Of a stretch of DNA of 64,000 nucleotides, positions 1 through 64,000 are shown one piece after another (the stretch's first letter is position 1; every line of letters begins with the position of its first letter). The position numbers and the translations under genes were made by a program. The notes beneath the pieces were generated by a model. The model was not told where the DNA came from. It saw only the letters and a program-made list of their open reading frames with translations, and did not search any database. This DNA comes from an uncultured Flavobacteriales bacterium. GTDB lineage: Bacteria; Bacteroidota; Bacteroidia; Palsa-965. The stretch is from assembly GCA_903873905.1 (NCBI GenBank), contig CAIQQJ010000131.1, forward strand, positions 22,729 through 86,728, given 5' to 3'.

Positions 1-185
1 CTACGGTAACAGAATTTGCAGTTGTATCCGTATTGGTAATATAGGTGTCACCAAGGCGTGGAAGATCAGCAGAAGTAATTGTGATTTGCGCTTCCAATGC
101 GGAAGCAAAAAAAACGGCGCAGAAAAGAAAAAATATATTTCTCATTATTTTTTTACTTAAATCACAATTTAAATCTTCTATTCTA

Positions 186-1025
186 TCAAACAGCAACAGC
201 TTTTTTCTCTTGGAGTTTCAAATGTCTAAAACCACCCCATAAAGCAGCTCCAATTGCTCCAGAATAAATTGCATCAGGATGAGTTTTTATTACAAAAGTT
301 TTTCCTGTTTCATCAAGTTGTTCTTGGATTGCCTGCATCATTCCTTTGTTCAAAGCCATTCCACCTGTAAGAATAATTGGTGACTCTGCTTTCAATGAAC
401 TTAGAAGTTTGATAATCCTTCCAGCAATTGACAAGTGAATTCCTTTGATAATATTTGGAGTAGAAATTCCACGCGATACCATGTTGATTACATCCGTTTC
501 AGCAAGTACAGCACAAATTCCAGAAGATATTTCTGGTTCGGCAGCTTGCAAAGAAACTTCACCAACTTCCTCAATAGATAAACCAAGATATCTGGAAATA
601 TTTTCAACAAATTGTCCAGAACCAGATGCACATTGTCCTGTCATTTTATAATCCTGAACACGCGCACCTTCTGCAATTTTGATGGCACGCACATAAAGTG
701 CTCCCATATCTACAACACTTTTTGCATCTGGGAAAAAGTAATTTGCGCCTTTTGCATGCGTGGTCATTCCATAAAAATGTCCGCGTTTGCGTCTTACAAG
801 ATCGCCTTCACCAGTAGAGGCAAGATACGCTACGTCCTCATACTTCAAATTATGTTTAGCAAGCATAGCCACAATCAAATCATCGGCAAGCGTTGTCGGA
901 TTTCTTTTGCGGATTTTTTCCGTTTGCTTATCAATAATTTTTGGATTTGATGAATAGTCAACAAGGACTAACTTGATGAAATTACTTCCAACATCAATTC
1001 CCATTGTAAAAAAAGAATTTTCCAT
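186..1025 (-). CDS. BadF/BadG/BcrA/BcrD-family ASKHA ATPase (small ATP-binding/activator subunit, BcrD/HgdC-like)
   Basis: 279-aa ORF. N-terminal GIDVGS phosphate-1 motif. Paired cluster-bridging Cys motifs (QCASGSGQF and ICAVLAETD) equivalent to HgdC Cys127/Cys166. Size matches BcrD (about 280 aa). Confidence 0.8.
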   Translation of the reverse strand: MENSFFTMGIDVGSNFIKLVLVDYSSNPKIIDKQTEKIRKRNPTTLADDLIVAMLAKHNLKYEDVAYLASTGEGDLVRRKRGHFYGMTTHAKGANYFFPDAKSVVDMGALYVRAIKIAEGARVQDYKMTGQCASGSGQFVENISRYLGLSIEEVGEVSLQAAEPEISSGICAVLAETDVINMVSRGISTPNIIKGIHLSIAGRIIKLLSSLKAESPIILTGGMALNKGMMQAIQEQLDETGKTFVIKTHPDAIYSGAIGAALWGGFRHLKLQEKKAVAV

Positions 1026-1029
1026 AGTT

Positions 1030-2175
1030 TTATTTATTTGTCAGCTCAGGTTTATTTATTGATACAATTTCCTTTTTATAAATTACATTTTTTTTCGCCA
1101 GATAATTCACAACAAACTCAAAACACTTCTCCTCCTCACCAATGAATTCAGGAGGACAAATACCTTTCCTCCAAAACATTCCATCCAAAACCAAATGGGC
1201 GGCGGCAGTGCATGTATAACCAGTGGTGCGCGCCATTGAAGAGGTTTGCGTTTCATCATCAAAACTATCATACAGTGTGTAGGTGATTTTCTGTTCGTTG
1301 TCTTCTACTACAACTCGCATGATGGTAAAATCCTTTTCACCGGGTTTCATTTTCCACTTCGGAAAAAGCAATTTGCTGGTAAGTTCGAGTGGAGTAACAT
1401 TCTGTCCATTTATGACAATTGGTTCTTTACTGAAAAGTCCAGTTTCGCGAAAAATTTTCATCAATTCCACATGACCTGGAAAACGCAAAGTTTTTTCCTT
1501 CATGTTTTTCACATCAGGCATGGTGTGTGCCAATGATCGCAGTCCGTCTGAATTGAAAGACTCCAATTCTCCAGTTTCTGGGAATGAAATTTTCACACAA
1601 TCAGATAAAGCTTCTTTGGTAACTAGTTTTCCATCTTCCACATATCGTGCAGGACGAACATATTCCTCAATGACATCTGCAGGAGAAAAAACCGCTTTGT
1701 ATTCGAAAGGCCATTCACGAACAACAGGAAGTCCTCCTACGAGACATTCGTAACCTGTCAATTTCATTTGTTTGTTATGATATCCTGCAATGATATTACA
1801 CATTCCAGGTGCCACACCACAATCAACAACAACAGTTACATTATTTTTTATCGCAAGTTCATTGAGTAAAAAAGGATCTTCAGGAAAAAAAGAAATGTCG
1901 ACGACATTTTTTCCACATGAAATAATATTTTTCAAAACTTCGAATCCCATAAATCCAGGCACTGCACCAATTACCAAATCAAAGGGTGCAACAAGTTTTT
2001 CCAATTCAACTTTATCAAGAAAATTAATTGGAACAACCTTGATTGGAAATCGTGAAGACAGTTCAGAAAGTGAACTCAAATTCATATCCGCACAAGTAAC
2101 TTCAAACGCTTTGCTTAAATCAATTGCAATAGTTTTTCCAATCAAGCCCGCACCCAAGACAAGCACCTTTTTCAT
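1030..2175 (-). CDS. saccharopine dehydrogenase-family NAD(P)-dependent oxidoreductase
   Basis: 381-aa ORF. N-terminal Rossmann motif VLVLGAGLIGK. Overall saccharopine/carboxynorspermidine-dehydrogenase-like length and layout. A 4-nt gap to the downstream BcrD-like gene implies an operon. Confidence 0.6.
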   Translation of the reverse strand: MKKVLVLGAGLIGKTIAIDLSKAFEVTCADMNLSSLSELSSRFPIKVVPINFLDKVELEKLVAPFDLVIGAVPGFMGFEVLKNIISCGKNVVDISFFPEDPFLLNELAIKNNVTVVVDCGVAPGMCNIIAGYHNKQMKLTGYECLVGGLPVVREWPFEYKAVFSPADVIEEYVRPARYVEDGKLVTKEALSDCVKISFPETGELESFNSDGLRSLAHTMPDVKNMKEKTLRFPGHVELMKIFRETGLFSKEPIVINGQNVTPLELTSKLLFPKWKMKPGEKDFTIMRVVVEDNEQKITYTLYDSFDDETQTSSMARTTGYTCTAAAHLVLDGMFWRKGICPPEFIGEEEKCFEFVVNYLAKKNVIYKKEIVSINKPELTNK

Positions 2176-2358
2176 CTTTTGTCATGTTTTTTCCTGTACC
2201 AAAGTAACACTCAAAGACACTCTCTTCTTATGATCACCGTCATATTTCACATTGAAAAATTTAGAATTCCAGATTAATTTTTAATCGATAAAAAATCCAG
2301 CTTTTCATGGGAGATTTTTTGGAAAAATTCATAAAATAGGCTGATTTTTCGATTGGAA

Positions 2359-3105
2359 TTATTGCTTTTCAACCAAGGGGCCATTTATTGCCAATCTGAC
2401 TTCTTCTTCAAGTTGAGTATGGTCTTCCTTTTTCAAGCCAATTGTCATGATTGGTTTGTGAATAATCACTTCGCTGAAGCCAGGACCCGCTTTTCCTTTG
2501 AACATTCCACCAATTCCAAGACGTTTCCAATTACTCACAAACGTAATGGGAAGAATCGGGATTTGTTTTTGAATGGCAATTGCAAATGCGCCAGGCTTGA
2601 ATGGTCCAAGATTCGGTGGATCTTTTGGTCGGGTGCCTTCTGCAAATATCATGAGTGGAATTCCATTATCAATTTCCTGCGACATTCTTTTGATTGCTTT
2701 GAAAGAACCCGCTGTGCTACTTCTATCGACCATGATATTCATTCCAGATGTATAAAAAATATGGAAGAGTGGCCATTTTTCAATTTCCTTTTTTCCCACA
2801 AAAACAAAATATCTGTTGAACAATCGGTAGAGGCAAAATGCATCCATGAAAGAAGTGTGGTTCGGGCAAATGATAAATGATCCTGTTGCGGGAATATTTT
2901 CTTTTCCTTTTACTTTCATGATTATTCCAGCAAAAGCCACCAACAAAAATGCATGGAATTTCATCACGCTAAAGGCTGTCGGAAAACGTTTTGGATTTCG
3001 GAATAAATAAAAGTAGAGCGGAAACATTACCAGCATTACGATTGAAAAAAACAGCAGGTAATAAATTTTGAATATTATCCGAAATGGCGCAAGTAAATAA
3101 TCCAT
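2359..3105 (-). CDS. lysophospholipid (1-acyl-sn-glycerol-3-phosphate) acyltransferase, PlsC family
   Basis: 248-aa ORF. N-terminal TM segment. HX4D block PNHTSFMDAF and FAEGTR block are the diagnostic PlsC motifs. Confidence 0.8.
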   Translation of the reverse strand: MDYLLAPFRIIFKIYYLLFFSIVMLVMFPLYFYLFRNPKRFPTAFSVMKFHAFLLVAFAGIIMKVKGKENIPATGSFIICPNHTSFMDAFCLYRLFNRYFVFVGKKEIEKWPLFHIFYTSGMNIMVDRSSTAGSFKAIKRMSQEIDNGIPLMIFAEGTRPKDPPNLGPFKPGAFAIAIQKQIPILPITFVSNWKRLGIGGMFKGKAGPGFSEVIIHKPIMTIGLKKEDHTQLEEEVRLAINGPLVEKQ

Positions 3106-3160
3106 GACAATCAGGTTCCCTCAATTTTTGACAGCAAAAAAAATGGCAAATAAATAATTA

Positions 3161-4024
3161 TTAAAAAACACTTTTACCATTTTTCATTCCATAAACATGC
3201 TCTTTCACTTTTTGTGCCCACTGCTGGTCGGTATTTTCCTTCGTGAATTTCTCGTATGAAATTGGTGATCCAACAGTTATTTTTATTGCTTTACCTTTTT
3301 GTTTGTACGTTTCATTCACGAGGTAAAACATTTCAATGTTTGCTTTAATCCCCATTGTTTTCCTGAATCGCGCCAGGTTATAAAAAAAGCCACTGTTCTG
3401 CGCATCGATATATACTGGAATTACATCGTGTTTATATTTTATTGCTTTGGTCACAAAACTTTTCTTCCATTCAAGATCTTCGATTTTTCCATTTTGCTTT
3501 CTTGAAACCAAACCTGCTGGAAAAACAATTGTGCAACCTTCAGAAGCATACGATTGGTCTATTTGCGCAATACTCACAGCTGCATTCTTTCCATGCTTGT
3601 TCACAGGAATCATCAGGCTCGCCATGTTTTCAAGATTCATCAAAATGTCATTGACGATTGCCTTCTGATCTGTTCTCCTCTTCCCTACTTCACACATCAG
3701 TGCAATTCCATCGATACCACCAAGAGGATGATTTGCAACAATGATCAGTCCACCTTCTTTCGGAATATTTTCTAAGCCTTCGCTGATCAACACTACTCCA
3801 AAATCTAGAATAGCTGCATCAATGAATTTGTGGTCCATTACATCCTTTGTACGTAACAGAAAATCATTGAATTCATCTTGATGAACAATGCGCTTCATGT
3901 ATGACAATAGGAAACGCGGTAGCCATTTCAGAAGACGCGGATTTTTTCCTCTGATTACTTTTTCAAGATCAATTTGTATTACTTCCCTCGATTTGCTCAC
4001 TTGAAGAATATCATTTTTTTGCAA
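3161..4024 (-). CDS. acyltransferase, divergent PlsC-like lysophospholipid acyltransferase family
   Basis: 287-aa ORF. VANHPLGGIDG block resembles the HX4-5D acyltransferase motif. Later FPAG block. Sits directly upstream of, and co-oriented with, the PlsC gene, like olsB-olsA / glsB-glsA aminolipid pairs. Confidence 0.55.
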   Translation of the reverse strand: MQKNDILQVSKSREVIQIDLEKVIRGKNPRLLKWLPRFLLSYMKRIVHQDEFNDFLLRTKDVMDHKFIDAAILDFGVVLISEGLENIPKEGGLIIVANHPLGGIDGIALMCEVGKRRTDQKAIVNDILMNLENMASLMIPVNKHGKNAAVSIAQIDQSYASEGCTIVFPAGLVSRKQNGKIEDLEWKKSFVTKAIKYKHDVIPVYIDAQNSGFFYNLARFRKTMGIKANIEMFYLVNETYKQKGKAIKITVGSPISYEKFTKENTDQQWAQKVKEHVYGMKNGKSVF

Positions 4025-4098
4025 AAATATTATATCTCCAATAGTAATTGAAGTCTATTGAAAAAACTATGAGGAAATGGAGTGCCTGGATTTTAAGT

Positions 4099-5517
4099 TC
4101 AGGCTACTTCCTTATTCTTCTTCGCCGAAGGTAGATCAACTTTGATATTTCTTCTGGCAAACATTGCTCCACCTAAAGCGCCCATGAAAATGGAATCGGT
4201 ATGGATATTGATTTTTATTCCGTCTCCATAATTTTCCTTCACAAGTTGTCCGAGGTATTTGATAACTGCTGGATTACGAGCAACACCACCTGTGAAAGTA
4301 AATTCGTTGAACACACCACCTGAACGAGCGATTAATGACATAGCCCGCATGATGATCGCTTTGTGCAAACCACCTAAAATATCTTCTCTCTTTTCTCCAA
4401 GGTTTGTCAATTCGCGCAATTCGGCACCAGCAAAAACTGTACAAGTAGAACAGATTGTAACCTCTTTTTCTGCTTGCATCGCCATTGGTCCAAGTTCATT
4501 GAGTGAAATACTCATTTCATCAGCGATGTAACCAAGATATCTTCCGCAACCGGCAGCACAACGATCATTCATTTGGAAACTGGTAACAAGACCATATTTA
4601 TCCACTTGAATTGCTTTGGTGTCTTGTCCGCCAATGTCAAGAACAGTTCTTGTATCAGGGAAAACAGCGTGTGCACCGAAAGCGTGACACAGAATTTCGG
4701 AACGAATGCAATCTTCAGGGAAAGGAAGAAGAGCGCGACCATATCCTGTTCCAGTCATGTTGGTAATATTGAAATCCATCATTGCAACATCATCAATGTG
4801 TTGACGAAGTGAATCTGAAATATTTTCAACTTTTCCTTTCAATAAATTTATTTCTGCATCAAAGTTTACGCTAACATTTTCTGCTGCGGTCTCTGTAAGC
4901 GTATTGTATTTTTCTTTCAAACGATCCATTGATTTATGAATCAATTCAATGAAATCAAAATCAACAGAAATGTTTTCAGCAGGGGTGATACTTTTATCCC
5001 ACACGGTCATCAACGACTCGAATAATTCAGGCCCCAATTTCGCAACTTCTTCATTGTATTTTTCAGAAACAATATCGCGGAAGAATTGATTTTTGCTTCC
5101 AAGATTACCAAACAGATATTCATTCTTAATCCTTGGCTTCATTGATTTACGAATGGCGCGCAAAGCTTCCAAAATAGTATCCTGCATTTCAGGTTTGATA
5201 TAACTCTTGGTAGTTTTTAAAAGCTCCTCACCAAGTTTGTCAATACGAATTCTGAATTGCTCGTATTGAAAAGCATTTTCCAAATCAGAAATATATTTTC
5301 TGTATTCAGGATTAGCTTCCATTTCCTTTTCAAGATTCCTCTTTAGAATGGAAAAGCGTGCATTGTAAACGGCTTCAGCACGAGCAATATCAGCAGCGAC
5401 AGCGTAATTCGCTCTGGTATTTGTAATTCCACGGCCGATGATTTCATCATTCTCATTGATGATTACCGCCTTCGAAGTTGTTGATCCAAGGTCAACACCT
5501 AAATAATATTTATGCAT
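4099..5517 (-). CDS. BadF/BadG/BcrA/BcrD-family ASKHA ATPase (large ATP-binding subunit, BcrA/BadF-like)
   Basis: 472-aa ORF. LGVDLGSTTSK phosphate-1 motif, DIGGQDTK phosphate-2 motif. Cluster-bridging Cys motifs RCAAGCGRYLG and CSTCTVFAGAE. Long inserted helical domain as in BcrA. Confidence 0.8.
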   Translation of the reverse strand: MHKYYLGVDLGSTTSKAVIINENDEIIGRGITNTRANYAVAADIARAEAVYNARFSILKRNLEKEMEANPEYRKYISDLENAFQYEQFRIRIDKLGEELLKTTKSYIKPEMQDTILEALRAIRKSMKPRIKNEYLFGNLGSKNQFFRDIVSEKYNEEVAKLGPELFESLMTVWDKSITPAENISVDFDFIELIHKSMDRLKEKYNTLTETAAENVSVNFDAEINLLKGKVENISDSLRQHIDDVAMMDFNITNMTGTGYGRALLPFPEDCIRSEILCHAFGAHAVFPDTRTVLDIGGQDTKAIQVDKYGLVTSFQMNDRCAAGCGRYLGYIADEMSISLNELGPMAMQAEKEVTICSTCTVFAGAELRELTNLGEKREDILGGLHKAIIMRAMSLIARSGGVFNEFTFTGGVARNPAVIKYLGQLVKENYGDGIKINIHTDSIFMGALGGAMFARRNIKVDLPSAKKNKEVA

Positions 5518-5536
5518 GTTGTTTACTTTTCAAATA

Positions 5537-6841
5537 TTAAACTGTAGCACCTTCTTCTTGTGACATGATGATTTTTCTTTGTTCCAACATTTGGAAATAA
5601 GACTCCAAACGATTCTTGATATTCGCATAGGAGAAATAACGCGGATCAACAAGATCAGATTCTACGAATCCAACTGGCACACCTGAACGCTGTTCAATTT
5701 CTCGCATGATCATCAATTGACCTGCCGAGAATGAATTGCAACTCTTGATTGAATTGATCAAAAAACCATCTGCTTTATATTCTTTTACATAATCAGCCAA
5801 AAGATTTACACGTTGTGGAAGATTCAAATTCGTGTAACAGCCCATGCAATATTTTGCAAGACTCTCCAATGGTTGTTTTGGATCGTGACGGAATCCCATA
5901 TCATAAACTCCACCCACTTTTGTGTAAGATGATGCCACAATTACGGCGCCCATGTCATAAAATATTTTCCAGAATTCGCGGAAGTTGGTCCAGTTTGGAG
6001 GTCCTTCAACTACCAAACGGAATTTTTCTTCTTTGATTTCCCCTTCTGGCGTTACAGGGCCAAGACCGAGTCGCATTCTTTCCTGTACCTCTTTCCAAAG
6101 CTCTTCATAATAATCAACCGCTTCTTGTGTACCACGGAATGCGGTGAAAATTGGTCCGATATAATATACACCAGCGAAATAAGCATCGATTGGTGAAGGA
6201 ACATGTTTCGCACTTTCAAGAATTTTCACAAGAAGATCTTCAGCCTTCGCTGAATTTTCCATCATTTTGGAAAGACGAACCTGGTCATATTTTTTACCAG
6301 ATACCATTTCCATTTTCGGAATAACATCCTCGTTCATTTGCTTCACCATGTATTCTATTTGATCCGTTGTAATTTGTCCATCTTCCTGATAAGGAGTATG
6401 AAGCATTGCAACAGGAACACCTGGATACAACCGTTCAAGATTTTCAAACCATTTCAAGAATGTAAAACATCCTGTGTAACTCAACAGCAACAAATCTGGA
6501 GCTGGAAGTTTTTCACCTGTAGGTCCGACGTTGCCATTCAACATCATTCCGATATCACACTTTACATAAGTGCAAACATCTTCAGAGAATCCAATTTTTT
6601 CAGCATCCTTGATATAGGCCGCTGATTTTTTTCTCATACCTGATTGTAGTGCATTGATTTCTGGATATACGGGAAGCATATCGAATGAAAGAATCAATTC
6701 GGTAAGATTACCTGGTACAAAAGTATAAACCACTTTTTTTCCAAGTTCTTTCGCTTTACCTAAATCTTGAAATTGTTTTGCAAGCATGTCCTTCTGAAGG
6801 ACCATACTTTTTTCTTTTATTGCATCTTGCGGATTAGCCAT
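5537..6841 (-). CDS. benzoyl-CoA reductase / 2-hydroxyacyl-CoA dehydratase family subunit (BcrB/HgdA-B-like)
   Basis: 434-aa ORF with the overall profile of the HgdA/HgdB/BcrB/BcrC superfamily (conserved Cys-containing segments). A 20-nt gap to flanking genes implies an operon. Confidence 0.7.
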   Translation of the reverse strand: MANPQDAIKEKSMVLQKDMLAKQFQDLGKAKELGKKVVYTFVPGNLTELILSFDMLPVYPEINALQSGMRKKSAAYIKDAEKIGFSEDVCTYVKCDIGMMLNGNVGPTGEKLPAPDLLLLSYTGCFTFLKWFENLERLYPGVPVAMLHTPYQEDGQITTDQIEYMVKQMNEDVIPKMEMVSGKKYDQVRLSKMMENSAKAEDLLVKILESAKHVPSPIDAYFAGVYYIGPIFTAFRGTQEAVDYYEELWKEVQERMRLGLGPVTPEGEIKEEKFRLVVEGPPNWTNFREFWKIFYDMGAVIVASSYTKVGGVYDMGFRHDPKQPLESLAKYCMGCYTNLNLPQRVNLLADYVKEYKADGFLINSIKSCNSFSAGQLMIMREIEQRSGVPVGFVESDLVDPRYFSYANIKNRLESYFQMLEQRKIIMSQEEGATV

Positions 6842-6861
6842 TGTAAACTATTTTTTTTGGT

Positions 6862-8025
6862 TTAGGCCCAGAGTTTAATTGAATCAGAAAAAGTTCCGGC
6901 TTGTTCCTTGATGACTTTGAATTGTCCGGTATTTTCGTGGAATTGAAAATTGATGTGAGCAAGTCCTGCTGCATCACATTCTTTTTGCATTTCTGGACGA
7001 TCCAACAATGCTGGATCACAGAAACTAGCTGCGCAGAAAATCACTCCGTCGGCATTACACGCTTCTGCAAGTTTCACCAAACGTTTTCCTTTTGGATTGC
7101 CTACATCATAATAAGCCGATGAAAAAGTACTTTGATTAATGTAAGCCAAAGCCAATGTTTCAAGAGGATTAGCAGTTGTATCGTCAATATCGCCTTGAAT
7201 CCAACGTGAGCCAAGCATCAAGTCATCTTCAACGATATAGCAACCTGCCATTTCAATTGATTTTATCATTCCAATTGGCGGTTGTTCACAGAAAGAACCA
7301 GAAATCACAACACGGATATTATCCATCGGTTCTCCACGCTCTATACTGATTACATCAATAACTTGTTGTAGAATTTTATTGTGCTGCTCTACAGGAATTG
7401 CAAGTCCTGCACGAAGAACATAATACGTATCAACTGCAGATAATCTCCAAGGGAATTCCTGTCTGATTTTATAAATCGCTTCGATCAAACGACGGTTAAT
7501 ATTATAAAGTCCGATTGCTTTATTAATTGCATCAACCGTTACTTTCACACCATTGACTTTGAACATATCGTCAATGATTTTTTCCATTTCCTGTTTGTAA
7601 AAAGTTCCGCCAATTTTTGGATCAAAATTTTGCGGATAATCGAAATAGCGTTGGAAGTTCCCTTTTTTAGAAAGTTTGAACATGCCAGAAAGATTTCTAA
7701 CACAATCGCAAATTGCAGGGAAAAGAAAACCATCAAAATCATTCAGGTTTTTATCCAAAGCCATTTCTATGATGCCACGTGGGAGATGGCATATGTAGGA
7801 TTGATAATAGGCATCACCCTTAATGATTTGTTTTCGATCACCGGCTCCCATAATTCCAACCGGTAATGCCTTGGCGGCGTGCATAATTTCCCGTGGTACA
7901 TAGATTGGCAAATAACCAACAATCATACGATCAGGAGAATCAGCTTTCCATTTTTTTGCTACTTCAAAGTTCAGGTCAAAAGCAAGTGCTTCACATTCTT
8001 TCAGCAGCTGATCAAGCTTATCCAT
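6862..8025 (-). CDS. benzoyl-CoA reductase / 2-hydroxyacyl-CoA dehydratase family subunit (BcrC/BadD-like)
   Basis: 387-aa ORF, HgdB/BcrC-like. It is the first gene of the minus-strand operon; the length matches BcrC (about 386 aa). Confidence 0.7.
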   Translation of the reverse strand: MDKLDQLLKECEALAFDLNFEVAKKWKADSPDRMIVGYLPIYVPREIMHAAKALPVGIMGAGDRKQIIKGDAYYQSYICHLPRGIIEMALDKNLNDFDGFLFPAICDCVRNLSGMFKLSKKGNFQRYFDYPQNFDPKIGGTFYKQEMEKIIDDMFKVNGVKVTVDAINKAIGLYNINRRLIEAIYKIRQEFPWRLSAVDTYYVLRAGLAIPVEQHNKILQQVIDVISIERGEPMDNIRVVISGSFCEQPPIGMIKSIEMAGCYIVEDDLMLGSRWIQGDIDDTTANPLETLALAYINQSTFSSAYYDVGNPKGKRLVKLAEACNADGVIFCAASFCDPALLDRPEMQKECDAAGLAHINFQFHENTGQFKVIKEQAGTFSDSIKLWA

Positions 8026-8187
8026 TTTTCAGAGATATTAATTCCTTTTTATCCTTTTATGGTATCTTAAAATACCAAATTCCACTTTTTTGTGTAACAA
8101 AGTAATCTCCAAATGTCATGATCCACTATGACCTACATCATATTTTAATCATTTCGCTGAAATTAGGTTTACCACAGAAAAATTCAA

Positions 8188-8793
8188 ATGAAACAAGCTA
8201 CTAGTGCTGTGGTTCTTGCGGGTGGAAAATCGGAAAGAATGGGATGCCCAAAACCCTATTTGGACTTTCAGGGCAAGACCTTTATCGAAAAAATCATTGA
8301 AACCTATAAATTGGCGGATGTTGAAAATATTACTGTCGTTTTCAACAAAAACTACATACTTCCAATTTGGAAAAAGCTGTTGAACCATCTAAAATCTGAA
8401 GCAAGGATAATTGTCAACGATAATTCAACTGCTGGCAGATTTCATTCGCTCAAACTCGGATTGGACAACATCACTGAAACAGATTATTGTTTCATACAAA
8501 ATGTCGATAATCCGTTTGTCAGTCCGAGTTTAATAAATACCTTATATGAAAATAAAATCCCAGATGCCTACACTGTTCCTGTTCATGAAAATCATGGTGG
8601 GCATCCGATTCTTATTTCCAAATCAATCATCGATCATATTCGTAAAATTGAAAAATCAGAACTTACATTAAGGGAAATCCTTTCAAATTTCAAACGCAAT
8701 GAAGTGGTTGTAAACGATCCGTCTATTTTGTTCAATATTAATACACCAGAAGATTACAAAAAGTATTCTCTTAACAGCGGATTTTTTCTTTGA
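8188..8793 (+). CDS. molybdenum cofactor nucleotidyltransferase (MobA/MocA family; probably a cytidylyltransferase, given the XdhC and MOP-type enzyme nearby)
   Basis: 201-aa ORF. N-terminal LAGGKSERMG NTP-transferase motif typical of MobA/MocA. Confidence 0.7.
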   Translation: MKQATSAVVLAGGKSERMGCPKPYLDFQGKTFIEKIIETYKLADVENITVVFNKNYILPIWKKLLNHLKSEARIIVNDNSTAGRFHSLKLGLDNITETDYCFIQNVDNPFVSPSLINTLYENKIPDAYTVPVHENHGGHPILISKSIIDHIRKIEKSELTLREILSNFKRNEVVVNDPSILFNINTPEDYKKYSLNSGFFL

Positions 8794-8797
8794 AGCC

Positions 8798-9571
8798 ATG
8801 GAAAATATTTATGACGTGTTGTTGGAAATTCAAAAAGGCAGACGAAAGGCTGCTGTGTGCACCATAGTTCAAACAAAAGGATCTGCTCCCGCAAAAACTG
8901 GAAGCAAAATGATTGTTTATGAGGACAGCAAAATCTGGGGGACAATTGGTGGCGGAAGTCTTGAAAAAAAAGTAATTGAAAATGCAATTGCCGTGATGAC
9001 AAGTGGAAAACCAAATCTGTTTCGTCATGATTTATTGCATCAACATAACATGTGCTGTGGTGGCACCGTTGATATTTTTATTGAGCCAATTATGAAAAAA
9101 AACAAACTCTACATTTTTGGCGCGGGTCATACGGGAGTTGCGCTTGCTAAATTTGCACAACATTTCGGTTTTGAAATTGTCATTATTGATGATCGAAAAG
9201 AATATCTGGATGAAATAAAAATTCCAGAAGTAAATAAAATGAATCTTTCGCACCAAGAAGCCTTACGTGTTTTGCCTTTCGATGAACAGACTTATATCTG
9301 TATCATGACTTACAGTCATCCAATTGACAGGGAAATTTTGGCCTATTGTGTCAACAAGCCCTTCGCTTACCTTGGAATGATCGGAAGCGAACGGAAAGTT
9401 GAAATGACAAAAAAAATGTTCAGTGAAGGACTGAATATTTCCGAAGAAAAACTTTTTGCAATTGATATGCCAATGGGAATTGATATTCTTGCAGAAACTC
9501 CAGATGAAATTGCCATTAGCATTCTTTCAAAATTAATTTCAGTCAAAAATAAAGTCACACATGAAAAATAA
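8798..9571 (+). CDS. xdhC: XdhC/CoxI-family molybdenum cofactor insertion chaperone
   Basis: 257-aa ORF. XdhC_CoxI N-domain and a C-terminal Rossmann-like domain (IFGAGHTGVALAKFA). A 5-nt gap from the mocA-like gene. Confidence 0.75.
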   Translation: MENIYDVLLEIQKGRRKAAVCTIVQTKGSAPAKTGSKMIVYEDSKIWGTIGGGSLEKKVIENAIAVMTSGKPNLFRHDLLHQHNMCCGGTVDIFIEPIMKKNKLYIFGAGHTGVALAKFAQHFGFEIVIIDDRKEYLDEIKIPEVNKMNLSHQEALRVLPFDEQTYICIMTYSHPIDREILAYCVNKPFAYLGMIGSERKVEMTKKMFSEGLNISEEKLFAIDMPMGIDILAETPDEIAISILSKLISVKNKVTHEK

Positions 9572-10298
9572 AATCGCATTAGTAACAGGAGCATCAAAGG
9601 GAATTGGAAAAGCCATTGTAGAAAGATTGGTGAATGAAAATTATTTTGTGCTCGCCATTGATATTGACAAGGAAAATGGAGAACGTCTGCAAAATGAAAT
9701 GGGCAATGATAAAATCCGTTTTATTTCAGTTGACATTTGCGACGAAAATAAAACAACCGAATTATTCAAAACCATTTCTTCAGAATATGGACAGCTTGAT
9801 GTTCTTGTCAATAATGCAGGAATCATAAAAGACAACATGATCTGGAAAATGCCTGTGGAAGATTTTGATGCTGTGATCAATGTAAATCTCAAAGGAACTT
9901 GGTTGATGTGCAGAGAAGCTGCGAAAATGATGAAAAATCAGAATAGCGGAAGAATTGTAAACATTGCATCACGCGCGTGGTTGGGCAATCGCGGGCAAAG
10001 TAATTATTCCGCATCCAAAGCTGGCGTAATTGGTCTTACACGTGTGCTTGCGCTTGAATTGGGGAAATATAATGTTTGCGTAAACGCAGTCGCACCAGGA
10101 TTAATTGACACGCCACTTTCGCAAAAATTGGAAAAGGATGTTTTACAAAAACTGATTGACGCACAACCAACAAGAACAATGGGAAAACCTGAGGATGTTG
10201 CCAACGCAGTCGCATTTCTCGCATCAGAAAAAACCCAATTCATTACCGGCCAAACCATTTATGTTGATGGCGGTAAAAGTATAGGTGCGGGGAATTAA
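9561..10298 (+). CDS. short-chain dehydrogenase/reductase, 3-oxoacyl-ACP reductase (FabG)-like
   Basis: 245-aa ORF. TGASKGIGKAI cofactor motif, NNAG, YSASKAG catalytic motif. Overlaps the xdhC stop by 11 nt. Confidence 0.85.
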   Translation: MKNKIALVTGASKGIGKAIVERLVNENYFVLAIDIDKENGERLQNEMGNDKIRFISVDICDENKTTELFKTISSEYGQLDVLVNNAGIIKDNMIWKMPVEDFDAVINVNLKGTWLMCREAAKMMKNQNSGRIVNIASRAWLGNRGQSNYSASKAGVIGLTRVLALELGKYNVCVNAVAPGLIDTPLSQKLEKDVLQKLIDAQPTRTMGKPEDVANAVAFLASEKTQFITGQTIYVDGGKSIGAGN

Positions 10299-12142
10299 TC
10301 TATTACAATTGGAATAGGAACCTGAATATTGCGGATCATATCCTCCAGTCGTTCCAAATCTTTTCCAAATGAGCCAAGTGCATTTTCAGAAAACAATTTC
10401 ATTTCTGGAATAATATTTTTGTAATACTCTACGCCTTTCAAGAGATTCTCCTTGAACGAATCGAAATACCTCGTTTGTTTCGCTGAAATATTTTCGATGT
10501 GCATATTGATTTCTGCCAGAAAATAATCCACATAAAGAACAAGCTCATTCACAAATAAATTTGGCCTGTTCAATTGGTTTAGAATATTCACTTTTCCATA
10601 AATATGATCCACCATTTCCTTCAGTGAAAAAACACCCGAGAAATATGCCAGATTTGGACCAGGACAAATGCTCACAGCAGTTAGGCTATGGGAGAGTGGA
10701 AGATTGTCTTTTATCAATGTAGAAGCGCCAAGACCTTCGCACAAACATTCCTTCTCTGTAATGAAGTTAAATTGTTTTTCAAATTCCTCTTCAGAAAGTT
10801 TTTGCTCTTTTAGCTGATTGATTTTTTTTGCTTGATATTCTCTTGATGCGGTGCAAATAGGATCAGTGGTGAATTCCGTATTGAACCCAAGAAACTTCTT
10901 GTAACACGGGCTTCCTGGTCTTCCTGCATCTATTCTTGCATTGCGTTGAAGAATGGAAGTGCTTCCTGCAAAATTATTGATTGGAATTCCAAGTGGCGAC
11001 GCATGACTAAGAAAATAATCCTCTTTTTTTGCTTTCACCAATTGATCGAGCGTTCCTTCATCCACATTCGTAGCTTCAGGCACGAGCAAAAATGGACTTC
11101 CCCAACCGCAACCATCTAATTCAAAATATTCGCGTAGGAAACAATCTTCAATTGCCGTTCCAATTCCACCTTGCACCGTGATTTTTGTTTTCAACGGCGA
11201 GCCAAAATTATTTTTGGATTTTTGTTTCAATGCTTCATTACACATCATCCACAATTCCTTCTCCAATTCACTTTTTCTGGATTTGAATTCATCCAAAATC
11301 GGACCAAGCAAAAGTCCTTCTGTGGCAAATGCATGCCCACCACAATTCAATCCTGATTCAATTCTATATTCTGAAATCCACAATCCTTTTTTCGCAAGAA
11401 TTTTCCCTTGAATAAAAGCAGATCTGAAATCACTTACTTTAAGAATTATTTTCTTCTTCAAGTTTCCATTTGCATCAGGCAAAAAATCATCAAATGATTC
11501 GCAATAGGCATAAAGCCTAGGATTCATTCCCGCTGAGAAAACAACAGAAGACGACAAGGTGCTTTGCGCAAATCCACGCAAGGCTGCCATTGCATCCGCA
11601 TATTCAGGTGGAAGAACTTCACCATCATCATCATAATTATTGCGGTCGCATTTTGTCATGATATTAACATCAATATCACCGGCTTTAATCTCTTTCCGCA
11701 ATTGCTGTTGCATAGCAGTTTTCTCGACCCCTTCAGTCAACAACATTTTCTCGTACAACATTTTTACACGAGAACTGCTTGGCAACATTTCAAAATATTT
11801 AACAATGTCTGTTCCTGCTTCAAATTTTTCCAATCTGAGCGCCTCAATTTGTCTCGATAAGATCCTGTCCAATAAATTCAGGTAAGAAGTAATTCGTTTA
11901 GCACGGTGATCAACATCGCTGGTTTCAATTGGGATAAAAGCATCTACTTCTTTTTCATAATAATACTTCCGCACCTTCTCCACCAAATGATCTTCAATGA
12001 TCGAAACAACAGATGAAATTCCATATTTCCCGACTTTAACCGGCGTGTCAATGGTATATCCCAAACCCATCACTGGAATATGGAACGTATGTAGTCCTGA
12101 ATTTGACATTATAGTTTCTTTTTTAGGGGAATGAAACAGCAC
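10295..12142 (-). CDS. hypothetical protein, possibly a large TIM-barrel flavin-type oxidoreductase (family not resolved)
   Basis: 615-aa uninterrupted ORF. Motifs GLNCGGHAF and QGGIGTAIED are reminiscent of FMN TIM-barrel enzymes (NPD/enoyl-reductase/glutamate-synthase-like), but no confident family match. An alternative start at MSNSGL (12109) is possible. Confidence 0.5.
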   Translation of the reverse strand: MLFHSPKKETIMSNSGLHTFHIPVMGLGYTIDTPVKVGKYGISSVVSIIEDHLVEKVRKYYYEKEVDAFIPIETSDVDHRAKRITSYLNLLDRILSRQIEALRLEKFEAGTDIVKYFEMLPSSSRVKMLYEKMLLTEGVEKTAMQQQLRKEIKAGDIDVNIMTKCDRNNYDDDGEVLPPEYADAMAALRGFAQSTLSSSVVFSAGMNPRLYAYCESFDDFLPDANGNLKKKIILKVSDFRSAFIQGKILAKKGLWISEYRIESGLNCGGHAFATEGLLLGPILDEFKSRKSELEKELWMMCNEALKQKSKNNFGSPLKTKITVQGGIGTAIEDCFLREYFELDGCGWGSPFLLVPEATNVDEGTLDQLVKAKKEDYFLSHASPLGIPINNFAGSTSILQRNARIDAGRPGSPCYKKFLGFNTEFTTDPICTASREYQAKKINQLKEQKLSEEEFEKQFNFITEKECLCEGLGASTLIKDNLPLSHSLTAVSICPGPNLAYFSGVFSLKEMVDHIYGKVNILNQLNRPNLFVNELVLYVDYFLAEINMHIENISAKQTRYFDSFKENLLKGVEYYKNIIPEMKLFSENALGSFGKDLERLEDMIRNIQVPIPIVID

Positions 12143-12294
12143 AAAATACCATCCACTCCAATGTCAGCTAAGGTCGTTATATATGTTAGCGAGAGATATG
12201 ATATAAATCATGTTTGCTGCTCCTAAATATTGTGAAATTTGAGAAAAAGATACCTCTAAAATTTGAATTTTTGAAGCGGTTCGAAAAAAAATAA

Positions 12295-13539
12295 GTGAAA
12301 GAAAAAACCAAAGTAGAATTACTTGCCCCATGTGGATCATTTGAATCGCTTTCAGCAGCTGTGAAAGTCGGGGCGAATGCTGTTTATTTTGGAATTGAAC
12401 AGTTGAATATGCGCACCCGTTCATCGAACAATTTTGAGATGAAAGATCTTGCAGCGATCAGTAAAATTTGCAAAGAACATCAGGTAAAATCATATCTCAC
12501 ACTCAACACCATTCTCTACAATCACGACATCAATCTGATGAAAAGAATTGTGGATGAAGCAAAGGCAAATAATATTGATGCGATCATCGCTTCAGATCAT
12601 GCGGTTTTCAACTATGCGAAGAAAGTTGGAATTCCATTGCACATTTCCACTCAGGCAAACATTACGAATATCGATACGGTTGAATTTTATTCTACGTATG
12701 CAGATGTAATGGTCATGTCGCGTGAACTGACACTTGATCAGGTTTCGGAAATCACAGAAGAAATAAAAAAGAGAAATGTTCGCGGGCCTTCTGGAGAATT
12801 GGTTCGTGTTGAAATTTTTGCACATGGAGCTTTGTGCATGGCCGTTTCCGGAAAATGCTACATGAGTTTGCATTCCGATTTTGCTTCTGCCAATCGTGGT
12901 GCTTGTGTTCAAAATTGCAGAAGAAGTTATATCGTTACCGACAAAGAATCGGGAACTGAATTTGAAATTCAGAACGAATATATCATGTCAGCGAAAGATC
13001 TTTGTACGATCAGTTTCATTGACAAAATTGTCAATGCAGGAGTTTCTGTTTTGAAAATTGAAGGACGAGCACGTGGTGAAGAATATGTTCACACCGTTAC
13101 CAAATGTTATCACGAAGCAATTGATTCGCTTTCTGATGGAACTTATTCTCCAGCAAAAATTGAAGGTTGGACAAAAGAACTTTCCACTGTATTTAATCGC
13201 GGATTCTGGGATGGTTATTACCTCGGAAGAAAAATGGGAGAATGGAATGATGAATATGGTTCCAAGGCAACAAAAAAGAAAATCTATATTGGAAAAGGCA
13301 TAAAATATTTTGAGAAAATTGGAATTGGTGAATTCAAAATTGAAAGTCAATCCTTGGAAGTTGGCGATGAAATAATGATTTCAGGACCTACAACAGGAAT
13401 CATTCAGACAGCCATAACAGAAATGAGAATCAATGATGTGAAAAGTGAAATTGCAAAACGTGGTGAAACCATTTCCATTCCTATCAACGTTAAAATTCGT
13501 GCTTCCGATAAATTATACAAGATGAAAAGTACAGTATGA
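12295..13539 (+). CDS. peptidase U32-family protein (PrtC/RlhA/TrhP/UbiU-like; probably an Fe-S, O2-independent hydroxylase-type enzyme)
   Basis: 414-aa ORF. U32 N-terminal TIM-barrel region (ELLAPCGSFESLSAAVKVGANAVYFG) and conserved Cys (CMAVSGKCYMS...CVQNCRRSY). Confidence 0.8.
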   Translation: MKEKTKVELLAPCGSFESLSAAVKVGANAVYFGIEQLNMRTRSSNNFEMKDLAAISKICKEHQVKSYLTLNTILYNHDINLMKRIVDEAKANNIDAIIASDHAVFNYAKKVGIPLHISTQANITNIDTVEFYSTYADVMVMSRELTLDQVSEITEEIKKRNVRGPSGELVRVEIFAHGALCMAVSGKCYMSLHSDFASANRGACVQNCRRSYIVTDKESGTEFEIQNEYIMSAKDLCTISFIDKIVNAGVSVLKIEGRARGEEYVHTVTKCYHEAIDSLSDGTYSPAKIEGWTKELSTVFNRGFWDGYYLGRKMGEWNDEYGSKATKKKIYIGKGIKYFEKIGIGEFKIESQSLEVGDEIMISGPTTGIIQTAITEMRINDVKSEIAKRGETISIPINVKIRASDKLYKMKSTV

Positions 13540-13766
13540 TTCGGATTTTTCATCAGCGCAAAAAATGCATTGGTTGTAATGCATGTGTGGAAGTAAATAA
13601 ATCAAGATGGAGAATATCACGTTTGGATGGGAAATCAACTTTGATTGAAGGAATAGAAAAAAAAGGAATTTACATGGCAACTGTTTTTGATGATGAATGG
13701 GAAGCCAATGAACTCGCAGCGAAAAATTGTCCAGTAAAAATCATCCGATTGGAAAAAATAGTATGA
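13536..13766 (+). CDS. small ferredoxin (single-cluster Fe-S protein)
   Basis: 76-aa ORF. CIGCNACVE ... NCP motif (CxxCxxC...CP). Start overlaps the U32 stop (ATGA). Stop overlaps the likely start of the downstream Mo enzyme. Confidence 0.6.
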   Translation: MIRIFHQRKKCIGCNACVEVNKSRWRISRLDGKSTLIEGIEKKGIYMATVFDDEWEANELAAKNCPVKIIRLEKIV

Positions 13767-16561
13767 AACAAATCAACATTAAAATCAACGGAAAAAATTT
13801 CGACCTTCTCGTTGAGGAACACGAAATGCTTTCAAATGTCATTCGTGAAAAGGTTGGCCTTACAGGTACAAAAGTCGGTTGTGAGCAAGGAAGTTGTGGA
13901 GCTTGTACTGTTCTCGTTAACAAGGAACCTGTGCTCAGTTGCATCACTCCTGCTTTGCGTTATGATGGTGCTGAAATTACAACTATCGAAGGCGTTTCCA
14001 AAAATGGAGAACTGCATCGCTTGCAGGAAAAATTTGTGGAGAAAGGTGCGATTCAGTGTGGATTTTGTACTCCAGGAATGATCATCACTTCATTGGATTT
14101 TTTAAGCAAGAATCCGAATCCTACAAAACATGAAATAAAGGAAGCGTTATCAGGAAATGTTTGTCGTTGCACTGGATATAAAAAGATTGTGGAAGCGGTT
14201 GCTGAATACGCCGAAGAAAAGAATTCAGGCAAAATCATCAAAAGAAAAAAAGAAAAAGAAACAGGAACTGTTGGAGTTGGCCGACCATACATTGAGGCAA
14301 CAAAAAAAGTTCAGGGAATTGCTGATTATGCAGACGACTATCAATTCAAAGATGTTTTGCATGTAAAATTTGTAAAAAGTATTTATCCACATGCTCGCAT
14401 TGTAAGTATTGACACTTCTGAAGCTTTGGCAATGGAAGGCGTTCGATATATTGCCACAGGAAAAGAATTGCCAATCACTTTTGGAGTATTGCCTCTTTCA
14501 CAAGATGAAACGGCAATGGCCATTGAAAAAACAAGATATGCTGGAGAAATTGTTGCGGCTGTTGCAGCAGATTCAGAAGAAATTGCAGCACATGCATGCA
14601 AACACATCAAGGTTGTTTACGAACCGCTTAAAGCATTCCTTACCATTGACGATTCCTTGAATGACATTGGTACAGCAGAAAAAATTCACGACACAACAAA
14701 ATTCAATAACAACATTCACAAGAAAGCGGAATTACGCTTTGGTGATCAGCAACAAGGATTGAAAGAAGCTGAAGTTGCATTAAAAATGGATTTTGAAATG
14801 ATTGGCATCAATCATGGTTTTACAGAGCCGCACGCGTCCACAGCATTTTGGGATGAGAATGGTTTGACCATGATTTCTGCAACACAAGTAACACACTACC
14901 TCCATCGCGCACTTGCAAAAACAATGGAAGTTCCATTGAGCAGAGTACGCGTAATCAAACCTGTTCTCGGTGGTGGTTTCGGTGGAAAAAGCGATCCTTT
15001 CGCGCATGAAATTATTGTCGCGCACATTGCAAGAAAAACTGGAAAACCAGTGAAAGTTCGATTGACGCGGGAAGAAGTATTCTTGAACAACCATGGTCGT
15101 CACCCAACAAAAATGACTATCCAATTAGGCGCAAGTAAAGATGGATTTTTGAAAGTGCTTGATGCCGATGTTGCAATTGATGGTGGTGCATACGGAAGTT
15201 TTGGAGTGGTTACATCCTATTACAATGGCGTATTGCTTCAAGCTCCCTACAAGCTGAATAATTTCGGTTTTAAAACCTATCGTGTTTATACCAACAAACC
15301 ACAATGTGGTGCCATGCGCGGACATGGTGCAGTGAATACAAGATTTGCAGTTGAATCGATGATCGATGAAATTGCACATCAAATAAAAATTGATCCTGTC
15401 GAGATGCGAATGAAAAATTTTCTCGATCCGAATTCATTGACAGTTGGTCATTACCGCATCACTTCGAATGGAAGCAGAGAAGCAATTCAAAGAGTGGCAG
15501 AACAATCCGATTGGAAAAACAAACATGGTAAAATGCCGCAAGGTCATGGCTATGGAGTTGCTTGCGGATTTTTCATTAGTGGAAGTGCATTGCCGATCGT
15601 ATGGAATGAATTGCCGCAATCAGTAGTGCATTTGAAAGTTGATTTTGATGGAAGAGTTTTAATTGCTTCTGGCGCGAATGATATTGGACAAGGCAGCGAT
15701 ACCATGCTTGCCATTATTGTTGCAGAGGTACTTGGAATTAGCATGGACAAAACATTTGTAATCGCTGCAGATACATTGATCACACCTGTTGATTTGGGAA
15801 GCTATTCCAGTCGCGTAACATTTATGGCTGGTAATGCAGCAAAAGATGCAGCTGAAAATCTCAAAAAAGAAATTGCAAACTCCATTTCTGTAAAGAAAAA
15901 TATTCCTGTAGAAGAATTGATTTTTTCTGAGAATAGAATTTTCAGCAATGATAAATCGGTCGATCTAAGTTGGGATCAAGCCATTGAAATTTTGACAGCA
16001 AATCGTGGTGCAGTGAATGTGAGTGGAAAATATATTTCTCCAAAATTGGGTGGTGATTTCAAAGGAGCTGGAGCAGGATTAAGTCCATCTTATTCTTTCA
16101 GTTCTTGTGTCGCAGAAGTGAAAGTGGATACAGAAACAGGACATGTGAAAATCATCAATGTTTGGGGTGCTCACGATTGTGGAAAAGCACTAAATCCATT
16201 GGCAGTTGAAGGACAATTGGAAGGCTCTTGGCACATGGGAATCGGGCAAGTGATGACGGAAGAAATGTCATATTACAATGGATTATTGATCAACAATAAT
16301 TTCTTGGATTATAAAATTCCGACAAGTTTGGATACTCCTCCCATTCACACCAACATCATCGAGACGATTGATCCGGAAGGTCCTTTTGGTGCGAAAGAAA
16401 CAGGAGAAGGTGCCATTCATGCAGTATTGCCAGCCATCGCAAATGCAGTCTATGATGCAGTTGGAATTCGAATCACAAAACTTCCAATCAAATCAGAGGA
16501 TGTTTTGAGATTATTGAAAGAAAAAGAAAAAATAAATTCCACTTCAAAAGCTAGTTTATAA
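13763..16561 (+). CDS. xanthine dehydrogenase-family molybdoenzyme with fused N-terminal 2x[2Fe-2S] domain (aldehyde oxidoreductase MOP-like; probably a molybdopterin cytosine dinucleotide (MCD) enzyme)
   Basis: About 930-aa ORF. The ORF track start is 13727; the likely start is MKQINIKINGKNF at 13763. 2Fe-2S motifs CEQGSCGACTV, QCGFCTPGM, CRCTGY. Long aldehyde-oxidase/XDH a/b hammerhead and Mo-binding domains (GGGFGGK, etc.). Architecture as in D. gigas MOP. Confidence 0.85.
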   Translation: MKQINIKINGKNFDLLVEEHEMLSNVIREKVGLTGTKVGCEQGSCGACTVLVNKEPVLSCITPALRYDGAEITTIEGVSKNGELHRLQEKFVEKGAIQCGFCTPGMIITSLDFLSKNPNPTKHEIKEALSGNVCRCTGYKKIVEAVAEYAEEKNSGKIIKRKKEKETGTVGVGRPYIEATKKVQGIADYADDYQFKDVLHVKFVKSIYPHARIVSIDTSEALAMEGVRYIATGKELPITFGVLPLSQDETAMAIEKTRYAGEIVAAVAADSEEIAAHACKHIKVVYEPLKAFLTIDDSLNDIGTAEKIHDTTKFNNNIHKKAELRFGDQQQGLKEAEVALKMDFEMIGINHGFTEPHASTAFWDENGLTMISATQVTHYLHRALAKTMEVPLSRVRVIKPVLGGGFGGKSDPFAHEIIVAHIARKTGKPVKVRLTREEVFLNNHGRHPTKMTIQLGASKDGFLKVLDADVAIDGGAYGSFGVVTSYYNGVLLQAPYKLNNFGFKTYRVYTNKPQCGAMRGHGAVNTRFAVESMIDEIAHQIKIDPVEMRMKNFLDPNSLTVGHYRITSNGSREAIQRVAEQSDWKNKHGKMPQGHGYGVACGFFISGSALPIVWNELPQSVVHLKVDFDGRVLIASGANDIGQGSDTMLAIIVAEVLGISMDKTFVIAADTLITPVDLGSYSSRVTFMAGNAAKDAAENLKKEIANSISVKKNIPVEELIFSENRIFSNDKSVDLSWDQAIEILTANRGAVNVSGKYISPKLGGDFKGAGAGLSPSYSFSSCVAEVKVDTETGHVKIINVWGAHDCGKALNPLAVEGQLEGSWHMGIGQVMTEEMSYYNGLLINNNFLDYKIPTSLDTPPIHTNIIETIDPEGPFGAKETGEGAIHAVLPAIANAVYDAVGIRITKLPIKSEDVLRLLKEKEKINSTSKASL

Positions 16562-17496
16562 TGGTTTCCGAAAAAATTTATGTAAAACCAAAATCTGTTG
16601 AGCAAGCTATAAAAATAGCGAGTCAATACCTTGGTTCATTTCGATACCTCGCAGGTGGAACCGATGTGATCGTGAATAAATATCAGGGAAATGAAGAAGC
16701 GAATTGTTTGATCGATATCACGGAGATCGAAGAATTGAAAAAAGTTTCCATCGATGGTGATTATTTGAAAATTGGATCATTGATAAAATTAGACGATCTG
16801 AAAAAACACGAATCCATTGTCAAATACATTCCCACATTAATTCAAGCGGCTCACGAAGTGGCTTCACCCATATTACGCAAAACGGCTACTATCGGTGGAA
16901 ATATTTTGTGTGAAAACAGATGTTCCTTTTACAATCAAAGTGAATGGTGGAGAGAAGCTGTAGGATATTGTTTGAAATGTGATGGGGAAATCTGCATTGC
17001 AACTGGCGGTAAGAAAAATTGTTTTTCAAAATTTGTTTCCGACACAGCACCTGTGCTCATCGCTTTGAATGCAAGGCTCGAAATTATCGATACCAATGGG
17101 GAATCTACCATTGCGCTTGAAGATATTTATTCAGGCGACGGGATGAATCCAAGAAAGCTAAGTGCAACAGCGTTGATCCGAAATATTCAGATTCCCATTG
17201 GTGAAAAACAGATTTGCATTTTCAAAAAACTCCGTCCACGTGAAGCGGTTGATTTTACATCGCTCACGACAGCTGTTTCACAAAGTGAAATTGGAAGAGT
17301 AAGAATTGTTCTCGGCGGAGTGGATCCTAAACCAATTGTTGTAGAGGGAAAAACAACAGATGATAAAAATGCATTGATCACTTCTGCTGTAAAAAAAGCT
17401 AGAATTGTCGACAATGATGTTTATTCACGTCAATACAGAAAAGAAATGATTTCGGTTTACCTACAAAGAAGTTTCGATGAATTGAAATGGGAATAG
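16561..17496 (+). CDS. FAD-binding subunit of a xanthine dehydrogenase-family enzyme (CoxM/HcrB-like) with a Cys-rich insertion
   Basis: 311-aa ORF. YLAGGTDV and TIGGN FAD-domain motifs. Start overlaps the Mo-subunit stop (ATGG/TAATGG). Six-Cys insert at residues 117-154. Confidence 0.8.
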   Translation: MVSEKIYVKPKSVEQAIKIASQYLGSFRYLAGGTDVIVNKYQGNEEANCLIDITEIEELKKVSIDGDYLKIGSLIKLDDLKKHESIVKYIPTLIQAAHEVASPILRKTATIGGNILCENRCSFYNQSEWWREAVGYCLKCDGEICIATGGKKNCFSKFVSDTAPVLIALNARLEIIDTNGESTIALEDIYSGDGMNPRKLSATALIRNIQIPIGEKQICIFKKLRPREAVDFTSLTTAVSQSEIGRVRIVLGGVDPKPIVVEGKTTDDKNALITSAVKKARIVDNDVYSRQYRKEMISVYLQRSFDELKWE

Positions 17497-17600
17497 TGGT
17501 ATTCCAAATCATAAGACAAGATTGCCTTTGACACAGGTTGCTATTTAACACAACTATATAAATTAATAATAACCATTATATTTTTCTCACACCAATTATC

Positions 17601-18134
17601 ATGAATGACTCAATCAAACTTTTGACCGATGAACATGTTGTAATTTCTACAGCTTGTGAAATTTCAGACCGAATTGCCAAGCTAATTGGGAAAAAGGACA
17701 GTGAATATGAAGATGTTGCTCGCCAATTACTTTCCTTTTTCAGGGAATATGGAGATGCCTACCACCATTTTAAGGAGGAGAAAATATTGTTCCCCGAAAT
17801 GAACAAGAAAAACGAAATGATTGCTGACGGAATCATCAAGGAAATGTTGGAAAATCATGAGGATTTTCGGGAGTTGCTAAGAGGAGTTGAAGATTTCCTG
17901 AATAAAAAAGATTATTTAAGAGCACAACAGCAATTCCACATTTACAAGGAAGTCCTCTTGGATCACATTGCAGTTGAAAATGATGAAGTGTTTCACGTTG
18001 CAGATGCACTCTTTTCTCCAACTGAAAATGAAAATATAAATTTCAGATTTGCCGATTGTGACAATGAACTCGGATTGGAAAAGAAAAAAAATCTTGCTTT
18101 ATTAATTCAAAATTTGGACAATTCGGTGAAATAG
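17601..18134 (+). CDS. hemerythrin-like (HHE cation-binding) domain protein
   Basis: 177-aa ORF. H/E residues spaced as hemerythrin motifs (LTDEHVVI, HHFKEEKILFPEM, HIAVENDEVF). Confidence 0.65.
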   Translation: MNDSIKLLTDEHVVISTACEISDRIAKLIGKKDSEYEDVARQLLSFFREYGDAYHHFKEEKILFPEMNKKNEMIADGIIKEMLENHEDFRELLRGVEDFLNKKDYLRAQQQFHIYKEVLLDHIAVENDEVFHVADALFSPTENENINFRFADCDNELGLEKKKNLALLIQNLDNSVK

Positions 18135-18157
18135 ACTTTTGGGGATATTTTGAAAAT

Positions 18158-18589
18158 ATGGAATCGGCAATTTCTTCGTTTATTAATTCACAAACCAATC
18201 TCACGTATTGCACGTGCATTGGAGATGTTCCACATTGTGCAAATTGTTTTTTTGCTTGGAATGAAGAATTGAATGCACTTATTTTTAAGTCTGACAACAC
18301 CACAAGACACATTCAAGAAGCACTGAAAAACAACCATGTCGCAGGAACCATTCTTCCTGATAAATTGGAAAAAGGAAAAATAAAGGGAATTCAATTTTCG
18401 GGAACCTTCCTAATTCCTACAGCTGAAAACCTAAACATCGCTAAAGAAAGTTATTACAATAAATACCCCTTTGCAAGAGTAATCCCAGGAGAAATCTGGG
18501 CAATTCTCCTCGAAGAAATAAAAATGACAGACAACACACTTGGGTTTGGGAAAAAACTTTTGTGGGAACGAAAAAAAGAAAAATTATGA
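18158..18589 (+). CDS. hypothetical protein, possibly of the pyridoxamine 5'-phosphate oxidase-like FMN-binding family
   Basis: 143-aa ORF. Weak resemblance to the PNPOx split-barrel fold. Stop overlaps the start of the downstream lyase (ATGA). Confidence 0.35.
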   Translation: MESAISSFINSQTNLTYCTCIGDVPHCANCFFAWNEELNALIFKSDNTTRHIQEALKNNHVAGTILPDKLEKGKIKGIQFSGTFLIPTAENLNIAKESYYNKYPFARVIPGEIWAILLEEIKMTDNTLGFGKKLLWERKKEKL

Positions 18590-19968
18590 AAGACTTCAAA
18601 ACAATCATCGAACCATTCAGAATTAAAATGGTTGAACCTTTCCGTTTAACGACAGAAAAAGAAAGAACAAATTATATTAAGGATGCGCACTTCAATCCAT
18701 TCCTGCTTCATTCCGAAACGGTAATGATTGACTTCCTAACGGACAGTGGAACCTCAGCAATGAGCTCTGATCAATGGGCTGGAATTATGTTGGGCGATGA
18801 ATCTTACGCCGGCTCAAAAAGTTGGTTGAAAATGGAAAAAGTAATTCGCAATCTCACCGGATTGCAATACGTTTTTCCAACACACCAAGGAAGAGCGGCC
18901 GAAAGTATTTTATATACTTACCTCGGTGGAAAAGGAAAAGTATTTATCAGCAATACACATTTTGACACCACACGTGCGAACATTGAATTTTCAGGAGCAA
19001 CAGCAATTGATATTCCATCGCCTGATGCAAAAAATCCAGAAGATTATTTTCCTTTCAAAGGGAATATGGATGTGGAGAAACTGGAACAGTTGCTAAAGAA
19101 ATATCCTGCGGAAAAAATCGGCGGTGTAATTCTTACTGTTACCAATAATAGTGGCGGAGGACAACCGGTAAGCATGAAAAATGCGCGTGACGTAAGTAGA
19201 ATTTGCAAAAAACACAAAGTGAATTTCTTTCTTGATTGTTGCAGGATTGCTGAGAATGCCTACTTCATTCAACAGCGTGAAAAGGGATATGAAAAAGTAT
19301 CCTACAAAAAAATTGCACAAGAAATGTTTGCCTTGACAGATGGCGCAGTCATGAGTGCAAAAAAAGATGCGTTGGTAAATATGGGAGGATTCCTTGCATT
19401 GAAAAACAAAGAACTCGCTGAAGCTTGCAAAAATCTTTTGATCATCACAGAAGGTTTCACAACTTACGGTGGACTTTCTGGAAGAGACATGGAAGCAATT
19501 GCCATTGGCCTTGAAGAAGTTTTTGATGCAGATTATTTGGAATACAGAATTAGCAGCACCACTTTTCTCGGAGAGCATTTAAGAAAAATTGGAGTTCCTC
19601 TCATTTGGCCAATTGGTGGTCACGCCGTTTATATTGATGCCAAAGAATTTTACAAACATATTCCTGTCCACGAATATCCAGGACAAGCACTTGCCGTTGA
19701 ACTCTACATCAAGGGAGGAATTCGCACAGTGGAAATTGGTTCGGTTATGTTCGGGAAATATGACAAAAAAGGCAAGCTCATTCCAGCGCCGAAAGAATTA
19801 GTTAGGTTGGCTATTCCAAGAAGAGCTTATACACAAAGTCATATTGAATATGTCATTGAGGTTTTTGAAAAACTAATTGCAAATAAGGAAAATGTAAAAG
19901 GATTTAAAATAACAGAAGAACCCAAATTCCTACGACATTTCACCAGCAAATTTGCGCGTGTGAAATAA
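18586..19968 (+). CDS. beta-eliminating lyase, tyrosine phenol-lyase / tryptophanase family (PLP-dependent)
   Basis: About 461 aa from MKDFKTIIEPFRIKMVEPF (the ORF track starts 8 codons earlier). End-to-end similarity to TnaA/TPL. Several blocks (DSGTSAMSSDQWAG, GGLSGRDMEAIAIGL, GGHAVYIDA) look closer to tyrosine phenol-lyase than to E. coli tryptophanase. Confidence 0.85.
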   Translation: MKDFKTIIEPFRIKMVEPFRLTTEKERTNYIKDAHFNPFLLHSETVMIDFLTDSGTSAMSSDQWAGIMLGDESYAGSKSWLKMEKVIRNLTGLQYVFPTHQGRAAESILYTYLGGKGKVFISNTHFDTTRANIEFSGATAIDIPSPDAKNPEDYFPFKGNMDVEKLEQLLKKYPAEKIGGVILTVTNNSGGGQPVSMKNARDVSRICKKHKVNFFLDCCRIAENAYFIQQREKGYEKVSYKKIAQEMFALTDGAVMSAKKDALVNMGGFLALKNKELAEACKNLLIITEGFTTYGGLSGRDMEAIAIGLEEVFDADYLEYRISSTTFLGEHLRKIGVPLIWPIGGHAVYIDAKEFYKHIPVHEYPGQALAVELYIKGGIRTVEIGSVMFGKYDKKGKLIPAPKELVRLAIPRRAYTQSHIEYVIEVFEKLIANKENVKGFKITEEPKFLRHFTSKFARVK

Positions 19969-19987
19969 AAATAAGTGGCATATTAAT

Positions 19988-20034
19988 AAGAAACCCGAAG
20001 ATTTTTTTCTTCGGGTTTCTTATTATTTTTTTTC
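19988..20034. terminator. bidirectional rho-independent terminator between the convergent lyase and cytochrome c genes
   Basis: AAGAAACCCGAAG-loop-CTTCGGGTTTCTT stem, followed by a T-run (and an A-run on the other side). Confidence 0.75.
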
Positions 20035-20038
20035 TCAA

Positions 20039-20731
20039 TTAAATCCCTTTGGGACATAAACCCAACACTTCCTTTTTATTCCAAGAAGAACACCCAGGGA
20101 ACTTGCTGCATGTTGCGTAAATATCGCAGCTACTTTTTACGCGACTTACTTTCTTGTAGGTAGCTGCAGGAGTAAGATCAAATTTTATCCCTTGCTGTTT
20201 CAAAATGCGTTTCGCATTCCAAACTGAATACGCCACCACTACAATGAAAACAGAAAAAAATATGTACAAGTACAGCAATGGATTTTCAAAAAGCATTGCG
20301 TGTGTTTTGGGCGTGTTTGATTGGGCAATTACAGGAGGAACAGCAAGTTTTGCTTTTTCCTTTTCTGCTGCCACGGCAAGACCTGTATTGGTAATGTAGC
20401 TAAACACTGCTTTCATTTCAGGTTCCGTAAGTTTCTGATCCGGCATTGGAATTTTGAATTGATCAAACAATGCTTTTGCATCTGCATCCCCGCTTGCAAT
20501 GAAAGTGGTAGAACTTTTCACCCATTTCAAAAGCCATGCTTCAGGTCGTTTTGTTGTTACTCCTGAAAGATCTGGCCCGACCAAGCGACCTTTTCCTATT
20601 GTGTGGCAGGATCCACAATTATTTTTGAAAGTGGCTTCACCATCCTGAGCAATACCTGAAAACGGAAAAAGAAACAATAAAGCGATCACAAATGCAACAA
20701 CGTTTTTAGTCAACTTTTTTGAAAAACTCAT
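20039..20731 (-). CDS. membrane-anchored mono-heme c-type cytochrome
   Basis: 230-aa ORF. Signal peptide. CGSCH heme-binding motif. A C-terminal TM helix and a Cys-rich tail. Confidence 0.7.
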   Translation of the reverse strand: MSFSKKLTKNVVAFVIALLFLFPFSGIAQDGEATFKNNCGSCHTIGKGRLVGPDLSGVTTKRPEAWLLKWVKSSTTFIASGDADAKALFDQFKIPMPDQKLTEPEMKAVFSYITNTGLAVAAEKEKAKLAVPPVIAQSNTPKTHAMLFENPLLYLYIFFSVFIVVVAYSVWNAKRILKQQGIKFDLTPAATYKKVSRVKSSCDIYATCSKFPGCSSWNKKEVLGLCPKGI

Positions 20732-20851
20732 TTTGTTTTTTTTTGAATTGTTTTTGGAAAAACTTGAATTTATTTTTTGTGAATCTTAATTATCACCCTA
20801 ACAAATTTCAAAATATGATTTATATCAAACAATGATTCGCCTCATGCTTTT

Positions 20852-20865
20852 ATGATTTAAATCAT
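20852..20865. promoter_or_regulatory. FNR/Crp-type box ATGATTTAAATCAT (TGAT-N4-ATCA core)
   Basis: Perfect 14-bp palindrome, 127 bp upstream of the minus-strand cytochrome c start and 320 bp upstream of the narK-like gene. Confidence 0.6.
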
Positions 20866-21186
20866 TTTCTAAGCTTTACTTGCCCTTGTAAGCCCTACTA
20901 ACGTTAGCATTTCCGTTTCACAGGAAAATCAAAAAAACATTCGAATTCATTTTTTCATATTTGACAAAATAAAAATGTCCCGTTTGGTATAATTGTTTCA
21001 TCCTATCTGATGTTTTTTTCCAAAAAATGGAATTGAAAAAATCTTTGAATTGGATATCAAAACAAAAACAAATTCACAAATTTCATTTTGTTCAAAATTC
21101 CTTTTCGTTTAAAAACACAACATGCCTTCTGTCATACTTTTTCTAGCTTAGGCTTATAGCTTTGTCCTATCATTCAACTCAGCACT

Positions 21187-22671
21187 ATGGAAGTTATTGT
21201 AAGTGGTAAGTCACATCGGATGCTTTTTCTGAATACACTTGCATTTACAGTTTGTTTTGCTGTTTGGTTGTTCAATGGTGTAATGGTTACTTTCCTCGTT
21301 GACAAAGGAGTTTTTAATTGGGGACCAGTTGAAATTGGTTGGCTACTCGGAATTCCCATTCTTACAGGTTCCATTTTTCGTTTGCCGATGGGAATGCTCA
21401 CGGATAAATTTGGCGGAAAATGGGTGTTCGGAATTCTGCTTTTATTTTGTTCGATACCAATGTATTTCTTAGGAAGTGCAAATAGTTTTTGGCAATTCGC
21501 ATTGTTGAGTTTTGGTTATGGAATGGCGGGCACTGCATTTGCCGTTGGAATCGCTTTCACTTCCGTTTGGTATCCAAGAAAATGGCAAGGAACTGCGCTT
21601 GGAATTTTCGGTGCTGGAAATGCAGGAGCTGCCATTACCACTTTGCTTGCTCCAACAATTTTAGCCAAGCTTACGCATAACGGAATTGATATTGACCAAT
21701 GGCGAACACTTCCCAAAATTTACGCCGTGGCATTGCTAAGCATGGCAATTATTTTTCTCCTTTTCGCTGTAAATAAAAAGCCTGAAAATCAGGGGAAAAA
21801 TTTCAAGCAAATGCTCTTGCCTTTAAAAAGCGTTCGCGTTTGGAGATTTGGCTTAGACTACTTTTTAGTGTTCGGATGTTTCGTCGCATTTTCACAATGG
21901 CTCGTTCCTTATTTTGTAAATGTTTATGAAGCCTCACTTGTAACTGCCGGACTCTTCGCCTCCATTTTCAGTTTACCTTCTGGCTTGATTCGTGCCCTGG
22001 GAGGATTTCTGTCCGACAAAATGGGCGCAAGAAGAGTGATGCGAATTGTTTTTATTACGACAATAGCAATCAGCGCACTATTGATAATTCCAAAAATGGA
22101 AATTCAATCGCCAGGAAAAGGAATTCAGGCTGCCAAGAGTGGAACAATAACTTTTTCTTCCGACTCTTTAATCAGGGTCGGCACAAAAGATTATCAGCTT
22201 GAACAAATAAAAACAACTTCAGATAATTTTGAAAAAACATTTTCGATACTTCCTGCAAAGGATAGTTGGCAAACACCCGTGGTAAAAGTTGGTGATAGCG
22301 TAATTAAAAAACAACTTCTTGCTGAAGGCACAACAAGAATTCATTTCCAGGCTAACATGTGGGTTTATGCAATTCTTGTAATGTTCATTGGGATTGCATG
22401 GGGAATTGGAAAAGCTGGAGTTTATAAATTCATTCCTGATTATTTTCCAAATGATATTGGTGTGGTGGGTGGAATGGTTGGTGTTATTGGAGGATTGGGT
22501 GGATTCTTCTGCCCTATCATATTCGGATATTTATTGGAATGGACTGGATTATGGACAAGCTGCTGGATGTTCATTCTATTTCTCGCTCTAATTTGTTTCA
22601 TTTGGAAGAAGCGCGTGGTAAGATCAATTGATCAGGATATTGATCCAATTGTGGTGGATGACATCGATTAG
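21187..22671 (+). CDS. MFS transporter, nitrate/nitrite porter (NarK/NasA)-like
   Basis: 494-aa ORF with 12 predicted TMs and a central hydrophilic insert. GIFGAGNAGAA resembles the NNP-family signature. Confidence 0.55.
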   Translation: MEVIVSGKSHRMLFLNTLAFTVCFAVWLFNGVMVTFLVDKGVFNWGPVEIGWLLGIPILTGSIFRLPMGMLTDKFGGKWVFGILLLFCSIPMYFLGSANSFWQFALLSFGYGMAGTAFAVGIAFTSVWYPRKWQGTALGIFGAGNAGAAITTLLAPTILAKLTHNGIDIDQWRTLPKIYAVALLSMAIIFLLFAVNKKPENQGKNFKQMLLPLKSVRVWRFGLDYFLVFGCFVAFSQWLVPYFVNVYEASLVTAGLFASIFSLPSGLIRALGGFLSDKMGARRVMRIVFITTIAISALLIIPKMEIQSPGKGIQAAKSGTITFSSDSLIRVGTKDYQLEQIKTTSDNFEKTFSILPAKDSWQTPVVKVGDSVIKKQLLAEGTTRIHFQANMWVYAILVMFIGIAWGIGKAGVYKFIPDYFPNDIGVVGGMVGVIGGLGGFFCPIIFGYLLEWTGLWTSCWMFILFLALICFIWKKRVVRSIDQDIDPIVVDDID

Positions 22672-22759
22672 AATAATGGATTTTTTACCTGCAATTTTCA
22701 AGTAGAAAATCTAAAAACCCAAAACAATTTTCGAATTTTCAAAACATGACCATGGTCAC

Positions 22760-22771
22760 TGATTTAAATCA
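22760..22771. promoter_or_regulatory. FNR/Crp-type box TGATTTAAATCA
   Basis: Same palindrome as at 20852 and 33222. Lies in the intergenic region between the narK-like gene and the FeS-subunit gene. Confidence 0.55.
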
Positions 22772-23000
22772 TATTTATGGATAATTCGCGTCATTTATTA
22801 AAAACCCAAAGTGTGTCATTTTTGAATTGACATAAACGTTGATTACGTCAATAAAAAAGCCAATTCTAGTCCGTTTTTCAAAACTTGTCATTGATTATAA
22901 TTTTTACACAGTTTGACAATCTTTGAGTTTTCTGGCCTCCGTTCTTTCAATCCATCATCCTATAAGTAAATTCACCTTTTCCACTCCAAAAGCTTTCCAC

Positions 23001-23090
23001 AAAAATGATTTACATCACTGAGTAAAATCATAATCCCGTCTGATTCGAGTCATAGTTTGAAAATAATAATGTAGGGAAATTTGGTCCGTT
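23001..23090 (+). promoter_or_regulatory. conserved about 90-nt promoter/leader element, copy A
   Basis: Roughly 75-80% identical to 29987-30076: ATGAT.TA.ATCACTGAG.A.AATCAT.ATC.CGTCTG...GAaTCATAGTTTGAAAAT.AT.AT..GT.GGAAATTTG.T.CGGTT. Confidence 0.6.
23006..23017. promoter_or_regulatory. FNR/Crp-type box TGATTTACATCA at the head of conserved leader element A
   Basis: TGAT-N4-ATCA, followed about 35 nt later by CATAGTTTG (Bacteroidota -7-like TAnnTTTG motif). 213 bp upstream of the FeS-subunit gene. Confidence 0.55.
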
Positions 23091-23229
23091 GATGCCGCTC
23101 AAGTGAAAATCCAATCAAAACTCTACAGTCTTTAACAAATCGAATTCAATATTTACGCTCATTAATTATCGCAATTCCATCACCGCATAAAATCAATAAC
23201 GTTTCTACCGAAAAGTAATATTTCTAATT

Positions 23230-24204
23230 ATGGAAGATCAAAACAAAAACAATGAAGACAACAAAACTCCTGAATCGAATGAGTCAGGCAGACGCGACTT
23301 CCTGAAATTTGGAGTGCTTGCGGCTGGGCTAACTGTAGCAGGTGTTGGTCTTCAGAAAGTTTTTTCTGGCGAAAAGAATTCCGACGAAAAAGCTTCTGGT
23401 GAGAAAGTGAAAGTCCTCACCACAGATGGAAAACTCATTGAAGTATATGCTGCGGATGTCAAAAAAGCCGATGCATGTTGTGTTCCTTCAGCGGAAGCGC
23501 GTCAAGGAATACCAGGGAAGAAATTTGTAATGGTGATCGATTTATCACGTTGCAAAGACGCTTTGAAATGTCAAAAATCTTGTGAAAAACATCACCAACT
23601 TCCTGAACAGGATAAATGGTTGAAGGTTTTCAAAATGCAAGAATCAGAAGAAACAGCTCCTTACTGGATGCCAAAACCATGTTTCCATTGTGACCACCCA
23701 CCTTGTGTTAAAGTTTGTCCTGTTGATGCAACTTTTAAAAGAACAGATGGAATAGTTTTAGTTGACAATGAACGTTGCATCGGTTGCAGATTCTGCATGG
23801 CAGCTTGTCCATATTCTGCCCGTGTATTTAACTGGTCAGAACCTGTAACTCCAGCTAGACATGAAAATGACACCTATTCTCCAGAAACAAGCACCCCAAG
23901 AAAAAAAGGTACTGTTGAGAAATGTGACTTCTGTCCAGATGTAATTAGACAAGGTAAACTTCCACATTGCGTTACTGCTTGTCCAAATGGTGTTTATTAT
24001 TTCGGTGATCAAAATGAGGACACCGTTACCAATGGAGACACAACAGTTCGCTTAAGCCAATTGCTAAGAGACAAAGCTGGTTACAGATATTTGGAATCTC
24101 TTGGAACCGAACCTAGCGTTTATTATCTCCCTGCTGCCAATCGAATATTCCCATTCAAAGACAGGGAAATTAAAGATGAAAAGAAGGAAGAATCCAAAAG
24201 CTAA
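23230..24204 (+). CDS. Tat-exported 4x[4Fe-4S] ferredoxin-type subunit (NrfC/PsrB/NosG-like)
   Basis: 324-aa ORF. RRDFLKFG twin-arginine signal. Four Cys clusters (CFHCDHPPCVKVCP, CIGCRFCMAACPY, CDFC...CVTACP, plus one atypical first cluster). Confidence 0.8.
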   Translation: MEDQNKNNEDNKTPESNESGRRDFLKFGVLAAGLTVAGVGLQKVFSGEKNSDEKASGEKVKVLTTDGKLIEVYAADVKKADACCVPSAEARQGIPGKKFVMVIDLSRCKDALKCQKSCEKHHQLPEQDKWLKVFKMQESEETAPYWMPKPCFHCDHPPCVKVCPVDATFKRTDGIVLVDNERCIGCRFCMAACPYSARVFNWSEPVTPARHENDTYSPETSTPRKKGTVEKCDFCPDVIRQGKLPHCVTACPNGVYYFGDQNEDTVTNGDTTVRLSQLLRDKAGYRYLESLGTEPSVYYLPAANRIFPFKDREIKDEKKEESKS

Positions 24205-24259
24205 GGGATTAAGCTGAAGAAAAATTAATTGTCAATTAATAAATGAATAGCTCACAAAT

Positions 24260-25639
24260 ATGAAAGACATAATAAAACCAAAAGATGACGCTGAAGCAAT
24301 ACAAATGTTGCATCAGTTTAACGAGGACTTGCTGCCAAAGAAATTTGGTAAGATTGGTGTGACTTGGACCATATTTCTTTGCCTTGTAATTGCAAATGGA
24401 CTTTTTTGTTATTACAAACAATTAAAATTTGGATTGAGTGTAACTGGTTTGGGAGATCAAGTTTCCTGGGGTATTTACATTTCCAATTTCGTTTTTTTCG
24501 TAGCGGTAAGTTTAGTTGGTTCCTTGATCACAGCTGTACTTTATTTGCTTAATGTAAATTGGCGATCACCATTAACGAGGATTGCAGAAGTAATTGCAGT
24601 GGCTTGTATCGTTTTCGCTGGCCTCATTATCATTGTTGATATGGGTCGTCCTGATCGAATTCTAAATATGTTTATTTATGGTAGAATTCAGTCGCCAATT
24701 GTTTGGGATGTAATAGTTGTAATGACTTATATGACAATAAGCGTTTTACTTCTTTATTTTCCTTTACTTCCTGGAATTGCTTTTTGCAGAGACCATCTCA
24801 AAAATATTCCTAAATGGCAAAAGTGGATGTATAAGTTTCTATCGTTTGGATGGAAATGGAATCCTGAACAATTCAAAATTGTAAAAAGGGCAATTACAAT
24901 TTTATCCGTTCTTATTATTCCTGTTGCGCTTAGTATTCACACCGTTACTTCCTGGTTGTTTGCTACAACATTCCGTCCGGGTTGGGATAGTACAAATTTT
25001 GGAGCCTACTTTGTTGCAGGTGCGTTTATGGTAGGAGCAGGTGCGGTAATTGCAGCCATGTATGTCCTCATAAAATTCTACCCACGTTACGATCAGTATA
25101 TCACAGATAAACATTTTGATCGTATGGGGAAACTTCTTGTACTTCTATCCTTGGTCTATATGTATTTTACCGTTAATGAATACATGATTCCCGGTTATAA
25201 AATGAAGGGTGAAGAAGCTGCCCATCTTACAGAATTATTTGTTGGAAAATATGCGCTAATGTTTTGGTCAGTTCAAATTTTCGGAATGATCATTCCTATT
25301 ATTCTTCTTATGTTCAAAAAATTCAGACGCCCTTTCCCAATGTTTGTCATTGCGATTTGTGTAATTGTTGGAGCGTGGTTTAAACGATTCCTTATTGTTA
25401 TTCCAACATTGCTTCACCCTTTCCTACCAATGCAGGAAATATCTGAATCAGCGAAATCTTATTCTCCAACCTATCCAGAGTGGTCCATCACCTTTGCTTC
25501 ATTGGCTGGCGCATTATTGATAATCACTGTCTTTATCCGCTATTTCCCTATTATTTCAATTTGGGAAGTTGCTGAAGAAAGAGGAATTGAACACGATGTT
25601 ATTTATAAACACTTAAACGAATTAAACGAAAAAGAATGA
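24260..25639 (+). CDS. NrfD/PsrC-family polytopic membrane quinol-interacting subunit
   Basis: 459-aa ORF with about 10 TM helices and an NrfD-like profile. Directly downstream of the FeS subunit. Confidence 0.8.
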   Translation: MKDIIKPKDDAEAIQMLHQFNEDLLPKKFGKIGVTWTIFLCLVIANGLFCYYKQLKFGLSVTGLGDQVSWGIYISNFVFFVAVSLVGSLITAVLYLLNVNWRSPLTRIAEVIAVACIVFAGLIIIVDMGRPDRILNMFIYGRIQSPIVWDVIVVMTYMTISVLLLYFPLLPGIAFCRDHLKNIPKWQKWMYKFLSFGWKWNPEQFKIVKRAITILSVLIIPVALSIHTVTSWLFATTFRPGWDSTNFGAYFVAGAFMVGAGAVIAAMYVLIKFYPRYDQYITDKHFDRMGKLLVLLSLVYMYFTVNEYMIPGYKMKGEEAAHLTELFVGKYALMFWSVQIFGMIIPIILLMFKKFRRPFPMFVIAICVIVGAWFKRFLIVIPTLLHPFLPMQEISESAKSYSPTYPEWSITFASLAGALLIITVFIRYFPIISIWEVAEERGIEHDVIYKHLNELNEKE

Positions 25640-26580
25640 AAAACTATCTAACATTTCAGATGCGGATATCTTCCCTTTTTTATTCGGCATTATCTTTGTT
25701 ATTCATTGGTGTATTCGTGCTAATGAGTAATAATGTAATGGCTCAAGACAAAAAGGATACGACCAAAATGTCTATTTCCATGAACGTGAGTTATAAAATT
25801 TCAGATGGAATAAAACACGTGAAAGTTCAAGCTACGCGAAAAGAAAATAAAAAAAATGTTTCCGTAGATAATGCAACTTCCCCTGTGTCTTTATACCTGA
25901 ATGAAGTAAAAGCTACAGATCCTTCAACTGGAGACGGACTTATCAGCAAACTTTTTCTTAATGAAGAAGGAGAAGTAACCTTTGATCTCCCTGCTAATTT
26001 TAATTCGCTCACATCTGGGTTACATGAATACACTTTCATTGCCCGTATGGAAGCAGATCCAATTTATCAAGAAGCAGAAGAACAAATTACCATTGCAGAT
26101 GCAAAAATCACTGTTGAATATTCCGGCAAGGATTCCATTAAAACGGCTACTGCTACACTAATGGAATGGAAAGACAGTGCGTACGTGCCTGTTCGTGATG
26201 CTGAATTGAAACTTTTCATTAAAAGAACATTCAGTTTATATCCTATTGGCGAAGAAGGAATTACTTCTGATTCACTCGGGCAAATAACATCGGAACTTCC
26301 TTTGGATATTCCTGGTGAGGCTGATGGCACAATAATTATTGTCGGCAGTGTGATCGATCATGAAACCTACGGAACTGTTGAAACAACAAATAAAGTGAAA
26401 TGGGCTGTTCTTCCAAAAGTCAATGCTGACATGGGTCGTACGCTTTGGTCTACAGGAAAAAATGCTCCTGTTCCATTAATTATTGCTTCTTGCACGATTA
26501 TTGCAATCATTTGGGGAACGATTATTTATCTAATTTTACAGCTGTTTAAAATCAGAAAAATCGGAAAACAAAAAGTGTAG
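25636..26580 (+). CDS. hypothetical periplasmic protein with N-terminal signal/anchor and C-terminal TM helix
   Basis: 314-aa ORF. Start overlaps the NrfD stop (ATGA), so translationally coupled. No cofactor motif recognised. Confidence 0.5.
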   Translation: MKNYLTFQMRISSLFYSALSLLFIGVFVLMSNNVMAQDKKDTTKMSISMNVSYKISDGIKHVKVQATRKENKKNVSVDNATSPVSLYLNEVKATDPSTGDGLISKLFLNEEGEVTFDLPANFNSLTSGLHEYTFIARMEADPIYQEAEEQITIADAKITVEYSGKDSIKTATATLMEWKDSAYVPVRDAELKLFIKRTFSLYPIGEEGITSDSLGQITSELPLDIPGEADGTIIIVGSVIDHETYGTVETTNKVKWAVLPKVNADMGRTLWSTGKNAPVPLIIASCTIIAIIWGTIIYLILQLFKIRKIGKQKV

Positions 26581-26617
26581 TAAACAATTTAACCATCAAA
26601 CTAAAAAAAACAAAATC

Positions 26618-27058
26618 ATGAAATCAAATCAAAAATCCGCAAATTTCGCCGCAATTACATCAGTTATTATTCTGTTTGCATTTGTTGGAATGTTAAGCAT
26701 GTCATTCGTTACCATTTCTACTACTGGTGATAAAAAACCATGGGTAGTTCCTGATAAAGATAAGGCAGTGAAAAACCCTGTTGCTTCCGATGCAACATCT
26801 ATTGCAGCTGGAAAAACTTTGTACACAAAACTTTGCAAATCATGTCATGGTGCTACTGGAAAAGGTGATGGTCCAAAATCAAAAGAATTGGAAACACCAA
26901 CAGGAAGCTTTCTGGATGCAACTTTTACTGCACAAACAGATGGAGAAGTTTTCTTCAAAGTAAGAAAAGGCAGAGATGATATGCCTGGTTTCTCTAAAGA
27001 AACAGAAGCTAATGATGTTTGGAATATCATTAACTATGTTCGCTCATTGAAAAAATAA
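26618..27058 (+). CDS. membrane-anchored class I c-type cytochrome (c6/c553-like)
   Basis: 146-aa ORF. N-terminal TM. CKSCHG heme motif. Distal Met region (DDMPGF). Confidence 0.75.
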   Translation: MKSNQKSANFAAITSVIILFAFVGMLSMSFVTISTTGDKKPWVVPDKDKAVKNPVASDATSIAAGKTLYTKLCKSCHGATGKGDGPKSKELETPTGSFLDATFTAQTDGEVFFKVRKGRDDMPGFSKETEANDVWNIINYVRSLKK

Positions 27059-27130
27059 TATTCTTGACTATTTTCCGAAGTGGAAAAATTAGGGAATAAT
27101 TAATTAAAGATTTTTTAACAAACGCTATAT

Positions 27131-28051
27131 ATGAAACTATCATTCTTTAATAGCACATTTAATGCAGCAAAAACATTTTTTGTTTTTGCTGCATTTGTGG
27201 CTACAACCGGTGTCGTACGTGCACAGGACGATTCAACCGCAACAGGCCCAGAACCTGTAACAAGAACTTTTCGCGGTCCTCAATTAATCAATATGCCTAC
27301 GAATGAAATCGTAGATGGTCTGACATTCGGAATTCAACACCGTTTCGGTCAGGTAATTGATAAGGACATTGCGTATGAGTTTTTGGGAATGGATCTTACA
27401 GCAAACATGCGTTTTTCACTTGGCTACCCTATCATTAAGGAAAGATTGATGGTCGAGCTAGGAAGAACCAAATTTGGAAAGAATATGGATCTAGAGGTAA
27501 AATGGCTTGCATTGAGACAGACAACAAAAAATGAAATGCCTATTTCCCTTACGATTTATGTGGATCCATCTTTATCGATGACAAGATTCCCAAAAGTTCC
27601 GAATTATGCATATTTTGGTGATAGCACCACAGTATTTAAATATACTGCTGCTTCTCGAATGGCATATAATTCTCAAATCATTATTTCAAGGAAGTTCAGC
27701 AAGAAATTCTCCTGCGAATTAGCTCCAACTTTTATTTACAGAAATTTGGTAGAGTCTTCAACTATTGATCATTATACAATGGCTTTGCAAGCTGGTGCAC
27801 GTTACAAGTTTTCAAGAGCTGGTTCTATTATGGTAGAATATGGTCATGCATTCAACAACAGAGACACCGCGACCGCCACTAAAACGGTTGATCCTCTTTC
27901 AATAGGAGTTGAATTCGGAACTGTAGCGCACGTATTTCAGATTGTAATGAGCTCTTCCAACAATCTTCTTGCTAGAGACATTTATACAACGAATGGTGTT
28001 GCTTATACCAAAGGACTTTTTGTAGGCTTCAATTTGAAACGTTTCTTTTAA
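27131..28051 (+). CDS. hypothetical outer-membrane beta-barrel protein
   Basis: 306-aa ORF. Signal peptide ending VRAQDD. Alternating amphipathic strands. C-terminal ...LKRFF, typical of OMP barrels. Confidence 0.45.
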   Translation: MKLSFFNSTFNAAKTFFVFAAFVATTGVVRAQDDSTATGPEPVTRTFRGPQLINMPTNEIVDGLTFGIQHRFGQVIDKDIAYEFLGMDLTANMRFSLGYPIIKERLMVELGRTKFGKNMDLEVKWLALRQTTKNEMPISLTIYVDPSLSMTRFPKVPNYAYFGDSTTVFKYTAASRMAYNSQIIISRKFSKKFSCELAPTFIYRNLVESSTIDHYTMALQAGARYKFSRAGSIMVEYGHAFNNRDTATATKTVDPLSIGVEFGTVAHVFQIVMSSSNNLLARDIYTTNGVAYTKGLFVGFNLKRFF

Positions 28052-28114
28052 CCACTAATAAATTCGAATCAATTCGAATTTGTCAATGAAAAAGAACCAA
28101 CTGAATAATGACTA

Positions 28115-28576
28115 ATGAAAATGAATCTCACTATGAAAAAATTAACTTTTAGCCCTATAAAGCTCATTTCTGGAATGACCGTGATCCTTGGATTATTGTT
28201 TGTTAGCTCCTGTAAAAAAGATGTTGGGCCAATTATCATACCTCCTGCAAATGCTCCTCCAGTGAGTTTTGCCTCTGAAATTCAACCAATCTTTACCACA
28301 AATTGTGCTGTAGGTGGTTGTCACGATGGTTCTGCATATGACCCAAATCTATCAGCTGGAGTAGCTTATGTTAATACTGTGAATGTTCCTGCTCCTTCTT
28401 ACGCTCCTTATTTTTTGATAAGACCAAGCAAGGCTGACAGCTCCGTTATTTATCATAAAATGTTGAACGATGATGCAGGTACTTATGGTGGCAAAATGCC
28501 TCCTGCTGGTGTTTTACCAGCAACTCAACTTGATCTATTGAAAACCTGGATCAACCAAGGTGCATTGAATAATTAA
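28115..28576 (+). CDS. lipoprotein with a Cys-X4-Cys-His motif (putative cytochrome-c-like / metal-binding domain)
   Basis: 153-aa ORF. Lipobox LFVSSC. IQPIFTTNCAVGGCHDG resembles planctomycete-cytochrome-C-type domains but with CX4CH spacing. Confidence 0.5.
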   Translation: MKMNLTMKKLTFSPIKLISGMTVILGLLFVSSCKKDVGPIIIPPANAPPVSFASEIQPIFTTNCAVGGCHDGSAYDPNLSAGVAYVNTVNVPAPSYAPYFLIRPSKADSSVIYHKMLNDDAGTYGGKMPPAGVLPATQLDLLKTWINQGALNN

Positions 28577-28584
28577 TTGCCTTC

Positions 28585-28626
28585 ACTACAACATTGATTT
28601 TTTTAATTAAAAATCAATGTTGTAGT
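28585..28626 (+). terminator. long perfect hairpin downstream of the CX4CH lipoprotein gene
   Basis: ACTACAACATTGATTTTT-TTAATT-AAAAATCAATGTTGTAGT: 18-bp perfect arms and no clear U-tract. Could be a terminator or an RNA-processing / regulatory structure. Confidence 0.5.
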
Positions 28627-28713
28627 ATAACACAACTATTTTTGTACCGTTCAGTGATAAATCAAAGTTTGTTTCAAAATTGAAAAAATAAATAAAAACT
28701 AAAAACTAAAAAC

Positions 28714-29490
28714 ATGAGAAAAATTACACTCTTTGCTATTTCGAGTATTATTTTGGTTGTGGCTATGTCCAGTAGCGCTGGAAAAGCTGGTAAGACAGGT
28801 TCTCCAGGTGAAAGCACCTGTATGGGATGCCATGGTGACTTTCCAATAAATACAGGTGGAGGAACTATTGCGATTACCTCTAATATCCCTGGCTCTTATA
28901 TTGCTGGAACCACCTATACAGTCAGCGTTACAGTAAGCCAAACTGCAATGCCTTTGTTTGGTTTCGATTTCGAGGCACTCAATTCGGCAAATGCCAATGC
29001 TGGTACCCTTGCTGCTGGTAGCGACTCGCATATTATGATATCAGGCGGAAAAAATAACATGGTCCATTTGACAGATGGTGGTCTAACCACCGGTACTCAT
29101 ACTTTCACCTTCAACTGGACAGCTCCAAGTGCAGGTGCTGGAACAGTTACATTCTATGCTTCCGGAATTTGTGCAGATAATAGTGGAGATGAAACGGGTG
29201 ACTATGTGCATACTACATCAGTGGCTATTCCTGAAAACCCATTGAGTGTTGCTCAAAATTCTTCTGAGCCAACGCTTAATGTTTACCCAACTGTTTCTAA
29301 CGGAACTTTCACAATTCAGAATAATGTAAATTATGATTTGTCAATTTACAACGTTACTGGAGAAGAAGTTTTCGCAAAAACTGTTGATGCTAATCTTGAA
29401 ACAGTGAATCTGAATGTACCAACAGGAATGTATTTTGTGTACATCAAATCAGAAAACAAAACAACATTGAAGAAAATCATTGTTCAGTAA
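28714..29490 (+). CDS. T9SS-secreted surface protein with N-terminal CxxCH-containing domain and Por_Secre_tail C-terminal sorting domain
   Basis: 258-aa ORF. Signal peptide. CMGCHG motif. C-terminal roughly 75 aa (LNVYPTVSNGTFTI...MYFVYIKSENKTTLKKIIVQ) match the T9SS CTD pattern. Confidence 0.75.
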   Translation: MRKITLFAISSIILVVAMSSSAGKAGKTGSPGESTCMGCHGDFPINTGGGTIAITSNIPGSYIAGTTYTVSVTVSQTAMPLFGFDFEALNSANANAGTLAAGSDSHIMISGGKNNMVHLTDGGLTTGTHTFTFNWTAPSAGAGTVTFYASGICADNSGDETGDYVHTTSVAIPENPLSVAQNSSEPTLNVYPTVSNGTFTIQNNVNYDLSIYNVTGEEVFAKTVDANLETVNLNVPTGMYFVYIKSENKTTLKKIIVQ

Positions 29491-29626
29491 TTCTAAATCT
29501 TCGGTAGGATTAATAAACTATTAAATTATTAAGCAGCCGAGTGCAAAATAAATTCATTAGCATTTAGCGCAAAAAGCTTCTTGCCAAATGAAAACTTAAG
29601 AAGTGCTGATTTAAAAATCAAAAAAA

Positions 29627-29658
29627 AGATTCCGGGGTTTCCGGAATCTTTTTTTTTG
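29627..29658. terminator. rho-independent terminator
   Basis: AGATTCCGG-GGTTT-CCGGAATCT stem plus TTTTTTTTT, with an upstream A-run (bidirectional potential). Confidence 0.7.
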
Positions 29659-29986
29659 TAAGTTTTATCATTAAAAAAATGCCCAAAACAATCGTGGTTC
29701 ATTGGCAAATCGGAGTTGGAAAACGAAAAATGAAAGTCGTTTTAATTTTCGGTTCTTGACAATCAAAATCTAAAAAATCTCTATGTTCCCTTTTTGATTT
29801 TTTTAGCCATTTCCACAAAGAACGTTTAATCAATAAAACACTGGTTTTCCAAGGCGGTTATTCTTCTTGTATAAATCCTATTGCTGTGGAATGCAATTCT
29901 GCAGAACCAAATTCCCCTTGTGGATTTACTCCGCAAAAAAATCATCTGAAAAAGTTCACCCATATTGGGCTCCATTGACCTTTTTG

Positions 29987-30076
29987 CAGTATGATCTATA
30001 TCACTGAGAACAATCATGATCTCGTCTGTACTGAATCATAGTTTGAAAATGATTATCAGTGGAAATTTGTTTCGGT
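29987..30076 (+). promoter_or_regulatory. conserved about 90-nt promoter/leader element, copy B
   Basis: Paralogue of 23001-23090. Directly upstream of the 940-aa T9SS/SprB-repeat protein gene. Confidence 0.6.
29992..30003. promoter_or_regulatory. FNR/Crp-type box TGATCTATATCA at the head of conserved leader element B
   Basis: TGAT-N4-ATCA, followed about 36 nt later by CATAGTTTG. 134 bp upstream of the 940-aa T9SS protein gene. Confidence 0.55.
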
Positions 30077-30136
30077 TATTAATTCAAAAGTCAATCAAAA
30101 TAAATCAAAAATCAATCTGTTTAAACTCTACCAATT

Positions 30137-32959
30137 ATGAAAAAATTAATCGTTGCATCTACAGCTTTTGCAGCTCTTCTGCTGATAGCTTTCGGCTCAA
30201 TGACTCAACAAGCTGATGCGAGAAGTAAAAAAACACCTCCCTCTGGCTATTCTGGCGGTCCTGGAGATGGCCCTGGTGGCAGAACATGTTGGACCGGCTG
30301 TCACAACAACTACAGTCAAGCCTTCAACAAACCTGGTTGGATCACTTCTGATATTCCCGTTACAGGATATGTACCAGGAGCAACTTACAACATCACCATT
30401 CACAGCAATTCTAAAGGATACAGACACGGTTTTGAGGCAAGTTGCCAAACCAATGCTGGTGTATTCCAAGGAACATTAATTGGCAACGATTCCACTCAGG
30501 TAATTGTTGACCCTACTGTTACTAGCAAACAATGGATTGCACAAATGGATTCCATGCGCGCTTTGTCTATGGTACCTCCAGTTTCAACCAGTCTTGGTTA
30601 TCATGGTAATGGAAATGCTTCAGTTACTTTCAACACCAAAGCATGGACATTTAAGTGGGTTGCTCCATCAGCAGGAACAGGCGATGTTACTTTCTACATG
30701 GCGACTGTAGCAACCAACAACAATAATGACGACCATGCAGCTCCTTACCAACAAACATCTTGGGCTGGTGATTCCGTGTTTAGTTCAACTCTTCCTCTCT
30801 TTGAAAATACAACATTAAGCATCGGAAGTGTTACAAAACCATGTAATGGAAATAACGGTTCTGCAACTGTAAATGCTACTTATGGAACTGCACCATATAC
30901 CTATTCTTGGAATTCATCACCTGTGCAAACAACACAAACAGCAACCAACCTTGGAGCTGGAACTTATACAGTTGTTGTAACAGACGCATTGTCATCCGTT
31001 AAAACATTGACTTTTACATTACAAAACAAGATAAAAGCAATTATCAACGACCAAAACATTCCAGTATGTAATAATGGAACAATCACCCATACAGTAGTTC
31101 CAATTGGAACAGGTCCTTTCACTTATTTGTGGGCACCTTCTGGTGGAACAGCTGCTATTTCAACAGCTTTGGCTGCTGGTACATATTCAGTAACAGTAAC
31201 AGATGCGGCTACTTGCGCAACTACATTAACAGTTACCACAACAAACAACCCTCCAATGCACATTTGGTTTTTCGATTGGCAGGACAGTGCTGTAACACGC
31301 AATGGTGGTGCAAATGGTTATGCTAAAATACAACGTGAGTTTGCTCCAAGTGGATCAGTTTACACTTATGCATGGAATCCAGCAATTGGTATTCAAGGAC
31401 AATTCCAAGATAGTTTGACTGCACAAACCTACACTTGCACAGTAACAAACACCCATTCTGTTTGTCCAACACAGGTTGTTGCAGCTACAGTTACAATTAC
31501 ACAACCAACTGTACTTACTGCATCTGTTACTGCTTCAAACAATGGATGCAATAGCGCGAATAGCGGTTCTGCAACAGTCACTGCTGCTGGAGGAACTCCA
31601 CCTTACACTTATCTATGGAGTAATGGTCAAACTTCAGCTACAGCAACAGGTTTAGCTCCTGGAACGTATACTTGTACCATTACACACAGAGGTGTTTATG
31701 CAACATCACAAGATGTACCTGCACTACAACGTGCGGTTTCTGCTGTCGGTTCTTGGTCTATTACTAAAACTGTAACTATTTCTGCTCTTTCTGCAAGTAT
31801 TGCTCCTCCAACAAATCCAACATGTTTTGGTGGAACAGGAAGCGCTACTGTAACTCCAGTAGGCGGAACAGCACCATACACTTACTTGTGGAGTCCTTCA
31901 GGCGGAACAGCTGCAACAGCAACTGGTCTAGCTGCAGGTTCTTACACTTGTACAATCACTGATGCAAATGGATGTGTTGTTTCTGCAAACAGAACTTTGG
32001 TTCAACCAGGAGCACTTCTTGGATCTGCATCAACAGTTAGTCCTTTATGCAATGGAGACAACAACGGATCTGCAACAGTTGTTGCAGGTGGCGGAACTCC
32101 AACATACACTTACCTATGGGCACCTTCAGGAGCAACAACCGCAACTTCAAGCGGACTTGTAGCAGGTTCTTACACTTGCACAATCACTGATGCTTACGGA
32201 TGTACAACAGCTGTAAATACAACTGTGGCTGAACCAGGAGTTCTTGTTGGATCAGGATCAACTGTTAGTCCTTTATGTAATGGTGGAAATGGAACTGCAA
32301 CAGTTTATGCTGGTGGCGGAAATCCTTTGTACACTTACCTATGGGCACCTTCAGGCGGAACAGCTGCAACAACAACTGCAGTTCCTGCAGCAACATACAC
32401 TTGCACAATCACTGATGCAAACGGCTGTACAACTACTGTAAGCAATACAATCAATGAGCCTGCAGCTTTGACAACATTAATGGGAACTACAAGTGAGTAT
32501 TTCGCAGCTAATGGAACTGCAACAGCATATCCTTCAGGTGGAACAGCTCCATATTCATTCTTATGGGCTCCAACAGGTGGAACTGCACAAGTTGCATCAG
32601 GTCTTGTTGCCGGAACATACTCTGTAACAGTTACAGACGTAAATGGTTGCACAGTTACTAATTCAGTAGTTGTTACTTCTGTTGTTGGTGTATCTTCAAT
32701 TGATGCAGACAACTCTATCAATGTATTCCCAAATCCAAACTCTGGTGAATTTGATATGGTTTTGAATGCTACTGAAAATACCAATTACACAATTGTACTT
32801 ACAAACGTACTTGGACAAGTTGTTTACACTGAAACGCTTGAAAACTTCAGCGGAAACTACACCAAACACTTTGATGTAAATTCAAATGGTAAAGGTGTTT
32901 ATCTGATGAGCGTACGCAGTGCAAATCATCAAGTTGTTCGCAAGATTGTTGTTTACTAG
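30137..32959 (+). CDS. large T9SS-secreted adhesin-like protein: N-terminal CX3CH domain, about 8 SprB-type repeats, and Por_Secre_tail CTD
   Basis: 940-aa ORF. Signal peptide. CWTGCH motif. The N-domain is homologous to that of the 28714..29490 product (shared ...W(T/V)APSAG(A/T)G(T/D)VTFY...). Repeats GGT.PYTYLW.PSGGT...GL.AG.YTCTITDANGC. CTD ...VFPNPNSGEF...KIVVY. Confidence 0.85.
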   Translation: MKKLIVASTAFAALLLIAFGSMTQQADARSKKTPPSGYSGGPGDGPGGRTCWTGCHNNYSQAFNKPGWITSDIPVTGYVPGATYNITIHSNSKGYRHGFEASCQTNAGVFQGTLIGNDSTQVIVDPTVTSKQWIAQMDSMRALSMVPPVSTSLGYHGNGNASVTFNTKAWTFKWVAPSAGTGDVTFYMATVATNNNNDDHAAPYQQTSWAGDSVFSSTLPLFENTTLSIGSVTKPCNGNNGSATVNATYGTAPYTYSWNSSPVQTTQTATNLGAGTYTVVVTDALSSVKTLTFTLQNKIKAIINDQNIPVCNNGTITHTVVPIGTGPFTYLWAPSGGTAAISTALAAGTYSVTVTDAATCATTLTVTTTNNPPMHIWFFDWQDSAVTRNGGANGYAKIQREFAPSGSVYTYAWNPAIGIQGQFQDSLTAQTYTCTVTNTHSVCPTQVVAATVTITQPTVLTASVTASNNGCNSANSGSATVTAAGGTPPYTYLWSNGQTSATATGLAPGTYTCTITHRGVYATSQDVPALQRAVSAVGSWSITKTVTISALSASIAPPTNPTCFGGTGSATVTPVGGTAPYTYLWSPSGGTAATATGLAAGSYTCTITDANGCVVSANRTLVQPGALLGSASTVSPLCNGDNNGSATVVAGGGTPTYTYLWAPSGATTATSSGLVAGSYTCTITDAYGCTTAVNTTVAEPGVLVGSGSTVSPLCNGGNGTATVYAGGGNPLYTYLWAPSGGTAATTTAVPAATYTCTITDANGCTTTVSNTINEPAALTTLMGTTSEYFAANGTATAYPSGGTAPYSFLWAPTGGTAQVASGLVAGTYSVTVTDVNGCTVTNSVVVTSVVGVSSIDADNSINVFPNPNSGEFDMVLNATENTNYTIVLTNVLGQVVYTETLENFSGNYTKHFDVNSNGKGVYLMSVRSANHQVVRKIVVY
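30842..32702 (+). repeat. in-frame array of about 8 SprB-type repeats (roughly 80-90 aa each) inside the 940-aa T9SS protein gene
   Basis: Recurring NG.NGSATV.A.GGT.PYTYLW.PSGGT.A...GL.AG.YTCTITDANGC at the protein level, with matching nucleotide periodicity. Confidence 0.75.
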
Positions 32960-33012
32960 AATCATTTTCTGAATACAGAAAAATGAATTTAGATTGAGTT
33001 AGTCAAATTTTA

Positions 33013-33053
33013 AAAGAGGGATGGTTTCAAAATGAAGCCATCCCTCTTTTTTT
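33013..33053 (+). terminator. rho-independent terminator of the 940-aa T9SS protein gene
   Basis: AAGAGGGATGG-loop-CCATCCCTCTT followed by TTTTTTTG. Confidence 0.8.
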
Positions 33054-33221
33054 GTGCTCAATTGTTTTGCAAACCGGCAAAGCGTTTTTCCCTTTCCTCT
33101 TTTTCGGCAATAAAAATTGATTTGCTAAGTTTTGCATCATTACGAATACAAGCAAACACCATCTCAAAGTCATTTCCACCATGAAAAGTCAAAAAATGGG
33201 TGATATTCTGTTGCCCATTGT

Positions 33222-33235
33222 ATGATTTAAATCAT
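33222..33235. promoter_or_regulatory. FNR/Crp-type box ATGATTTAAATCAT
   Basis: Third copy of the identical 14-bp palindrome. Lies between the T9SS gene terminator and the small minus-strand ORF / RIC gene. Confidence 0.5.
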
Positions 33236-33368
33236 TTTTAACGGCTCTATTACAACTGACCTTTATGCGACAAAAGGATGGGAATGTAGCGCATGAAGCA
33301 TTTGGTGAAAATTCTATACAAGAAGATTTATTGAAAATGATTTAGGAAGGAAGAAGAACAGTATGAAA

Positions 33369-33554
33369 TTAATTCATTGATGAAATAATCATACCCAACA
33401 TTGCAATTCCACAGGCAAATGAAACAAGAATAAGAATTAAACCTTTTCGAGTGTTTTCTCGCTCACCTCTCAAACCACGACGAATGAGCAATCCCATTAT
33501 TAGGGCAGCAAATAACCAACCGATACCGAATAACACACATTGAAAAGTATTCAT
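33369..33554 (-). CDS. small two-TM membrane protein (hypothetical)
   Basis: 61-aa ORF from the internal Met of the 83-aa ORF-track ORF. Two hydrophobic helices. Existence uncertain. Confidence 0.3.
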   Translation of the reverse strand: MNTFQCVLFGIGWLFAALIMGLLIRRGLRGERENTRKGLILILVSFACGIAMLGMIISSMN

Positions 33555-33667
33555 AACATCAAATTTGAAAAACAAAAATAATTTTCTCCATTGTCGAAAA
33601 CTATGAGATAAAACACACAATCGATTTTAAACAAAACATTAAAACCAATCACTAATAATTTTACCAC

Positions 33668-34618
33668 ATGAAAACTTTAGATATTCTTGACGTTACAATT
33701 CTTGAACCGAAGCTCAAACACCCAACCATTTTCAAAAAATTCGACACACTTGCAGCAGGTGAATTTTTTGTCATTCATAATGACCATGATCCTAAGCCAC
33801 TCTATTATCAATTGCTGGCAGAGCGTGGAAATATTTTCAATTGGGAATATCTTGAAGCAGGTCCAGAATGGTGGAATGTGAGAATTGGAAAATTGGAGGC
33901 TGGTGCAATAGAACCAACCATCGGTGATTTGGTTACAAAAGATTTTCGCAAGGCGCAAGTCTTCAAAAAATTCGGTCTTGACTTTTGTTGTGGCGGTAAA
34001 AAAACATTGGGAAAAGCATGTGCTGAAAAAGGAATTGACATTGTCCAACTTGAAAAGGAATTGAATGAAGTTGAAAACACAGCTAAATCCTCATCGCAAG
34101 ATTACGCTTCTTGGGATCTTGATTTTCTAGTCGATTACATAGTGAATACACATCACAAATATGTTGTCCGTTCTATGCCTGCGATTGTAGAATACACACA
34201 AAAAGTTGCGCGTGTTCATGGCATGAACCATCCTGAAGCAGTGGTAATCGCAAATGAATTTTTAAAAGTGCAAAGTGATTTAGACAGTCATATGGCGAAG
34301 GAAGAAAACATTCTTTTCCCTTATATCAAACAATTGGTAGAAACACAAAAAAGCAAATCGACATTAGGTGGGTCTGCTTTCGGGTCTATTCAAAGTCCGA
34401 TCAACATGATGGAAATGGAACATGAATTAGTTGGAGGAATCATGGCACACATTCGTGAACTCACAAATAATTTCACTCCACCTGCTGATGCCTGCACCAC
34501 TTACAGATTATCCTATGCATCGCTAAATGAATTTGAAGAAGATCTTCATCAACACATTCATTTGGAAAACAATATTCTTTTCCCAAAAGCAATAAAATTG
34601 GAACAGGAATTACGCTAA
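33668..34618 (+). CDS. iron-sulfur cluster repair di-iron protein (RIC/ScdA/YtfE family) with N-terminal DUF2249-like domain
   Basis: 316-aa ORF. ScdA_N motif FGLDFCCGGKKTLGKAC. Hemerythrin-like His/Glu repeats (HHKYV..., HELVGG..., HQHIHLENNILFP). Confidence 0.75.
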   Translation: MKTLDILDVTILEPKLKHPTIFKKFDTLAAGEFFVIHNDHDPKPLYYQLLAERGNIFNWEYLEAGPEWWNVRIGKLEAGAIEPTIGDLVTKDFRKAQVFKKFGLDFCCGGKKTLGKACAEKGIDIVQLEKELNEVENTAKSSSQDYASWDLDFLVDYIVNTHHKYVVRSMPAIVEYTQKVARVHGMNHPEAVVIANEFLKVQSDLDSHMAKEENILFPYIKQLVETQKSKSTLGGSAFGSIQSPINMMEMEHELVGGIMAHIRELTNNFTPPADACTTYRLSYASLNEFEEDLHQHIHLENNILFPKAIKLEQELR

Positions 34619-34624
34619 GCATAA

Positions 34625-35431
34625 ATGAAAATTTCCGCGTCGACAAAAATATCGGCACTGCTAAAATTCAATCCAGCTTCCCTGGAAGCAATTGTTTCCA
34701 TTAACAAACATTTCGAAAAGCTGAGAAATCCTGTTTTACGAAAAGTTCTTGCGTCGCGCGTCACAATTGCTGAGGCTGCAAAAATTGGAAAATGCAGTAT
34801 TGATATTTTTTTCGATAAACTAAAAGCGATTGGATTTGAAATAGAAAACAATCGTGATAAAATAAATATGAAAATGAATCCTATTCCTGAATTTGTAAAT
34901 ACATCCACTGAATCCAACACAACAGAACTTGATGTTCGAGAGGAAATTCGTAATGGACGCGATCCTTTTCAGATCATCATGAAAGCCATTGATGAGCTTC
35001 CGGAAAATTTTACGTTGTTGCTTATCAATTCCTTCGAGCCTGTTCCGCTGATCAAGATTTTAAACAACAAAGGTTTTTTGCATTTTGTAAAATACCAGGA
35101 GGATGGAGCTGTTTATACTTACCTGAAAAAGCAGGACGCAAATTCTCCTATGAAAATTGAAATTCCCGTAAATGATTCTTCGTCCGAATTCATTTCATTG
35201 TTCAAACAGTATTGCGGTAAACTAAAAACGATTGACGTAAGGAATCTGGAAATGCCATTACCCATGACAACGATTCTTGGAGAACTTGAAAGCCTGCCAA
35301 ATGACATGGCGCTGTTTGTTCATCACAAAAAAGTTCCTCAGTTTTTATTTCCAGAATTACAGGAAAGAAATTTCAAATGGTCAATAGAAGAAAAAACTGC
35401 GGATGAAGTTGATTTATTAATTTACAAATAA
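34625..35431 (+). CDS. DUF1858/DUF2249-type domain protein (NO-response-associated, function unknown)
   Basis: 268-aa ORF. N-terminal ISALLKFNPASLEAIVSINKHFEKLRNPVLRKVL resembles DUF1858. Central VREEIRNGRDPFQIIMKAIDELP resembles DUF2249. Confidence 0.5.
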   Translation: MKISASTKISALLKFNPASLEAIVSINKHFEKLRNPVLRKVLASRVTIAEAAKIGKCSIDIFFDKLKAIGFEIENNRDKINMKMNPIPEFVNTSTESNTTELDVREEIRNGRDPFQIIMKAIDELPENFTLLLINSFEPVPLIKILNNKGFLHFVKYQEDGAVYTYLKKQDANSPMKIEIPVNDSSSEFISLFKQYCGKLKTIDVRNLEMPLPMTTILGELESLPNDMALFVHHKKVPQFLFPELQERNFKWSIEEKTADEVDLLIYK

Positions 35432-36720
35432 TGCAAGGCAAGGGAACAACGAAAGGGCCATCACCGAGTGTTGTTCTCCCCCACTTTATTTTCGGGGCGC
35501 TTTCATTTTTCATTGTGACACTTCTGCTTGTACTTTCACCAGAGATTTTTTCCGGGCATTATTTCCAGCCAAAACTTTTAACAATCACACACATCAGCAT
35601 TTTGGGTTGGGGCGTAATGATCATTTTCGGTTCCATCTATCAGCTGTTGCCTGTGTTGTTGGAAACACCATTGTATAGTGAAGCACTGGCGAAAATCACA
35701 TTCCTCGCGCTAGCAACAGGAATACTATTGATTGCCTATTCCTTTTGGAATTTTTATGTGGGAATTCAACTTGAAATTGCTTCTGGATTTCTCTTGACAT
35801 CCTTCATACTTTTTTCGATCAACATTTTCACTACTGTTCGCAGATCAAAAAAGAATTCCAACGAAAGTGATTTTATTTCCACTGCGGTGATTTGGCTTTT
35901 ATTTACGGGAAGTCTTGGTTTATTAATGGCTTGTAATTTTACACATCCTTTTCTCACCAAATCTCATTTGTTGTTTTTGAAAATCCACGCGCACATGGGA
36001 ATTGCGGGTTGGTTTATTTTATTGATCATGGGAGTGGCTTCAAAATTAATTCCCATGTTTTTACTTTCGCAAAACCTAAATCAGAAAAAACTTACTGCTG
36101 CTTATTATTTTGTCAATGCAGGCCTGATTGGATTTATCGTTGACCAATTCTTTTTTGAAGGAAGTATTATTTCACCGCTATTTGCACTACTAATCATTAG
36201 TGGTGTTTTATGTTTCATTTCATTCACCTTCGAAGCTTACAAAAAAAGAGTTCGAAAGATTCTGGACATTGGATTGAAACACTCCTTCACAGCGATTCTT
36301 GTTTTATTCCTACCCCTTATTCTGGGTGGCATTCTAAGTTTCATTCATTCACCTGACAGCCCATTTCTATTAAGAATTTATCTGATTTACGGAACCTCCA
36401 TTTTTCTTGGATTTATTTCTTCCTTGATTTTGGGACAATCCTTTAAGACGCTTCCCTTTATTGTGTGGTTGCACAAACATGGAAATAATGCGGGAGGTGG
36501 AAAAGCTCCTTTACCGAAAGATTTTTATTCTGAAAAATTAGCACAAGCCCAATTCGTAATTTACCTTGTGGCACTTACAACGCTACTTACCGGAATATTA
36601 TTTGCAATTCCTACAGTGATAAGAATAGGTTCAATACTTTTGCTTGTAACTGCAATGCTCTATAATCTCAATATCTTTAAGATTATTTTCATAAACGCCA
36701 AATCATCAAAATTAATTTAG
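35431..36720 (+). CDS. nnrS: polytopic membrane protein, NnrS-like (NO-responsive heme-copper membrane protein family)
   Basis: 429-aa ORF with about 12 TM helices and conserved His in TMs. Sits among NO-stress genes (RIC, DUF1858, norCB), the usual context for NnrS. The family call rests mainly on topology and context. Confidence 0.45.
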   Translation: MQGKGTTKGPSPSVVLPHFIFGALSFFIVTLLLVLSPEIFSGHYFQPKLLTITHISILGWGVMIIFGSIYQLLPVLLETPLYSEALAKITFLALATGILLIAYSFWNFYVGIQLEIASGFLLTSFILFSINIFTTVRRSKKNSNESDFISTAVIWLLFTGSLGLLMACNFTHPFLTKSHLLFLKIHAHMGIAGWFILLIMGVASKLIPMFLLSQNLNQKKLTAAYYFVNAGLIGFIVDQFFFEGSIISPLFALLIISGVLCFISFTFEAYKKRVRKILDIGLKHSFTAILVLFLPLILGGILSFIHSPDSPFLLRIYLIYGTSIFLGFISSLILGQSFKTLPFIVWLHKHGNNAGGGKAPLPKDFYSEKLAQAQFVIYLVALTTLLTGILFAIPTVIRIGSILLLVTAMLYNLNIFKIIFINAKSSKLI

Positions 36721-37041
36721 ATGGGAATTTTCAACGAAGAGAATGAAATAGAATCAAAAACTTACGATGCTTTGAAAAAAGTTATTGATCCTGAAATTGG
36801 AATCAACATTGTTGACCTCGGACTCGTTTATAAAATCGAATACAAAGTTGAAAGTGGAATAAGCGTTGAGATGACACTTTCCACTCCTGGTTGTCCAATG
36901 GGTGATGCCATAATAGGAAATGCAGAAAGTGAAATAAAAAATGTTTTTCCTGATGAAAAAATAACGGTTGAACTTGTTTGGGAACCTGCTTGGAAAACTG
37001 ACTTTGTATCTGAGGCAGGAAAGAAAGCTTTGGGAATGTAA
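36721..37041 (+). CDS. DUF59/MIP18-family Fe-S cluster assembly protein (SufT-like)
   Basis: 106-aa ORF. ...IVDLGLVY... and conserved Cys in TPGCPMG, typical of DUF59. Confidence 0.7.
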   Translation: MGIFNEENEIESKTYDALKKVIDPEIGINIVDLGLVYKIEYKVESGISVEMTLSTPGCPMGDAIIGNAESEIKNVFPDEKITVELVWEPAWKTDFVSEAGKKALGM

Positions 37042-37049
37042 TCTTAATA

Positions 37050-37529
37050 ATGCACGGAAAAATCATGAAACCAAAATCTAAATCGCCTTCCTTTTCAGAA
37101 ACCATCATGACGGAAGTTGTTTTCCCAAATGACACCAACCCACTTGGATTTCTTCGTGGCGGAAACATGATGCATTGGATGGATATTGCTTCTGCTGTGT
37201 GCGCGCAAACCCATGCGAACATGGATTCCGTAACTGTTGCGGTGGATAAACTTATTTTCAAAAACCCTGTGACGCTCGGAAGCATTGTAACCATCACCGC
37301 GAAAATTACAAGATCATTCAAATCGTCAATGGAAATTTATGTTGAAGTATGGGCAAAAAAAATCCCCGGAAAAGGATCTTATTTGACGAACACTGCTTAT
37401 TACACTTTTGTCGCATTGGATAAAAATGCTCACCCTGCTGAAGTTCCTATTGTCACACCAAAAACCGCTGAAGAAAAAAGACAATACGTGGCAGCATTGA
37501 AACGCAGAAAAGAACGCGTTGTGGCCTGA
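37050..37529 (+). CDS. acyl-CoA thioesterase, hotdog fold (YciA-like)
   Basis: 159-aa ORF. VFPNDTNPLGFLRGGNMMHWMD matches the YciA/acyl-CoA thioester hydrolase N-terminus. Confidence 0.7.
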   Translation: MHGKIMKPKSKSPSFSETIMTEVVFPNDTNPLGFLRGGNMMHWMDIASAVCAQTHANMDSVTVAVDKLIFKNPVTLGSIVTITAKITRSFKSSMEIYVEVWAKKIPGKGSYLTNTAYYTFVALDKNAHPAEVPIVTPKTAEEKRQYVAALKRRKERVVA

Positions 37530-37695
37530 TTAAATTAAATCAATTTAGATTGGCGCTACTCTTGAAAGGAAAATGGGTTAGGTTGAAACAAAACGATTCA
37601 CCAATAACCAAATGCAAAAACGCATGATCATCAATGAGGATCATGCGTTTTTATTGAACTATTTTTGAAATACAAAAAAATCGGATTTTAATCGA

Positions 37696-38415
37696 CTAAC
37701 TTTTTTGACTTGCCAACTCTCTCAATTCAGCTTCTTTCTTGACAAGAATTGTTTTTTTATCTAATTCGATCAGATTCATTTCTTGAAGTTGGAACAAACT
37801 GCGAATAGCTGTTTCATACGTTGTGCCTGCAATATTCGCAATATCTTTTCTACACAAGGTAAAACTCAATTTGGTTTTTTCCGTTTCATGATAACCAAAA
37901 GCATCTACCAACATAATGATGATGTCTGCCACTCTCAATTTCACATCATGGTGAATCATGTTCTTCATCCGCTCTTCTGATTCATGCAACTCCGTAGCGA
38001 AAAAATTAATCATGAACATTCCAAATTCAGGATTTGCTTTTATTAATTTCAGGAAAATCTCAATCGGAATAAATATGGTTGTACATTCCGTCAAAGCCAC
38101 AGCCGAAACCGTAAAGTTGGGATGTGCCATTGCACGATGACCAAGAATTTTGCCCTCTGCCGCCAACCTTAAAATACGTTCATTGTTTTTGTCATACCGT
38201 GAAACAACTTTTGCCTTTCCACTGATCAAAAGGTAAACTCCGTCCATCACATCCCCCTCATTAAAAATTCGCTCACCAACCTTAAAAGACTGATTACGCT
38301 TATATAAATTAATTAACGGAATCCATTCCGATGAACAATATTTTGGAAAAAACAATTCCCAAAAAACAGATTTCTTGCTATTAATGTTTTTCACTCGTTC
38401 GTCTTTAGTATTCAT
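37696..38415 (-). CDS. Crp/Fnr-family transcriptional regulator
   Basis: About 239 aa from the ATG at 38413-38415 (the ORF-track start at 38427 is a TTG). cNMP-binding-like beta-roll (GDVMDGVYLLISGKAKV). C-terminal HTH (RKDIANIAGTTYETAIRSL). Confidence 0.75.
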   Translation of the reverse strand: MNTKDERVKNINSKKSVFWELFFPKYCSSEWIPLINLYKRNQSFKVGERIFNEGDVMDGVYLLISGKAKVVSRYDKNNERILRLAAEGKILGHRAMAHPNFTVSAVALTECTTIFIPIEIFLKLIKANPEFGMFMINFFATELHESEERMKNMIHHDVKLRVADIIIMLVDAFGYHETEKTKLSFTLCRKDIANIAGTTYETAIRSLFQLQEMNLIELDKKTILVKKEAELRELASQKS

Positions 38416-38419
38416 CCTG

Positions 38420-38438
38420 TGTGACAAATTAATTCACA
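38420..38438. promoter_or_regulatory. Crp-like inverted repeat TGTGA-N9-TCACA
   Basis: TGTGACAAATTAATTCACA immediately upstream of (overlapping the TTG alternative start of) the minus-strand Crp-family regulator gene. Candidate autoregulatory operator. Confidence 0.4.
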
Positions 38439-38477
38439 AGATCAAATTTATCGATTCCCGTAAACATAAAAACTGAC

Positions 38478-38504
38478 CTAGATCACACTTTTTGTGCGAT
38501 CTAG
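38478..38504. promoter_or_regulatory. imperfect 11-bp-arm palindrome CTAGATCACAC-N5-GTGCGATCTAG
   Basis: One mismatch between the arms. Located in the divergent intergenic region between two Crp/FNR-family regulator genes. Confidence 0.4.
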
Positions 38505-38905
38505 CTTAGTTAATCGATATTATGATTTTCAAACACCCCCCAATAAATTGAAAAAAACCGAGCTTTATGAAGGACCTAAGATTAGGAATTGGGCATGTTT
38601 TACATAGCTCTAATTGTGCCTTCCTAATTGTCCACTTATTGCCTCGTTTGAAAATTCCGCATTGCTAATTCAGTAATAATTTTGGTAATATAAACGCATA
38701 AGCAACCGACTTAAACATACTGCCTATTCCTGTTTTTCAACTCTCAATTCTAGAAAGGTTTTTTCAATCTTCCAATAGTTTTTTCCAATACATGTGTTGG
38801 CAAAAAACACGTGTCAAATTCATTGTGCCACTCACCCTAAACATGACACAGGTCATACGTAAGTATGATTATTGACCATATTTTTGAAATACCAAAAAAA
38901 TAGCC

Positions 38906-39655
38906 ATGCACAGCAAACTGAAGAAACACGAGGCCCCAAACTGCGAAAATTGTACAGAACGAGGAAGTTCAATTTTTTGCGATTTGCACGCCACGGATTT
39001 GAATAAGCTCTCTGAACACAAGGCTTATAACACTTACAAAAAAGGGCAATCTATTTTTCTTGAAGGAAATCAACCACAAGGCTTATTCTGTATTTATTCG
39101 GGAAAAGTTAAAATTCACAAGTTTGGTGATGATGGAAAAGAGCAGATCGTACGATTTGCCAGAAAAGGAAATGTACTTGGATACCGCGCATTATTGAGTG
39201 GTGGTGCCTATTTCGCAACTGCAACAGCCTTAGAAGAAACAACAGTTTGCTTTTTTCCGAAAGCAATTTATATGCAGGTCCTTTTGGCCAATCCAGACTT
39301 ATGCTTGCAAACTATCAAACTTCTTGCTTCAGATTTGAAAATGGCGGAACATTTGATGACCAACATGGCACAGAAACATGTGAGAGAACGAATTGCAGAA
39401 GCATTGATTTTATTAATAGAATATTACGGTCTAGAAGATGACAATGTGACGATCAATACTATTCTTACTCGGGAAGATATCGGAAATATGGTTGGAACAA
39501 CAACGGAAACTTCCATCCGAGTATTATCGGATTTCAATAAAGAAAAAATTATTCGACTTGCAGGGAAGAGAATTGGAATTCTTAATCTCGAACAACTTGA
39601 AAAGGTTGCGAATGTTTCTTTGAAACCAAATTCTGATCAAAAACCCAATAAATAA
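38906..39655 (+). CDS. FNR-like Crp/Fnr-family regulator with N-terminal Cys cluster
   Basis: 249-aa ORF. N-terminal CENCTERGSSIFC (C-x2-C-x8-C, as in the FNR [4Fe-4S] ligands). cNMP-like domain. HTH (REDIGNMVGTTTETSIRVL). Confidence 0.75.
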   Translation: MHSKLKKHEAPNCENCTERGSSIFCDLHATDLNKLSEHKAYNTYKKGQSIFLEGNQPQGLFCIYSGKVKIHKFGDDGKEQIVRFARKGNVLGYRALLSGGAYFATATALEETTVCFFPKAIYMQVLLANPDLCLQTIKLLASDLKMAEHLMTNMAQKHVRERIAEALILLIEYYGLEDDNVTINTILTREDIGNMVGTTTETSIRVLSDFNKEKIIRLAGKRIGILNLEQLEKVANVSLKPNSDQKPNK

Positions 39656-39671
39656 TTCGAATCACTATTGC

Positions 39672-39683
39672 TGATTCGGATCA
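39672..39683. promoter_or_regulatory. FNR/Crp-type box TGATTCGGATCA
   Basis: TGAT-N4-ATCA centred about 65 bp upstream of the third Crp/FNR regulator gene start (39743). Confidence 0.5.
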
Positions 39684-39742
39684 TTGTTTCCATTTAACAT
39701 CCAATCTATTTTTGGTTTAGTATTAAAAGTATTTGAAATAAA

Positions 39743-40450
39743 ATGGAGAGAAACAATTTACCAAAACTGGGTTGTTCCAATTGTAAAATCCGGAATATTT
39801 CTCTCTTCGCAAACGGATTGTCAGACTCTCATTTTGAATTATTTGCTGAAAAGAAAGAATTGGTTTTCAAAAAAGGAGAAAAACTAATTTCTGATGGAGA
39901 TGAATTCAAAGGCTTTTTTTGCATCCAAAGCGGAACAATAAAAATTTACAAGCCAATCAATAACAAGAATGATTTTATTCTCTGGTTTGCCAAACCTGGT
40001 GAGTCCATTGGTATAGATTCTTTTTTCAATAATGAAAATTATCAATACTCCGCTTCGGCAACAGGTATTGTGAAGGCCTGTTTTTTCAGTGCCCCAAAAA
40101 TAAATGAGCTGATGCAAAATGGATCAGTTACATACATGCGGCTGATGGAATATTTTTGTGAGCGAATTGACTTCATAGAAAAAAGAATTACAAGCATTGC
40201 CCAAAAAAAAACAAAGTCACATTTGGCAGAACTTCTTATTGCCCTACGAAATGATGAAACGGCGGATGAAAAAGAAACAAATATTGATTACAGCATAAAG
40301 GATTTAGCAAACATTATCGGTACAACCCAAAACTATTTATACAAAATTTCCTCTGAACTCATAAAGGAAAAAATCATTTCATTCGAAAGGAAGAAGCTGA
40401 AAATTCTGGATTTGGAAAAATTGTCGATTCTTGCAAAAGGAGCAAAATAA
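39743..40450 (+). CDS. FNR-like Crp/Fnr-family regulator with N-terminal Cys pair
   Basis: 235-aa ORF. N-terminal GCSNCKIRNISLF. cNMP-like domain. HTH (IKDLANIIGTTQNYLYKIS). Confidence 0.7.
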   Translation: MERNNLPKLGCSNCKIRNISLFANGLSDSHFELFAEKKELVFKKGEKLISDGDEFKGFFCIQSGTIKIYKPINNKNDFILWFAKPGESIGIDSFFNNENYQYSASATGIVKACFFSAPKINELMQNGSVTYMRLMEYFCERIDFIEKRITSIAQKKTKSHLAELLIALRNDETADEKETNIDYSIKDLANIIGTTQNYLYKISSELIKEKIISFERKKLKILDLEKLSILAKGAK

Positions 40451-40541
40451 TACTCCTATTTTTGTAATAGACGAAACTGTCACTTTTTATGAAATCATTT
40501 ATTCCATATCTCGTTTTTTAAACCCGACAAATAGGATTTTT

Positions 40542-40964
40542 ATGAGTTTAAAAACGAAGCGTCTTATTTTTGGAATTCTTTTTTCCTTTTTCTTCCTGTA
40601 CACAATTGCAGTAGATACAATCGGAACATCCAAAGACGATGGTGAGCGTTGGCTTACTGAAAAAGCAAAAAAAGGAAAACTGGTTTTTCAGGAATACAAT
40701 TGCACTGCATGTCACCAGATTTATGGACTTGGCGGCTATATGGGGCCTGATCTGACCAACGTAATTTCTACGCCTGGAAAAGGACCGATTTACGCGAAAG
40801 CATTCTTGCAAGCGGGCTCACAACGAATGCCTAATTTCCAATTGTCAGAAGAAAAAATGGAAGAATTGATAGAATTCCTAACTTACATTGACAAAACTGG
40901 CATTTCACCAGTAAAAAAATTCAAGACTAATTTTGACGGAACGATAAGTGAAGCAACAAAATGA
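40542..40964 (+). CDS. norC: nitric oxide reductase subunit C (membrane-anchored mono-heme cytochrome c)
   Basis: About 140 aa from MSLKTKRL (the ORF-track start at 40431 would overlap the upstream regulator). N-terminal TM. CTACH heme motif. Stop overlaps the norB start. Confidence 0.75.
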   Translation: MSLKTKRLIFGILFSFFFLYTIAVDTIGTSKDDGERWLTEKAKKGKLVFQEYNCTACHQIYGLGGYMGPDLTNVISTPGKGPIYAKAFLQAGSQRMPNFQLSEEKMEELIEFLTYIDKTGISPVKKFKTNFDGTISEATK

Positions 40965-42292
40965 AAAAAGAAATAGGAATAGTTTTTATCGGGCTTGCAT
41001 TCATTTCACTTTTGGGCGGACTTTTTTTCGGAAGCCTAAGTTCATTTCAATTTGTCATTCCCGGTTTTCTTGATTCATTCCCATTTGTAAAAAGCAGGCC
41101 ACTTCACGTATCACTTGTTGTGGCGTGGATTTTTCTCAGCGCCATAGGTGGTATTTATTATTTTCTCCCAAAGCATGTCAAACTGGAATTATACTCAGAT
41201 AAACTTGCACGAATTCATTTCTGGATTTTTCTAATTACAGGAGTGCTGATTCTCACTTGTTATTTCATTGGTAAATTTGGTGGAAGAGAATATTGGGAAT
41301 TCCCTCCGATACTTTCCATTCCCATTTTTATTTCATGGATTCTTTTTGGAATAAATTATTTCAAAACCATTGTTGGAAAAATTTACCATTGGCCCATTTA
41401 TTTGTGGATGTGGGCAACTGGAATTTTCTTTTTCTTCTTCACATTTACAGAAGCCTACCTTTGGGTATTCCCATTTTTCAGAGACCATATTGTGCGTGAC
41501 ATTACCACACAATGGAAAGCCTACGGAGCATTAGTCGGTTCATGGAATATGCTTGTTTATGGAACGGCTTTCTTTATCATGGAGCGAATCAGTGGAGATA
41601 AAACAGTTGCAAAATCAAAATTGTCATTTGCAATGTATTTTCTTGGACTAACCAATTTGCTTTTTGGTTGGGCGCACCATATTTACATTGTTCCTTCTGC
41701 AGCATGGATTAGGAACGTTGCTTATTTAGTGAGCATGACCGAATTAATCATTCTTTCAAAAATAATCTGGAACTGGAGAAAATCATTGACAGAATCGGTT
41801 AAAAAATTCCATATCCTACCTTTCCGTTTTCTGGTAGCCTCCGACATTTGGATTTTCATTAACCTCGTTCTCGCACTTGCCATTTCCATTCCTGCTGTAA
41901 ATATTTTCACACATGGAACGCACATAACCGTTGCGCATGCGATGGGAAGTACGATTGGAATCAATACTATGGTTTTGCTCGCATCCTGTTTTTATATTGT
42001 GCAGGACATTACCAAAACCCAGTTCAATTCACTGCAACAAAAAATAGTGAAAGCAGGTTTTTGGATTACCAATGTTTCCCTCCTAACATTCTTCATCAGT
42101 CTGATTTTTGCCGGTGCTGAAAAAGGGCAGATGGTCATCGAGGATAAATTGACCTTTCAGGAAATCATGCAACATATTTCGCCCTACCTCACGGTCTTTG
42201 CGTTTGCAGGAATTGGGATTTTTATTGGACTCCTGATGGTCATCTTTCCTGCATTAAGAGCAATATTCCGATATCTAAGGGGAAATGCATGA
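40961..42292 (+). CDS. norB: nitric oxide reductase large subunit, heme-copper oxidase superfamily (cNOR NorB)
   Basis: 443-aa ORF with 12 TMs. Conserved His ligands (WAHHIY, HGTHITVAHAMG) as in NorB. Confidence 0.8.
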   Translation: MKKEIGIVFIGLAFISLLGGLFFGSLSSFQFVIPGFLDSFPFVKSRPLHVSLVVAWIFLSAIGGIYYFLPKHVKLELYSDKLARIHFWIFLITGVLILTCYFIGKFGGREYWEFPPILSIPIFISWILFGINYFKTIVGKIYHWPIYLWMWATGIFFFFFTFTEAYLWVFPFFRDHIVRDITTQWKAYGALVGSWNMLVYGTAFFIMERISGDKTVAKSKLSFAMYFLGLTNLLFGWAHHIYIVPSAAWIRNVAYLVSMTELIILSKIIWNWRKSLTESVKKFHILPFRFLVASDIWIFINLVLALAISIPAVNIFTHGTHITVAHAMGSTIGINTMVLLASCFYIVQDITKTQFNSLQQKIVKAGFWITNVSLLTFFISLIFAGAEKGQMVIEDKLTFQEIMQHISPYLTVFAFAGIGIFIGLLMVIFPALRAIFRYLRGNA

Positions 42293-42301
42293 TTACGATC
42301 A
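42290..42301. promoter_or_regulatory. FNR/Crp-type box TGATTACGATCA
   Basis: TGAT-N4-ATCA overlapping the norB stop, 164 bp upstream of the proline dehydrogenase gene. Confidence 0.35.
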
Positions 42302-42464
42302 CTTTTAATCAGTGCTTCTTTTTCTAAAGATCTCCAAACAGTTTTTCGCTGAAATTTATTCGCCTTTTTATCTTAGTATCATCCATTTCCATATTACTTT
42401 TGACGTGCTCGGTAATGAGGAAAAATCTCAAAACCAAAAATAAATTGAATTAAAAAAACAGCAA

Positions 42465-43664
42465 ATGCCATTTAAAGAAGTTTCCTTTAGCGACACTGAA
42501 AAAGCATTCTCAGCAAAAGATGACAAGGCTTTAAAAAAATCTACTTGGTTATTTAAGTTGATGGGAAAACCATTACTGGTAAAGATATTTTCAAAACTTA
42601 CTTTATTTTCATTTAAGATTGGATTGCCTATCAAGGGAGCAATCAAAGCAACCATTTTCAATCAATTTTGCGGGGGCGAATCGCTTGATGAAACTCAGAT
42701 TGCAATTAAGAAACTGAAACATTCGCGCGTTGGATCCATTCTTGATTATTCTGTTGAAGGGAAAGATACCGCAGAGGATTTCGACAAAACAAAAAACGAA
42801 ATATTAAAAATCATCGGTCTTGCCAAGGGAAATCCTGCTATTCCTTATACGTGTTTAAAATTGACAGGAATTTTGGCTCATTCCATTCTGGAAAAGATAA
42901 ATGCCAAAGAAAAACTTTCACCGGAAGAACAAACGCAATATGATGCTTCCATAAAAAGGTTGGATGAGATTTTCCAACAAGCTTCCATCTGTAAAATCCC
43001 AGTTTATATTGATGCCGAAGAAACCTGGATTCAAGAAGCCATTGATGGAATTGCGGAGCAGATGATGAAGAAATACAATCATGAAGCCGCAGTGGTGTTG
43101 ACCACCTTACAAATGTATCGTTGGGATCGCTTGGAATATTTGAACCGCTTGATTGAAAATGCACGAAAGGAAAAATATTTCATCGGAATAAAATTGGTAC
43201 GCGGAGCCTATCTTGAAAGGGAAAATTTACGAGCAAAAGAAATGGGCTACAAATCGCCAATGCAAACGTCAAAGGAGAATACCGACATTGATTTTGACAA
43301 AGCCGTTGCCGTTTGTCTGGAAAATGTTGACCTCATTACACTTTGCGCAGGTACACACAATGAAGCCAGTACAATGTATCTCATTGGAAAAATGGAAGAA
43401 CTGAAAATAGACAAGGATAATCCTCACGTCTATTTTTCCCAACTATATGGAATGAGTGATCATATCACTTTTAATCTCGCTGACGCAGGATATAATGTCA
43501 CAAAATACTTACCATACGGTCCTGTGAAATCCGTGGTGCCTTACCTTATACGTAGAGCGCAAGAGAACACTGCCATCTCAGGACAAATGGGACGCGAATT
43601 GAAATTGATCATTGAAGAAAAAAACAGAAGACAACACTCCATGCTTCTCAAAGCTGGCAATTAA
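42465..43664 (+). CDS. proline dehydrogenase (monofunctional PutA-type PRODH)
   Basis: 399-aa ORF. PRODH barrel motifs (LVRGAY, DxxxxYLxRRxxEN-like C-terminus YLIRRAQENT). Confidence 0.75.
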   Translation: MPFKEVSFSDTEKAFSAKDDKALKKSTWLFKLMGKPLLVKIFSKLTLFSFKIGLPIKGAIKATIFNQFCGGESLDETQIAIKKLKHSRVGSILDYSVEGKDTAEDFDKTKNEILKIIGLAKGNPAIPYTCLKLTGILAHSILEKINAKEKLSPEEQTQYDASIKRLDEIFQQASICKIPVYIDAEETWIQEAIDGIAEQMMKKYNHEAAVVLTTLQMYRWDRLEYLNRLIENARKEKYFIGIKLVRGAYLERENLRAKEMGYKSPMQTSKENTDIDFDKAVAVCLENVDLITLCAGTHNEASTMYLIGKMEELKIDKDNPHVYFSQLYGMSDHITFNLADAGYNVTKYLPYGPVKSVVPYLIRRAQENTAISGQMGRELKLIIEEKNRRQHSMLLKAGN

Positions 43665-43680
43665 TTATTTTTTTCCCTGT

Positions 43681-43719
43681 GGGCTAATCTGAAATCTCAG
43701 ATTAGCCCATTTTTTTTTA
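43681..43719 (+). terminator. rho-independent terminator of the proline dehydrogenase gene
   Basis: GGGCTAATCTGA-AATC-TCAGATTAGCCC followed by ATTTTTTTTT. Confidence 0.8.
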
Positions 43720-44073
43720 TAAGAACCGACCCGTTCAATCACCGAAAATTTGCCAAGTTTTTTCGCATTTCATTCTTTCTTTCGCCAATTTGATTTTTCC
43801 TCAAATTTCCCAGCATTTACATAAATAATTTTTTTTCAAGACAGCAAACATTGTTTTGAGTTTTTTTTTGAACATTTTTTTTCAATAAGGTCTGATAAAG
43901 TCGTCAGAAACATGACAAATCGTACTTAGTCAAAAAAGTGTTAACACAGCGTGTTAATAATTCCAAGCAATTGTTCGAAAAGCCTTTCTATGTTTTTTTG
44001 TCCAATTTATACCTTGCATCCACAAAATCGGAAATTTCATACCCCCATATAAAACATATTAATCCATCAACTA

Positions 44074-46659
44074 ATGCTATCAATTGAAATGTCAAAAAAA
44101 ACAGCAAAAGGAAAGGACGCTGTCACTGCCGGATTCTCCTATGAGGAAGTGTTCAAAGCGTGTGTCGAATATTTTAACGGTGATGAAATGGCGGCATCCA
44201 CTTGGATGAATAAGTATGCCATGAAAGATAAGTCTGGTAATTTTCTGGAAACCACTCCTAACGATATGTTCGTGAGAATGGCAAAGGAATTTGCTTCCAA
44301 AGAAAAAGAATATAAAGTCAAATCAAGATTGGACGGAAACAGACGTAACCTATCTAAGTATGGACAAGAACGTGAATTCCTTTCCGAAGAAAAGATTTAT
44401 GAATTATTCAAAGGATTCAAATATGTAATTCCACAAGGAAGTGTCATGTCATCGCTTGGAAATCCAAACGTCATTGCATCACTTTCCAATTGTATCGTAC
44501 TGCCGGAAATTTATGATTCCTATGGCGGAATTTTCTATACCGATCAACAAATGGCGCAACTCTTTAAAAGAAGATGCGGTGTAGGAGTTGATCTTTCTAC
44601 TGTTCGTCCACAAGGCATGAGTGTTTCAAATGCTGCAGGAACAACTACAGGAGCCGTTTCCTTCATGGAACGTTTCTCCAACACTACACGTGAAGTGGCG
44701 CAGAACGGAAGAAGAGGCGCACTCATGATCACATTAGACATCGCGCATCCCGACATTCAAAAATTCATTACCGTTAAACAGGATTTGGCAAAAGTAACTG
44801 GAGCAAATATCTCCGTAAGACTTTCCGATGAATTCATGGAAGCTGTAGTGAAAAATGAAGATTACAACTTGAGATTCCCTATCGACAGCGAAACACCAGA
44901 GTTCACTAAAACGATAAAAGCAAAAGAACTTTGGGATGTCATCATTAAATGTGCACACAACACTGCTGAACCTGGTTTGATTTTCTGGGATCGTCAACAT
45001 AAATATTCCACCTCATCAGTTTATCCTGGATTTAAAAACGTTTCTACCAATCCTTGTTCTGAAATTGCAATGCAAGGTGGTGACAGTTGCCGTTTGATTG
45101 CCTTGAATCTTTACAATTTTGTTGAAGAGCCTTTCTCGGAAAATGCAAAATTCAATTATGAAAAATTCTCTGAAGTAACTTATGAAGCGCAACGCTTGAT
45201 GGATGATTTGGTTGATTTGGAATTGGACGCCATCACTCGCATTCTCGCAAAAGTTGCAAAAGACAAAGAGCCTGATTACATCAAGCAAGTTGAAATTGAC
45301 ACTTGGAAATTACTTTACGATTCCGGAAAAAAAGGAAGACGTACAGGTTTGGGATTCACTGCACTTGCAGATGCAATGGCTGCACTCAATCTGAAATTCG
45401 ATTCTAATGAAGCCATTGAAGAAGTGGAGAAAATCATGCGTGCAAAATGTGCCGCTGAATTCGACAGCTCTATTGACATGGCAATTGAACGCGGAAAATT
45501 CAACAACTTCAATCCAGTTATTGAAAACACGTCTGAATTCATTGGAATGATGCAACATGAATTTCCTGCGATCTACCAACGCATGATGAAATTCGGAAGA
45601 AGAAATATTTCCATCAGCACTGTTGCTCCAACAGGAACATTAAGCATGCTCGCACAATCCTCTTCAGGAATTGAACCTGTTTTCATGCTTTCTTATACAA
45701 GAAGAAGAAAAGTAAATCCACAGGACAAAACAGTCAAAGTTGATTTCGTTGATCCTATGGGCGATTCTTGGCAGGAATTCACAGTTTACCATCATGCCTT
45801 GAAAAATTGGATGAAAGTTACTGGTGAAACGGATATTGCAAAAAGTCCTTATGCCGGTTCTACAGCGCAGGAAATTGATTGGAAACAAAGAGTTGAAATG
45901 CAAGCGGTCGTTCAGAAATATACCACGCACTCCATTTCCAGCACCATCAATTTGTCAAATGATGTAACAGAACAAACAGTAAGTGATATTTATCTTGAAT
46001 CTTGGAAAAAAGGTTTGAAAGGAATTACCGTTTACAGAGATGGTTCTAGAGCTGGCGTTTTGGTTTCTAATGATAAGAAAGAAGTTAAACCAACAAATAA
46101 TATCATTGAATCACAACCACCGAAACGTCCGAAAAAATTGGATGCGGAAGTAATGCGTTTCATGAATGGAAATGAAAAGTGGATTGCTGTTGTTGGTTTG
46201 TTGAATGGTCAACCTTACGAAGTGTTCACAGGAAAAGCGGAAGATTCTATTATGATTCCTTCTTGGGTGGAAAAAGGTTGGGTTATGAAAAACCTCAACG
46301 ACGAAGGAAAAAAACAATACGATTTCCAATTCAAGGATAAAGAAGGTTATCGTGTTACCATTGAAGGATTGTCGAGATCGTTCAATAAGGAATATTGGAA
46401 TTACGCAAAATTAATTTCTGGCGTATTGCGTCACGGAATGCCAATCATTCATGTTGTGGATTTAATTGAGAACATGAATTTGGATAACGTCACCATCAAC
46501 ACATGGAAAACCGGCGTGGAGAGAGCATTGAAAAAATATATTCCAGACGGAACAAAAGCATTGGATCACAAATGTGGTGAGTGCGGAGATCCTGAAGGAT
46601 TAGTGTTTGAGGAAGGCTGTTTGAAATGCAAGAGCTGCGGACATTCCAAGTGCGGGTAA
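44074..46659 (+). CDS. nrdJ: adenosylcobalamin-dependent ribonucleotide reductase (class II, NrdJ)
   Basis: 861-aa ORF. RNR barrel motifs (NPCSEI active-site Cys, GxGxxL...). C-terminal Cys-rich tail CGECGD...CLKCKSCGHSKCG. No beta-subunit gene adjacent. Confidence 0.85.
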   Translation: MLSIEMSKKTAKGKDAVTAGFSYEEVFKACVEYFNGDEMAASTWMNKYAMKDKSGNFLETTPNDMFVRMAKEFASKEKEYKVKSRLDGNRRNLSKYGQEREFLSEEKIYELFKGFKYVIPQGSVMSSLGNPNVIASLSNCIVLPEIYDSYGGIFYTDQQMAQLFKRRCGVGVDLSTVRPQGMSVSNAAGTTTGAVSFMERFSNTTREVAQNGRRGALMITLDIAHPDIQKFITVKQDLAKVTGANISVRLSDEFMEAVVKNEDYNLRFPIDSETPEFTKTIKAKELWDVIIKCAHNTAEPGLIFWDRQHKYSTSSVYPGFKNVSTNPCSEIAMQGGDSCRLIALNLYNFVEEPFSENAKFNYEKFSEVTYEAQRLMDDLVDLELDAITRILAKVAKDKEPDYIKQVEIDTWKLLYDSGKKGRRTGLGFTALADAMAALNLKFDSNEAIEEVEKIMRAKCAAEFDSSIDMAIERGKFNNFNPVIENTSEFIGMMQHEFPAIYQRMMKFGRRNISISTVAPTGTLSMLAQSSSGIEPVFMLSYTRRRKVNPQDKTVKVDFVDPMGDSWQEFTVYHHALKNWMKVTGETDIAKSPYAGSTAQEIDWKQRVEMQAVVQKYTTHSISSTINLSNDVTEQTVSDIYLESWKKGLKGITVYRDGSRAGVLVSNDKKEVKPTNNIIESQPPKRPKKLDAEVMRFMNGNEKWIAVVGLLNGQPYEVFTGKAEDSIMIPSWVEKGWVMKNLNDEGKKQYDFQFKDKEGYRVTIEGLSRSFNKEYWNYAKLISGVLRHGMPIIHVVDLIENMNLDNVTINTWKTGVERALKKYIPDGTKALDHKCGECGDPEGLVFEEGCLKCKSCGHSKCG

Positions 46660-46687
46660 TTTGTAAATGATTTTGGAATTTATTTTG

Positions 46688-46718
46688 AAGGCTGTTCTTA
46701 ATTGGACAGCCTTTTTTT
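46688..46718 (+). terminator. rho-independent terminator of nrdJ
   Basis: AAGGCTGTTC-TTAATT-GGACAGCCTT followed by TTTTTTT. Confidence 0.8.
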
Positions 46719-46791
46719 GATTGCACTAAATCCCACGATGCTAAGTGAAACGTCGGGGCTTTTGGGAATTTTTATCAATTAATTTAAAAAC

Positions 46792-46826
46792 AAAAAAAGC
46801 ATCCCATTTCTGAGATGCTTTTCTTA
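46792..46826. terminator. bidirectional hairpin terminator adjacent to the tRNA-Phe 3' end
   Basis: AAAAAAAGCATC-CCATTTCTGA-GATGCTTTTCTT: GCATC/GATGC stem flanked by an A-run and a T-run. Confidence 0.6.
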
Positions 46827-46830
46827 ATGA

Positions 46831-46906
46831 TGGTGGTTCGGGGCGGAATTGAACCGTCGACACATAGATTTTCAGTCTATTGCTCTACCAACTGAGCTAC
46901 CGAACC
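46831..46906 (-). tRNA. tRNA-Phe (anticodon GAA)
   Basis: Reverse complement reads GGTTCGGTAGCTCAGTTGGTAGAGC-A-ATAGA-CTGAAAA-TCTAT-GTGTC-GACGG-TTCAATT-CCGCC-CCGAACC-A-CCA. Cloverleaf with a 7-bp acceptor stem, GAA anticodon and encoded CCA. Confidence 0.9.
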
Positions 46907-47052
46907 AACATTTTGTAGAACCAAACTTTCTTGGCTCTTCCCGAAAAAACGTCCTCTGAAAAATTTGAATCAGCTCAATCGGGCGGCAAATCTACTGATT
47001 AATTTAAAAAGGAGAAATATTTCCTCATCATTCTCCCTAGCTTTGCTGTCAA

Positions 47053-47793
47053 ATGGAATATCGACTCGTCCTCGATTTTGGCAATACGGCCCTGAAAGCC
47101 ACTATTTACCGCGATGGTGAAGTATTTGCACAAACAAATTTGGATGCACCAACTACCGAAGAAATTCTTGCATTTTCCACCAGCAAGCCCATAAAGTGTG
47201 CAATTCTCGGTTCTGTGGTCAACCATTCTCCCAATATTATTGCAGAATTGGCTCCTTTATTCCCCTTAATTATTCTCGGACCTACCACACCTCTTCCCAT
47301 TACCAATAAATATTCCACTGAAGATACCCTCGGTTATGACCGAATTGCGGCTGCGGTTCAGGCTTGGCAACTTTTTCCCAATACACCCGTCTTGGCCATA
47401 GTGGCTGGAACTTGCATTACTTATAACGTTGTGGATGGAAATGGAAATTTCCTTGGAGGTGCCATTTCTCCTGGCCTTCACATGCGTATTGAGGCAATGC
47501 ATGAGAAAACCCAAAAACTCCCTCTTATTAAGCTCAAGGGCGAACATCCATTGACAGGAACCACAACTGAGACTTCATTGCGCTCAGGCGTTTACAATGG
47601 AACTGTGGCCGAATTGGAAGGAATGATTTACCATTATCTCAAACAATATCCCGGACTGAATACAGTTATTGGCGGTGGAGATGCCACACTTTTGGCAGAA
47701 GCCCTGAAAAATGTCATCTTTGCACGCCCAAATCTTGTAGCTCAAGGGCTTTATAGCATTCTAGAATACCATGTCGCAAACCACCTGCTTTAA
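47053..47793 (+). CDS. coaX: type III pantothenate kinase
   Basis: 246-aa ORF. N-terminal LVLDFGNTALK motif. Internal GGGDA. Confidence 0.85.
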   Translation: MEYRLVLDFGNTALKATIYRDGEVFAQTNLDAPTTEEILAFSTSKPIKCAILGSVVNHSPNIIAELAPLFPLIILGPTTPLPITNKYSTEDTLGYDRIAAAVQAWQLFPNTPVLAIVAGTCITYNVVDGNGNFLGGAISPGLHMRIEAMHEKTQKLPLIKLKGEHPLTGTTTETSLRSGVYNGTVAELEGMIYHYLKQYPGLNTVIGGGDATLLAEALKNVIFARPNLVAQGLYSILEYHVANHLL

Positions 47794-49333
47794 ATCTGTT
47801 TTGAAATTTGTGTTGATCGGTGGATGTTGTCTGAATTTATTTTCAGATTTACATGCGCAGAATCCCGCTGTTCTTCAAACTGTTTCTCCTTATTCTCGAT
47901 TTGGAATCGGGGAATTTCAAATGAACGGTGCGATGATAAATTCCGGAATGGGCGGAGGTGGAATTGGAATTCGAAATGATTCATTGATTCCACAATATTT
48001 CAATTTCTCAAATCCTTCTTCACTGACTTCAAATAGTTTTGTGTCGTATGAGATTTCCCTTTTGAGTAATACAGTTCAACTTAGCAATACAACTCAAAAA
48101 GGAACATTCAACAGAACCACACTTGGTAATTTTTCACTTGCATTTCCCGTAACAAAATGGTGGGGCGCTGGATTCGGACTTGTTCCTTATTCTTCCGTTG
48201 GATATAATGTTTCAACTCCTGACACTGTTGCTGGCGTTGGACCTGTTACTTACAAATACGAAGGATCAGGTGGTGTGAATGAGGTTTTTTTATCAAATGG
48301 ATTTCGTCCTTTTGCAGGAGCTCCACGTCATTATTTGCTTTCTACCAAATATGAAAACTTGAGAGCGGCAGGTGATACTTCAAGAATAAAAAAACAAACT
48401 CGTTGCAGAAATAATCTTGCAAATATTTCCATTGGTGTTCAAACTTCTTATTTATTCGGAACACTGAATAATGTTCGAAGAGATGTTTTCCCAACCGATT
48501 CACTTTTGTTCAATACAAAAATCACCAAGCGCACTGTTTTCCACGATGCATATTTGAATTATGGAATTCAGTATTCTTTTCGTTTCCGCAAATCATTAAA
48601 TCCGCTTTATGTGAATATGGCAGATTCAAGTGTTACAAGCAGAAAGTTTTTCCACAATCAATTTACTTATCTGCAAAATCACAAATCAGACACTGCAAAA
48701 ATATTTATTCATTATCCTGGCATTCGTGTTTCTTTTGGAATGGTATTTTCCTTGCCAACACAAATCAGTGTTGCAAATGATTGGTTGGGACAAACCTATA
48801 AGCAGATTGGAACAATCGAGCAATTCCGAGATACTGTTTTGAACAAAAGTGAAATTCCTTCTCAAGTTACAATACCTGCCATGTATGGTTTGGGATTTGC
48901 ACTTAAGAAAGATTACAAATGGATGTTCCAAGCGGACTACATGACACAAATGTGGAGTCAAGCAAGTGCTGGAAATGTAAATTACGGATTGAAAAATTCA
49001 CAACGCATTACCGCAGGATTCCAATTGCAGCCAAAACAAAATGGACGTGGTAAATACATGAGTGCAGTACAATATCGTTTGGGAGTGCGTTATTACCAAA
49101 CTTCATTGGAATTACACAACACACGCCTCACTGAAAACTCTGTGAATTTCGGAATGTCTTTCCCTGTTCCATACCGCACAAAATTGAGTGAACCTGTTTC
49201 GCGCGCAACTGTCAATTTTGAATACGGATTTCGCGGAACAACACAACAAGACCTTATTCGTGAAGATTTTTTCCGTGTGACTGTCGGCTTTACAATTAAT
49301 GACCGCTGGTTCTCACATTACAAGTACGACTAA
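47771..49333 (+). CDS. hypothetical secreted/outer-membrane protein
   Basis: 520-aa ORF with a signal peptide. Beta-rich, ends ...RWFSHYKYD. No family recognised. Overlaps the coaX stop by 23 nt. Confidence 0.5.
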   Translation: MSQTTCFKSVLKFVLIGGCCLNLFSDLHAQNPAVLQTVSPYSRFGIGEFQMNGAMINSGMGGGGIGIRNDSLIPQYFNFSNPSSLTSNSFVSYEISLLSNTVQLSNTTQKGTFNRTTLGNFSLAFPVTKWWGAGFGLVPYSSVGYNVSTPDTVAGVGPVTYKYEGSGGVNEVFLSNGFRPFAGAPRHYLLSTKYENLRAAGDTSRIKKQTRCRNNLANISIGVQTSYLFGTLNNVRRDVFPTDSLLFNTKITKRTVFHDAYLNYGIQYSFRFRKSLNPLYVNMADSSVTSRKFFHNQFTYLQNHKSDTAKIFIHYPGIRVSFGMVFSLPTQISVANDWLGQTYKQIGTIEQFRDTVLNKSEIPSQVTIPAMYGLGFALKKDYKWMFQADYMTQMWSQASAGNVNYGLKNSQRITAGFQLQPKQNGRGKYMSAVQYRLGVRYYQTSLELHNTRLTENSVNFGMSFPVPYRTKLSEPVSRATVNFEYGFRGTTQQDLIREDFFRVTVGFTINDRWFSHYKYD

Positions 49334-49346
49334 GCGCAAAGGCGCA

Positions 49347-49904
49347 ATGCTTCATACAAAACATTTTCTTTTTTTCGCTTCAGTTTTATTGCTGATGAGT
49401 GCTGCTTGTGTAAACGATCCGGCCAAGGTGAATTCTATTACCAAAAAAGAAAATCTCCCGCTGCTCACAGAGCACAATGTGGATGCGATCTATTCCGATT
49501 CCGCCAAAATAAAATTTCACATTACCGCTCCCGAATTGAATGAATTCGAGGGCCCGAGTCCATACGAGGAAATGCCGAAAGGAATTAAGGTGGAATTTTA
49601 TAACGACTCTGGAAAAATCGATGGATATCTTTCTTCCAATTATGCCGTCTACAAAAAAACTGAGCAGATTATGGAGGCAAAAGGCAAGGTCGTTTTTGTC
49701 AATACAAAAGGTGAAAAGCTGGAAACAGAACATCTCATTTGGGAACAAGCCAAAAAAAGAATTCATACCGATGCTTATGTTACAATAACGACTGGCAGCC
49801 AGATCATTTATGGCGATGGTCTTGAATCGGATGAGCTATTTGAAGATTATACAATTACCCACCCAAGGGGCATCATTGCCTTACCCGATGTGGATAAAAA
49901 ATAA
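49347..49904 (+). CDS. lptC: LPS export system protein LptC-like lipoprotein
   Basis: About 185 aa from MLHTKHF. Signal/lipobox (LMSAAC). LptC-like beta-jellyroll profile. Position after coaX is conserved in many Bacteroidota. Confidence 0.55.
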   Translation: MLHTKHFLFFASVLLLMSAACVNDPAKVNSITKKENLPLLTEHNVDAIYSDSAKIKFHITAPELNEFEGPSPYEEMPKGIKVEFYNDSGKIDGYLSSNYAVYKKTEQIMEAKGKVVFVNTKGEKLETEHLIWEQAKKRIHTDAYVTITTGSQIIYGDGLESDELFEDYTITHPRGIIALPDVDKK

Positions 49905-49910
49905 GGAAAA

Positions 49911-50135
49911 ATGAAACGTTATCTGCGATTAACCGAATACATCTGGATGATTCTTGCCATTCTTTGTGCAGGGGTGACAGCCTATTTCTTCATAATGAAA
50001 AACGAGGATAATGGCACTTTTGCAATGATGGTAACCTTATTTGCAGGCATCATGTACAGCCTTCGCCGCCGTTTCAATCGCCATGTGGAAAGAAAGCTTC
50101 AAGAGCAGGAAAAAATGGATGGGAATGGAAAGTGA
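49911..50135 (+). CDS. small membrane protein (hypothetical)
   Basis: 74-aa ORF with one or two TM helices. A 7-nt gap from the lptC-like gene. Confidence 0.35.
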   Translation: MKRYLRLTEYIWMILAILCAGVTAYFFIMKNEDNGTFAMMVTLFAGIMYSLRRRFNRHVERKLQEQEKMDGNGK

Positions 50136-50159
50136 TTAGGTTAATTGAGGTTATTTAGG

Positions 50160-50265
50160 GTGGATGGTTCGAAAATGAATTTTCCCAAATTACCCCAGTT
50201 CCCCCAGTTAGCCCAATTACCCAATCACCTAATTACCCAATTACCTAATTTCCTCAATCAAATAT
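50160..50265. repeat. short tandem repeat array of the CCCAAT(T/C)AC / GTGATTGGG family
   Basis: TTACCCCAGTTCCCCCAGTTAGCCCAATTACCCAATCACCTAATTACCCAATTACCTAATTTCC, upstream of the ppiD-like gene. It is the reverse complement of the units at 57281-57380. Confidence 0.7.
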
Positions 50266-50322
50266 TCCCTGTTTTCCCCATAAATCGTATCTTCGCCACC
50301 CTATTCTATTAAATATACAATC

Positions 50323-52482
50323 ATGACCATTCTTTCATCAATTCGGAGTCGCGTCGGCCTTTTGGTCGGAATTATTTTTCTTGCGCTCCTTTCATTCGTT
50401 TTAACTGATTTGTTCAATTCGCAACGTGGCCTTTTCGGCGGCAGTGGCGGTGACAATAGTGTCGGAGTCATTAACGGCCACACTATAACTATCAATGAAT
50501 ACCGCGCAAAACTGGATGAATACAGTGCCGGAAAAACATTGACTGAACAAGAGCAAAGTCAATTGTCAGATGGTATTTGGCAAGAGATGATTGACAAATA
50601 TATTTTTGAGCCGCAATACTCAACACTTGGCATCACTGTTACTGATGATGAACTTGCTGAACAGATGTACGGTGATCATCCTTCTTCCTACATGAATCAG
50701 TTTTTTCAGGATCGTCAAACAGGACAAGTGAATCCACAATTTGCGGGAGCGGATGGAACACTCAGCGGACAAAAAATTCGTGATTTTGTAAAAAAGATGC
50801 CAGCGGAAACAGAAGTTCAGTGGGCACAAATTGAGCGTGACATGCGCAAATATCTTTTGCATGAAAAATACAACACACTTCTACGCAAAGGATTTTACGT
50901 TACCTCTTCAGAAGCAAAACATGAATATGCTGATGAAAACACAAAATACAATTTCAAGTTCATCGTAAAAAAATTCAGTGAAATTGGCGATTCAACCATT
51001 AAATGTACAGATGCTGAATTGACTGATTATTACAATGCAAATCAAGTGAAATTCAAGCAAGCCGATAACATGCGCAGCATGGAGTATGTGGCATTTGATG
51101 TTTTCCCTTCCGCAGATGACATCGCAAGTCAACGCAAGGACATGGAAAATCTTGTTACTGAATTCAAATCCAAAAAAGCTGTTGAAGATTCTGCTTATGT
51201 TGTTGCAATGAATGAATCGGGAACTTATGCAAAAACATATTTACATCCTGGTCAATTCCCTGCAGGTTCTGATAGCTCTTTTCTTAAAGCATCCATTGGA
51301 GATGTACTAGGACCATTTAGCACAGGAGAAAATATTTCCTTGTACAAAGTACTTGGACAAAAAACATCCGTTGATTCTTGTAAAGTTCGTCACATCTTAA
51401 TTACCTATAAAGGAGGTGAACGCGCAGCACCAGAAATCACACGTTCTAAAATACAAGCGAAAGCTAAAGCAGATAGTATTCTTCGTGTTGTAAAATCTGG
51501 TAGAACCAAAATGGAAGACATCGTTGAAAAACTGACTGATGATCCAGGTTCCAAATCAGGCAACAAAGGAGATTATGGATGGTTCACTCCAGAAAGCGGA
51601 TTCGTAAAAGAATTCAAAGATGCTGGTTTCAATAATGCAAAAGGAGCAACAGTTGTAGTTGAAACTTCTTTTGGTTATCACGTTATTCAAGTCATTGACA
51701 AATCTGAAGCAAGTGCGAAAGTGCAGGTTGTTGCCATTGACAAAAAAGTAGAACCTTCCGAATCAACAATCAGATCGGTCTATAATAAAGCATCAGAATT
51801 TGCCGGTAGAAATATTACTGGAGAAGCTTTTGACGCTGCTGTCAAAAAAGATAACATGCAAGTTTTGAAAGCTGATCAGGTTTTGGAAAACACAAAATCA
51901 ATTAGTGGAATTGATAATCCAAAAGAAATTACGCGTTGGATGTACGATAATAAAACTATAGTTGGAACGGTTTCTCAACCCTTCCAAAGCACCAATCGTT
52001 ATTTGGTTTGTAACCTTACAAAAATTCTCAATAAAGGATTCAAACCTTTCAATGATGAATCGGTACAGGAAATTTGTTTGCTTGAAGTTCGCAAACAGAA
52101 AAAAGCGCAACAATTTATTGATGAACTCAACAAACAAAAAGGAACTTCTATTGATCAGTGGGGTGCCAATGCAAAAATCCCAGTTCAACCTGGCGCTAAC
52201 GTAACATTTGCTGCACCATACATGCAAGGAGCAGGTTATGAAGGAGCTGTTGTTGGAACACTTGCAACACTTGCACCTGGAAAACTTTCTGCACCAATTA
52301 AAGGCACAATGGGAGTTTATGTAGTTCAATTGGAAAGCGTTCAAAAACCTGCTCCAATAACGGATTTGAAATCCAAACAAATTCAATTGATTCAAGGCAT
52401 GGCCTCTAGAGCCGATCAAACTGCCGCTGATATTTTGAAAGACAAAGCAGACGTAACAGATAATCGCGCTAAACATTTTTAG
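50323..52482 (+). CDS. periplasmic chaperone / peptidyl-prolyl cis-trans isomerase, PpiD/SurA family (membrane-anchored)
   Basis: 719-aa ORF. N-terminal TM. Parvulin PPIase domain (VRHILITY...GDYGWFTPESGFVKEF...GYHVIQV). Confidence 0.8.
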   Translation: MTILSSIRSRVGLLVGIIFLALLSFVLTDLFNSQRGLFGGSGGDNSVGVINGHTITINEYRAKLDEYSAGKTLTEQEQSQLSDGIWQEMIDKYIFEPQYSTLGITVTDDELAEQMYGDHPSSYMNQFFQDRQTGQVNPQFAGADGTLSGQKIRDFVKKMPAETEVQWAQIERDMRKYLLHEKYNTLLRKGFYVTSSEAKHEYADENTKYNFKFIVKKFSEIGDSTIKCTDAELTDYYNANQVKFKQADNMRSMEYVAFDVFPSADDIASQRKDMENLVTEFKSKKAVEDSAYVVAMNESGTYAKTYLHPGQFPAGSDSSFLKASIGDVLGPFSTGENISLYKVLGQKTSVDSCKVRHILITYKGGERAAPEITRSKIQAKAKADSILRVVKSGRTKMEDIVEKLTDDPGSKSGNKGDYGWFTPESGFVKEFKDAGFNNAKGATVVVETSFGYHVIQVIDKSEASAKVQVVAIDKKVEPSESTIRSVYNKASEFAGRNITGEAFDAAVKKDNMQVLKADQVLENTKSISGIDNPKEITRWMYDNKTIVGTVSQPFQSTNRYLVCNLTKILNKGFKPFNDESVQEICLLEVRKQKKAQQFIDELNKQKGTSIDQWGANAKIPVQPGANVTFAAPYMQGAGYEGAVVGTLATLAPGKLSAPIKGTMGVYVVQLESVQKPAPITDLKSKQIQLIQGMASRADQTAADILKDKADVTDNRAKHF

Positions 52483-52492
52483 GCACCTCACC

Positions 52493-52525
52493 CAAAGTCC
52501 CTCTCCGAAAAGGAGAGGGACTTTG
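52493..52525 (+). terminator. hairpin terminator of the ppiD-like gene
   Basis: CAAAGTCCCTCTCC-GAAA-AGGAGAGGGACTTTG with a 14-bp perfect stem. A second weaker hairpin with a T-run at 52551-52581. Confidence 0.7.
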
Positions 52526-52664
52526 AAAATTTCAATCTTACTTTTTTTGAAAAGTCTCCTCCGAAATGGGGAGATTTTTTTGTCAGCTTCGATACATTTT
52601 CCCTTTTTGTCAGACAAGATTTCTATTGCAGATGAAAACATTTCTGTTGACAAAAATGAAAAAC

Positions 52665-52772
52665 ACTCAGTCTGACAAATAATATCAGACTGGGCACCTC
52701 AACCGATAGCCATCAGTCGGACAAAACAACCTTGTCAGACTGAGTGCCTCAACCGATAGCCATCGGTTGAGG
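52665..52772. repeat. composite direct and inverted repeat between the convergent ppiD-like and rodA genes
   Basis: Two roughly 30-bp direct copies of CAGACTG(G/A)G(C/T)GCCTCAACCGATAGCCATC. The second forms the perfect hairpin CCTCAACCGAT-AGCC-ATCGGTTGAGG. Flanking CACTCAGTCTGACA / TGTCAGACTGAGTG inverted arms. Confidence 0.65.
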
Positions 52773-52782
52773 TGTATCGAAG

Positions 52783-54069
52783 TCATCTCAGCACCAACAA
52801 TCTTTGAGAATCAAGTTTTACAAAAATGAAAAGTAAAATTGTAAAACTGATTAACGAAGATCCTCCATAACTGAAAAATGGAAGTGGAATTCCGATTACA
52901 GGGAGTAAGCCTATTGTCATTCCAATATTCACAACAAGGTGAATAAAAAAAACAGCCGCTACACCATAGCCATATATCCGCGTGAAGTCGGAACGTTGTC
53001 GCTCCGACATTATTATGAGCCTCATGATAAGTACGAGGTAGAGAATGATCACAACAGAAGTTCCTACAAAGCCCCACTCCTCTCCTACTGTGCAAAAAAT
53101 AAAATCAGTTTCCTGTTCTGGTACAAAACGAAATTTGGTTTGTGTTCCCTGTAAATATCCTTTTCCAGACCATCCACCTGAGCCAATTGCAATCATTGAC
53201 TGTTTTGTATTGTACCCAAAACGATCTTCCATTTGACGTGACACAGGAAGCCCCAACCACGATTTGATTCTACCTGTTTGATGTTCCGGCAATTTTTCCA
53301 TCACTTTTCCTGAGACGAGATACATGCTGGAAAAAACCGCAACAATTCCAAAAGTGAATAATATTTGTTTTGTCGTTCTACGCACCAACAATAACCTAAT
53401 TCCACCAATGACGAGTAAGATCAATGAAAAGATGGCAAGATGATTGGGATACTTCAATCCAACGACAACAGCAATAGCAACTAGAATACCGAACACCAAG
53501 ATTATTCCAGGAATAATTCCTTCACGATACATGACAACAATGAAAGCTGCAAAAACCAAAGCACAACCAGTTTCATTCTGCAACACGACAATAACAAAAA
53601 CCGGTAATGCAATGAACCCAAGAGTTACTGCTAATTTTGTAAGCCAATCCTGTTTTCCTACACCGCTCAAATATTTAGCAATTGCGAGACCTGTGGCCCA
53701 TTTGGCGAATTCAGCAGGTTGTAAACTAAGAGAACCGAATTTGAACCAAGAATGTGAGCCTCTAATATCAGTCCCTAAAAATCTGACAGCAATATTGAGA
53801 AGTATAATTCCTGAAAATAATATATATGCTGTTGCCGTAAAAAATGATGCATCGATTACAAGAATTGAAAATGCCAAAGCCATGGAAACAAAAATGAAAA
53901 TCATCTGTTTGCTTTCCAGTCGACTGAGATCAAAAATATTACTCTTGACATCATCATAAACGGCGGAATAAATATTCATCCATCCCATGATGATCAGCAC
54001 AAGATATATCCCAACTGTGAACCAGTCGACATTATAAAATATGCTGTCGCTTTTTTCTCTCATTCCCAA
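52783..54069 (-). CDS. rodA: rod shape-determining protein RodA (SEDS family peptidoglycan glycosyltransferase)
   Basis: 428-aa ORF with about 10 TMs and the FtsW/RodA/SpoVE profile. In the mreBCD-mrdA-rodA order. Confidence 0.85.
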   Translation of the reverse strand: MGMREKSDSIFYNVDWFTVGIYLVLIIMGWMNIYSAVYDDVKSNIFDLSRLESKQMIFIFVSMALAFSILVIDASFFTATAYILFSGIILLNIAVRFLGTDIRGSHSWFKFGSLSLQPAEFAKWATGLAIAKYLSGVGKQDWLTKLAVTLGFIALPVFVIVVLQNETGCALVFAAFIVVMYREGIIPGIILVFGILVAIAVVVGLKYPNHLAIFSLILLVIGGIRLLLVRRTTKQILFTFGIVAVFSSMYLVSGKVMEKLPEHQTGRIKSWLGLPVSRQMEDRFGYNTKQSMIAIGSGGWSGKGYLQGTQTKFRFVPEQETDFIFCTVGEEWGFVGTSVVIILYLVLIMRLIIMSERQRSDFTRIYGYGVAAVFFIHLVVNIGMTIGLLPVIGIPLPFFSYGGSSLISFTILLFIFVKLDSQRLLVLR

Positions 54070-55934
54070 AAAGCAGGATTAGTCTTTTTTATTTTAGGAT
54101 CCATGTGGATCAAATCACTTTCCTCCATTCGTTTTTCAATTATCAAACGAGAAGGATCGGTAATCTTTCCTTTCAAATATTGTTCGACCAACAAGGTTGC
54201 AATTGGGGCACCCCACCAAGCACCCTGCCCCGCATTTTCAACAAGCACCGCAACGCAAATTTTTGGATTAACACGAGGAGCAAAACATACGAATACAGAG
54301 TGATTGTCGCCATGCGGATTTTGGGCTGTCCCTGTTTTTCCACAAATATCAATTCCTTGAACCGCCGAAGCACGCGCTGTTCCCGTAATCAAAACATTTG
54401 CCATACCCGAAATTACACTTTCATAATATTCGCGATTGGTAACAAGTGTATAATGCTTCAAATCCCATTTTTCCAAAGGATTTCCATTTCCTACTTTTCG
54501 AATAACATGTGGCGTATAAAAATATCCTCGATTGGCAATTGAACACACTACGTTGCACATTTGCAAAGGAGTCAAGCCTAGTTCAGCTTGACCTATTCCA
54601 AGTGAAATAACGTTCATTGTGTGCCAGCCTTTTCCGAAAATTCCATTATAGGTTTCTACAGTTGGAATATTTCCCTTCATTTCAAAGGGAAGATCAGATC
54701 CCAATTTTTGTCCTGCACCAAAACTCAAAATATATTTTCTCCAATTTTCGAAAGCAGCTTGTGTATTGCCATGAAACTTTGGATTGTCCATAATGGTTTT
54801 GAACACCCACGAAAAATAGGAATTGCAGGATTGAGAAATTGCACCATCAAGATTCAATGGACTGCCATGCGCGTGACAACCGGGCATTCCCTTATTCAAA
54901 GTAAAACCTGAATGACAAGGATATAAAGTGGTAGGTGTAAGAACGCCTTCTTGCTGCCCGATTAAAGCATCCATCAATTTAAATGTTGACCCGGGAGGAT
55001 AATAGGATTGTGATGCGCGATTAAGCAATGGAATTCCAATCGAATCATCATGAAGAATTGTATAGTTTTTCGAAAAATCACGTCCAACAAATAAATTCGG
55101 ATCATATGTAGGACTTGTAATGAGTGCTAAAATTTCTCCAGTAGAAGGATCGATTGCTGCAATGCCCCCTTTTTTATTTTGCATTAATTTTTCTCCCAAC
55201 AATTGCAATTCGGCATCAAGCGTACACACTAAATCCGATCCACGAACAGAAGCTGTATCATACAAGCCATTTTTATAACTGCCCTTGATGTTGTTGTGAA
55301 CATCGCGCATTTTTATTTGTACACCTTTTTTTCCTCGCAAGGCTTCTTCATAACTCTTTTCAATTCCACTTTTGCCAATATAATCGCCCGATTTGTAATA
55401 GGAGGAAGTATCTACAATTCCCTGACTCACCTCACCAACATAACCCAATAAATGCGCGGCAACTGGATAATTATATTTTCTAACCGTACGCGCTTGAACA
55501 TAAAATCCCGTGAACTTATAAAGTCGTTCCTGTATTCGCGCATTTAGTTCCGGCAACATTTGTCCTTCGAAAATATACGTACGATAATCTTTTGAAGCTT
55601 CTTTTAAACTTCCTGAGAATTTAATAAGCTTGGCATCAAAATCAGCTCTGGTAATATTCAGAATCTTGCACAAACCAACCGTATCGCAACCCTTCATGTC
55701 GCGCGGCACCACCATCAAATCATAAGCAACCTGATTGATAACAAGCAGTTTTCCATTGCGATCAAAAACATTTCCACGCGGAGGATAATCGGTTACGTAA
55801 AGGAAGGCCTGATTTTGTGCGGAGAGTTTGTATTGATCATCAACAACTTGTACATAAAAAAGTCGGAGGATGTATAATAAGGCAACTATCCCGGCAAAGG
55901 CAATAAGGATGTAACGACGTGCTCCCGGATTCAT
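54060..55934 (-). CDS. mrdA: penicillin-binding protein 2 (peptidoglycan D,D-transpeptidase MrdA)
   Basis: 624-aa ORF. N-terminal TM. Transpeptidase motifs (STFK, SxN, KTGT). Confidence 0.85.
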   Translation of the reverse strand: MNPGARRYILIAFAGIVALLYILRLFYVQVVDDQYKLSAQNQAFLYVTDYPPRGNVFDRNGKLLVINQVAYDLMVVPRDMKGCDTVGLCKILNITRADFDAKLIKFSGSLKEASKDYRTYIFEGQMLPELNARIQERLYKFTGFYVQARTVRKYNYPVAAHLLGYVGEVSQGIVDTSSYYKSGDYIGKSGIEKSYEEALRGKKGVQIKMRDVHNNIKGSYKNGLYDTASVRGSDLVCTLDAELQLLGEKLMQNKKGGIAAIDPSTGEILALITSPTYDPNLFVGRDFSKNYTILHDDSIGIPLLNRASQSYYPPGSTFKLMDALIGQQEGVLTPTTLYPCHSGFTLNKGMPGCHAHGSPLNLDGAISQSCNSYFSWVFKTIMDNPKFHGNTQAAFENWRKYILSFGAGQKLGSDLPFEMKGNIPTVETYNGIFGKGWHTMNVISLGIGQAELGLTPLQMCNVVCSIANRGYFYTPHVIRKVGNGNPLEKWDLKHYTLVTNREYYESVISGMANVLITGTARASAVQGIDICGKTGTAQNPHGDNHSVFVCFAPRVNPKICVAVLVENAGQGAWWGAPIATLLVEQYLKGKITDPSRLIIEKRMEESDLIHMDPKIKKTNPAFWE

Positions 55935-56449
55935 GTTGTTTGTTTGGTACGATAAAAAAGGAATTGCGTTACAAAAACAAGCAGCAAAGTAGCCGCGGAA
56001 CTTATTATTACGCGGAGTAAGGTGGAAAAGAAATCACGGAAACTGAACATTTCAAGATAGAACAAAATGAAATGATGAATCACAATAATAATTATGGCAT
56101 ACGTGAGAAACCATGCACGTCCCATATCCTGCATCGTGGGTTGTGATCCGAATTCATAACCATCGCGCGGCGCCATGAAACTCAAAATTTTCGGTCGCAA
56201 AAATCCAATTAGCGTACATGTTGCCATGTGCATTCCTAGAGTTCCATAAAAAAGATCAACAAAAAATCCGAGAAGAAAAGAAATTACTAATGTTACCCAA
56301 GGTGGTGTTTCGAATGGTAATTGAATTAAAAATAAAATATACAAGAACGGATTGATGAAAAGCCCAGGCTCCACATTTTTTAGAATAAGCCCCTGCGCTC
56401 CCACAAGAAGAATGAAACGCATGATATGTCTTACAAGATCATTTACCAT
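55931..56449 (-). CDS. mreD: rod shape-determining protein MreD
   Basis: 172-aa hydrophobic ORF between mreC and mrdA, overlapping both by 4-11 nt. Confidence 0.75.
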   Translation of the reverse strand: MVNDLVRHIMRFILLVGAQGLILKNVEPGLFINPFLYILFLIQLPFETPPWVTLVISFLLGFFVDLFYGTLGMHMATCTLIGFLRPKILSFMAPRDGYEFGSQPTMQDMGRAWFLTYAIIIIVIHHFILFYLEMFSFRDFFSTLLRVIISSAATLLLVFVTQFLFYRTKQTT

Positions 56450-57278
56450 TTTCCACCCCCGCTTTTTTGCGCAACTCGTCTAGTTCCACTCGCATCAAAC
56501 TTTTTACAATAAAGGCATGTCGCAATTTCCTGAAATCAGTTCCTAATTTTACTTCTACAGAATATGTTTTTTCACCTGGCTTGAATTCAAAAGATTTTAC
56601 AACTCCAACTGGAACTCCTTCCGGAAATGCATCCCCAAGTCCGCTGGAAATCAAAGTATCTCCTTTTGCTATTTTCGAAAAATCTGGAAGGTCCGCAAGT
56701 GTTGCATATTGGTAACTTCCACCATCCCAGGTTAATTTTCCAAAACTTCCATCCTTTTTCAGACTAGCAGAAATTTTTGTGTCGCTGTGTAAAATTGACA
56801 TGACCACACAATAATTATCGGAAACCTCACGCACAATTCCAACCACTCCTTGCCCGCACACAACACCCATATCAGGCAAAACACCTTGCAATTTTCCGCG
56901 ATTTAAAATGATGTAGTTGTTTCTCAATGTGACCGTGTTGTCAATTACTTCAGCAGGCAAATATTCATAACGCTGTTTGTAGATCGTGTCGTTATAAATA
57001 GTTCCATGAGCGGAATAAAACATCCAAGAAGAATTTTGTTTTGACAATTGATCAGCCAATTTCGTTGATAGAATTTTATTTTGTTCTTTCAAATCGAGAT
57101 ATTCTGAAAAATCTGTTCTTGCTTGATAAATCGAACCTGTAAACCAATTTGCCGCGGAAACAGCACTAGTGTGTTGGAAATAATTCCTTTGAACAATAAA
57201 ATAGACTGAAAGGATTTCCAGAAAAAGGAAAAGCAGAAAGAAATAATTACGTATTACAAAAACCGCAAGATTGCGCAT
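56439..57278 (-). CDS. mreC: rod shape-determining protein MreC
   Basis: 279-aa ORF. N-terminal TM, coiled-coil, then beta domain. Position downstream of mreB. Confidence 0.8.
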   Translation of the reverse strand: MRNLAVFVIRNYFFLLFLFLEILSVYFIVQRNYFQHTSAVSAANWFTGSIYQARTDFSEYLDLKEQNKILSTKLADQLSKQNSSWMFYSAHGTIYNDTIYKQRYEYLPAEVIDNTVTLRNNYIILNRGKLQGVLPDMGVVCGQGVVGIVREVSDNYCVVMSILHSDTKISASLKKDGSFGKLTWDGGSYQYATLADLPDFSKIAKGDTLISSGLGDAFPEGVPVGVVKSFEFKPGEKTYSVEVKLGTDFRKLRHAFIVKSLMRVELDELRKKAGVENGK

Positions 57279-57280
57279 TT

Positions 57281-57470
57281 ACTTTGGGTGATTGGGTGAT
57301 TGGGTAATTAAGTGATTGGGTGATGAAGTGATTGGGTGATGAAGTGACTGGGTGATGAAGTAATTAAGTGATTAGGTTTGTTTTTGATGTTTAATGATTC
57401 TGCTAAATACTTTTCTTAACAAATTTCAAAACCCCCAATCACATCATCACTTAATTACTTCATCACTTTT
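57281..57470. repeat. tandem 8/16-mer repeat array (GTGATTGG / GTGATTGGGTGATGAA) plus an inverted copy forming a long imperfect hairpin
   Basis: GGGTGATTGGGTGATTGGGTAATTAAGTGATTGGGTGATGAAGTGATTGGGTGATGAAGTGACTGGGTGATGAAGTAATTAAGTGATTAGG, then about 50 nt later CCCCCAATCACATCATCACTTAATTACTTCATCAC (reverse complement of the units). Lies between mreB and mreC. Confidence 0.75.
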
Positions 57471-57473
57471 CCG

Positions 57474-58496
57474 CTATTTAATAAGGAAAGGAAACTTGTC
57501 GATATTTTTCAGCGCAATGCCTGTACCACGAGCAACTGCGCGCAATGGATCTTCCGCGACGTGAACCGGCAATTTCGTTTTAAGTGAAATCCGTTTGTCG
57601 AGACCGCGAAGCAGTGAACCTCCACCAGCAAGATAAATTCCGGTGCGGTAGATGTCGGCCGAAAGTTCCGGCGGTGTCATCTCGAGTGCGTTGAGGATAG
57701 CTTCCTCAATTTTTGAAATTGATTTATCAAGAGCATGAGCGATTTCCACATAAGAAACGTAAATCTCTTTTGGAATACCTGTCATCAAATCTCTTCCATG
57801 TACTGGATAATCCGGTGGTGGATTTTCAATCTCCGCCATTGCAGCACCCACTTCAATTTTAATTCGCTCTGCTGTTCTTTCTCCAATGAGAATGTTGTGT
57901 TGACGACGCATGTATTCTTCAATGCTTCCTGTGAATTCATCACCTGCAATACGAATGGATTTATCACAAACAATTCCACCCAAAGCAATGACCGCAATTT
58001 CAGAAGTACCACCTCCAATATCGATGATCATGTTTCCCATTGGCTCTTCAACGTCAATGCCAATACCAATTGCAGCAGCCATTGGTTCATGAATCAGATA
58101 AACTTCTTTTGCTCCTGCGTGTTCTGCAGAATCTCTTACCGCTCGTTTTTCAACTTCGGTAATTCCAGAAGGAATACAAATTACCATTCGCAGAGAAGGC
58201 GAAAATAATTTTCTTCCTGGATTAATCATTTTTATCATGCCGCGAATCATGTGTTCTGCGGCATGAAAATCTGCAATTACTCCATCTTTTAATGGGCGAA
58301 TTGTTTTTATGTTTTCGTGCGTTTTACCATGCATCAACATCGCTTGCTTTCCAACCGCGATAATTCTTCCTGAAGCGCGATCAATTGCAACAATTGAAGG
58401 TTCATCCACAACAACTTTGTCATTGTGAATGATGATGGTATTAGCAGTTCCTAAATCGATTGCTATTTCCTGCGTGAAGAGACTAAATATTCCCAT
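57474..58496 (-). CDS. mreB: rod shape-determining protein MreB (actin homologue)
   Basis: About 340 aa from MGIFSLFTQEIAIDLGTANT (the ORF track starts 15 codons earlier). Actin-fold phosphate motifs (DLGTANT, DIGGGTSE). Confidence 0.9.
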   Translation of the reverse strand: MGIFSLFTQEIAIDLGTANTIIIHNDKVVVDEPSIVAIDRASGRIIAVGKQAMLMHGKTHENIKTIRPLKDGVIADFHAAEHMIRGMIKMINPGRKLFSPSLRMVICIPSGITEVEKRAVRDSAEHAGAKEVYLIHEPMAAAIGIGIDVEEPMGNMIIDIGGGTSEIAVIALGGIVCDKSIRIAGDEFTGSIEEYMRRQHNILIGERTAERIKIEVGAAMAEIENPPPDYPVHGRDLMTGIPKEIYVSYVEIAHALDKSISKIEEAILNALEMTPPELSADIYRTGIYLAGGGSLLRGLDKRISLKTKLPVHVAEDPLRAVARGTGIALKNIDKFPFLIK

Positions 58497-58540
58497 AATA
58501 TTAAAAAAGTCAAAAAAATAAATCACAAATTCCAAATTCA

Positions 58541-58681
58541 AAAAACAAATTCCAAAATTGTGATTCGGAGTTTGTGATTCATAAACTACTTGCTATTTGG
58601 ATGATGTCATTTGTATTTTGAATTCTGTTTTTTGTGATTTGTGATTTATATTTATTGGAATTTGAAATTTGAAATTTTTTA
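58541..58681. repeat. intergenic element with AAATTC(C/A)AA heptamer repeats as inverted arms
   Basis: Left: AAATCACAAATTCCAAATTCAAAAAACAAATTCCAAAATTGTGATT. Right: TTGTGATTTGTGATTT...GGAATTTGAAATTTGAAATTT. The arms are reverse-complementary. Lies between mreB and purH. Confidence 0.65.
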
Positions 58682-60208
58682 TTAATGTTTGAAATGTCTG
58701 TTTCCTGTGAAAACCATTGCCATATTGTGTGCGTCACAATACGCGATGGAATCTTTGTCTTTGATTGATCCGCCTGGTTGAATGACTGCGTGTATTCCAA
58801 CTTTATCCGCAATTTCCACACAATCTGGAAAAGGAAAAAACGCGTCGGAAGCCATTACTGCACCATGAAGATCAAAACCAAAAGCTTTCGTTTTATCAAT
58901 GGCTTGTCGCAATGCATCAACACGTGATGTTTGTCCAGTGCCACTTGCGAGAAGCTGGCGATTTTTTGCAAAGACAATTGTATTTGATTTTGTATGCTTG
59001 ACAAGTTTATTTGCGAAAACCAAATCATCATATTCAGCAGCAGTAGGAACAGCTTTTGTAGCTGGCTTCATATCGGCAGTTGATTCTGTTCGCAGATCTT
59101 TGTCTTGAGTAATTACGCCATTGAGTAAAGAGCGAAATTGCGTTTTCGGAAGACTCACTTGTTTTTGTACAAGTATGATTCTGTTTTGTTTTTGCTTAAG
59201 GATTTCCAATGCAGCTGGATCGAATGAAGGAGCGATAATCACTTCGAAGAAAATTTTTGTGATCTCCAAGGCGGCAACGGAATCAATATTTCTGTTGCAA
59301 ACTAAAATTCCTCCGAAGGCAGAAACAGGATCGGCAGCTAATGCGGCGTTCCAAGCATCTACTACCGAATCGCGAGAAGCCAAACCGCAGGCATTATTGT
59401 GCTTGATAATTGCAAATGTGCATTCGTTGAAATCGGCAATAAGATTTACGGCAGCATCAACATCAAGCAAATTATTGTAGGAAAGTTCCTTTCCTGAAAT
59501 CTGTTCGAACATGCCATTCAGATCGCCGAAAAATTTTGCTTGTTGATGCGGATTTTCTCCGTAGCGCAATGCTTTTCCACCATTCTCAGCTTGACGGAAA
59601 ACCAATTCACTTTCATCGGCATTGAACCAATTGAAAATGGCGGTATCGTAATTGGAAGAAATAGCGAAAGCTTTTGTTGCGAATTTTTTTCTGTCGGATA
59701 AATCTGAATTTCCGTTTTTGTCGTTGAGTAATTCCAACAAGGAAGGATAATCATCGCGGGAAGAAACAATGATAACATCTGCGAAATTTTTTGCTGCAGC
59801 GCGGATCAATGAAATTCCACCGATGTCAATTTTTTCGATGATGTCCTGTTCGGCAGCACCTGAGGAAACGGTTTGTTCGAAAGGATACAAATCAACAATC
59901 ACCAAATCGATTTCAGGAATTTTATATTCTTCCAGTTGATCAATATCAGATTGTAATTCGCGACGACTTAAGATTCCACCGAAAATTTTTGGATGAAGTG
60001 TTTTTACTCTTCCACCGAGAATGGAAGGATAGGAGGTGAGCGTTTCAACAGGTGTAACAGGAATTCCAAGCTTCTCAATAAAAGCTTGTGTGCCTCCTGT
60101 GCTATAAAGTCCAACACCCAGTTCATTCAGTTTACGAATGACGGGTTCAAGATTATCCTTGTAAAAGACAGAAATCAGTGCGTTTTTTATTTTCTTTTGG
60201 CCGCTCAT
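58682..60208 (-). CDS. purH: bifunctional AICAR transformylase / IMP cyclohydrolase
   Basis: About 509 aa from MSGQKKIKNALISVFYK (the ORF track starts 26 codons earlier). MGS-like and AICARFT domains (KTLHPKI..., GGT.A). Confidence 0.9.
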   Translation of the reverse strand: MSGQKKIKNALISVFYKDNLEPVIRKLNELGVGLYSTGGTQAFIEKLGIPVTPVETLTSYPSILGGRVKTLHPKIFGGILSRRELQSDIDQLEEYKIPEIDLVIVDLYPFEQTVSSGAAEQDIIEKIDIGGISLIRAAAKNFADVIIVSSRDDYPSLLELLNDKNGNSDLSDRKKFATKAFAISSNYDTAIFNWFNADESELVFRQAENGGKALRYGENPHQQAKFFGDLNGMFEQISGKELSYNNLLDVDAAVNLIADFNECTFAIIKHNNACGLASRDSVVDAWNAALAADPVSAFGGILVCNRNIDSVAALEITKIFFEVIIAPSFDPAALEILKQKQNRIILVQKQVSLPKTQFRSLLNGVITQDKDLRTESTADMKPATKAVPTAAEYDDLVFANKLVKHTKSNTIVFAKNRQLLASGTGQTSRVDALRQAIDKTKAFGFDLHGAVMASDAFFPFPDCVEIADKVGIHAVIQPGGSIKDKDSIAYCDAHNMAMVFTGNRHFKH

Positions 60209-60680
60209 AATATTTATCGGGAAATAGTAGCCAAAGCTAAGAGTTTTAGCGGGGTGAAAAACGATGAAATCCCCAATTTTCCCCAATGTTAAAAAAAACT
60301 TTTCTTGTTGATAAACTTCGATTTTCGGAGTTTAATTTCCTTCACCAAAAATCGTTTTTCAATGCGAATTAAAATTTGAAAACGGACAAGTGTTCGAGGA
60401 TTTCTATTTCATCAATACAATTCCCCTATATGTGTTTTTGAGAAGAGAATTTACTGTGCCGAATGCGTTGATTTCATAGCCCCGGCTGTAGCGGCACCCC
60501 GCAGTTGCGCTGGATTGCGCATGGAACGAGGAGTATAGCGGAAGACGGGACCAAACGGAAATTTGATGCCGCAGGTGGTGCGCTCCCAAATTACCCCCAA
60601 TGGCGCAATGTTCGCAAAGATTTATTAGAATATTTTGATCTCCCAACTCCTAACTCCCTACTCCTAGCTAACTTTACCGC

Positions 60681-61931
60681 ATGTTATTCCTAACACTACT
60701 CAAAGAAAGTGTGCTATTTGCATTTCATGCCTTGCGGGTAAACCGTTTGCGGACCATGTTGTCGCTTTTGGGAATTACGATTGGCATTTTTGCAATTATC
60801 GCTGTGTTTACGGCGGTTGATTCGATGGCCAATAAGATCAGAAGCAGTGTGAAATCGCTTGGCGATAATGTGGTTTTTGTTCAGAAATGGCCTTGGGTTC
60901 CAGAAGGCGGTGGTGAATATGCTTGGTGGAAATACTTGAATCGGCCAGTTCCAAAAATTGCAGAAAGTGATGAAGTTCGAAGAAGGTTGTTGACTGCTGA
61001 GGCGGTTGTTTACAATGCCAATTCGAGAGCGACTGTTTATTACAAAACCTCCTTTATCGAAAATGCTTCATTGGTAGGAACAACCTTTGAGTACAATAAA
61101 GTAAAGACTTTTGATCTTTCAGCAGGCCGATATTTTACACAGCAGGAATGTGGTGTTGGAAGTTCTGTTGCCATCATAGGAAGCAGTATTGCTGCCGGAG
61201 TTTTTCATGATGAAGATCCGATTGGCAAACAAATAAAAATACTTGGAAGAAAGGTTACTGTCATTGGCGTTTTCAAAGAGGAAGGCGAAAGCATGATGGG
61301 AAACAGCAACGACAATAATGTTTTGATTCCGCTGAATTTCGCACGCACAGTAATGGAAGTTGAAAAGGATGAAGTGGATCCTTTCATTATGGTGAAGGTG
61401 AAAGAAAATGTGAGTACAGCGGATTTGAAAGATGAATTGACTGGCGTGATGCGTAGTTTGCGACGATTAAAACCAGGAGAAGAAAATAATTTTTCATTGA
61501 ATGAAGTGAGTGTTTTGTCGGGACCGATGGAATCTGTGTTTGGTGTGATTGGAACGGTGGGTTGGATCATTGGAGCATTCTCCATTCTAGTTGGAGGATT
61601 TGGAATTGCGAATATCATGTTTGTCTCGGTGCGTGAACGGACTAGTCAGATTGGAATTCAGAAATCGCTTGGAGCGAAAAGTTGGTTTATTCTGATGCAA
61701 TTTTTGGCGGAATCAGTTGTTTTATGTTTGTTCGGAGGAATAATTGGATTGTTGTTGGATTGGGTATTGGTATTAATTGCGAATAGATTCATTGATTTCG
61801 GATTTGTTCTTTCCTTCAACAACATTTCATTGGGATTAACGATTTCAATTTTGATTGGGATAATTTCTGGATTTATTCCTGCCTATTCCGCAGCACAATT
61901 GGATCCGGTAGAAGCGATTCGAAGCAACTAA
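60681..61931 (+). CDS. ABC transporter permease, FtsX/MacB-type
   Basis: 416-aa ORF. N-terminal TM. Large periplasmic MacB_PCD-like domain. Three to four C-terminal TMs (FtsX-like). Confidence 0.8.
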   Translation: MLFLTLLKESVLFAFHALRVNRLRTMLSLLGITIGIFAIIAVFTAVDSMANKIRSSVKSLGDNVVFVQKWPWVPEGGGEYAWWKYLNRPVPKIAESDEVRRRLLTAEAVVYNANSRATVYYKTSFIENASLVGTTFEYNKVKTFDLSAGRYFTQQECGVGSSVAIIGSSIAAGVFHDEDPIGKQIKILGRKVTVIGVFKEEGESMMGNSNDNNVLIPLNFARTVMEVEKDEVDPFIMVKVKENVSTADLKDELTGVMRSLRRLKPGEENNFSLNEVSVLSGPMESVFGVIGTVGWIIGAFSILVGGFGIANIMFVSVRERTSQIGIQKSLGAKSWFILMQFLAESVVLCLFGGIIGLLLDWVLVLIANRFIDFGFVLSFNNISLGLTISILIGIISGFIPAYSAAQLDPVEAIRSN

Positions 61932-61988
61932 AATAAAAAGCCAAATTCCAAAAAACAAAATTCAAAATTCAAAATTCAAAATTTTTCA
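61926..61988. repeat. AAATTCA heptamer tandem repeat (same family as 58541-58681)
   Basis: CCAAATTCCAAAAAACAAAATTCAAAATTCAAAATTCAAAATTT, downstream of the ABC permease gene. Confidence 0.65.
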
Positions 61989-62342
61989 ATGGCCCACGTA
62001 ATCAGAAAACGTCCTCGAATCATTTCAATACTTGGTGTTGTTGGATTTATTGTTTCCGCAGGACAGATCATTGCCATTTCCGCTCCCAGCATTCGTGACG
62101 TGGCGAGTTGGTATCCGATTGTTTATGGGATGATCATTTCACTTCGTTTCATTTCGATTGTTGGTGTGTGGCACATGAAAAAATGGGGGGCAGAATTATT
62201 TACATATGTCACCATTATAAAAATCTTGGCGCAAACACTACTGAATGATTTTGGAATGGTTTCCAGAGGAGATGCAATCATTTCCATCGTCTTCTCCATT
62301 GTGTTGATGAGTTTTTATAAGCGGATGGATAGAGGATTGTGA
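61989..62342 (+). CDS. small membrane protein (hypothetical)
   Basis: 117-aa ORF with 3-4 hydrophobic helices. Confidence 0.35.
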   Translation: MAHVIRKRPRIISILGVVGFIVSAGQIIAISAPSIRDVASWYPIVYGMIISLRFISIVGVWHMKKWGAELFTYVTIIKILAQTLLNDFGMVSRGDAIISIVFSIVLMSFYKRMDRGL

Positions 62343-62523
62343 AAGAATTTTTGATTGTAGTTGTGGATTGTTGATTGAAATTTTTTCCATAATAAAATAA
62401 TTCTTTCACAGCGAATCTCAGCGCCACAGTGCCTCCGCGTTGGAAGATTTGAAATGATGGCCTTTCTTTGAATTGATTTTTTAACGCGGAGAGGCAAAAT
62501 GGCGCGGAGAAACGCGGAGATTA

Positions 62524-64000
62524 TTAAATTACAATAGGATTTAATTTTCCAATTGCATCTTTCACTGATTTCACATTCTCAAAGCTCAAGGTCAATTTAT
62601 TATTTACCTCTTTCATTTTCGATGCGCGTGGATTGGATTGTATGAACTTCAACACTTTTGTAAATGCTTCTGATTGGTAATAAGAAGAATTTTTATTCTG
62701 AATAAAATATCCCGTCATCTTTCCATTTTTCAAAACCAACCGTTCCAAACCGATATCCATTCCCAACCAACGCAAGCGAATGGTGTCAATCAATTCGATT
62801 ACCTGTTCTGGAATTGGACCAAAACGATCACGCAAATTCGATTCGAATCTTCCGAGATCATCTTCTGTTTCTGTATCATCAAGTTGACGGTACAGCGAAA
62901 GCCGCTCTGTGATGTTGTCAATGTATCCGTCAGGAATTAATATTTCAAGATCCGTGTCGATTTGTGTGTCGCGAACATATACACCAATGTGTTTAGCAGA
63001 TTTGTCATCTTTGCGTAATTCGCGCAACTCCTCTTCTTCCTTGAATAATTCCTTGAATTCCGTTTCTTTCAATTCACGAATCGCCTCATCCAAAATCTTC
63101 TGGTACATATCGTAACCGATGTCGGAAATAAATCCGCTTTGTTCTCCACCCAACAAATTTCCTGCGCCACGAATATCCAAATCGCGTAAAGCAATGTGAA
63201 ATCCGCTTCCGAGATCGGAAAACTCCTCGATGGCCTTCAATCTCCGCTGCGCTTCGGAAGTGAGCAAATACATTGGTTGTGTTAAAAGATAACAGAAGGC
63301 TTTTTTGTTTGAACGCCCAACCCTTCCACGCATTTGATGCAAATCGCTCAAACCAAACAAATGCGCATCGTTGATGATGATGGTATTTGCATTACTGATA
63401 TCCAAACCTGATTCAATAATTGTTGTGGAAACCAACACATCAAGATTTCCCTCAATAAAATCTACCATCACATTTTCCAATTTGTGCGCATCCATTTGTC
63501 CATGTCCCACACCCACGCGCACATCTGGACAAAGACGTTGAATCATTCCTGCCACTTCAAGAATATTCGCAACACGATTGTGTACATAAAATACCTGTCC
63601 GCCCCTTTGAATTTCAAACATCACCGCATCACGAACCAATTCTTCGCTCATGGTGTGTAACTCCGTTTGAACAGGAAAACGATTGGGTGGTGGTGTATTG
63701 ATAATACTGAGATCACGCGCGCTCATAAGGGAAAACTGCAATGTTCTTGGAATTGGTGTGGCGGTTAGTGTGAGTGTGTCGACATTTGTTTTGAGTAATT
63801 TTAATTTGTCCTTCACTCCTACTCCGAATTTTTGTTCTTCATCCACCACGAGTAAACCAAGATCCTTGAACTTCACTTCTTTCCCTACAATTCCATGTGT
63901 CCCAATGAGAATATCAATTTCTCCTCTTCCTAATTTTGCGAGAATTTCTTTTTTCTCTTTTGCAGAACGAAAACGATTGATGTAATCGATTTTCACTGGA
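62524..64000 (-). CDS. mfd: transcription-repair coupling factor Mfd, C-terminal part (the gene runs past the window end)
   Basis: ORF open to the window edge. Helicase C-terminal motifs and the TRCF C-terminal domain (…LVVDEEQKFGV…, QMRGRVGR…). Confidence 0.85.
   Translation of the reverse strand, partial: PVKIDYINRFRSAKEKKEILAKLGRGEIDILIGTHGIVGKEVKFKDLGLLVVDEEQKFGVGVKDKLKLLKTNVDTLTLTATPIPRTLQFSLMSARDLSIINTPPPNRFPVQTELHTMSEELVRDAVMFEIQRGGQVFYVHNRVANILEVAGMIQRLCPDVRVGVGHGQMDAHKLENVMVDFIEGNLDVLVSTTIIESGLDISNANTIIINDAHLFGLSDLHQMRGRVGRSNKKAFCYLLTQPMYLLTSEAQRRLKAIEEFSDLGSGFHIALRDLDIRGAGNLLGGEQSGFISDIGYDMYQKILDEAIRELKETEFKELFKEEEELRELRKDDKSAKHIGVYVRDTQIDTDLEILIPDGYIDNITERLSLYRQLDDTETEDDLGRFESNLRDRFGPIPEQVIELIDTIRLRWLGMDIGLERLVLKNGKMTGYFIQNKNSSYYQSEAFTKVLKFIQSNPRASKMKEVNNKLTLSFENVKSVKDAIGKLNPIVI

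Follow-up and report, generated by a model that had tools for sequence, protein, structure and literature searches.

In Mtr-type systems, decahaem cytochromes are threaded through a 26-strand barrel, and Cyc2 pairs a short cytochrome domain that has a PXFAR[Q/K][T/Y] motif with a porin of 16 predicted strands (PMC8406198). The haems of FoxE have His/Met ligation (PMC10654088). We describe here a locus of an uncultured Flavobacteriales bacterium, contained in a stretch of 64,000 nucleotides (referred to as the window), in which two proteins called here P2 and P3 suggest a new kind of cell-surface cytochrome. The Bacteroidota are abundant in soils, sediments and waters and, to our knowledge, are not known for surface redox chemistry.

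Organisation and regulation of the locus

The original prediction placed three genes encoding exported Cys-Xn-Cys-His proteins (P1, P2 and P3) next to a periplasmic electron-transfer module. The three open reading frames and their motifs are all present in the sequence, together with the following features.

22760-22771 (no strand): Crp/Fnr-type box TGATTTAAATCA, 5' of the NrfC-like operon
23006-23017 (no strand): second Crp/Fnr-type box, TGATTTACATCA, located 213 bp 5' of the NrfC-like start
23230-24204 (+): NrfC/DsrO-like 4Fe-4S protein with the twin-arginine signal RRDFLK (Fer4_11, 4e-21; DsrO, 196.5 bits)
24260-25639 (+): NrfD/DsrP-like integral membrane subunit, quinone/quinol-interacting (PF03916, 1.5e-34)
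25636-26580 (+): 314-aa membrane protein without family match, constant companion of the NrfC/NrfD/cytochrome c genes
26618-27058 (+): class-I monohaem cytochrome c (CKSCH), counterpart of the cytochrome domain that other genomes carry fused to DUF5777
27131-28051 (+): DUF5777 outer-membrane beta-barrel, 12 predicted strands, invariant His70 and His267
28115-28576 (+): P1, 153 aa, very probably a c-type cytochrome lipoprotein related to PSCyt1/FoxE, with its CX4CH motif at nt 28304-28324
28714-29490 (+): P2, 258 aa; a signal peptide is followed by the choice-of-anchor V / Reeler-like domain (nt 28714-29229, with the CX2CH motif at 28819-28833) and by a T9SS C-terminal domain (CTD, nt 29281-29484)
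29620-29656 (no strand): strong bidirectional intrinsic terminator, 3' of P2
29992-30003 (no strand): Crp/Fnr-type box TGATCTATATCA, 5' of P3 at 134-145 bp from its start codon
30137-32959 (+): P3, 940 aa; a signal peptide is followed by the choice-of-anchor V / Reeler-like N-domain, which contains an insertion (nt 30137-30799, with the CX3CH motif at 30287-30304), by about 8 SprB repeats (approximately nt 30830-32700) and by a T9SS CTD (nt 32723-32953)
33012-33050 (+): intrinsic terminator, 3' of P3

No terminator was called from NrfC through P2, the P1-P2 gap included, and a strong one follows P2. P2 probably closes an operon under a Crp/Fnr-type regulator, which would comprise an NrfC/NrfD-type quinone-pool module, the class-I cytochrome c, the DUF5777 barrel, P1 and P2. 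Regarding the FNR boxes that had been proposed for this region, the core TGAT-N4-ATCA occurs 12 times in the window, and 8 of these sites lie in the approximately 12% of non-coding DNA; a sharper pattern was derived post hoc from these sites. Boxes of this kind precede both the NrfC operon and P3. By contrast, the full FNR consensus TTGAT-N4-ATCAA, allowing at most one mismatch, was not enriched in the window (13 sites versus 11.7 expected); the intergenic enrichment was seen for the core alone. The box found in the window also precedes the homologous operon in three other loci (L001-L003) and the P2-type gene in two more (L009 and L033).

Gene neighbourhoods were compared in 39 species-level loci, which were gathered with 4 query sequences and are biased to close relatives carrying GKAGKTGSP. 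The only conserved neighbours of P2-type genes were P1-type cytochrome lipoproteins (14 of the 39 loci) and DUF5777 (8 of the 39), the P1-type gene usually abutting the P2-type gene, often at a distance of a few bp. In about 25 of the loci, the 8 kb around the gene contain no cytochrome neighbour. The set of P2-type, P1-type and DUF5777 genes adjoins the NrfC, NrfD and cytochrome c genes in L001-L003. Adjacent separate genes encode the cytochrome c and DUF5777 in the window; at least 12 homologues of DUF5777 carry a fused class-I cytochrome c, reading ...YKSLCASCHG..., and there too the P1-type lipoprotein gene follows. The island surrounding the locus contains RIC/ScdA, hemerythrins, DUF2249/DUF1858, norC-like and norB-like genes and three Crp/Fnr paralogues. 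Taken together, the conserved neighbourhood, the operon structure and the Crp/Fnr-type boxes bear out the predicted link to a periplasmic electron-transfer module.

The probable cytochrome P1 and the N-terminal domain of P2 and P3

P1 carries the lipobox LFVSSC and the motif NCAVGGCH, a CX4CH. The P1 sequence alone had no match in Pfam, and PF07635 is present in some of its homologues. The P1 family profile matched FoxE (E=4.6e-9), in an alignment that pairs the CXXCH motifs and also the axial-Met (M-P) motifs, and the haem domain of the hydrazine synthase alpha subunit (E=5e-6); its similarity to PSCyt1/FoxE-type cytochromes thus extends over the haem motif as well as the axial Met. The family conserves IQPIF...C..CH and the M-P motif, and the candidate axial ligand of P1 is probably Met128 in GKMPP. 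On this evidence, P1 can very probably be counted among the genuine c-type cytochromes. Given the cytochrome fold of the P1-type proteins, the alignment of their motif to the CXXCH of FoxE and their lax Cys-to-Cys spacing (CX2 to CX6), the maturation machinery of this lineage must accept such sites.

The three proteins had been proposed to form one paralogous family. P2 and P3 are indeed homologous, since their N-domains align by BLASTP (2e-9, 25% identity over about 225 columns) and the block TF.W.APSAG.G.VTFY, already noticed as common to both, lies inside this alignment. By contrast, pairwise E-values of P1 with P2 and P3 were above 1, and P1 falls into another, all-alpha family of cytochromes c. 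The three proteins are therefore members of two families, not one.

The N-domain of P2 and P3 belongs to a family that is already catalogued yet uncharacterised: P2 scored 100.6 bits against NCBIfam NF041895, "choice-of-anchor V" (cut-off 42), and all of the 19 aligned members, including the P3 N-domain (E<=0.01), matched this profile. No function, cofactor or structure was found for it in searchable papers. A related catalogued family is NF041894 (MXAN_6652), which is MYXO-CTERM-anchored; a search of the literature on MXAN_6652, on DUF5777 and on bacterial Reeler domains with haem returned nothing relevant.

The P2 motif is CMGCH (CX2CH) and that of P3 is CWTGCH (CX3CH). The domain follows the signal peptide directly in all representatives, and the Cys, Cys and His of the motif (C36, C39 and H40) are invariant in these Sec-exported proteins (176 of 176 P2-type representatives). 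The family comprises 8768 cluster representatives at E<=1e-3, and the invariance of the motif is more than would arise by chance. It sits in a conserved N-terminal extension, G-K-A-G-x-T-G-S-P-G-E-x-x-C-Xn-C-H. The variable spacing first seen in this locus is a family-wide trait, with CX2CH in 115 representatives, CX4CH in 47, CX3CH in 14 and CX5CH in 1. CX3CH and CX4CH are unusual, as had been pointed out, but they are known haem-c sites, for example in tetrahaem cytochromes c3, so that spacing alone is unremarkable. Because the Cys-His pair is fixed while the spacing varies from 2 to 5, a pattern expected of haem-c sites, and considering also the fold and the genomic context, we infer that the N-domain most likely carries haem c. 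The candidate sixth ligand is His118 (93% conserved among the 176 representatives, Gln in 7%); that it falls short of full conservation counts against this reading.

Of the c-type haem sites considered for all three proteins, that of P1 is supported by the profile matches above; the N-domain of P2 and P3 is recognised by no cytochrome HMM. Searches with their N-domain found no known cytochrome c family or fold (Pfam Cytochrome_CBB3 only at E=0.077), and no cytochrome of the PDB matched beyond the motif. In the main rival explanation, the N-domain would be a head without haem, serving adhesion or ligand binding, in which the Cys-Xn-Cys forms a small disulfide loop or binds a metal (Cu, Zn or Fe) together with the His and a further residue (His118, Glu33 or Asp163). 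T9SS display would then serve attachment to surfaces or polymers, and the cytochrome neighbours would reflect co-regulation rather than a shared chain. In line with this, the domain matches no cytochrome profile, most of the loci have no cytochrome neighbour, and P3, like about a quarter of its relatives (45 of 176), is a long multi-domain surface protein with SprB or other repeats, a stalk of the kind seen in fibrillar adhesins. However, a His placed invariantly straight after the second Cys, with loops of 2 to 5 residues, is the signature of haem c; disulfide loops do not typically show such a pattern and metal sites usually keep a fixed geometry. Furthermore, the tightest conserved neighbour is a c-type cytochrome, and the Crp/Fnr-type box recurs across independent lineages. 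We consider this explanation possible, if somewhat doubtful.

Profile and fold comparison showed that the core of the N-domain is a Reeler-like beta-sandwich, one of the folds guessed at the outset. The P2 sequence itself misses the threshold of Pfam Reeler (PF02014), and the bacterial C-Xn-C-H extension falls outside the alignment with Reeler (PF02014; F-spondin Reelin-N, PDB 3COO). A Foldseek search of the PDB with a two-domain model of P2 was uninformative, returning only generic two-Ig-domain matches (antibody Fabs, RbmA). The sole cytochrome resemblance of the N-domain is at the level of the fold, to cytochrome f.

Predicted surface export and a possible redox chain

P2 and P3 each combine an N-terminal signal peptide with a T9SS type-A CTD that scored above threshold, in PF18962 (9e-10 and 2e-12, respectively) and in TIGR04183 (42.6 and 49.6 bits, cut-off 23), in agreement with their original designation as T9SS cargo. 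A C-terminal T9SS sorting domain was found in 159 of the 176 representatives (90%). No T9SS component was detected among the scanned genes of the 64-kb window, and a literature search on T9SS with cytochrome c cargo, multihaem or extracellular electron transfer found nothing relevant. The SprB repeats of P3 reached 150.8 bits against PF13573 (threshold 28) in 6 scored stretches; counting by eye from (Y/F)(T/S)(Y/F)xW gave 8 repeats, in keeping with the first estimate of about 8, and a regular expression gave 5.

After Sec-dependent passage through the inner membrane and folding in the periplasm, P2 and P3 would be exported by the T9SS to the cell surface, the N-terminal extension most likely carrying one covalent haem c on the Reeler-like core. 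P3 is a stalked form of the P2 head, mounted on SprB repeats and provided with its own Crp/Fnr-type box. The surface-exposed monohaem protein would stand at the end or at the start of an outer-membrane-associated redox chain, depending on the direction of electron flow, and might exchange electrons with a redox partner outside the cell, Fe(II)/Fe(III) or another. A role in extracellular electron transfer is speculative. It is strained by the single haem of each protein and the mere 12 strands of the barrel, which by themselves cannot bridge the outer membrane, and by the long stalk of P3, which is not a redox structure.

Another explanation accepts the haem c and dispenses with a chain across the outer membrane. 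P2 and P3 would then be sensors or scavengers of NO, O2 or sulfide at the surface or in the medium, peroxidase-like detoxifiers, or proteins of iron or haem acquisition. Such roles fit the NO/anaerobiosis island described above and the single haem per protein; Gln in place of His118 could mean an open or exchangeable sixth position, and the stalked forms are hard to square with electron conduction. However, the conserved partners are electron carriers and an outer-membrane barrel, not enzymes acting on NO or peroxide, and the P2-type/P1-type/DUF5777 trio is also found away from NO-related genes (for example in L004 and L021). We regard these roles as quite improbable.

That P2 and P3 are T9SS-displayed monohaem cytochromes within an outer-membrane redox module is the likeliest of these readings and has, in our estimation, about an even chance of being correct. 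The wider proposal is that cytochrome c, DUF5777, a FoxE-like lipoprotein and a T9SS-delivered monohaem cytochrome of the Reeler fold make up an unrecognised, non-multihaem redox system of the Bacteroidota outer membrane, serving Fe(II) oxidation or extracellular electron transfer at low oxygen. The class-I cytochrome c would be either free or fused to the barrel, the invariant histidine pair of DUF5777 might hold a bridging cofactor, and in stalked forms such as P3 the head would act as a tethered shuttle. This proposal is unlikely as a whole and is offered tentatively.

Comparison with described systems

Should the domain bind no haem, it would be an uncharacterised adhesin head co-regulated with an anaerobic respiratory island. 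If haem is bound, the family would represent a large group (thousands of clusters) of cell-surface cytochromes of Bacteroidota, and folded holo-cytochromes would join the range of T9SS cargo. The P2-type, P1-type and DUF5777 genes would then be markers for a possible iron or extracellular redox metabolism missed by multihaem-based screens. FRRS1, a eukaryotic ferric-chelate reductase, has a Reeler domain next to haem domains, and haem binding by P2 and P3 would hint at why the two are paired.

The locus resembles MtrCAB in that a periplasmic cytochrome, an outer-membrane barrel and a surface cytochrome are encoded together. With a single motif per protein and a 12-strand barrel, the DUF5777 module is not an MtrCAB-type complex, and its surface component would be exported by the T9SS, whereas that of Mtr is exported as a T2SS lipoprotein. 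The DUF5777 homologues in which an N-terminal monohaem cytochrome c is fused to an outer-membrane barrel recall Cyc2; they have, however, a full class-I domain without PXFAR[Q/K][T/Y], and 12 predicted strands, and were not retained as Cyc2. FoxE is a dihaem Fe(II) oxidoreductase of Rhodobacter ferrooxidans, which the tandem two-domain fusions found among some P1-type neighbours resemble. By contrast, P1 itself is predicted to be a monohaem lipoprotein with CX4CH and has no foxY or foxZ partner; Fe(II) oxidase activity would be a candidate function.

The likeness of P2 and P3 to cytochrome f (PDB 4OGQ chain C, 2JXM chain B) is formal, a CXXCH immediately after the signal peptide on a beta-sandwich. 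No sequence relationship was detected, as hhalign gave a probability of 2.6% over 12 columns covering the motif only. Unlike cytochrome f, P2 and P3 have neither a small domain nor a C-terminal membrane helix and end in a T9SS CTD. If the proposed haem attachment is correct, they would be the first c-type cytochrome cargo of the T9SS and the second class of beta-sandwich cytochrome c after cytochrome f.

Two families with a Cys-Xn-Cys-His motif

The three open reading frames are present in the window as the original prediction had them:

28115-28576: P1, 153 aa, lipobox LFVSSC, motif NCAVGGCH
28714-29490: P2, 258 aa, motif CMGCH
30137-32959: P3, 940 aa, motif CWTGCH

P2 and P3 have a homologous N-terminal domain (BLASTP 2e-9) that includes the previously noticed block TF.W.APSAG.G.VTFY. 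Each has a C-terminal type-A T9SS sorting domain scoring above curated thresholds, in agreement with the proposed export, and solved T9SS C-terminal domains (CTDs) are matched by the P2-family profile too. P3 also carries SprB repeats (PF13573, 150.8 bits), eight when counted by the (Y/F)(T/S)(Y/F)xW motif. All three proteins had been assigned to one paralogous family; pairwise comparison of P1 with P2 and with P3 revealed no relationship (E above 1), so this single three-member family is wrong. Judged from their sequences, P1 and P2/P3 are two families that have Cys-Xn-Cys-His in common by coincidence.

Judged from its homologues, P1 is very probably an ordinary cytochrome of the c type and belongs to an uncommon sub-type. 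The homologues are small proteins, some with Pfam PSCyt1 (PF07635), and share two invariant motifs, IQPIF...C..CH and the C-terminal W-I-x-Q-G-A-x-N-N. With the haem motif and also the M-P axial-Met motif in register, the P1-family profile matched FoxE, the dihaem Fe(II) oxidoreductase (PDB 5MAB; E=4.6e-9), and hydrazine synthase alpha in its C-terminal haem domain (E=5e-6). Haem ligation in FoxE is His/Met (PMC10654088). A lipobox is found in every P1-type protein of the related loci, and motif spacing in these proteins runs from CX2CH to CX6CH (e.g. CGAGNGNCH). Some are tandem two-domain fusions, a dihaem arrangement like that of FoxE, and PSCyt1/FoxE-like small lipoprotein cytochromes often occur as tandem genes or fused dihaem proteins (spacing and tandems observed in loci L004, L007, L009, L012-L015, L017, L018, L021, L023, L024, L037, L039, L042 and L046). 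It should be noted that an acidic residue nearly always stands at +3 after the lipid-modified Cys of P1-type lipoproteins, a possible weak signal for export to the surface.

The N-terminal domain of P2 and P3

P2 scored 100.6 bits against NCBIfam NF041895 "choice-of-anchor V" (cut-off 42). This model was matched by 19/19 aligned family members, P3 among them, and Pfam Reeler by 8 of the 19. A profile search covering 1.84 billion cluster representatives returned 8768 members at E<=1e-3, of which 1274 reach E<=1e-30; the domain always occupies residues ~1-185 of proteins of 180-1608 aa. Among 176 representatives, C36, C39, H40, G97, W135 and D163 are 100% conserved, followed by Y68 (99%), Y62 (97%), E33 (96%) and H118 (93%), the latter replaced by Gln in most of the remainder. 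A T9SS CTD ends 159 of these 176 proteins, and 131 of the 176 are short P2-like forms; long members carry a single Cys-Xn-Cys-His motif only. The spacing count used a somewhat larger set (178 family sequences, of which one shows no motif in its first 90 residues) and gave CX2CH in 115, CX4CH in 47, CX3CH in 14 and CX5CH in 1.

The AF2 model of P2 has a pLDDT of 77, with the sandwich core mostly >85. The Reeler alignment spans this core alone (profile positions 69-164), and the motif-carrying N-terminal extension is, on these alignments, a bacterial addition to it. Residues 1-49 of the P2-family profile were not significantly similar to PDB 9yuq chain N (E=0.15); the weak resemblance is between the extension (…GKTGSPGEsTCtsCH) and the first haem site (…SGNVNGSGSNTDETCVFCH) of this solved 'putative multiheme cytochrome c'.

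Gene neighbourhood, barrel and regulation

The genes run in the order NrfC/DsrO-like FeS protein (TAT signal), NrfD/DsrP-like membrane subunit, 314-aa membrane protein, class-I cytochrome c, DUF5777, P1 and P2, with these further features:

27131-28051 (+): DUF5777, predicted outer-membrane barrel
28586-28625: perfect 17-bp AT-rich inverted repeat (ctacaacattgattttt / aaaaatcaatgttgtag) between P1 and P2
29620-29656: strong terminator after P2 and before P3
33012-33050: P3's own terminator

No terminator was called from the NrfC-like gene to P2 ahead of the one at 29620-29656; the inverted repeat, which no T-run follows, was not called as one. Independent metagenomic relatives (P0007, 49% identity) have the gene order Crp/Fnr regulator, P1-type, DUF5777, P2-type, NrfC, NrfD, 315-aa protein and cytochrome c, and in another lineage a P2-type gene occurs with DUF5777 and a pair of P1-type genes, NrfCD being absent. 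In HMM searches of 39 species-representative Bacteroidota loci, the P1-type gene abuts the P2-type gene in 14, with DUF5777 as well in 8, and all-against-all neighbour clustering of the same loci gave no other widely conserved partner. Three related loci, L001 (15541-20828), L002 and L003, contain a second copy of the module of NrfC, NrfD, a ~290-aa protein and cytochrome c, with its own Crp/Fnr-type box. Next comes a protein of 486 aa that has an EB_dh (DOMON-like haem-b) domain, which suggests a general role for the module in feeding various haem proteins of the periplasm or the surface.

DUF5777 is predicted to form a 12-strand barrel (pLDDT 86), nearest to FapF, KdgM, NanC, COG4313 channels and autotransporter barrels. 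Two histidines are invariant, H70 in HRF and H267 in GHVFQ, and there are several invariant basic residues besides. In at least 12 homologues (P0211-P0223), a signal peptide and a class-I cytochrome c are fused to the N-terminal side of DUF5777, and one of these fusion genes again has a P1-type lipoprotein gene after it. In the window, where cytochrome c and DUF5777 are neighbouring genes, the same fusion is present in split form.

Allowing one mismatch, no enrichment of the full FNR consensus was seen in the window. The core TGAT-N4-ATCA occurs at 12 sites, 8 of them within the ~12% that is intergenic:

12199: upstream of a U32 peptidase gene
20816 and 20853: upstream of an MFS/cytochrome c divergent pair
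22760 and 23006: upstream of the NrfC-like operon
29992: upstream of P3
33223: upstream of RIC/ScdA
39672: upstream of a Crp/Fnr gene

A sharper pattern, derived post hoc from the same sites, gave 10 matches against 0.18 expected. The core box also lies upstream of the homologous operon in L001-L003 and of P2-type genes in two further loci, L009 and L033. These boxes probably define a regulon of the U32 peptidase, the MFS and divergent cytochrome c genes, the NrfCD operon, P3, RIC/ScdA and one of three Crp/Fnr paralogues. Besides all three Crp/Fnr paralogues, the window encodes norC-like and norB-like proteins, RIC, hemerythrins and DUF2249/DUF1858 proteins, and the surroundings of P2/P3 look like a low-oxygen or NO-responsive island. 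The NO/low-oxygen genes at 33668-37041 and 40431-42292 comprise a RIC/ScdA-DUF2249 fusion, a DUF1858-DUF2249 protein, a protein of 429 aa whose sole match, to COX1, is weak (2e-7), and an FeS-assembly DUF59 protein, after which come a norC-like cytochrome c and a norB-like COX1-family protein. A 2-hydroxyacyl-CoA dehydratase cluster (two HGD-D subunits and BcrAD/BadFG-type activators) adjoins a xanthine-dehydrogenase-like molybdoenzyme with XdhC and MobA (186-8025 and 8188-17496); both point to an anaerobic, fermentative host.

Proposed function and comparison with known systems

We propose that the P2/P3 head would be a monohaem c-type cytochrome on a Reeler-like sandwich, matured in the periplasm and exported in the folded state by the T9SS, a system that moves folded cargo. 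The partners of P2/P3 in an outer-membrane redox module would be P1, DUF5777 and the class-I cytochrome, and NrfCD-type proteins would link this module to the quinone pool. This reading is favoured because C-Xn-CH is invariant while n varies, because the P1 family, bona fide cytochromes encoded in the same genomes, has equally lax spacing, because the P2-type neighbourhood is exclusively cytochrome/DUF5777, because cytochrome-DUF5777 fusions exist and because Crp/Fnr-type control is shared. Its weak points are that similarity to cytochrome f is only marginally above that to generic sandwiches, that many loci are without the partners, that single-haem proteins and a barrel of 12 strands cannot bridge a membrane by themselves and that stalked forms look like adhesins. 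The main rival, a metal-binding or disulfide-stabilised adhesin head, appears rather unlikely. Haem binding by the head is somewhat probable; the full module with P1, DUF5777 and the class-I cytochrome stands at about even chances, and the odds of a true trans-membrane electron conduit are lower again. The complete reading, with a cofactor-bridged barrel and a tethered shuttle, is improbable.

CX3CH and CX4CH sites occur in other known cytochromes, and the spacing by itself is therefore not novel. The literature searched yielded no description of T9SS-exported c-type cytochromes or of a haem-binding bacterial Reeler domain, and no paper describing DUF5777. The defining features of the cytochrome f, Cyc2 and Mtr families were each looked for and found to be absent, which places the P2/P3 domain outside these families. 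It is alike in design to cytochrome f, with no sequence relationship beyond the motif, and the P2/P3 gene set resembles Cyc2/Mtr in gene logic. The fusion of an N-terminal cytochrome c to the predicted DUF5777 barrel is likewise reminiscent of Cyc2, in an apparently undescribed family. The P2/P3 domain itself, a Reeler-like member of NF041895, represents a large, uncharacterised surface domain family, probably haem-binding, in a conserved redox gene set.

Follow-up and report, generated by a model that had tools for sequence, protein, structure and literature searches.

A diverged Flavo-1 hairpin element in the spacer between purH and an ABC permease gene of a Bacteroidota genome

Flavo-1 (RF01705; Weinberg et al. 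2010, PMC2864571) is a structured element of Bacteroidota, mainly of Flavobacteriia, and ranks among the most abundant predicted 'sRNA' families of this group (PMC9029176). Copies of the type relevant here carry a UAGCC tag, a basal stem of 3-4 bp with single-nucleotide bulges and a 2-bp step, GNA/GGA purine loops flanking a GC/GC step, AGCGG in both arms and a variable apical domain, and they occupy intergenic sites. A second subtype is tagged GCGUUA instead. It has the same P1 hairpin core and, past a short variable segment, an extra conserved 3' element; its 5' GCGUU pairs with 3' AACGC across a second covarying small hairpin, with CCC(A/U)AA following. An architecture with several helices is more reminiscent of a structured RNA than of a plain repeat in DNA. 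In Flavobacterium psychrophilum 128 Flavo-1 copies are sense to, antisense to or outside transcripts; copies lie antisense in the 5'UTRs of ftsY, alaS and valS, and for one copy the element's own strand was at background, with a signal of 10 on the opposite strand (PMC9723704).

Two mobile-element systems provide further points of comparison. REP/BIME sequences, which RAYT transposases (Y1, HUH) mobilize, are short imperfect extragenic palindromes with a conserved unpaired tag at the foot; like Flavo-1, they are dispersed between genes in either orientation to transcription and are patchy at orthologous sites. IS200/IS605 ends likewise have an imperfect hairpin. A short conserved sequence lies on one side of its foot, at a set distance, and conserved unpaired sequence is found on the other. 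IS608 illustrates this arrangement, in which the IS200/IS605 end combines a subterminal hairpin with a cleavage site at a fixed distance.

The window analyzed here is a 64-kb stretch of DNA in which purH (minus strand, ATG at 60208, 508 aa) and a MacB_PCD/FtsX ABC permease gene (plus strand, 60681-61931) are separated by a spacer of 472 nt (60209-60680). A preliminary description of this DNA had correctly named both neighbors and their strands, and had drawn attention to a GC-rich, hairpin-dense island between them that lacked a convincing ORF. The compositional claim was borne out: GC content was 52.3% over 60465-60640, compared with 33.1% in the left part of the spacer (60211-60464) and a window mean of 37.9%, and was 59.1% in the core at 60474-60600 and 60.6% at 60482-60590. 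At approximately 60% GC, 60474-60590 was the richest stretch in the window. The island had the highest GC content among all segments of 110 nt and of 176 nt in the 64 kb, and the 0.016% of 110-nt segments that matched its value were all located at the island. The ORFs in the island were short and overlapped on both strands, and a Pfam search of three ORFs across it gave zero matches. 'Hairpin-dense' held to the eye but not thermodynamically. Both of the small hairpins quoted in its support are present, GCGG-CACC-CCGC at 60491-60502 and UGCGC-UGGAUU-GCGCA at 60506-60521, but the 176 nt folded no better than shuffled sequence (z = +1.5 on the plus strand and +0.4 on the minus strand). Only the second hairpin is used in the conserved fold, where it is apical; the first overlaps the AGCGG motif, which pairs elsewhere.

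An Rfam scan of the whole window at gathering thresholds identified tRNA only. When the island was scanned permissively, Flavo-1 alone was returned, at 60474-60556 on the plus strand (33.2 bits; E = 3.4e-5 for 651 nt and 0.0034 for 64 kb); this was the only credible match and had been missed by eye. ZTP, THF, SRP, 6S and RNase P, to which the island had already seemed dissimilar on inspection, were absent from the Rfam scans too. The score falls below the curated gathering threshold of 42 bits for the 76-nt RF01705 model, as do the scores of two homologues (L094, 27.1 bits; L159, 30.0 bits). Above the threshold were L014/L121 at the orthologous position (44.7 bits) and L129 at an unrelated locus (45.2 bits). 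Because a copy at the orthologous position and a copy at an unrelated locus both pass, the window can be taken to hold a diverged member of the family. The nearest proteins and loci came from uncultured Bacteroidia/Bacteroidota MAGs and then from Flavobacteriales families, which agrees with the host range of Flavo-1, and the conserved nucleotides of the family were all found in the window copy. It departs from the consensus in the 5' arm, where GAU is replaced by GGC, in the replacement of GGAAA-UCC by GGCACCCC, in a C.A mismatch in the inner stem and in a GC-rich apical hairpin; beyond the Rfam model it has an extra spacer of approximately 30 nt and a GCUCC box. Sequence and predicted fold together identify the island as a single diverged Flavo-1 copy of the UAGCC-tagged type, an element of Bacteroidota.

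On the plus strand, the UAGCC tag and hairpin are preceded by a U-rich 5' flank, GAUUUC at 60470-60475 (A/U-UUUC in all homologues in our alignments A3 and A4, and 'uuu' in the Rfam consensus), which could pair with GGAAAU at 60558-60563. The UAGCC tag stands directly 5' of the stem at 60477-60481. Its AGCC is invariant in A3 and A4, it is present in the Rfam consensus (uuuUAGCC) and in the Weinberg alignment, and it is the hallmark of UAGCC-type copies. The last tag base, C60481, is already paired to G60549. These two nucleotides delimit an imperfect hairpin of 69 nt with GNAGCGGA in both arms, for which the RF01705 match and the MFE fold gave the same topology. The outer stem (60481-60484 with 60546-60549) is followed by the bulges G60485 and A60545, a 2-bp step (60486-60487 with 60543-60544), a 3x3 purine loop (GUA 60488-60490 opposite GGA 60540-60542), the GC/GC step (60491-60492 with 60538-60539), a second loop (GGC 60493-60495 opposite AUA 60535-60537) and the inner stem (60496-60500 with 60530-60534). 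The inner stem contains the C60498.A60532 mismatch; 12 of 30 published Flavo-1 rows also have C.A at that pair. The motif G-N-A-G-C-G-G-N is represented by GUAGCGGC in the 5' arm (60488-60495) and by AUAGCGGA in the 3' arm (60535-60542); its AGCG/AGCGGA columns are invariant in A3 and A4 and recur in the family alignment. Both arms match G-N-A-G-C-G-G-A with one deviation, C60495, where the consensus has A. Facing each other, GUAGCGGC and AUAGCGGA are predicted to form a two-fold-symmetric non-Watson-Crick segment around the GC/GC step. The variable apical domain (60501-60529) is treated as a local end in the Rfam model. It was 66-74% identical among the alpha-type copies (window, L094 and L159) and differed in length and sequence in other homologues, with whole-hairpin lengths of 69, 70, 69, 67, 85 and 36 nt.

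Downstream of the hairpin, a spacer of 31 nt (60550-60580) is poorly conserved in sequence, with its length, measured by hand from the homologue sequences, kept at 29-32 nt. A non-conserved mini-ORF has its ATG in this spacer, at 60566, and a within-species SNP, T60579C, also falls there. A candidate spacer hairpin, P2 (60550-60552 with 60574-60576 and 60556-60558 with 60569-60571), gave weak folds (z between -2.2 and +1.6) and was rejected. The 3' box that follows, CGCUCC at 60581-60586 (context GGTGGTGCGCTCC, 60574-60586), has its GCUCC core at a fixed distance from the hairpin foot. The box was invariant in seven independent homologues, with 1-nt variants in two more, and GCUCC was found 3' of canonical UAGCC-type Flavo-1 copies as well. 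Located approximately 30 nt 3' of the hairpin and beyond the Rfam model, it appears to be previously undescribed. In the place where the GCGUUA type has its own 3' element the window type has GCUCC, and a convincing closing helix could not be drawn for it. Two other pairings were discarded as general features: that of the box with the arm AGCG, which is a perfect 12 bp in one F. psychrophilum copy, fails where arms that have covaried to AGUG or AACG keep GCUCC, and a closing helix UUUUAG/CUAAAA suits the copies at ftsY and valS of F. psychrophilum and does not work in the present lineage. The whole segment that is present or absent between relatives, as judged from the alignment of filled and empty spacers, spans approximately 60437-60620 (175-185 nt, ends inexact).

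The basal helix (3-4 bp, bulge, 2 bp) is backed by covariation. In alignment A4 (10 homologues), whose fitting to the Flavo-1 model qualifies the pairing and covariation figures, 4 of 8 basal pairs showed compensatory changes and 98.8% of basal cells were paired, compared with 29-49% when the 3' partner was slid. Cells with both sides changed numbered 13 compared with 3.9 in shuffles, a value reached by 0 of 500 shuffles. The pair types included CG/GC/GU/UA, UA/CG/UG and AU/UA/GC, and the same basal pairs covary across 41 published Flavo-1 members. No functional strand was singled out by the counts of G.U (6) versus C.A (12), and fold energies were on average equal on both strands.

Comparison with related genomes revealed the unit, of approximately 180 nt, in only 4 of 14 purH/permease spacers, in accord with the insert-like character suspected for the island. 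The lineages with the unit, which fall into two separate clades, are the window species, L094 (88% permease identity), L159 (80%) and L014 (78%). Spacers without the unit were those of L095 and L157 (86% each), L010 (83%), L096 (82%), L158 (81%), L097 (80%), L160 (78%), L012 (77%), L015 (74%) and L021 (70%). In all four carrier lineages the unit lies approximately 95 nt upstream of the permease ATG, and in L014 and L159 an inserted gene separates it from purH. The basal arms were 95-100% identical among lineages in which the permease was only 80-88% identical and the flanking spacer 15-31%. This conservation against diverged flanks suggests selection, and speaks against a relic in the sense of decaying DNA. 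One sister lineage had a different hairpin type in the same spacer; the basal arms of the sisters L159 and L014 were 60% identical, and those of L014 and the unrelated locus L129 were 87-90% identical. Elsewhere, the unit neighbors an rve transposase and an Rhs fragment in L129/L139 and follows an aspartyl-protease gene in L151. Sequence comparison characterizes the unit as an accessory module that has been repeatedly gained, lost or replaced in the purH/permease spacer.

We also searched more widely for copies and for signs of mobility. A metagenome pattern scan gave 58 matches; 5 loci, representing 3 distinct sequences, proved genuine, and the others were GC-rich matches by chance. Four real copies of the unit were present in IMG/VR viral contigs, and other matches in two pattern scans were mostly chance. 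Searches of phage and plasmid collections by blastn gave zero matches, and a phage or plasmid origin is unsupported. No sign of the high copy number typical of REP-like elements was obtained for this lineage: the window contained one copy, and a search of relatives' flanks (1.56 Mb) with model R1, which covers hairpin and box, gave only the syntenic ones. This density of at most 1 per 64 kb compares with one copy per approximately 22 kb in F. psychrophilum. Terminal inverted repeats, a target-site duplication and an associated mobilizing gene were all looked for and not found. An AGAAWTTT-like direct repeat at 60443-60450 and 60624-60633 is single-copy in empty sites; it is only suggestive, as the spacers are too diverged to fix the junctions.

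Our preferred reading, to which we assign a probability of roughly 0.55, is that the island is a dispersed, structured element subject to gain or loss and is not a riboswitch for purH or the permease. The window copy, like other Flavo-1 copies, would act as a REP-like structured element. Its hairpin would form in single-stranded nucleic acid, either in RNA under read-through transcription or in single-stranded DNA, and would present a dimeric binding factor with a two-fold-symmetric site, to which the GCUCC box would add a putative second one at a fixed distance. Spread or replacement may proceed via recombination or some mobilizing activity. The preliminary description had proposed a structured ncRNA or a relic of foreign DNA; what stands of this is a covarying hairpin of an Rfam RNA family that behaves like an insert, and what is not supported is the riboswitch or leader and the decaying relic.

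A more speculative extension, which we put forward as tentative, is that the UAGCC type of Flavo-1 is larger than the Rfam model and comprises the tag, the symmetric-loop hairpin, the spacer of approximately 30 nt and the GCUCC box. Such a unit might be a mobile or recombining cassette that a dimeric nucleic-acid-binding or HUH-like enzyme recognizes. It would then represent the Bacteroidota equivalent of REP/RAYT, differing in its tag, in a second site at a fixed distance and in the re-occupation of sites, the last suggested by sister lineages that have different hairpin types at one spacer position. Alternatively, the architecture might be that of a widespread protein-binding RNA module. The likeness to REP has limits. 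UAGCC stands in place of the GTAG or CGTC tag; the REP stem is short and perfect, whereas the hairpin here exceeds it in length and has conserved internal loops below a variable tip; and association with a RAYT gene is absent, with no Y1 transposase detected in the 64-kb window by tblastn. A Y1_Tnp gene lies near the locus in L010. The RAYT-like Y1_Tnp genes of L010, L096 and L012 were flanked by a different palindrome, TTGCCACGGGATTAATCCCGTGGCAA, and a RAYT link was rejected. Compared with IS200/IS605 ends, the spacing is approximately 30 nt instead of 10-19 nt, and a transposase and paired left and right ends are absent; this parallel is a resemblance only, and cleavage or single-strand transposition is not implied by it.

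The strongest competitor, though one we consider clearly less probable than a dispersed element, is a stand-alone small RNA gene on the plus strand that starts 20-30 nt upstream of UAGCC, contains the Flavo-1 hairpin and ends past GCUCC. Its product would either work in trans or serve as a protein-binding RNA, with the box as a seed or protein site. Rfam and Weinberg et al. (2010) class Flavo-1 as a covarying sRNA, and the purine-rich symmetric loops and the architecture of the GCGUUA type are RNA-like. Wherever a neighbor could be read, moreover, the element had the same orientation as the gene next to it, be it downstream or upstream. In F. psychrophilum, however, transcripts run sense as well as antisense to the copies, many of which are not transcribed. 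A weak AAnnTTTR box is located 27-30 nt upstream of UAGCC in 4 of 4 orthologous carriers, but the TA of TAnnTTTG is missing from it, and L129 and L151 have no such box. In L129 the GCUCC box is followed by a U-run; a terminator-like site was not predicted. The lack of strand bias in G.U versus C.A and the swap of hairpin type between sister lineages also count against an sRNA gene.

We regard as improbable a DNA-level regulatory or promoter cassette, whose protein-binding or alternative-sigma promoter elements, the AGCGGA direct repeat of the arms and the GCUCC box, would tune the downstream gene, here the permease. The non-conserved spacer of constant length (29-32 nt) between hairpin and box and the shared distance of the unit from the permease ATG in four lineages would fit such a cassette, as would an ECF-promoter-like GGAAMT-N17-18-CGCTCC in the window, L159, L014, L129, L151 and sludgeOz. 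This promoter candidate was rejected, as L250 and a second canonical copy do not have GGAAMT; to our knowledge, CGCTCC corresponds to no known -10 motif. Most orthologous permease genes, moreover, do without the unit, and in F. psychrophilum ftsY and valS have it upstream in the opposite orientation.

The promoters of the two flanking genes bear on a third possibility, namely that the island acts in cis, as a leader or riboswitch, on the permease mRNA or, on the opposite strand, on purH. ZTP riboswitches often precede purH, and the island lies upstream of both genes and keeps its distance to the permease in four lineages. A Bacteroidota-type -7 box, TAACTTTA, is located at 60669-60676 on the plus strand, 4 nt before the permease ATG at 60681, and is not part of the element; TA[AT]CTTT[AG]-N3-5-ATG/GTG precedes the permease in all orthologues read. 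With the box in this position, and a 5-nt spacing from box to start site that we derived by hand from a SigA promoter example (PMC9723704, supplementary file 3), the permease mRNA is probably leaderless and the element would lie upstream of the permease promoter. purH has its own -7 box, TAGCTTTG, at 60239-60232 on the minus strand. The boxes of both genes are within 30 nt of the start codons, and by their positions the element sits between two predicted divergent core promoters. Of 14 orthologous spacers, 10 do not have the element; it has unrelated genes as neighbors elsewhere and is cut off from purH by the inserted gene in L014 and L159. ZTP, THF and other riboswitch models were unmatched at E ≤ 10, where only noise was obtained (preQ1-II, 16.7 bits, elsewhere in the spacer). 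We infer that the element is not a leader regulating purH or the permease, and the riboswitch reading is already largely refuted and very unlikely.

Equally remote is a decaying protein-coding gene fragment or inert foreign DNA, which the GC contrast with the host spacer and a 71-aa ORF called by gene callers at the island in one contig (L009) might suggest but which is opposed by the Pfam-negative ORFs, the non-triplet indels between homologues that the hairpin lengths record, the compensatory nature of the helix substitutions and the negative blastn of phage and plasmid collections. The mini-ORF that runs from the ATG at 60566 through the box (MPQVVRS...) seems conserved in three orthologues, yet was rejected: the ATG is ACG in L159, which is left with no start in frame, the frame shifts in L129 and L151, 3 to >20 codons follow the box, and a 'hydrophobic' codon is altered by the SNP T60579C.

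Taken by itself, the locus is a further copy of an orphan motif and is largely explained. Flavo-1 itself has been an orphan as to function since 2010, and the locus provides three handles on it. Genomes of close relatives supply a natural series in which the site is filled, empty or replaced; the conserved GCUCC box, which keeps its distance from the hairpin and is not covered by the Rfam model, enlarges the unit; and the element is predicted to lie outside the transcripts of the neighboring genes. With existing metagenomes and F. psychrophilum transcriptomes, these handles would make it testable whether Flavo-1 acts as mobile DNA or as RNA, and what the partner of its symmetric loops may be.

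The spacer between purH (minus strand, ATG at 60208, 508 aa) and the MacB_PCD/FtsX ABC permease gene (60681-61931, plus strand) is 472 nt long, and both neighbours are oriented as given in the preliminary description. Analysis of base composition revealed a GC content of 52.3% for the island at 60465-60640 and 59.1% for its core (60474-60600), compared with 33.1% for the left spacer (60211-60464) and 37.9% for the window; the GC value of the island was not matched by any other 110-nt stretch across the 64 kb. Both small hairpins quoted in that description were found in the sequence (60491-60502 and 60506-60521), and open reading frames in the island were short, on both strands and without a Pfam match, consistent with its statement that no convincing ORF exists. 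Taken together, these data confirm the original observation. Folding of the whole 176 nt was no better than that of shuffled sequence, whichever strand was used.

The Rfam scan proposed in the same description was also run. At curated thresholds only a tRNA was detected in the window. A permissive scan identified a sole credible match in the spacer, to Flavo-1 (RF01705; 60474-60556, plus strand), at a sub-threshold 33.2 bits (gathering score, 42), with E-values of 3.4e-5 (spacer) and 0.0034 (whole window). All highly conserved Flavo-1 nucleotides lie within the match, including the UAGCC tag, the outer stem and the 5'-arm AGCGG opposite the 3'-arm UAGCGGAA, and close look-alikes, such as UAGCC-CCGGUA-GUAGC-GGCGU, are found in the alignment published by Weinberg et al. 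2010 (PMC2864571). The nearest relatives of the window copy scored 27-30 bits. A copy at the equivalent site upstream of the permease gene in a related MAG (L014, identical to L121) scored 44.7 bits and a copy from an unrelated metagenomic context (L129) scored 45.2 bits; because both exceed the threshold, the window element is a diverged 'alpha' version (GGCACCCC ... GAGGAGUAUAGCGGAAGACGGGA) of Flavo-1, with the 'beta' version (GGAAAGCCC ... GGACUUGCAGCGGAUAGCCCGA) being canonical Flavo-1. The window copy is thus a diverged variant in an already known family of unknown function. Two other Rfam matches in the window were rejected. A 'His_leader' match (29.6 bits, 19983-20112, minus strand) is due to chance; it overlaps a cytochrome-c-like gene at its 3' end, as well as a terminator-like hairpin. 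This hairpin (AAGAAACCCGAAG...CTTCGGGTTTCTT) is perfect and lies between convergent genes. A match to the plant microRNA MIR4359 (34 bits, 28571-28641, minus strand) is spurious and derives from a hairpin that is long, AT-rich (21% GC) and nearly perfect.

The element comprises a U-rich flank GAUUUC (60470-75), the UAGCC tag (60477-81), the Flavo-1 hairpin (60481-60549), a spacer (60550-80) and a CGCUCC box (60581-86). From its foot upward, the hairpin has an outer stem (60481-84 with 60546-49), bulges G60485 and A60545, a 2-bp step, two loops (GUA/GGA below and GGC/AUA above) separated by a GC/GC step, an inner stem containing a C60498.A60532 mismatch, and a variable tip that carries the UGCGC/GCGCA hairpin. 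This topology was recovered by a minimum-free-energy fold of the hairpin alone. The non-Watson-Crick segment appears two-fold symmetric, because each arm reads GNAGCGGA 5' to 3'. When ten homologues were aligned to our own model of hairpin plus 3' box (R1), both sides had changed at 4 of the 8 basal pairs; 98.8% of cells were paired, compared with 29-49% once the 3' partner was slid, 13 cells were changed on both sides compared with 3.9 in shuffles, and the covariation score was reached by no shuffle. RNAalifold returned the same compensatory pairs from an independent MAFFT alignment (n = 5 sequences), and the same pairs covaried strongly in 41 published family members.

A metagenome pattern scan with the 3' arm plus box as query gave mostly chance matches, regained the L014 copy and identified two new copies (L129/L139 and L151), and scans of viral contigs identified four more (L250, L286, L324 and L311). 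The L129/L139 copy has an rve-type transposase gene on one side and an Rhs-repeat fragment on the other; the L151 copy lies directly behind an aspartyl-protease gene, itself after mdh. With model R1, neither the window nor 1.56 Mb around permease orthologues (89 genomes and contigs) yielded a further copy, so within the sequence scanned the element is not a dense repeat in this lineage. Downstream of the permease operon, relatives have a RAYT-like Y1 transposase gene (PF01797) at distances between a few hundred bases and a few kb (L010:11749-12174, minus strand, flanked by the palindrome TTGCCACGGGATTAATCCCGTGGCAA; also L096 and L012); it is absent from the window and is unrelated to Flavo-1.

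In the window, L094, L159, L014, L129, L151 and L250, the GCUCC core of the box was found 29-32 nt past the hairpin foot; L324 and L311 have variants one base off. The same hairpin-spacer-box arrangement occurs 3' of canonical UAGCC-type copies, namely sludgeOz_Contig8743 (GGUUCGCUCC at +30), a second canonical copy (GAUUCGCUCC at about +30), F. psychrophilum 1248568 (UUCGCUUC at +29) and the F. psychrophilum copies antisense in the ftsY and valS 5'UTRs (UGCUCCUAAAAA at +28); the intervening spacer is conserved in length and not in sequence. Five explanations for the box failed to hold in general: coding sequence, an ECF-type promoter, a closing helix, a hairpin within the spacer, and pairing with a hairpin arm. 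In contrast, GCGUUA-type Flavo-1 has, in place of the GCUCC arrangement, a second small hairpin and then AACGC. This 3' AACGC pairs with the 5' GCGUU to form a closing helix beyond the Rfam model, the second hairpin covaries (ACC/GGU, CCU/AGG, CCCCGA/UCGGGG and CCUUGUUG/CAACAAGG in rows of Weinberg 2010 supplementary file 29), and the resulting three-helix architecture exceeds the 76-nt Rfam model. The structured 5'UTRs of ftsY, alaS and valS, reported as new elements in F. psychrophilum (PMC9723704), hold an opposite-strand Flavo-1 copy (supplementary file 8 of that study); the ftsY and valS copies carry GGAGCA, complementary to the 3' box, with the spacing of ~28 nt retained.

The source species was seen again in freshwater metagenome assemblies, where the element was invariant except T60579C; this position, in box context, is T in the window and C in eight other same-species contigs. 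In one contig (L006), T>G and A>C differences cluster within the AT-rich spacer portion (equivalents of window 60369-60437), which may reflect assembly or sequencing error. Across orthologous spacers, the unit was present in the window species, L094 (88% permease identity to the window), L159 (80%) and L014 (78%), and absent from L095 and L157 (86%), L010/L018 (83%), L096 (82%), L158 (81%), L097 (80%), L160 (78%), L012 (77%), L015 (74%) and L021 (70%). In a neighbour-joining tree of the permease, carriers formed two separate clades, (window, L094) and (L014, L159), with non-carriers between both and as outgroups. The segment present or absent is ~175-185 nt long (roughly 60437-60620). In the L014 (~8500-9758) and L159 (1145-2740) clade a T9SS-tail gene (Por_Secre_tail) separates purH from the unit, so the element stays on the permease side. 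Arm identity among the window, L094 and L159 was 95-100%. L159 and L014, sisters at 88% permease identity, were only 60% identical in the basal arms and 54% in the spacer, and the L014 arms matched those of L129, from an unrelated locus, at 87-90% identity; thus, either one lineage underwent replacement of the unit or the same place was entered independently by different family members. The same spacer in L012 (9820-9990) holds a different insert, ~95 nt between 26-nt inverted repeats of GTTGTCGG units, which looks MITE-like, and the L097 and L160 spacers hold yet other GC-rich inserts; small elements seem to accumulate in the purH/permease spacer. Three features seem not to have been described: the GCUCC box at its fixed distance, the larger architecture of the two subtypes, and this series of filled, empty and replaced sites at a single locus.

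The reading we favour is that of a structured element, dispersed and REP-like. The strongest rival, a plus-strand small RNA gene, is favoured by the family's multi-helix, RNA-like architecture and by the co-orientation of the element with neighbouring genes, but is weakened by orientation data from F. psychrophilum, the source of the only experimental data for the family. Its 128 Flavo-1 copies were not treated as genes because matches were sense or antisense to transcribed regions, with many outside them, and one listed copy had background signal on its own strand and transcription on the opposite strand (PMC9723704). These data fit the gain, loss and replacement at this locus. Neither G.U versus C.A counts (6 versus 12) nor fold energies gave a call on the functional strand.

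All permease orthologues read carry TA[AT]CTTT[AG] followed by N3-5 and ATG/GTG; in the window this Bacteroidota-type -7 box (TAACTTTA, 60669-60676, plus strand) ends 4 nt before the ATG at 60681. As the distance from the end of the Bacteroidota -7 element TAnnTTTG to the start site is ~5 nt (worked out by hand from a SigA promoter example in PMC9723704 supplementary file 3), the permease mRNA is predicted to be leaderless, which would place the element upstream of the promoter. purH has a perfect TAnnTTTG (TAGCTTTG, 60239-60232, minus strand) ~20 nt upstream of its ATG (60208), and ~80 nt around it (GAAATAGTAnnCAAAGCTAAGnGTTTTAGCG...) are conserved in relatives. It is unlikely that the element serves either neighbouring gene as a leader or riboswitch, given these promoter boxes, the patchy distribution and the lack of a riboswitch match in the permissive Rfam scan. 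A box GGACAAGTGTTC (GGAYAAGTGTTC; 60384-60395, plus strand) that may be an operator or promoter element occurs in nearly all orthologous spacers, with or without the unit. A C-rich tandem direct repeat, CTCCCAACTCCTAA / CTCCCTACTCCTAG (60640-60667, plus strand), just upstream of the permease -7 box, occupies the expected place of a -33 element; several of the closest orthologues (L094, L014, L095 and L157) conserve it. A 117-aa gene (61989-62342, plus strand) without a significant Pfam match (sub-threshold DUF2127, E = 0.075) follows the permease gene in most orthologous loci read, which suggests a two-gene unit.

As a dispersed, REP-like element, the hairpin would form in single-stranded RNA or DNA and present a symmetric site to a binding factor, with the 3' box as a second site; the unit would spread by recombination or a mobilising activity and have no role for neighbouring genes. 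No function was assigned to Flavo-1 in its 2010 discovery, the 2021 transcriptome study or the 2022 review. The finding is now largely explained, and practical handles have been gained on an orphan motif.
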